A stretch of DNA of 38,470 bases, from positions 1 to 38,470 of the forward strand of contig JAUCBJ010000196.1 of NCBI GenBank assembly GCA_032718475.1. The letters are read 5' to 3'. Source of the DNA: Nemertoderma westbladi. Taxonomy: Eukaryota > Animalia > Xenacoelomorpha. Positions 1 through 38,470 of this stretch are shown here, piece after piece. Every line of letters begins with the position of its first letter. Position 1 is the stretch's first letter. The position numbers were made by a program, and so were the translations under genes. The notes under the pieces are model-generated. The model was not told the DNA's origin. It saw only the letters and a list, made by a program, of their open reading frames with translations, and made no database searches.

Positions 1-28
1 TATCAGTTATCCCACAAAAGCTTTTACA
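1..28 (-). mobile_element. Terminal 28 bp of another copy of the same BEL/Pao LTR (outer end of a second element or a solo LTR, truncated by the window edge)
   Basis: TATCAGTTATCCCACAAAAGCTTTTACA is identical to 8113-8140 and 22458-22485. It is followed by AATTG..., which is neither the internal PPT flank (CCGCTCCC) nor the CCTCC TSD. Confidence 0.9.
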
Positions 29-1929
29 AATTGAATCACTCTTTTATTAACATTAAGATAAAAACAATATAAAGTCGAAAAATACAGTAGTTAGGTAAGT
101 ATGAAATAAGATCAGTTTTTAGTCTGATTGTAGTCTAGTCAGTGCCACATAAAATATACATTATATATATATATTATATTATTAAAACTCCAAATAACAA
201 TGAATCTTAATATAAATTAAAATACACACGAACTAACCCTGATTAATTATAATTAGGCCATAAAATAAGAAAAATATTTCATTATATTTTCTTATTATAT
301 TATTACATTATATATGTTATTATCTTATTATATATTTTTCTTATTAATATTTTCTTACGCATTTAGGCCTAATGTATTGTATAATATTTGTGTACTGTAA
401 GTACAATGTAATTCGTAGTATATATTGTACTATGCCAGAAATTGAACAATAATTTGAGAAGAAGGGCGGAACATCACCCGGGCTTATAGCACTTGCGGGG
501 GTCCGAAATTACAAATTTCTGTCAAAGTGGCAAAAATTAAATAAAACAATATCCTTAGTGATCGAAATATACTTCAATAAGTGGAGCGGAATGTTGCAAT
601 TTTTTATGTTAGTAGGCCCCCTAGCTAGATATATTTGTACCTTCTACAGTGCAGTATAATTAAACATTGTAGCGAGCGGCGTCAAGGTTGCTTAAAATCA
701 CTGCAATCTCGTGGATTCAGTCGTGCTGGACAGAAATAAATGTATCAGAATCTGGATCGGGTGAAATACACTACACACTTTTGAGAGTTATTGTTTATTT
801 AAATTTGTAAACAGAATATGGTTGCATTGTATAATATTATGCTGTGGGGTGTAGATACTCATAGGCCTGCTGTATGGTCTACTTTTTCATTATTTTAGGC
901 GGCTTCTGCAGCTATTGTGGGAAGGGGGAACAACCCACACCACACCAATAACGCATTGAGCAATTAATACCATAAGAATAAGAAACATCCTTCCAATTAA
1001 TTAATTTACTTTAGGACTGACTATATAGAGTAACTATAGAGAGGCACCTGTTGCAAATAATATTTCTCAGAAACTACTTTCGTCATAACGTATGTCATTG
1101 TTAACTACAGTGTGCCGGCACGCCCACACGCCGTACTGGTTCTTATTTAGGAATCATCCTAAGAGTTTTAGTATAAATTTAGTCGAACCGGTACCATAAT
1201 GTATGTATTAGACGCCATGTAAGAAATAAAAGTTTTATGTGGCATACATTCAGTACACTACACTGTTTACTACTGTAAATAATAAGTACACTATTATACT
1301 AGTGCACAGTAGTCAGTTGTTGATCTTAATGTTAACCTTACTTTTAGTTTTAGGTCGTTCATACTACCAATTCAAAAATCAAAGATAAATCTAAAGTAAA
1401 TTAACTTATCTTAAATGGGAAACAGAGGCTTTTTCCCGATATTAAGGGGTCAGAAGGTAACAAGCTGTTAGTTTCCATATATACAGTAGAAACGAGTGTT
1501 ATTATACCCAATGTATTTGAAGGTAAAAATCCAAGTAAGAGTTGCCTTTTGTTTCATTTCACTAAAACTTTAGATATGCCTATTGAAAAAAATGAGCAAA
1601 AAATTAGTTTATTTAATATAATCTGATAATTAATTAACCATAAATTATCTCGCATCGCAACTGCAAAAATCAACTTTGCTGGTACGTGGTACGGAGTTCT
1701 ACCTTGAACAAAGAACATGGCGAATTTATATTTGATGTGATTAATAATGTACAGTAGCTCCTAGCTATACTGTACTGTACAGTAGGTGGTACAGTGAGTA
1801 CCTCGGTCAGTCCGGTAGCGGTAGTTAAAAAATAAATATCGAAATTATGTGGGGATGAATAATAATAATATTTAACAAAAACATTATTTATTATTTATTA
1901 TACTGGTACTTCTATACTTGGTGCGGGAT

Positions 1930-2793
1930 ATGGCGAGCAGTCAAGCGTTGTCGATCGCTACCCAGAGACCCATGGAAGCCTTCCTTGCCGGGTCCGTTGG
2001 TGGATTTTGTTCCACCTACTTATTCCAACCTTTCGACGTACTAAAAACCCGTTTACAAACGCGACCGGTTGGCGACATCCGTCTGTACCGCCTAGCTGGC
2101 GAAGTTGTCAGACGCGAAGGCGTGTTCACCCTGTGGAGGGGAACAGTGCCCTCGCTGTTCCGTATAGTTCCGGGTGCCGGGGTTTATTATGCGACGTTAC
2201 ACACCGTTAAATCTTTCTTCTTCCCTACGACGCCGGTGGAATCGTTAGGCTCGACCACCGTGGTCGGTATAGCCGCGGTTTCCCGCACACTTCCGGTGGT
2301 TCTATTCCTCCCACTGACCACCATGAAGGCTCGGTACGAGAGCAATCTGTACGCGTACAGCGGTCTCCGATCCGCAATACGCGACGTTATATCCCGAGAA
2401 GGCTTCCGCGGTTTATACTCCGGAATGACTCCGACTCTTCTGCGAGACGTCCCCTACTCCAGTCTCTACCTACTGTTCTACACCCGCTTGAAACATTTAG
2501 TTCCGGCCTCTTTAATAGGAACTCCTTACGAATCTTCGTGCCGTTTCGTTTTCGGTATATTCGCTGGGGTCGCCGCCTCCACTATAACTCAACCCTTTGA
2601 TGTAATAAAGACTCACATGCAGTTACATTCGCGGCAACGCAATGTGTTTCTTGTGGTATATTATCTCGCCCGGAGTGATGGATTTCTCGGGTTCTATAAA
2701 GGTCTCTCAGCTAGACTGCTGCGTCGAGCCCTACTCAGCACTACCTCGTGGACTATATTCGAACAGTTTAATAGTCGTTTAAAGCTTTTTTAA
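1930..2793 (+). CDS. SLC25A38: Mitochondrial glycine transporter (SLC25A38/Hem25-like carrier), uninterrupted CDS, 287 aa
   Basis: Three carrier signatures Px[DE]xx[KR]: PFDVLKTRLQ, the degenerate PLTTMKARYES, and PFDVIKTHMQ. Subfamily-typical motifs AFLAGSxGGxCST, RYESxxYxY, LLRDVPYS and RRALLSTTSWTIFE are present. The first ATG is at 1930 (the ORF track starts at a TTG at 1918). AATAAA near 3035. Confidence 0.88.
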   Translation: MASSQALSIATQRPMEAFLAGSVGGFCSTYLFQPFDVLKTRLQTRPVGDIRLYRLAGEVVRREGVFTLWRGTVPSLFRIVPGAGVYYATLHTVKSFFFPTTPVESLGSTTVVGIAAVSRTLPVVLFLPLTTMKARYESNLYAYSGLRSAIRDVISREGFRGLYSGMTPTLLRDVPYSSLYLLFYTRLKHLVPASLIGTPYESSCRFVFGIFAGVAASTITQPFDVIKTHMQLHSRQRNVFLVVYYLARSDGFLGFYKGLSARLLRRALLSTTSWTIFEQFNSRLKLF

Positions 2794-3082
2794 GTTGTTT
2801 GCCTACCTCTTTCTACACGGCTGTAGATGCAATCTGCAGCCCCGCCTTTTTGTTGAGCCAGCTACTTTTGCTGCCGTTCCATAAGAAAATAATATGTTCA
2901 CTACTGCTAGAATAACTTCCGATTTTGCTTTTTATACAATTAATAGTAATATTATCTTAACTATATTTATTAATATAATTAATTATTAGTGTGTGTGGGT
3001 GGTGGCTCTGTTTTCTTTCCTGTTTCACTCTTTAAATAAAATTTTTATAACATAATTTTAGTTGTGTTTTTGTTTTGTATGT

Positions 3083-3279
3083 ACCGACAGCGACAACCAT
3101 TATCAAAGCTAATTAATGTCATTTATTAATTGAGGGAAATGAACAGCTTACAGTAGTGGAAGGTTATTGTAACCAAAACAATAAACGAGAGTCACGAACT
3201 CAGGTTTGTTACATTTTCATATTTGCTGTTGTCGGCAGTGGTTGTCGGCTGTCGGTTGTCGGCGTAGCGTTTACACCCC
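3083..3279. repeat. Small degenerate MITE-like inverted repeat
   Basis: ACCGACAGCGACAACCA (~3083-3099) is near reverse-complementary to TGGTTGTCGGCTGTCGGT (~3238-3255), with extra TGTCGG repeats. No TSD was identified. Confidence 0.35.
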
Positions 3280-3889
3280 ATTTTTACTGTATTTTATAAC
3301 TTTTTACACAACAACTACATTTCTGTATCATTAATCTCAGACAACCCGTGTAAAATCCTCCTTTTCCATTACCATTGCAAAATTAAGGGAAAGAAACCAA
3401 GCAAGTTCAATGGTGGTAGTTTCTAACCAAAACACTAAACTGTAACTCAATACACAGAATTCCATACCCGATTATAAGTAGTAATCAGATTTATCCAGGC
3501 ATGAGTGTCCCACTTACTCATCACTCACACACACGTTGCAGTCACAAACTCATGGAGGGTTACCTAATAATACCACCTTTTATGCAAAGTATTTTCCTCA
3601 TTGGTGCTACGAATTAACGATGTTTGTAAATAACAAATTAGCCATATTTATTTAGTAGGCCTCACTTATATAGTTTAACTATTATTATATTAATTATAAT
3701 TCAATAATATTTCAATTTGTCCCGTTAAATAATGAAACTTGTTAAGGTGCATGGTCCGATGGCTAGGCGGCGAAATAATTGGGTGAGCACGAAACAAAGA
3801 CTCAATGAATATATAGACCAGTACAAAACACATGTGTTAACTTTCGTTTATTATTTTGGCGCCTCTGTAACCTGCTCCTTTAAATGGCA

Positions 3890-5189
3890 ATGGGACATAA
3901 CGCTCATTGGGACCTAACGCTCTTTGGTACCTAACGCTCATTGGGACCTAACGCTCTTTGGTACCTAACGTCCTTTGGTACCTAACGCTCTTTGGGACCT
4001 AACGCTCTTTGGTACCTAACGCTCTTTGGTACCTAACGTTCTTTGGTACCTAACGTTCTTTGGTACCTAACGCTCTTTGGGACCTAACGCTCTTTGGTAC
4101 CTAACGCTCTTTGGTACCTAACGCTCTTTGGTACCTAACGTTCTTTGGTACCTAACGCTCTTTGGTGCCTAACGCTCTTTGGTACCTAACGTTCTTTGGT
4201 ACCTAACGCTCTTTGGTGCCTAACGCTCTTTGGTACCCAATGCTCTTTGGTACCTAACGTCCTTTGGTACCTAACGCTCTTTGGTATTGGTACCTAACGC
4301 TCTTTGGTACCTAACGCTCTTTGGGACCTAATGCTCTTTGGGACCTAACGTCCTTTGGTACCTAACGCTCTTTGGGACCTACGCTCTTTGGTACCTAACG
4401 CTCTTTGGTACCTAACACTCTTAGGTACCTAACGCTCTTTGGTACCTAACGCTCTTTGGTACCAAACGCTCTTTTGGACCTAACGTCCTTTGGGACCTAA
4501 CGTTTTTTTGGGACCTAACGTTCTTTGGTGCCTAACGCTCTTTGGTACCTAACGCTCTTTGGTACCTAATGCTCTTTGGTACCTAACGTCCTTTGGTACC
4601 TAACGCTCTTTGGTATTGGTACCTAACGCTCTTTGGTACCTAACGCTCTTTGGGACCTAATGCTCTTTGGGACCTAACGTCCTTTGGTACCTAACGCTCT
4701 TTGGGACCTACGCTCTTTGGTACCTAACGCTCTTTGGTACCTAACACTCTTAGGTACCTAACGCTCTTTGGTACCTAACGCTCTTTGGTACCAAACGCTC
4801 TTTTGGACCTAACGTCCTTTGGGACCTAACGTCCTTAGGTACCTAACGCTCTTTGGGACCTAACGTCCTTTGGTACCTAACGTCCTTTGGTACCTAACGC
4901 TCTTTGGGACCTAACGCTCTTTGGGACCTAACGTCCTTTGGTACCTAACGCTCTTTGGGACCTAACGTCCTTTGGTACCTAACGCTCTTTGGTACCTAAC
5001 GCTCTTTGGTACCTAACGCTCTTTGGTACCTAACGCTCTTTGGGACCTAACGCTCTTTGGGACCTAACGCTCTTTGGGACCTAACGCTCTTTGGGACCTA
5101 ACGTCCTTTGGTACCTAACGCTCTTTGGTACCTAACGCTCTTTGGTACCTAACGCTCTTTGGGACCTAACGCTCTTTGGTACCTAACGC
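3890..5189. repeat. 17-bp minisatellite, about 75 units of ACCTAACGCTCTTTGG(T/G), with a 329-bp higher-order duplication
   Basis: Uninterrupted tandem units with no spacers. Rare variants recur 329 bp apart: TTGGTATTGG at 4281/4610, CCTAACACTCTTAGG at 4411/4740, ACCAAACGCTCTTTTGG at 4461/4790. Confidence 0.97.
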
Positions 5190-5831
5190 GACTTTACCTC
5201 TTTGTTTTGTACAGGGGTTTCCATCACATCGTTTTGCATTATAGGCCAGATGGGACGCGTGTACCTGAAAAATCTCATACTACATAATCATTTATAATAA
5301 CATTGTATGAATTTCTATAGAAATATTTAATATATGTTGGTGGAAGTTGACGGTACACGTTATTAGTTTACGTATATTTGTCTGTGATTGGTTTAGTTTA
5401 CTGTTGTAAATAGTCATCGTAATTATGCGCATGCCGGGGCATGGTTCTTAGTTCGCTTAATGCAGTTGTGAAGTAATTTGTTTCGAGATTCGAATAAATT
5501 TTATTACATTTTATCATATCGAGTTGTTATACCTCCTTGTTTAATATTAATTATTTATACATTTTGATCACATTAAATACGGATAGTGATTGGAAATTTA
5601 GGAAGCAGGGTGTCATTGTCACACAAAGAGGGACGGGGGGGGGGGGGACTAATTAGAAATCATAAGAAATTGGCAGATACAAAGGCAAATCAAAGTAAAA
5701 TTTTTGCGAGTAATAAGTTGATATTTGCCCCTGGAGGGGGATGGATTTTGATTGCAACCAATCTTATCTGCACCGACAACCTTTTCAATATTTTGTCTGT
5801 AGTACTTGCCCACCCTGTTTAATGTAAAAAA

Positions 5832-6931
5832 TCCTCTTTCAGATGAGACAAATATTAAGTTAATAGCTCCAGTAGTTTTCGAAAATTTTCATTTTTTTAT
5901 CATTATATACTAAAAGAGCACCAAAAGTGCAAGTAGCACTTTTTTTAAACGTGGTAAATTGGCCGTACTGTGGCTACTGAGGTTTTAGAATGTGCTGATT
6001 TCATTGGGAAGGTTTATTCCTCTACATCAAACATATCGAAGAGTTGTGTATAATATAACAACATAGGGATGTTGTTATTTATATTAGTTATTAGTCAGCT
6101 ATTTGTGACCCCTGGAGAACGAAAAAACAAGTATTGGAATTATGGTAATGAAAAATCACCACGAAAACACGTTGATTTTATGACCATGTGGTTTTTTTGG
6201 GATGCTGATCACGAATATGACATTTGAAAATATCATACCTTGTTGATTACGGCTTTTTTGGATACGTGTCAATGTGCGGCACGAAAAATACAAATAGCAC
6301 AAATTTCATAATGAAAAATCATTACCAAATCAACCTGATTTTATAACATTTGGGGTTTTTTGGGATGCTGATCACGAATATGACACTCTTAAATATCGTA
6401 TTATCCATCCAACCAAATTTGATTTTTTCCCTTTGAAATTTTATGCTACTTGCATTTTTCGTCCCACCAGACAATCACGAAAAACGATAGTTGCGTTACC
6501 ACGAATTATTTTTAACGAGTTGTATCGTGATTAGCGACCTTGAAAACCAGTATAGTTTCAGAATTACCAAACCAAAGGCAAAATTTAACAGTTTCAAATT
6601 TTTGCTACTTGTACTTTTCGTTTTGGAGCACCAAAATTGGATTTGCACATACCAGATATATTTATAACTACTTTCATCGCGACCAGCTACCTCGGAAACA
6701 CGTATACGTGGTTGGAATTATCAAACAAAACACAAACGTTTTTAGTTTGACAGTTGTTTACTATTACATTTCGTCCTGGTGGTCCAAAAATAGCACCAAA
6801 AATGATTGATGCATTGCCAGAAAGTTTGACATGTTTTATCGTGATCAGCGTCCTCGAAATCCCTTATACCATCAATATTGTAATTTTTGAGCCAAGATCT
6901 AAAAAATTTCTGAGTAGAATTGAGATCCTCC
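5832..6931. mobile_element. Left part of an old foldback-like DNA transposon with modular long inverted repeats, interrupted by the BEL/Pao insertion
   Basis: 5832-5882 is an inverted copy of 23628-23678, and 5901-6016 of 23319-23447. Internal ~163-bp subunits are visible (GGGATGCTGATCACGAATATGACA at 6199 and 6362; inverted copy near 6838). Confidence 0.7.
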
Positions 6932-8140
6932 TGTTCGCGCTTTTGAAGACCTTTAGCAGTTTAACCTGCCAAAATTTATATGTCTTTTAGTTAATTAAAA
7001 CACCTTTAGCATACGACAATATTTTATGCTAATAAACAAAACATTACCCGAAGTCAGCCCATGCGCGATCATTCACCCGATGGATCTACACCCGGGAGGC
7101 TGAATTCGGCTGCTTAAATTTTATTATTGCAGTGTAAGGTTGCAGTGTAAACCTACTGTATTATTCGATTGATCGTTATTAATTAATTTCTGACAGATAT
7201 TATTGGCTTTCGGGAAATATTAACAGTTCCTTTAGGACGTGGCGCTCTATCTATTTAAACAGAACTAGGACTTATACTACACGCAACGATACTGCTTATG
7301 ATTAAAGTATAAAGCGCATTCTTTAGGAAATGCTTTGTTGCCAATCACAATCATGCACACTATTCTGCCGACCGTCAGTAAATTTGATCACACATAAAGA
7401 GAGCAGCAATTGACCCATGTAGGGTCTGCTAAATAACATTAGATTCAATACACACCACATTAATATAAATCGCAATTGCTATATATAGCCTGTCTCTCTA
7501 ACCTGTAGTGTATCAAGAAAATTGGGAAATTTGGGTGATTTATCAGTATTCTCCAAAGAGCAATATTTCCATCAACAAATAGATACAATTAATAACTGAC
7601 GGTAAATAACAGTACAAACAATATGATTAATAGTGAGTTAATTAGATCAGATAAGATTGATTGATTAGTTGATTGAGTTAGGTAACAGTTTATACTTTCG
7701 ATAATTTAAGCAGTTTTACTAGAGTTCTTCCCAAAAAGCCGGTGTTATGGCGAAAAATGGGAACACAACAACAGAATCATATAAAATCATATGACTACAT
7801 AAACCTATACGAGGATACCAACTACCCTTATTCCACGAAGCTCCCGTTCAACACAGAGGATGAGCATAGAGATAGGAAATTCAGTTCAGTAGCTCTGGGA
7901 TAGGTCGAAATCAACGCCCACTCAAATTCTATTGGCCGACACGGACAGCAGGGCAGAGGCAACCTCCCTAAACTAGTTGGCCGATTAAACTGAGCCCAGA
8001 TATCTCCGTACAGCACATCAGCCAATAAGCTGGTAGCTTGCACTATTTTAGTTATAAATCCCTTTGAGAGTATTCTAGCGACTGGGGGGGAACTGGCCAG
8101 CAAAGGCAAACGTATCAGTTATCCCACAAAAGCTTTTACA
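6932..8140 (-). repeat. 3' LTR of the BEL/Pao element (1209 bp)
   Basis: Direct repeat of 21277-22485. The only difference noticed is C7415 versus T21760. Candidate AATAAA on the minus strand at 7120-7125. Confidence 0.97.
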
Positions 8141-8150
8141 CCGCTCCCAG
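8141..8150 (-). promoter_or_regulatory. Polypurine tract (short)
   Basis: The minus strand reads CTGGGAGCGG immediately before the TGT of the 3' LTR, which is the PPT position. Confidence 0.7.
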
Positions 8151-8218
8151 AAAATGGGATTTAAGTCTATAAAATATACAAAATCACAGTTTCTAAAATA
8201 TAAAAATACTCTAAACAG

Positions 8219-9268
8219 TTAGTCTTTCTTGCGCGGACGGCGTTTACGCAGTTTTTTAAAGCTAGCAAGAGTCCTTTTCTCTTTGGGGCGAGCTACTTTA
8301 CGAGGAGGGCTATAACTCCGGGGTGAAGGGTGCAATATGATTGCATCAGAAGGTATGGGATTACGATCGGTATATCCGCCGGTCGAAGTACCGGGTTGAT
8401 TGACATCAACGTCCGGGGAGAGGGGTCTAACGGCTTTGAGAGCTCGTTTCAAGACAGCCGCTCTTACGGGTCCTTTACGAGTGGTCTGAACGAGGGCCGT
8501 GGGTGGACCATAGGCAGTTAGAAACTTCCTTGGTTTAATGGTTCTTTCCAACTCGCGTTCGCAGGCTCTGTACTCGTAAGGCCGTCGATATACTTCTTGT
8601 AACTCGGGGTGTGAGTTGACAAATAAGTCTCCATAGGCCGGATCTTGACGGATGAAGTTTATTAAGTTGTACGAATTGATGTCACTCGGATTAATGCTCC
8701 TGAGAAATTTGCGTACATATTTGGTTGAAATACATTCTCCAACGCGCTTCAATAGTTCATAACTTGATAGGCGTGATTTCTGCTCGACGGAGGCAAACAA
8801 ATAAGGATGGAACGCATAAACTCCTTCGTAAGCGCGTCCAGGATAATAGCGATGGCGTGAATCACAATGTAAATCAGCGTTCGCTTCCCAAGCTCTGATA
8901 TAACGTAGTACAATCATTTCATCTACGCTCTCTAAATCATGGTTAAAGGGACAATCAAAGCTGGCGTGTCCTTTTAATTGACAATGATGACATTGAGTCA
9001 TAAATTGGGGGCAGACAGCAAAAATGTGCAAATTATTAAGCCGACAATATGCACAATAGATTTCCATCGACGGTTGCTCGTGGAAATAGGAACAAAGATC
9101 GTTGGTGTCCATAGACGTAATATGGTCTCTCGATGCGCACAACCGACAACGTTGCCGAGAAACATAGTTGACATGGCGATAATCGTACGCAGTGAGACAC
9201 TGTGGACCTTGATACCATTCTAGGATGTAATCGTTGTCGCTGTTCCGAGCGCGATAGGCTGAATCTCC
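8219..9268 (-). CDS. Element-encoded accessory protein, C-terminal part: tandem CCHC zinc knuckles and a basic NLS-like tail; not an envelope protein
   Basis: The frame is open from 9268 to the stop at 8219 (first in-frame ATG at 9112). Motifs CAYCRLNNLHIFAVC and CHHCQLKGHASFDC (CX2CX4HX4C); C-terminus KKLRKRRPRKKD. No signal peptide or transmembrane stretch. Confidence 0.7.
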   Translation of the reverse strand, partial: GDSAYRARNSDNDYILEWYQGPQCLTAYDYRHVNYVSRQRCRLCASRDHITSMDTNDLCSYFHEQPSMEIYCAYCRLNNLHIFAVCPQFMTQCHHCQLKGHASFDCPFNHDLESVDEMIVLRYIRAWEANADLHCDSRHRYYPGRAYEGVYAFHPYLFASVEQKSRLSSYELLKRVGECISTKYVRKFLRSINPSDINSYNLINFIRQDPAYGDLFVNSHPELQEVYRRPYEYRACERELERTIKPRKFLTAYGPPTALVQTTRKGPVRAAVLKRALKAVRPLSPDVDVNQPGTSTGGYTDRNPIPSDAIILHPSPRSYSPPRKVARPKEKRTLASFKKLRKRRPRKKD

Positions 9269-9667
9269 TCAGATTCTAGACATATTGGTTCGTCTTCCCA
9301 GTCTGTTACGAATATAATTTTCGTGATCTATTCTCGGTTTATCGTTACGACTCCGCTGGGTATGATATTTAAATAGAACCATTTCCCTTTCGGTGTATAC
9401 ATCGTCCGTATCATGTAAATCGATAGGATGGCCGGTAGTTAGGAAGTCCATATACGTACCATTACGATGCGTATAGCGAGCGGTTAATTTTCGATAGTCC
9501 AATTCACGCGTAAGTTGCTCTTGGGACATCGGCGGTTCGATATAACGACCATCGTCCTCCGTAATAGTCGGATCGGCTTCACCGCGTATCAAGCTATCCA
9601 CAAACGCTTGTAAAGGTAGAGTATATCGCTCCCTGATACCAAGGTCATCTTCTATCAATTCCGTCAT
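9269..9667 (-). CDS. Element-encoded accessory ORF, N-terminal part (132 aa, unknown function), in frame with 8219-9268 across one TGA
   Basis: ATG at 9667, coding-like composition, ending ...ATC TGA. The next 42 codons are open and lead directly into the 307-aa ORF. Confidence 0.62.
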   Translation of the reverse strand: MTELIEDDLGIRERYTLPLQAFVDSLIRGEADPTITEDDGRYIEPPMSQEQLTRELDYRKLTARYTHRNGTYMDFLTTGHPIDLHDTDDVYTEREMVLFKYHTQRSRNDKPRIDHENYIRNRLGRRTNMSRI

Positions 9668-10479
9668 ATCTGCTATCTGAGTTTATTAATATCAGTATGA
9701 GTTAATATTTAGGTAAGCGGGCGTCGCTGCTTACTAGTCTTTGCCCTCGGACAGTGGGTTTCTCAGCGCCGATGTACCGTTGTCGCAGTGTTTACGCCAA
9801 CATGTAGCAACAGCACGACAACGATAACCGGCACAAGTCCCACCACTGCCCGTCCCAAAGGCTTGAATCCACTTGAGGTTATCTCGGTAGAGTTAGGGCT
9901 ACTTTACAATTGCGATTAGCTACTGTAAACACACTTTAGTAGTAACATTCACCTATAAACGCACAAATTCCATACAATCATTACTTACTGCACACATGCA
10001 TGCCATTTGTCCGTTAGTCAGTATCTTCCAGAATGTCACGTTATTACTATGTATCCTTGGATACTAATAGTGCGCTATGTATACTCTTATGCTACGCAAT
10101 GGGGCAAGCTTTTTATTGTTCCTTTAACTTGCTTCTAATTCTAGCGTGGGTGTTGCCATGGTGACATTATGGAAAACTAGCGGTAGAATTAGGGCAATTC
10201 TCATGTATACAGATCTGGGATGTTATTTAATAGTAATTCTTTAATTGTCAATATCCTCTTTATGCATGATTTTATAAATTTTATCGGCTATTGACTATAT
10301 ATTGGAGATTCTCGCACTCTAGTACACTCAATATGAATCTCCGCTCCCATGATCTATTAATTACTGGAATTTTGGGAATGTTATAAATTGCACAAAATGA
10401 CAATTTATGAAATTCATTTGAATATGAATTTAAATTTATTCCCGTGAATTTTATTATTTGATGTTAAGTTGACACAAAT

Positions 10480-10771
10480 TTTATTCCAGAGCATATCTGG
10501 GGACTTAGGATCCTTAATTCTATAAAATAGTCCTTCTAAGAATATCGGTAAATGCTGCGATATCTTAATTGACTAGAAATTTTAAAGGATCTGAAATTTA
10601 CAGATTTTAATAAATATGAAATTAATATTTAGGATGAGCACCGATTTATTCCAGAACTTGTCTGGGGACGTTAACCACTGATTCTAGAATTTGTCTTTCA
10701 AGTATATCGGTGGGTGCCACGATATCTTAATCGACTAGAATTACAGATGGTCAAAAAGTTTAACAGATTTA
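10480..10771. repeat. Diverged tandem duplication (165-bp period) in the pol-accessory ORF intergenic region
   Basis: TTTATTCCAGA-N5-TCTGGGGAC ... TATCGGT ... CGATATCTTAATYGACTAGAA ... ACAGATTTTA starts at both 10480 and 10645. Confidence 0.8.
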
Positions 10772-11285
10772 TTTGCGATTTACGCTACTGTTAAAGGGAC
10801 ATCACGCTACTATATGTATTATTTGTTATAAGGTAGAAGAGCAATATCGCACGAAGCAATGTCAGTGTGAAGAGGCAAGTCGTTTCCAAGGTCTACCCAG
10901 AGCTTGGTTTAGCCGAGACACGAGGATCTGAACTTTGCATTCCTAATACTCTGCCTACCAATAATACTTGAATATAGTAGTGGCTTTATTGTACTTTAAG
11001 AAGTACGGACATTTCATCTTACTGTAGTCACGTATTTATAATATGATACGGACAGTAAGGGAAGAGAAAAATAATTATTTCTCGCCGTCGCACTAAATAT
11101 ATTATAGTAATTATGTACGTAATAAACACTAATATATTGCACTAATCTACTAAATAATCCCTAAAATAACATTCTACTAAATAAAAATTGAATAAAAACG
11201 ATTATAATAAAGTACATAATAAAGTTCGCATATAAAATGTAATAAAATAGATAAATAACATAGTCATACACCCACTCCAGACGTA

Positions 11286-14200
11286 TCACGTTTGGGAGTC
11301 CCTAGATGTTTGAGGAATTAGGGAGGTGGTCGTGGGAAGAGTGTCTTGTCTTCCATAGTTTCCAGAGAGTTCTCTGTCTCTTTCCAGTAAACATAAACGA
11401 CCAACTGGGCGATTGAGTTGTTGCGTCTCAAAGATTATGCCAGGCTTCTTGAAGTTACGCCGCATAACGATGAGTTCTACTGAACGCACTAAACCATCCT
11501 CCGAGATATGGGTCTCGATGATACGACCTGTCTGCCACCGTTTACGTGGGAGGTCTGGATCTACAATAAGTACCATATCTCCGGCGCTGACGTTTTCCTG
11601 CTGCGCAAACCACTTAGTTCGAAGTTGTAGCGTGGGCAGGTAATGTTTCTCGAAATGGTCAGCGAAACGACGGGATAGCAACTGCATAAGTTGCCAAGTT
11701 CGACGGCAGTATTCGTCTCCGTCGACAATCTCCGATCGTGGGAGCATGGCTACCGGTTTCTTCAGTAAGAAGTGCGCAGGTGTTAGCGCTTCCAGGGAAT
11801 CGGGACTCGATGAGACTGGCATAAGCGGTCTCTCGTTGAGATAGGCAGCTATTTCCTCCATTAACATCCGCAAAAGTTCGTCGGTGAGATACGCACGGCA
11901 TGGCACTATAAAGTGAAATGCGGTCTTAACACTTCTAATTAATCTCTCCCAACTTCCTCCCCACCAAGGGGCGTCGGCGGCGTTGAAGGTCCAGCTAGAC
12001 GCTGTTATCCTTAGCTGGTCATCCACCTGTCTTTGGTTCCAGTCCTTTACGTAAGCCTGTATTTCGTTGTTGGCACCAATGAAGTTCGTTCCCTTGTCCG
12101 ATCTCATGGTATTACTCGTACCGAAGCGAGCGATCTGTCGTCGTAGACTTAAGACGAAACTGTTGGTAGATAGATCGTTCACCATATCGAGATGGATGGC
12201 TCTGCAAGTCATGCACACGAAGATGAAACACCATCTCTTGACTATAGTCCTCGCACGATATACTTCAATAGGGCCAAATAAATCTACACCAGTATTAGTA
12301 AAAGGTGGTTCATAGAAGCTTACTCGTTCCCTAGGTAATTCTGCCTCTCGCTGTGTTAAAGGCCTACTGAATGCTTTCCTACAGGGTATGCAGTTCCTAA
12401 GAACTTGGTTCAGAGCCCTACGGGGTTTATCAAAATAATAGCGAGTTCGAATTTCGCTAAGAACTCGTTCTCTTCCAGCATGATAAAGCTTACTGTGAAC
12501 ATCTACAATCATTTTGATTTGTACTTCAAGATTTCTAATGAGTATGGGGAATTTAGTGTCAAAGGATAAGGGTGCATTGGTTAACCTTCCTCCAACACGT
12601 ATTAATCCATCTATCATTGTGCTAGAGAATCGATCCCTTAAGCGCATCTGCGGATTTCTCAACAACAGGAAATACTTTTCGGAATCCTCATAGCATTGCA
12701 GGAGTCTCAGTATCTGTTTATTAGTCTCTTCATGCTCCTGGTGACTAATTTTCTCCTTTAGAAACCGGTCTGATATCTTGTACTTCGGTAGATCTTTAAT
12801 AACATAAACTTGCGCAGATGTTACTGGAGCAGGATCACTAGTGGTCTGCTTCCTGGAGTAATGATGGTGAAAACATCTCTTTAAGTATGTGATGGCTTTA
12901 CAGAGACGATTCCAGGAACTGTAATGATGCAGTGCTCTCTGCAGCAGGGGTGAGATTCCTTGCGAGACATCTGGTATCTCAGATTTCCAATCTCTGTCTC
13001 TAATTTCCACAACAGACTTGTTTGTGGCGAGGGATTGTGGATCCGAAGTATCGTTTTCGGCAGTATGTAATACAGATAGATCGATTGTCGGTTTAAATAA
13101 TTTCGATTTACTTGTTCTAATTTTGGGTTTGACTTTTTCCGCTCCCTTGGCTTGTCTAATCTCAGCCGTAGTAAGGTGAGGAGGCCATTCATCCTCTTCC
13201 TTGCTCAGGAAGTCGGGTCCACACAACCAGTCAGGGGTATCTATCAGTTCCTGTGGAGTTGCTCCTCTGGAGGCGATGTCAGCTGGGTTAATCGTACCAG
13301 GGCAATGTCTCCATTGATCTATCGTTGTGCGACTAAGAATAATGGCCACTCTGTTAGTAACAAAGACGCTGAACTGACAGACTTGATTGGTTATATATTC
13401 CAACACAAGTAAAGCGTCGGTCCAATAAACAGTTTTCTCCAGTGGATAATCGATCTGTTCCGTTACATTCCTGCCAATAGCTGTAGCGTATAAGGCTGCT
13501 TTTAACTCCGCCCGAGGAACCTTAAGCTTGTTGTTAATCAATGCCTTAGAGGTAACCAAGGCAACTTTGATTCCATCCGGAGTTTCGACTCGCAGGTATG
13601 CTACTATACCGATTCCCATATCGCTGGCATCTCCAAATACATGGAGTTGATAGGAATACGTAGGGAGAACATGACCAAAATATGAACGGGAAATTATAAA
13701 GTTCTCGATAGCAGGTAGCGAGTCCTCCCATTTCATCCATTTCTTTAATAATTCTCCCTTGAGGGGATCGTCCCACGAGTGGTTTTCAAGCCACATTTGT
13801 TGTACTAAACTCCGAGCAATCAATATAACTGGGCTAATAAATCCCAATGGGTCGAAATAAGTGCTCAGGATACTTAAACAAATCCGTTTGGTCCGAACTG
13901 GATTATCTCGCTGTTTTAGTTGAAAAAACAGGATATCTCTTTCCGTGTCCCACTTCAAGCCTAGCGTCTTGGTTTCAGGAAGATCGTCTTTTATTAAGTC
14001 TAGGTCTTTCGCTCCGCGATCCTCTACCGGTATGGCTTCCAGAAACTCACGGGAGTTACTAGTGAATTTCGTCAGTCGAAATCCACCTCTTTTCAAACAC
14101 TCTACCGTTCCTTTCGCGACAGCTATGGCTTCTTCTACTGATGGAAGGGACCTTAAATTGTCGTCCATGTATATATTGCGTTTTATGTTGTCTATCACTT

Positions 14201-17200
14201 CTTTGGAGAAGGAGTCTCGGTTGTCGTTCGCAGTGGTTCGCACCACGGAGCAGGCGTTGGAAGGGCTAGATATGATCCCAAAAGCCTGGATGGTCATCCA
14301 GTACTCCACCGGTTTCTGGTTGAGGTCTCCTTCAGGCCACCATAGAAATCTCAGGCTGTCTCTATCTCTCTCCAGCGCCTTGACTTGTAAGAACATTCCT
14401 TCAATATCGGAAGCGAACGCGATGGAATATTGTCTTAATCTCAAAAGTATTCCCAACAAAGATTGGAGTAAATTGGGTCCTGGTAACAACTCGGAATTAA
14501 GGGATTGGCCCATATATAGGGCGGAGCCATCAAATACGACCCGTACTTCATGGGGTTTACCGGGTTTGGGAACGTAATGATGTGTTAGATAATAAGTTCT
14601 TTCAGTTATTGGAGTTCCTTCCGGTACTCGCTCCGCATATCCCTTTGTGATAAATTTCTTCAACTGAGTTTGGTACATTTCCTTAGCTGAAGTGTTTGCC
14701 GTAAGACGTCGATGTAATTGATTGATTCTTTTCTCAGCCAAGGGTCTGTTATTTATAAATCTGGGTTCACGTTTTCGGAAGGGTAGTCCGATTTCATATC
14801 TACCTTGATCTTTTAAAAAACGTGTGGTTGTTTCCTGGATTTGTTTGGCTCTTTCTTCTTCTATCGACAGGGCTTTGTCGTATGAATTGGGTTCTACTAA
14901 TTCTTGGGTAAAGAATCGTACGGCGAGTTCGTCCCGAGTTCTAGCGTTGTAGCGCTCTACCTCGTCATTAAGTTCGTCATTATAAATAATGGATTCCGTT
15001 GGGCGAATCAGTTGACATAGGTTCGTTTGGTTTTTCCAAGTCTGATTCTCTGTAAGTAGGTCAATTGTGTTCTCTTCTTCGAAGAGTTGGTAGATGTCGT
15101 CATTATCTGAGGAGTATGGTGTTCCCTCAGTTAGTTCGTCCACCTCACTGCTTTCCACTTCCCAATCGTTTACTTGATATATTTGTTCGTGAGGCATTCT
15201 CTCTTCGAGAGTTCTACGGGAAGGGCCAGTAAAGTACCAACCTACTCTAGTTCTTACCGCATAGGTTTGCAGTGATTGTGGTTGAGCAGGCCGTTTCTCT
15301 AATGTTTCGAGCGCTTCGTGCGCGTTTTGGCCGATAAGTATTTGCACTCCAGGATAATCTGTCTGGAATCGAGGTATCTTCAGATGTTGGACGCTCTCAT
15401 CTTCGTCCCAATTATAAAGGTCTGCTTGAGTAGTAGCAAAGTTCTTTATAGCCACCATTTTTACTGACCTTATGCCTTGTGTTCCTAACTTATCCTGGGG
15501 GGTGGACAACACACCTACATAGTAATCTGCCGTTAGGGTAGATTTCCATACCTGCATAATTCCTGACATATTCAATTTAGTCCGGAACTTGGGTTGTCCA
15601 GCAAAGATATCTTCGGCTAGTTCTTGATCGATGAATGTTCCTGTGCTGCCGGAGTCCAGGAGGGCGTTCACTATGTAGCTTTTGTTAAGACCGTGAACTC
15701 TTACCTGAACTACAGGAAATTCTCTGATTCCTACGTTGGAAGCTGGAGCTTTCCAAGATGGTTGTTTGGCGAAATTAGTTGGGGAAAACTCATCGTTGAT
15801 GTCCTTTTCGTAAGTAAGTGCTCGATACACCGCGGTATTTATTAGATAACAGGATTCATTGGCGTCGGAGAATTCGTCAGTATAGAATCCTTCCATCTCA
15901 GACTCTTGATCAGTGTCATTTACGTCACTAAATTGGACATGCAGTTCGGGCTCACTTACCTGACTCTGTTTGTCTCGTTCGAACTCACTGTGTAACAAGA
16001 TGTGATGTTTCGAGCCACACTTTGCACACTTTATGTCGGAGTAACAGGTTCGCCGTTGGTGTCCTGGTCTGAGGCAATTATAGCATAACCGCTTGTCCCA
16101 CACAACTGTACGTCTGTCTACAAGGGATTTCTTTAGAAATTCAGCACACGCACTCAAACGGTGTGTCCCGTCGCACAGCGCACAGTTAGGTTTGATGTTA
16201 CTCACTTTACCTTGGTTAACTTGATGCACTCTCGTTTTTTCTTCAGGTTTTCTTCGGTGCATTCTGTTCGGAGACTGAGGAAGGGTCTTGGCAATTTGTT
16301 CTCTCCTATCGTTTCGAGCCTTGTATTTACTTACGTCCTTTGAGGTTTTGTCAACATAATAAGATCGGTCTGTGTCTTTCCCGCTGTCCTCTTCTTGGGA
16401 AGCTTGGCTTTCGCCGTCGTCAGTGTAACACACCGGTGTTACTCTTCTCCTAGAAGTGGGTTTCTCACTTACCTTATTTTCTGATGTTTTCTCTCTGGAC
16501 TGCTTGATGAGTTGTAGTTTTACTTCACCATCTAAGAAAGACATGAGATCAGCCATGGTAGGACTTCGTCGTTGTTGTTCATTCATGTACAACACTTTCT
16601 TGTCCCAGCGTGTACATACTCCACCCTTTGGTAAAGTAGAGACTACGGCTCCAATAACCATGGAACTCTGATATTCATGCGACTTACCTAACCAGTCCAG
16701 TTGTCTACAGATCTCTTGAATTTCATCGGAAAACTCTATAATCCCGCTACTAAGGAAGTGTCGGGGGGCTACTAATTTTGCATACAAATACTTAGCTATG
16801 TTATCCTTGTTACCATACCTGATGTTTAGTGTATCCCAAACTTGTCTTAATCCATCTGGATGTCCAATAAACTTTAACGCCATTAACTTGGGAGGTCCTT
16901 CCAAGCACTTGATGAGGAACCTAAGTTTCTCTCCGTTAGATAGCACAGAGTTCTGTATGCTGTCTTTGTAATATTCGTTGAAAGGTAACCATTTCATTTC
17001 GTCTCCATTGAATTTGACGATCTCTCCCACTTTGACCGCTTGGCGGGCTTCTGTTCTAGCCATCTGACGCGTAAAGCTTTCTTGGGCCATCGTGTTATTT
17101 AATATCGAATTATCGGTATATAAATTTCTCGGATCATTATCAGGTCTATAGGGAATATCATTAATAACAGGTCTATAATCACCCTTAATAGGGTTTGCTA

Positions 17201-19298
17201 TAGGAGTTTCAACTTCACTAGCAGTATAGATGCGTGTAGGCTCCACACCTTGCGCATGTAATACTTCAGACCTAACAGGTTGACACAATGTTACAGGGGG
17301 GATTGGTATGCCCTTTTGTATATTGACTAATTTGTCGCGTTCTAGCGCGATACTTTGCTGCACTTCTTGCAACTCTGCTCTACCTTCCCTCACTGTTCCC
17401 TTAAGTTGGTGGACAGTCTCCTGCATCTGTCCTAGCAGGAGATTCATCCCCCGCCGTCCCTCTTCCACCCACTCAACCGCCGAAGCGGGAGTCGCCAACA
17501 TAGTAGCGGGCTGACGCGGGACGACGGGAGACAAATTATTGATTTCTCTCTCTGCTATCTGGACAGGGATATTCTCTTGGACTGTTCTACCGGGTACAGG
17601 CAGTGTAGTACTATGTAAAGGGAATTTAGAGTTAAGCTCTGGAAGTACAGGGGTCTCTAGCACAGAAGTGACTTTGGGAACAACAGGCCTAATTATTTCA
17701 GGTTCATCGACTATAGTAGGGAGCCTTTGGACCTGGATAAATCGTTCTATGGGTTCTGCACTACCTAAGTCTGTGCTAGTTAGCTGTCTTTTAACAGCTG
17801 GGGGCAAATCAGGCAATTTGCGACGGTAAGATGTTTTTCTACGCCTACTTAGATGAGATCTATTTCCTCCGCCTTCAGGATCGGTGGTCTCGCCTTCCTC
17901 CGAGGATGTGTATCCCTGGCGCTTGGGAGTAGATTTTCTCATCATCTGCATTTGATTAGCAGTAAACTGTTTATTTATACTGTCTTGTGTCTCTTGCAGA
18001 TTTTCCAACTCCAGTTGGGTAGTCTGCTCAGCGGCTCTCCGTTCTGCTTCTGCCACTGCCTTTGCTGCTTTTGCATCTGCCGCCGCTGCCTTTCTTTCTA
18101 CTTCTGCTTCTGCCATAGCCGCCGCCTTTTGTTCCTCTATCTTTCTTTTCTTTATTTGTTCTTCTCGGACTCTAGTGAGGCGGAGTTTTTCATCACATTC
18201 AGCTTGGTTTGCAGCTAACATTTCGGCATCGATTGAGTCCAACACAAGCTTGGTTCCTTCACTATTAGGGGAAAGTCCAGACAGCCGTCTCCTCAACTCT
18301 TCGTCTCCTAGGAATCGCTGATAGTCGGACAAATAAATGTCGATAGCGTCTCTAGTTCGCGGTTTCTCGGCGATCTCTTCGCTTTCCGCTTGAGAAAGGG
18401 TGACATCAGTTAGTTCTTCATAGGTTGATCTCTCAGCCAGCTGGGATTTCCACTGGGCCGTTTCCTGTACTTTGAGATCTACCCGATGTAACCAAGTTTT
18501 GACAGCAACCTGCAGCGACGTGTCCTGTCTTCTTTTGGAAGTTTCCTCAAAGGCTGAGAGGATTAGTCGAATGCGTAGGGTTCTTTCGCGTACTTGGTAT
18601 AGCAGCTCTTCCTGCTCTTGAGGTCCTTGAAGTTGTCGAAACAGTTGTTCTTCCAATCGCTCCAAGGAGCCGAAGAATCCCTGCACATATCCTGCTGCCG
18701 ACCTCTTCCAAACAGCTGGATCCATTGTATCTTCAGCCACTCCCATCCTGTGTATATCTTCCCAAGTAGCCTCGGACAGATCCAACGGGAGTCCGAGTCC
18801 GGGAAAGTTCCATTGTGACTCGACAATAGACATCAATTCTTCCCTGGCGTATCCCGCATAATTATCTTGGGTCGCTCGCTTATTCCTCGCCCAGTCGGCT
18901 TGATGTTCCTCCACCGCAATGAATATAGTAGTTAGCACTGCAGCAGGAAGGGTAAGAAGGGGGTCTGAGTAGACTGTAACAGCCATCTGCACTCCGCCTT
19001 CGGGGGTCAGCTCTACAGTATCCGAACTACTGGAGCTATCGGGTCGCTGGGAAGTAGGTTCTTGACCAAGATGTTGCTGCGATAGGACAACTGCCTCTTG
19101 GTTCCGTTTGACCTGTGCCCGAGTACCTATGATGGACCTATGGTGGATTAGCCTAGGGTCTGATACTACTGGAGGGATGACCTTTTTTGCAGTACGAGGT
19201 GAGCTGAACTCCTTTCTTAATCGCTCTATACTCCTATCTGAGTCACAGATAGTTGTATCGATCAGACTGTCTGACAGGTTTTGCTGAGTGTCAGACAT
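11286..19298 (-). CDS. BEL/Pao Gag-Pol polyprotein, 2670 aa (long N-terminal extension, Gag, three Zn knuckles, aspartic protease, RT, RNase H, integrase)
   Basis: Gag core KFNGDEMKWLPF...LSNGEKLRFL. Triple knuckle CALCDGTHRLSAC/CYNCLRPGHQRRTC/CAKCGSKHHILLH. Protease ALLDSGS. RT VRVVFDGS, SDIEGMFLQV, YMDD. RNase H LHVFGDAS, PRAEL, WTDA, NPADIASRG. Integrase HSKLYHAG..CIPC, GVDLFGP, SDKGTNF, GGSWERLIRSVK. No stops or frameshifts. Confidence 0.97.
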   Translation of the reverse strand: MSDTQQNLSDSLIDTTICDSDRSIERLRKEFSSPRTAKKVIPPVVSDPRLIHHRSIIGTRAQVKRNQEAVVLSQQHLGQEPTSQRPDSSSSSDTVELTPEGGVQMAVTVYSDPLLTLPAAVLTTIFIAVEEHQADWARNKRATQDNYAGYAREELMSIVESQWNFPGLGLPLDLSEATWEDIHRMGVAEDTMDPAVWKRSAAGYVQGFFGSLERLEEQLFRQLQGPQEQEELLYQVRERTLRIRLILSAFEETSKRRQDTSLQVAVKTWLHRVDLKVQETAQWKSQLAERSTYEELTDVTLSQAESEEIAEKPRTRDAIDIYLSDYQRFLGDEELRRRLSGLSPNSEGTKLVLDSIDAEMLAANQAECDEKLRLTRVREEQIKKRKIEEQKAAAMAEAEVERKAAAADAKAAKAVAEAERRAAEQTTQLELENLQETQDSINKQFTANQMQMMRKSTPKRQGYTSSEEGETTDPEGGGNRSHLSRRRKTSYRRKLPDLPPAVKRQLTSTDLGSAEPIERFIQVQRLPTIVDEPEIIRPVVPKVTSVLETPVLPELNSKFPLHSTTLPVPGRTVQENIPVQIAEREINNLSPVVPRQPATMLATPASAVEWVEEGRRGMNLLLGQMQETVHQLKGTVREGRAELQEVQQSIALERDKLVNIQKGIPIPPVTLCQPVRSEVLHAQGVEPTRIYTASEVETPIANPIKGDYRPVINDIPYRPDNDPRNLYTDNSILNNTMAQESFTRQMARTEARQAVKVGEIVKFNGDEMKWLPFNEYYKDSIQNSVLSNGEKLRFLIKCLEGPPKLMALKFIGHPDGLRQVWDTLNIRYGNKDNIAKYLYAKLVAPRHFLSSGIIEFSDEIQEICRQLDWLGKSHEYQSSMVIGAVVSTLPKGGVCTRWDKKVLYMNEQQRRSPTMADLMSFLDGEVKLQLIKQSREKTSENKVSEKPTSRRRVTPVCYTDDGESQASQEEDSGKDTDRSYYVDKTSKDVSKYKARNDRREQIAKTLPQSPNRMHRRKPEEKTRVHQVNQGKVSNIKPNCALCDGTHRLSACAEFLKKSLVDRRTVVWDKRLCYNCLRPGHQRRTCYSDIKCAKCGSKHHILLHSEFERDKQSQVSEPELHVQFSDVNDTDQESEMEGFYTDEFSDANESCYLINTAVYRALTYEKDINDEFSPTNFAKQPSWKAPASNVGIREFPVVQVRVHGLNKSYIVNALLDSGSTGTFIDQELAEDIFAGQPKFRTKLNMSGIMQVWKSTLTADYYVGVLSTPQDKLGTQGIRSVKMVAIKNFATTQADLYNWDEDESVQHLKIPRFQTDYPGVQILIGQNAHEALETLEKRPAQPQSLQTYAVRTRVGWYFTGPSRRTLEERMPHEQIYQVNDWEVESSEVDELTEGTPYSSDNDDIYQLFEEENTIDLLTENQTWKNQTNLCQLIRPTESIIYNDELNDEVERYNARTRDELAVRFFTQELVEPNSYDKALSIEEERAKQIQETTTRFLKDQGRYEIGLPFRKREPRFINNRPLAEKRINQLHRRLTANTSAKEMYQTQLKKFITKGYAERVPEGTPITERTYYLTHHYVPKPGKPHEVRVVFDGSALYMGQSLNSELLPGPNLLQSLLGILLRLRQYSIAFASDIEGMFLQVKALERDRDSLRFLWWPEGDLNQKPVEYWMTIQAFGIISSPSNACSVVRTTANDNRDSFSKEVIDNIKRNIYMDDNLRSLPSVEEAIAVAKGTVECLKRGGFRLTKFTSNSREFLEAIPVEDRGAKDLDLIKDDLPETKTLGLKWDTERDILFFQLKQRDNPVRTKRICLSILSTYFDPLGFISPVILIARSLVQQMWLENHSWDDPLKGELLKKWMKWEDSLPAIENFIISRSYFGHVLPTYSYQLHVFGDASDMGIGIVAYLRVETPDGIKVALVTSKALINNKLKVPRAELKAALYATAIGRNVTEQIDYPLEKTVYWTDALLVLEYITNQVCQFSVFVTNRVAIILSRTTIDQWRHCPGTINPADIASRGATPQELIDTPDWLCGPDFLSKEEDEWPPHLTTAEIRQAKGAEKVKPKIRTSKSKLFKPTIDLSVLHTAENDTSDPQSLATNKSVVEIRDRDWKSEIPDVSQGISPLLQRALHHYSSWNRLCKAITYLKRCFHHHYSRKQTTSDPAPVTSAQVYVIKDLPKYKISDRFLKEKISHQEHEETNKQILRLLQCYEDSEKYFLLLRNPQMRLRDRFSSTMIDGLIRVGGRLTNAPLSFDTKFPILIRNLEVQIKMIVDVHSKLYHAGRERVLSEIRTRYYFDKPRRALNQVLRNCIPCRKAFSRPLTQREAELPRERVSFYEPPFTNTGVDLFGPIEVYRARTIVKRWCFIFVCMTCRAIHLDMVNDLSTNSFVLSLRRQIARFGTSNTMRSDKGTNFIGANNEIQAYVKDWNQRQVDDQLRITASSWTFNAADAPWWGGSWERLIRSVKTAFHFIVPCRAYLTDELLRMLMEEIAAYLNERPLMPVSSSPDSLEALTPAHFLLKKPVAMLPRSEIVDGDEYCRRTWQLMQLLSRRFADHFEKHYLPTLQLRTKWFAQQENVSAGDMVLIVDPDLPRKRWQTGRIIETHISEDGLVRSVELIVMRRNFKKPGIIFETQQLNRPVGRLCLLERDRELSGNYGRQDTLPTTTSLIPQTSRDSQT

Positions 19299-19433
19299 GT
19301 TTAGCTATACAGTTGAATGTCTACTACTATAGTTTCAGTTAAAGCAAGTCTGGTAATTCAGTATGACCGCAAGCCTAGCGATTTATTACCGATACCGTTA
19401 CTCAGTGTAACATGATATATATACAATATATTA

Positions 19434-19684
19434 GAATACCGGTATGCTTATAATATATATAAGTATTATCACAGACTAGATTTGCTACAGAGTACCGGTA
19501 TATAATTTTAGCACAAATATATAAATATATAGTAGGCCTATAGTGAATACCGGTATACAGCTTACACTTATAGGATATATAAGTATAATTATTACAAACT
19601 AGAATTAATTACAGAATACCGGTATGATTTCAGCTCAAATTTATAGAAATAAATATAATAAGCCTATGGTAAGTACCGGTATGT
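19434..19684. repeat. Degenerate tandem repeat in the element leader, with five TACCGGTA palindromes
   Basis: TACCGGTA at 19437, 19493, 19548, 19617 and 19674. Alternate spacers resemble each other (a ~120-bp dimer repeated twice). Confidence 0.75.
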
Positions 19685-21080
19685 CAATTATTTTTAGAAT
19701 AATTGAATTTCTGAATATTTTAGGGTTACTTGGTTACTTTAACTTACTTTATTACCGTTATTTAAGCAGTAGTCCAACTGATATTGAGACCTAGTTGTTG
19801 TCTGGTAAGCCTACTATTTATAAATCGTTTGAGTTGATTTATAATAGATATATACCCGTTTAAAAAGGGTTTTTTTGTCAATATTTGAAATAAATGTTAT
19901 TATTTCTGGGGGAATCACTACACAGAAGCTGTGCGCTCTCAGTGAAGTGTTACTTATTGAGACACTAAAACTGATAATTCTAATTTACCTAAGTTACTTA
20001 ATACTACAAATTACTTACGATATGGGTGAGATTAATTCTCTAATTAAAACACAACAAAAATATTACGTACGAAATTTTTAGGGTAATTTTACAGGAAGTC
20101 TACAAACCAGCTTAACAAAGGGTTAGAATTCTGGTTATTACAACGGACAGGGTACTACGGTATTTGAAATAATAAGTAGCAGTAAATATATTGCACTGTC
20201 CAGATAGGAAAATACCACCGCCTGACGACCTATAACCGTATCGCTATAGGTACTACGTTATGTATCACGGATTGTTCCTACCTAGAAGTTAATAGAGCTA
20301 ACGAATGTGCCTATCAACCACTTTACAACACAAATATACTGCCCACACACTAATTACTTCGGACAGCACTGTACACTAAACCCTAAATTAGGTACAAGTA
20401 CCGGTATAACAAATAATCAGTAGTTAAATATACTTGAACAGTTAAAAGAACCACGGCATCTGCTGGAGTGACCGAAGCACAAAATCTCCAGTCTTTACCT
20501 ACGCCGAGCAGCCCTGATGTAGTACCGGGGTTAGTTTAACTATAACGGTATGTATAACAAGCACAATTACTGTAGGAATAAACTTGGGGACATGAATGTT
20601 GCGAATAATCGCATAAACTCTGAATAATAAATATTACGCTACCCGTACAGAATACTCAAACAAAAATGCAAACCAAACGCTGGCAGACTACTATCAAGCC
20701 TAAACAAACTACAGTATGTGCAGATTCTGAAACTGTTAGTTAGTATGCGTTCTAACACGGTAGTACGACTTATTCTTTAAGAGGGGATTGACCTTACAGC
20801 ATATGGCTGCCCCAACTTACTAACGGCACTTTATCAGACAAACTCTACACACGCCGTAATCTCTCCAAACCCAACAACAGTCAGACAGCAGCTCAGCCTA
20901 CAATTATCTGAACAATCTGAGCAGGGTCACACGCCTTCTGCTCAATATTAGCCTACTAGGAAATAAAACCGACAGAAATAGGTAAAATCTCAATAAAAAT
21001 TCAGGGCTGCAGTCCCTGATTAAGTACTAAGACCTACCGGTATACACCAATCAAATTCGAATAATACTAATGTACTGATA

Positions 21081-21209
21081 CAGCAGTACCGGTTAGGACA
21101 GTTGGGCCTACAGACCTACAGAAGTACCGGTTCTGGCAGTTGGACCTACGGACCTACAGCAGTACCGGTTCTGGCAGTTGGGCCTACTGACCTACGGAAG
21201 TACCGGTTC
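21081..21209. repeat. 38-bp tandem repeat (~3.4 units) in the leader near the primer site
   Basis: Units such as CAGCAGTACCGGTTCTGGCAGTTGGGCCTACTGACCTA start at 21081, 21119, 21157 and 21195. Confidence 0.9.
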
Positions 21210-21264
21210 AGGTTACCGGTCACTACGGTATTTTGCAACCTTATTGCCTACTGCAATAAGATCA

Positions 21265-21276
21265 ATAAACTGTTAC
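21265..21276 (-). promoter_or_regulatory. Putative self-priming primer-binding site (non-tRNA)
   Basis: Element-sense GTAACAGTTTAT abuts the 5' LTR end and lacks the TGG of tRNA PBSs. It is the perfect reverse complement of element-sense ATAAACTGTTAC at 22038-22027 in the LTR. Confidence 0.6.
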
Positions 21277-22485
21277 TGTTCGCGCTTTTGAAGACCTTTA
21301 GCAGTTTAACCTGCCAAAATTTATATGTCTTTTAGTTAATTAAAACACCTTTAGCATACGACAATATTTTATGCTAATAAACAAAACATTACCCGAAGTC
21401 AGCCCATGCGCGATCATTCACCCGATGGATCTACACCCGGGAGGCTGAATTCGGCTGCTTAAATTTTATTATTGCAGTGTAAGGTTGCAGTGTAAACCTA
21501 CTGTATTATTCGATTGATCGTTATTAATTAATTTCTGACAGATATTATTGGCTTTCGGGAAATATTAACAGTTCCTTTAGGACGTGGCGCTCTATCTATT
21601 TAAACAGAACTAGGACTTATACTACACGCAACGATACTGCTTATGATTAAAGTATAAAGCGCATTCTTTAGGAAATGCTTTGTTGCCAATCACAATCATG
21701 CACACTATTCTGCCGACCGTCAGTAAATTTGATCACACATAAAGAGAGCAGCAATTGACTCATGTAGGGTCTGCTAAATAACATTAGATTCAATACACAC
21801 CACATTAATATAAATCGCAATTGCTATATATAGCCTGTCTCTCTAACCTGTAGTGTATCAAGAAAATTGGGAAATTTGGGTGATTTATCAGTATTCTCCA
21901 AAGAGCAATATTTCCATCAACAAATAGATACAATTAATAACTGACGGTAAATAACAGTACAAACAATATGATTAATAGTGAGTTAATTAGATCAGATAAG
22001 ATTGATTGATTAGTTGATTGAGTTAGGTAACAGTTTATACTTTCGATAATTTAAGCAGTTTTACTAGAGTTCTTCCCAAAAAGCCGGTGTTATGGCGAAA
22101 AATGGGAACACAACAACAGAATCATATAAAATCATATGACTACATAAACCTATACGAGGATACCAACTACCCTTATTCCACGAAGCTCCCGTTCAACACA
22201 GAGGATGAGCATAGAGATAGGAAATTCAGTTCAGTAGCTCTGGGATAGGTCGAAATCAACGCCCACTCAAATTCTATTGGCCGACACGGACAGCAGGGCA
22301 GAGGCAACCTCCCTAAACTAGTTGGCCGATTAAACTGAGCCCAGATATCTCCGTACAGCACATCAGCCAATAAGCTGGTAGCTTGCACTATTTTAGTTAT
22401 AAATCCCTTTGAGAGTATTCTAGCGACTGGGGGGGAACTGGCCAGCAAAGGCAAACGTATCAGTTATCCCACAAAAGCTTTTACA
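21277..22485 (-). repeat. 5' LTR of the BEL/Pao element (1209 bp)
   Basis: Direct repeat of 6932-8140, followed by the TSD CCTCC. Confidence 0.97.
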
Positions 22486-22490
22486 CCTCC

Positions 22491-23678
22491 GAAAAGGCCG
22501 ATAATATGTCTTCGGGGATTCAGATAGGAGTCCCGCTGGTTTAGGCAGAAGAATAAACCTAGCATGATGATTCTTAAAGAATAACCGGACCCTCCAACCC
22601 GAAGTCCAGCAGTAGCTTCATCTCTAGATCAGATAAAGAACTAATTTTACTCTCCTTCATGAATTTCGATAGACGATGGATGGTATATTCTTTTTACTGG
22701 CGGTCTCCGAGGAGTTTGAGGCATTTATAGCACAATGAAGTCGGAACAGATTCCGGGGGTACTGAATATATCGCCCGTAGAAATGTACAAATGTTAGTGG
22801 TAGGCCCAGGTGTCATCTGATCTATATAAATGCCCTGACTAGTCGAACTAAGTGCCACTCTGTAGACCGATCGAGCGAGCGTCATCTATACACACAGCAC
22901 TTTCCAACTATAACTGCTACGGCCTCCCCTCCATACAGATTCAGATACTATGTCCAGATTAGATTAGGCCCCCGTGCCCGTGGCTGCCAGCCCGTGTAGA
23001 GAGAGGTGATAATAAATAGTCAAATAAATACAGGTAATCAGGTGATGTAATAATGACAATCTGACAATGATAAAGGCATTATTGATGCCTAATACCAGAA
23101 CACAGTAACAGCATAATGCAGTCAGCACTATCAGCAGTAATGTAATGCAGTAATGCCTAACGCAGTAGTGCAGTACAATGCATATACCACATACTGAATA
23201 ATTCACTACATTACCGCACCAGTACCAGAGTAATGCAGTACTGAAATAGAACTGTACTGGTTGGCACTTGGAATTTTCGACTGAAACATTTTCCATTTTT
23301 GAAAATACCACAATTTTATAAACCTTGCCAATGAAATCAATACATTATAAAACCTCAGTATCCAAACTATACGGCCAAATTACCACTTTTGGCTATTTGA
23401 AAATTTCGAGCTACTTGTAATTTTGGTGCTCTTTTAGTGTCTATAATAAAATAAACAATGGAGACTTAATTCTAATTTCGCTTTCGATTACTAATAATTA
23501 ATTCGACTAATAATAATATGGTTTAATGGTTATACCGAAGTCTTGAAGGGTGATGCTTGTATTTTGAGTAATTTTATCAATTCCGAAAAGTGCTGATATG
23601 GTATGGGTGCCAGAAACTCCTCATATCTCGAAAACTACTGTTGCTATTAAATTTTTATTTGTCTCATCTGAAAGAGGA
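22491..23678. mobile_element. Right part of the old foldback-like DNA transposon, including a decayed reading frame
   Basis: Inverted matches to 5832-6016. The minus-strand frame from the ATG at 22885 resumes after a TAA (KEYTIHRLSKFMKESK...). Confidence 0.65.
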
Positions 23679-24273
23679 CATAATAAGAAGTACTTTCGAC
23701 GCGCTAGACCTATTGTTTCAGGGGCTTTATTTAAGAGAAATAACTGGCCCACTAAATTTAGGGGCTCTGCAGCAGCTTGGCGGGTCGTATCTATAGTAGG
23801 TCATGATTTACTGATCAATTTACTAGAATGCTACACAATAACTAACTAACTACCACACAGCCGCCGGAGGAGCCGTGTACAAGAGTTTACGAAAGTTAAC
23901 CCATGTAGGCTACTGTGTATGTCATTCTTTCTATTTCTCTTTCTGTTGTAGTTAATGATCAATTGATTGGATTTAATTTTGCTTCACTGTCAATCATGCG
24001 AAATCGTGCTGTACAACAGGGATTGAGTGGCCCAGCTGCCAATAAATAAGTGTACACAGTAACCAAGGTCACTGTAATCATATCCGGGTAATTAATTACC
24101 CAAATCAATCAATCAATATCTCAGTCAATCGTCGTTAACTACAGTCCGTATTATTTAAAGCATAGTTAGTATTTTTTACAACACAAAAATATTTAACTGT
24201 TCTGTTGTAGGCATTCTGTCCTTCCCAATCGCAATATCTTGTATAACACGTTTCAAAGATTAGCCTACTATTA

Positions 24274-24889
24274 GAACACAGTTTACAGTAAAAATTTTAC
24301 CTCTAGGCACTAATTTTTTCAATATAAATTTAACATTAACCCTATGAAAAGGCTGAAACGACACCCCAATTGGCTTTTTGCGTTCCGGTCACGGTACTGC
24401 GGTAAGGATCTTTAAAATAATACTACAGTAGCTAGAAATCTACTAAACTATAATGCAGAGCTGCTAATCACGTAATCAACGCTCTAATTATTAGCCTACT
24501 TACAGTAGCTTTGTCCTGTATTATCGAGACACTGGATCATAATATCCATCCATACTACCATAGATCATACAGTGGATAGACTGATTATAATGTTGTATGA
24601 ATGAATGAATGTACACCATGGCCCGTAAACAAAAAGCAATTGGGGTGTCGTTTCAGCCTTATCATAGGGTTAATGTTCAATTAATATTGAAAAAATTAGT
24701 GCCTAGAAGTAAAATTTGACTGCAAACTGTATTCCTAAATTTAGTTTATTGTTTTGGTAAAAAAAAGCCTGCCATTATAACCTGCTACTTTCCTTTACAA
24801 GGTACCTTAAATTGTGAATTGAATATCGTAATTAAATATTCGCGAAATTAAGTTAATATGTTAAAATAGGCTGAAACGACACCCCAATT
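24274..24889. repeat. Inverted pair of ~120-bp repeat arms plus a third core copy (MITE-family fragments)
   Basis: 24274-24397 and 24611-24734 are reverse complements with few mismatches. The core AGGCTGAAACGACACCCCAATT recurs at 24868-24889. Confidence 0.85.
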
Positions 24890-24928
24890 ATTGGTAATAT
24901 GCGCCCGGAACCGCACCAACCAGTACAT

Positions 24929-26693
24929 GGGTGCATGTAAAGAGCGGAATGCGGACTACGGACTGCGGATTGTCAATTAAAAGCCCAAATATGCGCGGTC
25001 AATTTGAATTATAGCATTATAATGTAAGAATCCGCTCTTTGTTGTCTGGACAAACGGCGGACTGAAGCCAGAAAATTGTAACCTGATTGGCTCAATCATT
25101 TACATAGGCCCAAAGGGAACTTTCCTGAATCCTCTTATTGGCTTAAATGTTTTCATTGTGACACAGAGATGGAAACCTATTATTTTGAAAACCTATTATG
25201 TAGGCAGTAGGAAGAACTCTTGAACTTTCAATAAAATCTCTCAGGTTAAGGCCGGTTCACTCTTTTAAGCATGATTCATTCGTAACTCTACTTTGGATGA
25301 AGACTTTGGGACTACTGTAGTATGTACTTCTGCTGCCGAAGCAGAGTTATGCTTATTGCTTAAAGGTGTGAACCGCGACCTTATAAGATATTCCTTGTTT
25401 GCTTGTTACTTAAATTAAAAGTTTTTACGTTGGGGTCGTCCAAAAAAAGGGGGAGGGGGGGGGGGGGGGGAGGTTGTGCTCGTACTGCCACTATTATGTC
25501 TCTGTTAGTTGAAACAAAATTGGAACATAATTGAAACATATTAGTCGTACATCAGACATACTAGTAGTGAAACAGTTATTTTTCCAAGATTGACCGACTT
25601 ATTAGCGTTCAAACATTTCCGACGATGACAACGACAGACGGGTCCACCACTTATACCCATATGCTAAGGCTCACCTGGACTTACGTTGCTCGCCCCACAG
25701 TTAATCGCCCATGTGAAGAATACCAGGATTTCACTTTTCGGTCGACTTTTTATTGGAATTTTATATATGAAGATTATTTATTTTTTTTAATTTATCTTTA
25801 TTAAGTGTTTTATATCGCTTATTTCTGTCTTATAACCTGTACATATACTAATTCGTTTATTGTTTTGGTTAGATTCAGCCCTTCTGTAACCTGTATATTT
25901 GGTGAAAACCTGGTATTCTTCACATGGGGGTAACTGCAAAGTGAAATATAACGGCAGAAAGTCTGGTATACTTCACATGGGCCCAGTTAATCGTATGTCA
26001 GTGTCAGATATGTAGGATATCACAGCCCACACTAAAAAAGCATTAAAAAAAGCACTAGCCGATCAGGTGTTCGTGGTTTTCATTTTAAGGCTGTCATAAA
26101 AATTTGGACAGAATTAAACTGTTTGCCAGTAATTAGATGCGTCCTATTGGATGCTATTTATAGATCCACACCCCTTTTCTTTGCCCCTGTTCCCCCTTTT
26201 CTTACGCTCTCTTACCCCCAGCACAGAGAAGATCTTCCCCCAGCTCCTGCGCTTAGGATGTCCGAATATTTGCTCTTTTATATTTGCGAACAGACAACTG
26301 TGACATGAACTCTAAAGGCAGGAAGTATATAAAAATATTTATTGAAATAAATAATCTGAAAATCCGTAGAATGTTGATTATATAGTAGGCCCTTAATCAA
26401 CAGTCCACGTAATTACTGTATAGGATAATTATTTCCTGTATTACAGTGTTGCACAATGGTAAACATTTAAAAGCCAAATGGGATGATTCATTCTTTAAGT
26501 TCCCTTTCAGCTTCAGCCTATGTACATGATTGAGCCAATCAGGTTACAATTTACCGGCTTCAGTCCGCCATTTGTCCAGACAACAAAGAGCGGATTCTTA
26601 GTTTGGAAGTCGATAATTCAAATTGACCGCGCGGATTTTGGCAATCCCCAGTCCGTAGTCCGCCAGTCCGCAGTCCGCTCTTTACATGCACCC
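24929..26693. mobile_element. Non-autonomous Mutator-like (MULE) DNA transposon, 1765 bp
   Basis: ~190-bp imperfect TIRs (GGGTGCATGTAAAGAGCGGA... and ...TCCGCTCTTTACATGCACCC) and a perfect 9-bp TSD CCAGTACAT (24920-24928, 26694-26702). No transposase ORF. Confidence 0.88.
25707..25983. mobile_element. MITE nested in the MULE
   Basis: GCCCATGTGAAGAATACCAG versus CTGGTATACTTCACATGGGC, with an extra internal inverted copy at ~25902-25928. Flanked by the direct repeat CAGTTAAT(C) at 25698 and 25984. Confidence 0.8.
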
Positions 26694-26948
26694 CCAGTAC
26701 ATCACAATCGGCCTACAGCTACAGCAATACAAATACCGGTACAGTACAACCAACCCAACTGTTAGTTGCCTACTCCTGTACTCACTCCTACTGAAGCTAT
26801 TTCAACGTCTGAACGTGCTGTTCAAACCACCGCATTTTGTTCAAGTTACTAATACCAGAATACTAATAAATAACCTACCGCTACCGCTTCTGCTGTACTG
26901 CGCTACCTGACCCCATTTGCTCGCCATAGGTCTAACTGAAACGGAGCA

Positions 26949-28049
26949 ATGGAAGCGGAATGTGGAAACGATTCTAATGAATATGGAGATAACTCAACCT
27001 CCCCCGCGGAAGCCGCCAACGAAACCATCGGAATATTATCCACAATATGTAGTTACATACGTAACTCTAGTTCCGTCAAAACCCCACAAACTCACGAAGC
27101 GAGAAAACGATCCTACGTGACCGCAGAATCGGCGGAAGAAGACGACTCCACTGTGACAAAAAGAATAAAATTATCTAATCGTATATCCTTCTATCGTCGC
27201 CACGACTCTGGTGACAGCGGTACACCCCAATCCTCGCAGAAACGTAAATCCTTCTTCTCCGCTTTATTGTCCCCTGTTGTTAATCTATTTTCTCCGATGA
27301 TTTTCGGGACTAAGGCTCTAGAAGAACCTCCCAACAACATCGTAACGACCAACAACCGTGAGATGGACTGCTCTCTCCGGCGGGGATACAATCTCGGTCT
27401 GTGTCCCGAGTGGTTCGACCCCTACATGTTTATTAAGAACGCGCCAACTATAGATACAGCGTCTCTGTTTAGCCCGGTACTTCCAGTTCGTACGAGAAGC
27501 AGCCAGGAGTATTGCTTAGTTCTCGATTTAGACGAAACTCTAGTTCACTGCAGTCTAGAAGCTTTAAACGATGCGGACTTCCAATTCCCAGTTCTTTACA
27601 ACAACGTTTCTTATCAAGTTTTCGTAAGAGTGAGACCCCACCTCGAGGAATTCCTACAACGTCTTTCGCGATGCTACGAAATAATTTTATTCACCGCGAG
27701 TAAGAAAGTCTACGCGGATAAACTAGTGAGTTTGCTGGACCCCGGTAGGAAGTGGTTCAAACACCGACTGTTCCGGGACAATTGTATCTCGGTTCAAGGG
27801 ATCTACGTGAAACACCTGGGCGTACTGGGTCGGGATCTCGCCAAGACGATAATCGTGGATAACTCGCCCCAGGCGTTCGCCTACCACATGTACAACGGGA
27901 TCCCGATAGAGAGTTGGTTCTCCGACGAGAGGGACATCGAACTGTTGCGTTTGATTCCTTTCCTCGAACGCATCGTCGAGGGACGGAATTCCGACGTGCG
28001 GAATTGTTTGCGTAGCGAATACCGTCTGCACGAGATGCTACCCTCCTGA
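26949..28049 (+). CDS. CTDSPL2: CTD small phosphatase-like protein 2 (SCP4), FCP/SCP HAD-family phosphatase, uninterrupted CDS, 366 aa
   Basis: Catalytic DLDET in [19 protein letters not shown]2-typical FDPYxFIK, LPxx[43 protein letters not shown] and C-terminal RLHEMLP are present. Confidence 0.93.
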
Positions 28050-29379
28050 TACGCAACCCTTTTATTTCGGTATTTATTTAGGTTATCGAAAGTTCAACTT
28101 GTGGCAAATCCGGCTTATTGTAAATCTTTATTTTGGGGGTCTATTTGAGTTTTAGGCTGAAATCTTATATAGGCCTAATTTAAACTCCGGATTTTGCACA
28201 AATTTTTTGTTTTACCGAATTTCTGTTAATTATTTAAAGGAGTTTTGATCTTTTCCAATATAAATTGGACTGGGTTAATTAATTAAGTTTTAATTATATA
28301 TTTGTTTTTTTTATATGTGGTGCCTGGCAGTGCAGTTTTTATTTATTTAACTGTATATTTTCATATGTTCATTTTTTTTGTTCGCAAGTTCAACATTCAT
28401 TAATTAGTCATTTTAATTGTTATTTTTGTGTTCCTGATTTTATTTGCATTGAGTTGCGTCCGCTCGTAATTATTATACTCAACATTAATTAATAAGTAGG
28501 TTAATTAAACGTTCATTAAAAATTAATATTTTCAATTACTATTAGGTTTGATATATTCAAAGGGTTTGCAGTTTGTTTCTTTTGACTGTATAAATGATTT
28601 TAAAATTAACAAGTAGCTTATTTTTGGTTAACTTTTTTCATCGTATTGAGTTGATTTAATTCTGTTCGGAATATTATGATTATTAAATTCCATAATTATT
28701 ATTATTCTTTCCTATTCAAATTCGTTGTTTTAAATAAAACTTTGACAAATTGTGCTCCGTTTATATCGCGTACTAATGAGTATTAAAAGCTTCAAAAATT
28801 TGATAGTCGCCTTTACTGAAAAGTTGGTCGGTAGAGGGAAAAATGTTGTTTAAGGCGGGACATTTAAAACTCAAATGGTGGATGATTGTGTGAAAGTTAA
28901 GTATCAGTACATCAATATGGCAGCACCCAAGGGCAACTTTACTACTTATTGTAGTAAAGTTGTCCTTGGCAACACCACGTTCTCACTGTATACGAGAATA
29001 ATAGAAAAAACAAGGCTGTACAAAGTAAATAGGTCTTCAACAACTCAAGGCCGGCATACCGCTTATTGTCAAATGTTCCACGCTTATTGTCAAAGGTTCC
29101 ACGCATATGGTCATAAAGGTTCCACAAACCTACATTTTATTTAAATTTTATTGTGGGGCGAGCCACGAGCGACTGCTAGGCTGACTGAGACCGTTAGGGG
29201 GTGGGTCAATTTTTGCTAATAATTAATTAGTTTCGTTACGATTTTGACATGCTAATAACTTTGACGGATTTAAAGTTTTCGAGTTGAAAATTTGTAGGCA
29301 TCAATAAGACCAAACGTTTCGATTTTTAGAGACTTTCAGACACCATCAGTTCAACAATCTCCCTATAGAGGGCTAATGT

Positions 29380-29990
29380 CTAAACATTTAATGTCCTCCT
29401 ATTTCTTTGATTTTGATCCGTTAAAGCTAAAACTTGATTTGAACTATACTTTCCGATATTATCCGCATCTCCAAGGCCAGTACCCTTTAGACGCCGTCTC
29501 ACGAAAGTCATGGGCTGTCCACCATGCATATTCACTCCATGGGGCTGCCAAAGCACAAGATTATACACTGGCTGGTCCTCACGGCGAAAGCAATGTCCTG
29601 CAAAGCGTAGGCAGCTTTGTTCTAGTGTCAAGCTTGGGGGAACCAATGAGACACCTCCAATGTTATATAGTGTCTGGTTGGGGATGTGTGCATTGTACTT
29701 GGCACAGTGAACCCGACGTAGCATTCTTGTGAATGTGCCATCCAGAAATTTGGTGTCTTCAGCAGTTCGTTTGAATAGCTACTGGAACTACTGCTGCTCT
29801 AAATAATCGGGCCTTAAGTTTCCGATGAATTCTGTGTGACCTCCAAATCCTGGAAAGCTAATTCAAAGCTGCCTATGTCTTTCCCTTGCGTATTCGAGTA
29901 TCCTCACCTACTTCCGGATCCTACTGTATTTAAGCTTTGCTGAACCTCGCTGATAGAATCGCTCGTGATGACGAGGTCGTTTGCGTACAT
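29380..29990 (-). mobile_element. Decayed RTE-type LINE reverse transcriptase fragment
   Basis: The minus strand encodes YANDLV (degenerate YADD), then ARLFRAAV, LDGTFTRMLRRV...NQTLY...LRFAGHCFRR...LVLWQPHG, with frameshifts and an internal deletion. Confidence 0.75.
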
Positions 29991-30004
29991 ACTGTACTAG
30001 TAAA

Positions 30005-30125
30005 CGGTGGTCGCTCCTTTTCCTTCGCTGCTCCGACTTTTTTTTTGTAGTTTGCCACTTCATCTGCGACCCGCAACAGAATTAACAGTTTTCCGACTTG
30101 ATCTAAAATCTAATTTCTTTACACG
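30005..30125 (+). mobile_element. 3' end fragment of an L2-type LINE
   Basis: Translates as GRSFSFAAPTFFCSLPLHLRPATELTVFRLDLKSNFF, which matches the L2 ORF2 C-terminal pattern GxRxFSxAAPxLWNxLPxxLR...FKxxLKTxLF. Confidence 0.6.
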
Positions 30126-30225
30126 TGCGTCCACTGATTGTTTAAATATTCTACAGTAGTTTATTTACAGTAGGCCTATATTACTGTAGTATATTTAACG
30201 AAATATGTAATAATAGCCTTAGTAG

Positions 30226-30292
30226 GTTGAATTTGAACCTGCGCCACCTGCCAATAGTGTAAAAAGTGGCTACTTAACCCATTGGGACATAT
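30226..30292 (-). mobile_element. Degenerate tRNA-derived (SINE head-like) remnant
   Basis: The minus strand has an A-box-like TGTCCCAATGGGTTAAG and a B-box-like GGTTCAAATTC about 35 nt apart. No convincing cloverleaf. Confidence 0.3.
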
Positions 30293-30294
30293 TA

Positions 30295-30412
30295 ATTGCC
30301 GCAATAATTATTTATTGTCGTCATAATTATTTATTGCCTGCCGCAATATTTTTTTTATTGCTGCAATAATTATTTATATTATAGCCGCAATAATTATTTA
30401 TTGCCGCAATAA
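30295..30412. repeat. Short ~19-bp tandem repeat (ATTGCCGCAATAATTATTT, 5-6 degenerate units)
   Basis: The units are directly visible in the sequence. Confidence 0.8.
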
Positions 30413-31039
30413 CGCACTGAACATCTTTCTAAATATTTCATGAGTGATTTAAATATTTTCATGACTGATTTAAATTTTCTCATCAGACAGCTTACACCTT
30501 AAGAAAATGAAACTAAATTTTTCAGGTTAGGGACCGTTATGTCAGTAAGTAATTTCGACTCCTGCGCCTGCCATGCGATTTTTGTCAATAACTGTCTGTC
30601 AGTCTGTACGGGGTGTTTGTAAACAGTAACACAGTCTGACACTGACAGCAGCAGTACACCAGTACATCATTACCCAGTACACGGTACTGTCAGACAGTAC
30701 AGCAGTAGTACCAGAGTACATACCGAGTTCTGCCAACTGTACAATCAATCATACCACCATCAGACCATACCGGTATAATGCTGTAGGCCTAATGCAGTCT
30801 GACAGTAATACTGTAATACCGGTACTTGAATAGGCTGGCTGCGGGTGATTGGCAATTGCTGAATTGGGGCCGGCCCATCCATCCTGCCATCAGAACGGTA
30901 CCGGTAGCGGGAAGTGCGGGAGTACCGGTTCCGGTAACATCCTTCTTCTGTTCTTGACGATCTCTTGTTTGTTGTACCGGTAGTCAAGTCCAGAAGTCAG
31001 GTAGTTGAATTTTGCTAAACTGAAAATGCTGACTGTCAG

Positions 31040-34000
31040 CCCTATTGAAAAGTTTTATTTTCTGCGCCGAACGCGGCGCCGGGTGCCAACAATTCTGCGC
31101 CGGCTCTGAGCAAAACCACGCCGGGTGCAAAAAGTCCTGCGCCGGCTCTGTGCAAAACCACGCCGGGTGCAAAAAATCCTGTGCCGGCTCTGTGCAAACC
31201 CACGCCCATGCCAGGTGCAAAAATCCTGTGCCGGCTCTGTGCAATGCAAAATTCTGCGCCAGGTGAAAAATCTTCCACCGGCTCTTCAAATCTGCACCGG
31301 GCTGACTGATATAAAACATAAAATCTGCCTGTTATACTGTACAGTACCTGTAGTTTATTCGGTTATCTATAATACTGCAGCTGCACTATTCCGAGTTGTT
31401 ACTTAAACGAACGAAAGTTGTGGGTGGGTGAAATGAAAATAAGGATACAGAGACGGAAAACCTTAATAAAGACAAATGCAACAAGTACAGTAGGTACGTT
31501 GTTTTATTCCAAAAGTGTAACATTACGAAACAACTACTTAGGAAACACTGCATGTAAATTTTTGTTGTCAAGTAAAGTGTACATTTTTTGAAATTACTCA
31601 AATGTTATAATATGAATTATAGAAAGAATATTAAAGACTACTTCAGTTGGCCTACAATAGTCCTTGTATTTATGTACTACGTTCTACTTTATTACATACT
31701 ACGTAATATGGTCCTATACGTCTATGCTACAGATACGGTATTTCATCTAAATGAATAATGATTAGCTGTATGTTATGTTTATTAATATCGCCAGAATAAC
31801 AATAAGATATTAATTTTTGCACATGTACGTACACGTAGGAATTGGAATTGGAATTTTTTATTAGACGTCAAATCAGCTAAAATTTACGCAATTAAAATAT
31901 GAACATTGACGATAACATAATAGAATACTGAAATAGTTAACAGAACAACAAAAGTACCGACAAGCCAATGCAAAGACCTTCAATCAGATATATATTAATT
32001 GTTCATTAAGCATCTGTACTGTACTGTATATTTATATAAAATATTGAAATATGTTACTGAAAATAAAATGGTCCAATTTAAAATAGGATAGAAATGACTG
32101 TACTGTATGTTTATAAAAAGGAAAATATTTTAATATGTTACTGAACTGAAAATACGATGGGCAGAGAATATACGTAGTTGCACGGGGTCTCTAAAACATT
32201 GAGTAATAATGATTTGTCGTCGAGGATAGCCCCATGAGACTGTGTCTCGTTTCCATGGGGGTCCTCGCTATGTGATGAAAATCTTATTGTTGTAATAAGT
32301 CCTTGAGTAAGATAAAAAATAAATTAATATAAGTAGTTAGTATTAGTATGTCTGTCTGTTTTTGTCTGCTAATTAACATTTTAAAAATATGTTTTTTCAG
32401 ATAAAAATAAATAATAAATACAGTAGATCTCAGTAGATACAGTAGATGATAAATTAAAGAGGAATATCACACAAATACAAATATAATACATACATACAAT
32501 AATAATACATACATGAATATAATACATACAATACAAATATAATAATTATTTTCACTAGTATCAAACAGTAGAAACCGAGCATTTAGAGAGAAATAAAAAT
32601 ATTGAAATGGCAGTGGCATAAAAAAGAAAAAAATAAAATAAAATACAAACAGCTACATAGAAAGAGTAATATGTTATGGTATTGAGGTTTTTTAGAACAA
32701 CACAATAAAAATAAGAAGGGGCAATTTAGACACAAATATAAAGTTCGTATTGATATATCGGATGACATGATTTTTTCGAGAAGATTTTTATTCCCATGTT
32801 GCGTACAGTAGATTAAAATAAAATGAACACATATCTGGAAAAGTATGCTAATAAGCGTATGTATGTACTATTGTAATAAAAATACGGATAATGGTATTCA
32901 GGTAAAATTAGTAAAATAATTAAAATTATAGTTTATTTACAGTACTTACAGTTGGTGCATGTCAATTATTAAAAAAAATGAAATTACAGTAAAATTAAAT
33001 TAAAAAACGGCAAAGCATACTTACAGTAGGTTCAAGGGCTTCAACAACATACAGTACTAAAGGCAAACATATTAAAAAGGACAATATTTACAATACTCTA
33101 TAGGATTCAACACAACAATACGTAGTTATACGGAACATAAATTTGGTACCGTAGGTAGTACCGTATGTCGCATAAGTAAAATATTACTGCTGAAATAAAA
33201 CGCGCAAAGTAAAGTAACTACAAAATATAGGAAAACAATTAAACATAAAAAAACACTATTTTAAAATTTAACACAAAAAAATGTTTTTTGGGATTGAAAA
33301 AATGAAAATAATAGGTACTGTAGCTAGATTTTAATAAAGATATTGTTGTATCCGAACGATATCGCTTTCGCTACTGCCACTTGGCGCACAGGAGTATCAC
33401 TAATATTCATTTTAAGGGACATTTCGCAGTTTAGTCTATTTTTGAATGTGTTCAAGCATGGAGTACCAAGGGTATTACGTACATTAACAACACTTTCCGG
33501 CACTTAATGGCAACACTTAATGGTAAAGGATTCCAAATGTTTATAACGCTGCCTGCAAAGTTGTTGCGTGTTAGCATTGGTGGAGTTAGGAACGAAACTG
33601 GAAGAAATTACTTCGCTCAATTTTGTCAATCCCGTTGATAAACTTGTATGTTGTTATAAGGTCGGCTGTACACGGCGATATATTAATGTCGGTAGTTTGA
33701 GTGCAAGTAGTCGGTTTTCATATTACAACTCAGCCAGCGATAGTACAACTGTACAAGGCGAGTGACCACACGGTGTTGTACTTGTTCAAGACGTTCAATA
33801 TTTATCATGTCAGAGGAATGGCGAATAAACAACTGTGTCGTATTCAAGGAGAGGCCGAACAAGGGATTTGTATAACAGGGTCAGAGGGTAAACATCGGAG
33901 CTTCCAAATATGTAAAAGTTCTTTGTATTAAATGTACAACTCGCATGGCGCGGGCTGCAGTCTTTGTGCAGTGAGCTGTGATGCTGTGAAGGACAAGTCT

Positions 34001-34934
34001 GGTGTAAATGTAATTCCAAAATCACGTTCCTCGGTTGCCGATAAAAGTGTCCGTCCATTCATTGTGTAAAAAGTTGCTTGGGGATTTCTAGAACATAGAT
34101 GCATGCATGACCTTGCACATGGAGTCATTGAACTGCAATTTCCAATGGTTACACATGTGTGTCGGTAATAAATTGTTTCATTATCAATAGTGCCATAGTA
34201 TAAGTCGTTTTGTTTTATTCACTGTTCAACTTCATTCTGTCTGCCTGTTTTATTATATGTGCAGTTTTATTTATACGCGTCTATGACAGCGGTGTCTCCA
34301 TCCAAATAATATAATATAAATATAGGCCTAGCTTATACTGTACAATACAGCAATATTATGTAAATAAATAAACTGACTATGACCAATAGCAATAATGACT
34401 GATCAGCTGATAGCTGGAACTGTGATAGCCCACCTGCCTACTGCTGTACTGCATAACAGCATAAGGTTAAACAGTTAAATACGTAAATAAATGACCAGTT
34501 GCAGTCAGCCAGTGCTGTAGTGTGAGTTTTCTTTCTGCCTCCTGCATGGCCAGTTGTTATTGTGTTGCTGTGCTGTTGGTCTGATGAACGCATGTCTGCT
34601 GTCTCAGTCTCACTGTCTGCCTGGTGCTGTGGTGCTAGGTTCGGCTGATTTCTGCGCCAGGCAAATATGTACGCCGGGTGTGCTGGGCTGATTCCTGCTC
34701 CGGCGCCGGGTCAATTTCTGCAGCGTCGACGCCGGGAATATTTCGACGCCTGCTGCGCCGAGCGCAGTATCTCTACCATTGCCAGTGCTCCGCCGGCTAC
34801 GCCGGCGTAGCACATCTCTGCGCCGACCCTTCCGTCTCATTGCCCGGCGTAGAACATTTCTGCGCCAGCTCCCGGCGCAAGTTCTAGTGCTGCGCCGAAC
34901 GTGCTCGGCGTACATGTAAAACTTTTCAATAGGG
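31040..34934. mobile_element. Putative non-autonomous CACTA/EnSpm-like (CMC) DNA transposon, 3.9 kb
   Basis: Perfect 17-bp TIR CCCTATTGAAAAGTTTT (31040-31056) and AAAACTTTTCAATAGGG (34918-34934). GC-rich subterminal GCGCCG repeats lie at both ends (~42-bp units at 31074-31270; clustered at 34650-34910). No TSD is evident, so the superfamily is tentative. Confidence 0.65.
33430..34130 (-). mobile_element. 5'-truncated, decayed CR1-type LINE (ORF2 C-terminus)
   Basis: Minus-strand pieces EERDFGITFTPDLSF, LYKSLVRPLLEYDTVVYSPF, LPTLIYRR, VINIWNPLP and NTFKNRL occur in the expected order, with frameshifts. Confidence 0.8.
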
Positions 34935-37900
34935 GTGGGTGGGACTGGGCATTCTTTTTGTTGAGTCGGGCTTGTCCGGAATTGGTGTACCAAGCACAAT
35001 TCCGGAAATAATGGTAGGCAATGCAGACTCAAAAGTGGATCCGATCAAAATAACCAATTATGTTGCACCAATTCCCAGATTCCAGACAGAATGAAAGTGT
35101 TACCAATGTGCTATGTCTGTGAAATGGGGTTTCAACCTATCAGCCTATTTCCTTCTTGCAAACAATGTTATATTCATATTTTGTACAAACTATGACTGCA
35201 AACCTACCACGCTACCAGCTGACCAGCATCCAGCATCGGTGATAGCTGGATAGACCTACCCCTACTCCTACTACTACCTACACCGCTACACCTCTACTGC
35301 ACTGCCCTTTCACCCTATACAGCAAGAGTACTGGAGTAGGCCTACAGCATACAGTACAGACAGACATACAGACATAACAAGACTCCGCTCAGCCTCAACC
35401 GGTCCCGTCGTTGCAGTAGGCTAGGCAAGTAGGCCGACTCTACTCACAGACTCCCCTACCTAACTGCCTAACCCAGTATGCCAGTAACCTGCTAAGGTGA
35501 GGTACCGTAATCATGTAATGCAAGAATGCAACCAGTCATTACGTTTCGGAGAATATGAAATACAAAGGAACTGCAGAACTGCACAGTCGTTCCATGTACC
35601 GGCTGAGCGGTTTAGAAAAGCAATATTGCAATCAGTATATTTACCAATGTCACGTGATCCTACTACAAACTCCCAACAGCTCTCAACACAACAATGCGCA
35701 ATTAATATTATTGGCTAACATGGGAATGGCCATCCAATAGCCAACCAACCATAATAGGGCTACATTTAATATGTGATGTTTAAATTACCAGGGCACTCGT
35801 TGTATGGTGGCTGGTGAGGGGTGGGGTGGGGGAGCTGACAAGGTCATTACAGTTTAAAGGAGATTGAGTCTGGATGGACAATAGTATATTAGACTATACA
35901 AATACATTGGCATAAAGTATTAATGTATTGTGGATTTTTTTCATAAATGAATATGATTATGTGACGAAATATTACTGTTAATTACATTATTTCTGCATAA
36001 TTATTATTATTCTATGTCCAAAATTTATGTAAATTCAAAATGTTGTAACTAAACACAAAAAGTACCAATAATAACAAATTAAATAGTACGAATATAAAAT
36101 ATCTTTATTTTTTCCAAAAAGCCAGCCATCGAGCCGAGGTTTAGGTCAAGGGACCGTATATATAGGTTATAAAGCTACTGTAAATAATTTTCATGTAATA
36201 CGTAATTTTATGCATAAGAATTTACTTTATACTTTCTGGATCGACCTCCACTGATAGCAAAATTATTTATACTGTAATTAGTAACACTTTAGTTCAATTG
36301 ACGCAGTATTAACCACGCGACCGTCACATCCGTAAACCTACGAATGGTACCTACGTGCTGGTAATGGATGCGCGTAGGTTGAATGTATCAGAATCGAGGA
36401 AGCACGACGACTCCTACTGCGTTACTGGAACCTTCCGGAATTAATCAAAGAAGAAGACCACGATAAAAAACGCAATGCAACGTTCTGCAATGATTGCTAT
36501 ATCATGAAAACCAGTATGGTTTTCAACAAAACATTAAACTCCCCAACTTAGGCATAGGCCGTGACCCAGGGCCTCCCACAACAAGGGGGCCTCCCTCAAA
36601 AATACTGTATAAGAAAAAGGTAATAAAATAAAATAAAATAACATAAATATAATAATAATAATAATACTATTTGAACTATCTTCTTTAATTCTTATGTTTA
36701 TCCAATAATGTATTTGACCTATTATAATATTTAAATATAATATTTTAACTATTGTTAATTAATACACTGTTTGAGCCTCTGAGCCAGAGGCTACTAAAGG
36801 CTACTAGCCCTTAATTTTAATTAGCAATCTGGCTTACGCCCCAGCGGCTATATTAGTCAAGGTTGATAAAATCTATATAAACGGGAACAGTTAAACGATA
36901 AATACAGACAAACAATAAAATCCCGGCTATGAATGCACGTAAGATAAAAGGATTAAAAGGATTGGGCTCATTGTCCCATGACAAACCAAGCCATTTCATA
37001 TTTAAATTACCGAACAACGTGAGAAAAAATTTCTCTCGCTTCGCTCGCATTTCACTATGTTGAATTGTGATCAATTACTGACAGTTGTAGTGGATTATGT
37101 GTCTAACATGCAAGTCAGCAAAATTATATAGTGAATAATGAGTAAATAATTTAAACCATAACCTGTGACATTATAAACTTTATATAAACGCATTATTATC
37201 ATATTATCTTCGAAACATGCATTGTTGTTAACTTTAGAAATAATTACTATTTCTGAAAGGCCGGGAAATATTTAAAATTAGCATTGACTATAAAACTGTG
37301 GCGAAAAATTTAAGGGTGGAAACACCCCCCCCCCCCCCCCCCCCCCCCAGGGGTTTTTTTAAAATTGTTTATGTCTCCAATGTAGTTGAAAAATACATAG
37401 CCAAATGAAATACCACAGAAAAGAGAACAATATACCACCGATAAGTAAACAAAAATTAAATTTTAAAAATTCTTCGCACGGTAGCCTTCAAGATATTTTA
37501 AAAATTTCACTAAAAAATCACTCCCATATTTTGCATTTTAAAAAAAAACAAATTTTTAGTCCATTTTTGGAACAAGCACTTATTCCCATATAATATATAG
37601 CAAATATATTAATAAACGGTTATGAAGTGTTCGTTGGGTGAAAAAATATCATTCCGACTTTAAAGTTAAAAATTTCCCGCACAAAACAGCCTGTCCGGGC
37701 TCCGGTTGGTTAACAATGTCTGTCATGAAGGAAGCACACCACCGAGCTAAAATTGATGAAATCTAGTCTGTCTGCTGTTTCCAGAATTTTTATACGAAAG
37801 GTGAAGGTGTATCCTATATTGGAGAGTAGTCAGATGTTGGTGCCAATTTATTACGGTATATAAGATAAAGTTTTAGGAAACTAGTTTATTCTACAGGTGC

Positions 37901-38470
37901 ATTTCTACAATAAATGTCACCTCTCACTCTCTCTATTATGTTACTCCTTACCTTTATGTTATTATTGTAACTTACTGTATATTGTATTATTGGTGATTAC
38001 GCTACTTCGCACCGTACGTACATTGTTGGTGAGACATATTCTCTAGTAAATGCCAATTATATTACAAGTCAACAAGAACCCTCTTATTTATTACACTGCT
38101 TCCGGGGTCTAACACACATCCTCGACAGGCCACTCGTTGAACCGACGGCAGGTTCCCTGAGCGAAACCGGAAGGCACGTTGGAAGGGAGGTAGGCATTTC
38201 TACTAGAGAGCGCCTAAGTGGAATCGTTTAAGCGTCTCTCGATCATCTCACCCACTCGACGAAAGATATCCCTCTGGTGACCTTTGCGGAGGAGTTCACT
38301 TACAATCCAAACTTTGTCGGATCATCAGCTCATTAGAAACAGTCTGCTTCTAGTGTTGTTTTTTGTTAACTCCAAGAAGACCAAAATTTTGACAGTTAAC
38401 TTTGAAAGTCCTCTGGAAATGTCTGATGTTATAAGTATTTTACCTTATTGTCATTTGGCGATTCGTTTAT

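What the first reader, a model, noticed from the sequence alone, without database searches (positions are those of the whole stretch)
8219..9667. Non-Env accessory gene at the env position: a zinc-knuckle, NLS-bearing protein of unknown family
Seen: between pol and the 3' LTR, on the element strand, lies a 1449-nt reading frame. It encodes a degenerate knuckle (CRLCASRDH), tandem CX2CX5HX4C and CX2CX4HX4C knuckles, a Ser/Pro-rich segment (QPGTST, SPRSYSPPRK) and a strongly basic C-terminus (KKLRKRRPRKKD). It has no signal peptide or transmembrane helix. Known: extra ORFs at this position in BEL/Pao elements are usually envelope-like, and CCHC knuckles bind single-stranded nucleic acid. Inference: a nuclear RNA-binding accessory factor, for example a Rev/Tat-like regulator, an anti-silencing protein, or a chaperone for the long-range self-priming fold. 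AG dinucleotides just upstream of the ATG (CTCAG ATAGCAG AT ATG) would allow a spliced subgenomic mRNA.
Basis: partly seen in the sequence, partly recalled or inferred. Interest (0 to 1): 0.75.

Follow-up and report, generated by a model that had tools for sequence, protein, structure and literature searches.

The report
Spliced orphan gene in BEL/Pao retrotransposon
A jumping gene in an animal genome carries, where retroviruses keep their envelope gene, a conserved zinc-finger-coding region with no relatives in our searches, joined to the element's start at a textbook splice junction in one sequencing run and split by a stop codon that another sample's copies share; it likely makes an RNA-binding helper that would let the element's full-length RNA leave the nucleus.

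Summary
Real and more complex than first described. [quoted passage not shown] All named motifs are present, but the 1449-nt frame has a TGA at codon 133. The stop is not private decay: the dominant contig of another sample (run X4) spans it unchanged. The knuckle half is under strong purifying selection (22 of 25 displayed differences in codons 186-316 synonymous, pN/pS about 0.05). Two X4 contigs join a donor in the 5' LTR (21848) to an acceptor at 9883, a canonical GT..AG intron of 11,965 nt; X4 depth is about 10-fold higher over the region than over gag-pol, other runs about 1. No homologue was found, not Gag, not Env; folds failed. Best reading: a subgenomic mRNA encoding a 132-aa protein and a zinc-knuckle, basic-tailed protein that likely works like Rev or C. 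elegans CERV (function inferred, about 40%). How the second frame is translated is open. Against: X4 is only inferred to be RNA and holds frame-breaking variants.

The parts
21277..22485 (-). 5' LTR (TG...CA, 1209 nt)
   Evidence: 99.9% identical to the 3' LTR, one mismatch; ends and 5-nt target duplication CCTCC
22027..22038 (-). 12 nt complementary to the primer-binding site; inferred RNA 5' end and self-primer
   Evidence: exact complement of 21265-21276, chance about 2e-4; role inferred from Tf1/Tj1 (PMC4600332)
21842..21848 (-). splice donor CAG|GTTAGA inside the 5' LTR
   Evidence: two X4 contig joints resolve to it
21265..21276 (-). primer-binding site, not tRNA-type (does not start with TGG); lies inside the intron
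11286..19304 (-). intact gag-pol frame, 2672 aa, BEL/Pao type, three NC knuckles of its own
   Evidence: Pfam Peptidase_A17, DUF1759, DUF5641, Integrase_H2C2; knuckles
10000..10200 (-). predicted structured RNA inside the intron near the acceptor; candidate binding site only
   Evidence: z -2.84, 2 of 200 shuffles as good; picked from 186 windows, so weak
9883..9896 (-). branch-point-like CTAAC and splice acceptor AG
9748..9852 (-). long predicted hairpin in the 5' leader of the spliced RNA, holding a 3-codon upstream ORF (9803)
   Evidence: z -3.49, 0 of 200 shuffles; upstream ATG
9269..9667 (-). ORF-A, 132 aa, acidic (pI 5.5), ends at the TGA; probably coding
   Evidence: open frame; 4 of 8 displayed differences synonymous, not significant; no homologue
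9269..9271 (-). in-frame TGA, shared by other copies
   Evidence: X4 record 21 (9161-9416, depth 2918 of 3734) spans it and no difference is listed there
9113..9268 (-). 52 open codons between the stop and the next in-frame ATG, with the degenerate knuckle; weaker constraint, net +1 indels at 9248-9254 in minority variants
   Evidence: 3 of 7 synonymous versus 22 of 25 downstream, Fisher p 0.026; indel table
8219..9112 (-). ORF-B from Met186, 297 aa: two CCHC knuckles, unknown middle domain, S/P-rich segment, basic tail
   Evidence: pN/pS about 0.05 in codons 186-316; codons 317-482 almost unsampled; no homologue
8951..9055 (-). tandem CX2CX5HX4C and CX2CX4HX4C knuckles
   Evidence: only weak Pfam zf-CCHC_3, E 0.028, below cut-off
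8222..8305 (-). basic C-terminal tail, predicted nuclear localisation signal
   Evidence: composition only
6932..8140 (-). 3' LTR

Best explanation
This BEL/Pao element has an accessory coding unit after pol that is under purifying selection, is likely expressed from a subgenomic mRNA spliced from the 5' LTR across gag-pol, and likely encodes a nuclear zinc-knuckle RNA-binding protein that would work like Rev or CERV, binding the unspliced genomic RNA so that it escapes splicing and leaves the nucleus. Steps: (1) shown: the coding unit, its conservation, the internal TGA, the GT..AG junction in run X4; (2) inferred: X4 is RNA and the spliced form is the default product; it lacks the primer-binding site and gag-pol, so it cannot itself be copied; (3) inferred: ORF-A (132 aa) is read first, and ORF-B is reached by a second splice (35%), readthrough of the TGA (30%), restart at Met186 (25%) or otherwise; (4) inferred: the knuckles bind the element's RNA, the basic tail brings the protein to the nucleus, and it rescues the 12-kb intron-containing RNA.
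For: Junction: two X4 contigs (depth 493 and 1109) resolve to donor 21848 and acceptor 9883, canonical ends, branch-point-like motif 13 nt before the acceptor; depth 0 in X1, X3, X5 rows. Depth ratio accessory region/intron 10.4 in X4 versus 1.27, 1.13, 0.79 in X1, X3, X5, with the drop at the acceptor bin. Selection: 22 of 25 synonymous in codons 186-316, expected 28%, p 6e-10. No transmembrane or signal stretch, not Gag. Gag already has three knuckles, so a second packaging protein is redundant. Precedent: CERV occupies the same position in Cer1, comes from a spliced mRNA, has a Cys-rich region and a candidate NLS, and is needed for genomic RNA export (PMC10309623).
Against: No functional test; knuckles and a basic tail fit several roles. 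No sequence relation to CERV or Rev was found or tested by fold (both models pLDDT 35-37). X4 is labelled 'DNA?' and contig depth is a poor measure of expression; the junction rests on two contigs of one run with short sides of 22-23 letters. X4 also holds frame-breaking variants in ORF-B: a +1 at 8944 (depth 2408 of 7388, one contig) and a 160-nt skip at 8605/8766 (depth 2613, not GT..AG in this copy, 5-nt direct repeat). The route to ORF-B is unexplained: 14 ATGs lie between the acceptor and Met186, no structure follows the TGA (z +0.6 to +1.8) and no second X4 joint appears in 8720-9720. Only 40 of 181 differences were displayed, many from one divergent variant. The candidate RNA target is weak.
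Confidence: 0.4

Rival explanations
1. The protein is an anti-silencing factor or transcription activator (Tat/Tas-like or a suppressor of small-RNA or chromatin silencing) made from the same spliced RNA.
For: Same anatomy: spliced RNA, knuckles, basic tail, selection; high copy number and near-identical LTRs show recent success. Spumavirus accessory genes are listed as a precedent class (PMC2238898).
Against: No activation-domain or known suppressor match; CCHC knuckles point to single-stranded RNA rather than DNA (established knowledge). Nothing tested.
Confidence: 0.25
2. The protein is an RNA chaperone for replication: it helps the 5' end pair with the primer-binding site about 760 nt away, or helps packaging and cleavage of the self-primer.
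For: A 12-nt exact complement of the primer-binding site sits in the LTR; knuckles are chaperone-type motifs.
Against: Gag has its own three knuckles; Tj1/Tf1-type self-priming elements are described with Gag, PR, RT and IN only (PMC4600332 passages); a basic tail suggests the nucleus.
Confidence: 0.17
3. The unit is a once-functional accessory gene now decaying in the dominant lineage: the TGA spread with a successful subfamily that relies on other copies or no longer needs the gene.
For: In-frame stop; frame-changing indels at 9248-9254, 9391 and 8944 and a 160-nt skip in some variants; no visible route to ORF-B.
Against: Common differences in ORF-B are almost all synonymous, including those at 30-85% share in the flat-depth runs X1 and X3; in X1 and X3 no indel reaches 10% in codons 186-316; 349 codons stay open; the spliced form is abundant in X4.
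Confidence: 0.13
4. It is a Gag fragment of a nested element, a captured host gene or an Env.
For: Knuckles are Gag-like in kind; weak local similarity to BEL Gag knuckles (E 0.12-0.8).
Against: No significant match in 121 BEL polyproteins, 1.84 billion representatives, Pfam, PDB sequences; no hydrophobic stretch; present family-wide.
Confidence: 0.05

Closest known systems
CERV of C. elegans Cer1 (Gypsy/Ty3) (PMC10309623; passages and section 9 read)
   Same: Non-Env ORF between pol and 3' LTR, spliced mRNA, Cys-rich region, candidate NLS, lineage-restricted sequence.
   Different: Host element is BEL/Pao; CERV takes its first exons from gag, whereas the junction seen here skips gag entirely; CCHC knuckles instead of a C4-type finger; internal TGA; no sequence relation found; export function untested here.
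Env and env-like ORFs of LTR elements (PMC7264820 first third read; PMC3118150 passages)
   Same: Same position and sense; expressed by splicing from the LTR/leader.
   Different: No signal peptide or transmembrane stretch; zinc knuckles and basic tail instead.
Rev/Rex and spumavirus Tas/Bet accessory genes (names from PMC2238898 passages; functions recalled)
   Same: Accessory products of spliced subgenomic RNAs with a donor near the RNA 5' end.
   Different: No homology; none of the recalled Rev features (Arg-rich RNA-binding helix plus export signal, response element) was tested.
Stop-separated ORFs of Tca2 (PMC2194720 abstract) and SIRE1 env-like (search listing; mechanism recalled)
   Same: A conserved in-frame stop between two coding regions of one RNA, with no obvious flanking signal (Tca2).
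   Different: Here the stop lies inside an accessory unit on a spliced RNA; minority variants change frame just after it; bypass not shown.
Tf1/Tj1 self-priming elements (PMC4600332 passages)
   Same: Primer-binding site complementary to an LTR sequence, not to tRNA.
   Different: Those are Gypsy-type fungal elements; this is BEL/Pao with a much longer leader; priming not tested.

Membership tests
BEL/Pao LTR retrotransposon (host element) | Peptidase_A17, DUF1759, DUF5641 and integrase zinc finger in one gag-pol frame | tested here: met
   nearest polyproteins 29-40% identical
BEL/Pao LTR retrotransposon (host element) | TG...CA LTRs with target-site duplication | tested here: met
Env / env-like ORF | signal peptide and transmembrane helix | tested here: not met
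   hydropathy maximum 0.83 over 19 residues
Env / env-like ORF | spliced subgenomic mRNA | tested here: met
   one run, RNA nature inferred
Gag nucleocapsid fragment | significant similarity to Gag, BEL-type knuckle spacing, capsid domain | tested here: not met
   best E 0.12; CX2CX5H spacing in 9 of 295 knuckle-like motifs of the fetched polyproteins; no DUF1759
CERV | sequence similarity | tested here: not met
   no hits of any kind; CERV was not compared pairwise
CERV | H, M and G-protein-like domains, ring formation | tested here: inconclusive
   both models unusable, pLDDT 34.6 and 37.3
CERV / Rev-like regulators (works like) | made from a spliced RNA of an element whose genomic RNA retains the intron | tested here: met
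CERV / Rev-like regulators (works like) | nuclear, binds genomic RNA, required for its export | not testable with these tools
   motif inference only
Readthrough-expressed ORFs | conserved in-frame stop | tested here: met
Readthrough-expressed ORFs | 3' structure or leaky context; frame kept across the stop in all lineages | tested here: not met
   no 3' structure, no Rfam match, net +1 indels 15-21 nt downstream in minority variants

The most novel reading that the evidence does not exclude
A 'complex' BEL/Pao element: self-priming, with a lentivirus-like two-RNA programme in which one spliced subgenomic mRNA yields two proteins through regulated bypass of a family-wide UGA, the longer one a new family of zinc-knuckle export factor that switches the element from splicing to replication.
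Probability: 0.2. Interest if true: 0.82.

Novelty: new variant of a known kind. Interest (0 to 1): 0.6.

Why it matters
How LTR retrotransposons get intron-containing RNA out of the nucleus is known for few elements; CERV is the one Rev-like case that our searches brought up. An unrelated orphan at the same position in BEL/Pao would show repeated invention of accessory regulators outside retroviruses. The junction, the shared stop and the selected region are now mapped to the base, so expression, recoding and function are directly testable.

Tried and rejected
No whole genome is held, so copies could be compared only through laid contigs. Homologue searches were blank: full frame among 265-844 aa proteins (0 of 3890 candidates), post-stop frame against 1.84 billion representatives (0), ORF-A among 72-231 aa proteins (0 of 2), metagenome and viral contigs (0 of 97, 0 of 2), PDB sequences (best E 0.87), PHROGs. 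The protein Atlas gave no answer. Two single-sequence folds were unusable, so no fold search was run. No RNA holder was listed by record. Rfam found nothing, including no SECIS. Private nonsense mutation: rejected. Acceptor next to the ATG: not seen, not excluded as a minor site. A second intron over the stop: phase-compatible donor-like (9459) and acceptor-like (9220) sites exist but no contig shows it and the dominant X4 contig is unspliced there. Codon-usage scores favour the frame in ORF-A and ORF-B but not in codons 134-185; a noncoding control reached a similar score in one frame, so this is weak. Earlier scan notes: nothing.

Full report
The element. The finding lies in an intact LTR retrotransposon on the minus strand, 22485 to 6932. 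The LTRs (1209 nt, TG...CA) differ at one position and are flanked by a 5-nt duplication, so the insertion is young. A single 2672-aa gag-pol frame (19304-11286) carries Peptidase_A17, DUF1759, DUF5641 and the integrase zinc finger, which places it in BEL/Pao. Its nearest polyproteins are only 29-40% identical, named ones from fish, sea cucumber, sea anemone, barnacle and insects. The host is presumably an animal; it was not identified and no genome is held.

The observation. The frame 9667-8219 holds every motif named, and no hydrophobic stretch. But codon 133 is TGA. It divides the frame into ORF-A (132 aa, acidic) and 349 further open codons, whose first in-frame ATG is Met186, after the degenerate knuckle and before the two complete ones. 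Both open stretches exceed chance (8e-4 and 6e-9).

Other copies. Seven public runs in four studies hold part of the stretch. In X1, X3 and X5 the accessory region is covered like the rest (ratio to the internal region 1.27, 1.13, 0.79), so it belongs to the family. In one search (8720-9720; X1, X3, X4) 40 of 181 differences were displayed. In codons 186-316, 22 of 25 are synonymous against 28% expected (p 6e-10, pN/pS about 0.05). In codons 134-185 it is 3 of 7, in ORF-A 4 of 8 (pN/pS about 0.4, p 0.17); one more synonymous ORF-A site appears. Codons 317-482 are almost unsampled (one synonymous site). Gag-pol gave 18 of 28 synonymous. The display rule is my inference (a difference at least 31 letters from a contig end, then by share); it should not favour codon positions, but many rows come from one divergent X4 variant.

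The stop is shared. No difference is listed at 9269-9271, while neighbours at 9268 and 9280 are. X4 record 21 (9161-9416, depth 2918 of 3734) spans the codon by more than 100 letters on each side, so a difference would have been displayed; X4 is a different sample and study from X1 and X3. A private nonsense change is thus excluded; the exact share in X1 and X3 is not known. All 9 indel rows were displayed: five at 9248-9254 (net +1, minority variants in all three runs), one at 9391, a self-cancelling pair at 9096/9101 and a +1 at 8944 in one X4 contig. So the stretch around the stop tolerates frame changes, while in X1 and X3 codons 186-316 show none at 10% share. Whether some lineages have a continuous frame cannot be told from short contigs.

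Splicing. Two X4 contigs join 9865/21848 and 9884/21856 (depth 493, 1109; 0 in X1, X3, X5). Both resolve to a donor CAG|GTTAGA at 21848 in the 5' LTR; the second also resolves to AG at 9883 (with one extra letter in the LTR exon), the first to within 2 letters of it. The intron is 11,965 nt, GT..AG, with CTAAC 13 nt before the acceptor; GT and AG together would come by chance in about 0.4% of joints. X4 depth is 10.4-fold higher over the four accessory bins than over the intron, falls at the acceptor bin and rises again in the LTR. An unspliced X4 contig across the acceptor has depth 388 but only 28 letters on the exon side. The 12 nt after the 5' LTR are the exact complement of LTR 22038-22027, as in self-priming Tf1/Tj1 (PMC4600332, passages). 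If 22038 is the RNA start, exon 1 is 191 nt and the spliced RNA loses the primer-binding site, which fits the junction's absence from the X1, X3 and X5 rows.

Against a clean picture. X4 also shows a 160-nt skip at 8605/8766 (depth 2613), out of frame, not GT..AG in this copy, with a 5-nt direct repeat, and the +1 at 8944: template-switch artefacts or defective expressed copies. How ribosomes reach ORF-B is unexplained: 14 ATGs and a stable hairpin precede Met186, no structure follows the TGA, and no second joint was seen.

What the protein is. It has no homologue in any search, is not a Gag piece and could not be folded. Function therefore rests on anatomy and precedent. A strong donor near the RNA 5' end and an abundant spliced form create the problem that Rev solves; a knuckle protein with a basic tail made from the spliced RNA is placed to solve it; Gag already has its own knuckles. 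CERV does this in Cer1 from the same position (PMC10309623, passages and section 9). I put this at 40%, anti-silencing or activation at 25%, priming chaperone at 17%, decay at 13%.

Novelty. Extra ORFs after pol are a known kind (PMC7264820, first third; PMC10309623; PMC11952523 passages for accessory ORFs upstream of gag). Searches listed no paper on a non-Env, knuckle-coding, spliced accessory unit or on self-priming in BEL/Pao; the library lacks most subscription papers, and the supplements of PMC3118150, which hold BEL/Pao sequences, were not read and may bear on this. I recall, unverified, that some C. elegans BEL-type elements carry an extra ORF beside env. Verdict: a real, selected, probably spliced orphan accessory unit with a shared internal stop; new variant of a known kind; interest 0.6.

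Noticed in passing
window 22027-22038 and 21265-21276: Exact 12-nt complement between the LTR and the primer-binding site: Tf1-like self-priming signature in a BEL/Pao element; the U5/leader also folds (z -2.3).
   Followed up: partly
window 8606-8765: 160-nt out-of-frame skip seen only in run X4 at high depth, with a short direct repeat at its ends.
   Followed up: partly
window 1-28: Matches the end of the same LTR: another copy or solo LTR of the family lies just left of the window.
   Followed up: no
window 21079-21212: Three 38-nt tandem repeats just after the primer-binding site, in a 2-kb leader.
   Followed up: no
window 10533-10740: 46-nt direct repeat, 162 nt apart, in the 1.6-kb noncoding stretch between pol and ORF-A; window 10626-10775 scores as structured in the coarse scan.
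   Followed up: no
window 1876-2793 and 26940-28049: Two host genes without introns in their frames: a mitochondrial carrier and an NIF-family phosphatase.
   Followed up: no
window 3755-5189: Array of a 17-nt satellite unit.
   Followed up: no
window 24292-24717 and 24929-26693: Long inverted-repeat pairs that look like nested MITE or DNA-transposon ends.
   Followed up: no
window 8141-22485, run X5: A run labelled as a second organism covers the whole element at low, flat depth; contamination, mislabel or sharing between species was not resolved.
   Followed up: no

Follow-up and report, generated by a model that had tools for sequence, protein, structure and literature searches.

A BEL/Pao retrotransposon of Nemertoderma westbladi (Xenacoelomorpha) probably primes its reverse transcription with a 12-nt stretch of its own RNA and not with a tRNA, as judged from sequence comparison and RNA folding. 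The element lies within the window, that is, the whole stretch of 38,470 nt of contig JAUCBJ010000196.1 that was analysed. The original prediction of self-priming was made from the letters of the window; its coordinates were all correct, and its central reading is now supported by comparative evidence from other copies of the family and from all eight related loci that could be scored. The comparison also suggests that in most relatives the corresponding primer is interrupted by an intron.

The features of the element are collected in Table 1. By its proteins the element is filed as BEL/Pao, in departure from the ICTV profile of the family. The gag-pol product has Pfam matches to DUF1759, Peptidase_A17, Integrase_H2C2 and DUF5641, and its translation reads through a triple Cys-His box, a DSG protease, a YMDD reverse transcriptase (RT), a DAS RNase H and an integrase. 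[quoted passage not shown] The best protein homologues have the same Pfam set, with identities of 38–43% over RT–RNase H for the closest. The original prediction had described BEL/Pao elements as generally tRNA-primed, and the ICTV profile of the Belpaoviridae indeed lists an 18-nt primer-binding site (PBS) for tRNA-Arg or tRNA-Gly, along with a length of 4.2–10 kb and a replication that is poorly understood (PMC8742986); here there is no TGG, and the length is 15,554 bp. Gag-Pol has about 760 residues ahead of DUF1759, and most of the homologues listed measure 1,500–2,200 amino acids. Both extra open reading frames (ORFs) sit in the 3.1 kb that separate pol from the 3' LTR. The longer may encode an accessory RNA-binding protein; a Pfam search with it gave no match, and its atlas leads to zf-CCHC clusters were all under 0.9. 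The copy number of the 38-bp leader repeat differs between contigs.

Table 1 Features of the BEL/Pao element in the window
Feature	Position	Strand	Details
Whole element, BEL/Pao	22485-6932	-	15,554 bp, intact
5' LTR	21277..22485	-	1,209 bp, TGT...ACA
3' LTR	6932..8140	-	1,209 bp; 1 mismatch with 5' LTR
TSD GGAGG, upstream copy	22486..22490	-	
TSD GGAGG, downstream copy	6927..6931	-	
Conserved block holding the 12-mer	22021..22060	-	Contig comparison of family copies
TATAAA overlapping the 12-mer	22034..22039	-	Lost in the one-base-shorter variant
Predicted self-primer ATAAACTGTTAC	22027..22038	-	LTR nt 448-459; exact reverse complement of PBS
Predicted cut	after 22027	-	By analogy
12-mer copy in 3' LTR	7682..7693	-	
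AATAAA, only one in LTR	21465..21470	-	Likely poly(A) signal (putative function)
Predicted U5 hairpin upstream of PBS	21291..21331	-	z -3.7, region chosen after seeing fold
Non-tRNA PBS GTAACAGTTTAT	21265..21276	-	Directly after 5' LTR
Predicted 11-bp leader hairpin	21237..21263	-	Right after PBS; z -5.0, chosen after seeing fold
38-bp tandem repeat	21079..21209	.	3.4 copies, in 2-kb leader
126-bp tandem repeat	19447-19682		2-kb leader
gag-pol	11286..19298	-	One intact ORF, 2,670 aa; translation and Pfam
Extra ORF	9269..9667	-	132 aa; no Pfam family
Extra ORF	8219..9112	-	297 aa; two CCHC-like knuckles and basic C-terminus, motifs read directly
PPT, purine-rich tract GGGAGCGG	8141..8148	-	Adjoins 3' LTR; relatives with similar tracts

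Elsewhere in the window, on the plus strand, a mitochondrial carrier gene (1876-2793) and a CTD small phosphatase-like gene (26940-28049) each consist of one uninterrupted ORF. Both are far from all animal homologues listed, the phosphatase-like protein having an identity of about 60% with many different animal groups equally, and the host is perhaps intron-poor and fast-evolving. A 17-bp tandem array of 75 copies occupies 3898-5189. Two pairs of terminal inverted repeats, at 24983-26642 (127-nt arms) and 24292-24717 (87-nt arms), are likely non-autonomous DNA transposons.

The stretch that adjoins the 5' LTR, where a PBS is expected, pairs exactly with a 12-nt segment present in both LTRs, starting from the first base after the LTR. 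TGG, claimed to be missing from about 55 nt after the LTR, is absent from the 80 nt that follow it. The reverse complement of the PBS occurs within the window at 22038-22027 and 7693-7682 only, and among the 13,111 internal positions of the element a single one, the first base after the LTR, has a perfect 12-nt LTR complement. The 12-mer is expected 1.6e-4 to 3.6e-4 times per LTR strand (Markov orders 0–3), which agrees with the earlier estimate of order 1e-4. The distance from the 12-mer to the LTR end is 750 nt and, for an RNA start at 22038, U3 measures 447 nt, both figures as given originally. A U5 stretch (21308-21299, minus strand) resembles the 12-mer in nine of 12 letters and could compete for pairing with the PBS; the predicted fold places this rival segment in a local hairpin instead. 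An element-encoded tRNA-like primer was also sought, and ARAGORN returned no genes in the window and Rfam no matches over the element.

Variation among family copies was read from contigs of five runs (X1, X3, X4 and X5 in one comparison, X1-X4 in another); runs X1-X5 represent at most three or four studies, one of which is possibly the source of the window, and X5 is guessed to be an RNA run. Coverage of the LTR and the leader is hundreds of times that of the flank, which fits many copies, depth not being a count of copies. Near the LTR site, none of the substitution rows listed falls between 22018 and 22058, conservation reaches approximately 22 nt upstream of the 12-mer, and subfamilies diverge at 22061. 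Downstream on the element strand the contigs are hypervariable, with many different loose ends at 22015-22026 among those listed and strong variation in the 40 nt after the 12-mer block. A form of the LTR site that is shorter by one base of its A-run is present in five contigs in X1, X3 and X4, although in X3 the agreement of the two contigs is only 0.7, with a possible difference at the last base, and a PBS shortened by the matching base is present in one X1 contig; the two short forms are unphased, and rare changes of the PBS may have escaped the rows listed. Just past the PBS 12-mer, which is itself intact, one base is missing from most copies. Position 13 of the PBS is G in most copies and A in two X5 contigs and is able to pair with 22039; one low-depth X5 joint crosses the PBS. 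The intact reading frame, the near-identical LTRs and the many copies together argue that this PBS works.

Relatives were gathered by a metagenome scan that gave 76 loci from the best 80 of 628. At ten loci the contig included the 3' ends of both LTRs, and the flanks diverged; L026, being truncated, was excluded, and the eight with repeats ending in ACA were scored for contiguous and intron-split primer matches alike. The original prediction had named compensatory changes between the PBS and the LTR in related families as a check. All eight scored loci (from the best 80 of 628) lack TGG and have a PBS that pairs with their own LTR over 10–15 nt, in letters that differ between loci, the pairing beginning within 2–4 bases of the LTR end. 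At none of the eight did any of 400 pseudo-PBS controls reach the observed length. Cross-pairing is weaker, the window LTR scoring at most 8 with the PBS of relatives and their LTRs at most 6 with the window PBS. L012 has 10 contiguous nucleotides, a marginal match because one unrelated cross-pair reaches 10 nt. In the other seven (L011, L013, L017, L034, L055, L057 and L064, with two-copy LTR ends), 11–15 nt pair only across a GTAAG...YAG intron, and eight further loci whose end was picked by the scan (L007, L030, L032, L052, L063, L065, L066 and L068) are split in the same way. These are canonical GT-AG introns with a polypyrimidine tract, and splicing would have to build the primer. Since L011 equals L013, and L017, L034 and L057 are related (they share half of the primer), the eight scored loci amount to about five independent cases.

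The unscored L047 has an 11-nt split match with an end chosen by eye, and L042, also unscored, has TGG near one possible LTR end at about position 92. TGG also follows a possible LTR end in L015 (about 460-480) and L037 (about 1090-1115), which may be tRNA-primed exceptions. Among the 15 primers tabulated, 12 end in AC, as does that of the window, and three in AT. In a scan of 40 loci with one LTR, which picks the LTR end itself and so is not independent, and in which many contigs have no full LTR, eight had intron-split matches of 11–13 nt, two had contiguous matches of 11–12 nt, apparently a local hairpin and a chance match, and 30 reached 10 nt or less; a looser junction scan of 20 loci added four cases of 10–11 nt. 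Matches of 16–17 nt in L003, L022 and L045 were dropped as contig-edge artefacts. No relatives were found among viral contigs, and the LTR pattern had no matches in metagenome contigs.

In a FastTree tree of 67 sequences, with no named reference element, the window shares a group with L035, L036, L065 and L068 (local support of 0.99, on a long branch and with a midpoint root). Two of these four have 12-nt split matches, across a 94-nt intron in L065 and a 77-nt intron in L068, each the best of 26 and 60 candidate ends, respectively; L035 and L036 have no readable LTR. An intron was also tried in the window LTR, with its donor in the 12-mer, either of two acceptors and 11 nt of pairing kept, and was rejected as unsupported for its poor donor and the loss of the AC end that the relatives have in common. 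The 25 G-free bases that follow the 12-mer (1.9% of LTR 25-mers) are not common to the relatives, which have 1–8 G there. Given the split matches in the relatives, the window element is the uninterrupted form of a signature spread over distant BEL/Pao elements, and because of that spread the signature is probably older than the window family and common to a wider BEL/Pao group. The proposal that self-priming evolved independently in this lineage thus stands as far as a separation from Tf1/sushi is concerned, but probably not as a feature confined to this lineage.

Under the self-priming reading, the genomic RNA would start at 22038 or within about 12 nt upstream of it, and its 5' end would pair with the PBS 750 nt downstream, between the predicted U5 and leader hairpins, with a predicted energy of -12.6 kcal/mol. 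The 3' arm of the leader hairpin is missing in one variant contig. By analogy with Tf1, the RNA would be cut after its 12th base, probably by the RNase H domain that the element encodes, freeing a 3' OH that faces the LTR end; RT would then copy U5 and R (approximately 750 nt) and jump to the 3' R. In the retroviral scheme, the primer is itself copied during plus-strand synthesis and so gives rise to the new PBS. A single change at the LTR site would in this way be carried into the PBS, and the point where pairing stops should therefore mark the 5' end of the primer. Most relatives would arrive at the same primer by splicing out the LTR intron. A fuller scenario, which we put forward tentatively, is that a broad group of animal BEL/Pao elements primes with its own capped RNA 5' end, that most members splice a first exon of a few bases to exon 2, and that the window family, whose host has no introns in the two genes next to the element, may have lost the intron and carry a ready-made primer at its start site, with both sites changing together in each cycle.

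An RNA start at or within about 12 nt of 22038 is plausible and, on balance, slightly favoured by the sequence and the folding model. Its support comes from that model, from a TATA box in L068 and from the sharp end of the pairing. The predicted probability of the duplex between 12-mer and PBS is 0.94–0.97 for starts at 22036-22050, 0.36 at 22060 and at most 0.03 from 22065 upstream; it is 0.42–0.64 when the folded RNA extends to 21100. The perfect TATA box of L068, TATATAAG (about 2150-2185), stands 31 nt before the primer and implies a first exon of about 5–7 nt, and L065 has a weak one at about -33. A T-A step lies at 22039/22038 in the window. The AATAAA at 21470 would place the R/U5 border near 21450, with the 12-mer upstream of it. 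The stretch GCTTAAAT just upstream of the primer is common to L068 and the window LTR (22056-22049), a likeness seen after the fact. Opposed to this start are the absence of a TATA box at -31 in the window LTR, the distant TATA boxes of two relatives and, for split primers, the requirement of a very short first exon.

In a variant of self-priming that we regard as rather unlikely, the primer is internal, with an RNA that starts well upstream of 22038 and for which only the cut after the 12-mer matters. In its favour, the primers of seven of the eight scored relatives span an exon–exon joint and so need a first exon, which a start at the primer would reduce to 4–10 nt; the TATA boxes of L057 and L047 lie 135 and 165–167 nt upstream of the primer; and in the window family both the conservation upstream of the 12-mer and the possible pairing of PBS position 13 reach beyond the 12-mer itself. 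However, the folds sequester the 12-mer for starts at 22065 and beyond, the TATA boxes of L068 and L065 stand close to the primer, and a long primer, unless RT stops, can be reasoned to produce an unpaired tail when the second strand transfer takes place.

Priming by a fragment of a host tRNA or by another small RNA, with the LTR match as a by-product or a regulatory fold, is improbable. Half-tRNA priming has been described for some Ty1/copia lineages (PMC6317226), and the ICTV describes the family as tRNA-primed (PMC8742986). A mature tRNA, however, needs the TGG that is absent here, the PBS sequences of the relatives differ from one another and each match their own LTR or splice joint, and an external primer would not be expected to lead to a matched loss of one base at the LTR site and the PBS. 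We give even less credence to the 12-mer being a TATA box for a start near 22008, with the PBS match a coincidence or serving another purpose. The TATAAA at 22039-22034 is followed approximately 32 nt downstream by an initiator-like TCAATC, and in Tf2 the RNA from a downstream start is described as unfit for reverse transcription (PMC5341516), so that a second start of this kind may be present here too. Yet the TATAAA is an unlikely explanation of the 12-mer, because the shorter variant destroys it and the would-be start region some 30 nt downstream varies most, and the exact complement and the relatives would be left unexplained. Chance beside a decayed primer site is very improbable: with many elements scanned, a 3e-4 event is expected somewhere, but the element is young and intact, and the conservation of the site among contigs and the same signature in eight of eight scored relatives bring that reading close to refuted.

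Self-priming has been described for Tf1/sushi elements, predictions of it exist for Tcn1 and for the TAR lineage of copia (PMC6317226, PMC10085805, PMC4600332), and tRNA priming has been argued to have come late (PMC3601003). As in Tf1 and Tf2 of Schizosaccharomyces pombe, Tj1, and the Tf1/sushi and Tcn1 chromoviruses (Ty3/gypsy), the PBS of the window element complements an 11–12-nt LTR segment and not a tRNA. In Tf1 the RNase H cut is described as falling between bases 11 and 12 (PMC7175516). The window element, however, has BEL/Pao proteins and no Pfam match to a chromodomain, its primer lies 750 nt from the LTR end, and its relatives split the primer by an intron. The two flanking duplexes of the Tf1 'pretzel', as that structure is outlined in PMC10085805, were not found, shuffled sequences doing as well as the candidates for them in 17 of 60 and in 26 of 60 cases. 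With neither pretzel nor chromodomain, the element probably primes as Tf1 does and yet is not a member of Tf1/sushi, to go by its sequence and predicted folds. The plant TAR lineage of Ty1/copia (Houba, Osr-1) offers the parallel of self-priming predicted from sequence outside Ty3/gypsy (PMC6317226), in another superfamily with another domain order and in plant hosts. The fungal copia element GalEa and the bivalve biv-TRIM likewise have no canonical PBS and have a hairpin next to the LTR (PMC5445492, PMC6934838); their authors found no LTR complement, whereas here there is an exact one.

Among BEL/Pao elements, Sinbad shares the three Cys-His boxes, the DSG and YxDD RT motifs, the DAS RNase H and an integrase after RNase H (PMC554778), and Sinbad, Suzu, Pao, BEL, Tas, Dan and Flow share Peptidase_A17, DUF1759 and DUF5641. 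The window element differs from known BEL/Pao elements in having no tRNA-type PBS, a length of 15.6 kb, a 2-kb leader and two extra 3' ORFs. The words 'tRNA' and 'PBS' are absent from the main text of two BEL/Pao papers (PMC554778, PMC3118150). Full-text searches, judged by titles and the starts of abstracts, found no published self-priming or spliced primer in BEL/Pao, a result that applies to literature outside subscription journals, Repbase reports and supplements (for example, to PMC6317226 and PMC3118150).

Animal LTR retrotransposons have three large superfamilies, of which BEL/Pao is one, and its ICTV profile assumes tRNA priming (PMC8742986). Self-priming members would escape annotation tools built to require a tRNA site. 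The window element is a clean test case, being intact, young and abundant; its primer is uninterrupted, and a one-base variant occurs naturally at both sites. The predicted splice-built primer of the relatives is the most surprising part. If the reading is true, these elements would be freed from the supply of tRNA and, we infer, from silencing by tRNA fragments. BEL/Pao would then join Ty3/gypsy, where the route has been shown for Tf1, and Ty1/copia, where it is predicted for TAR, as the third self-priming superfamily, which bears on the question of whether self-priming is ancestral or has arisen repeatedly.
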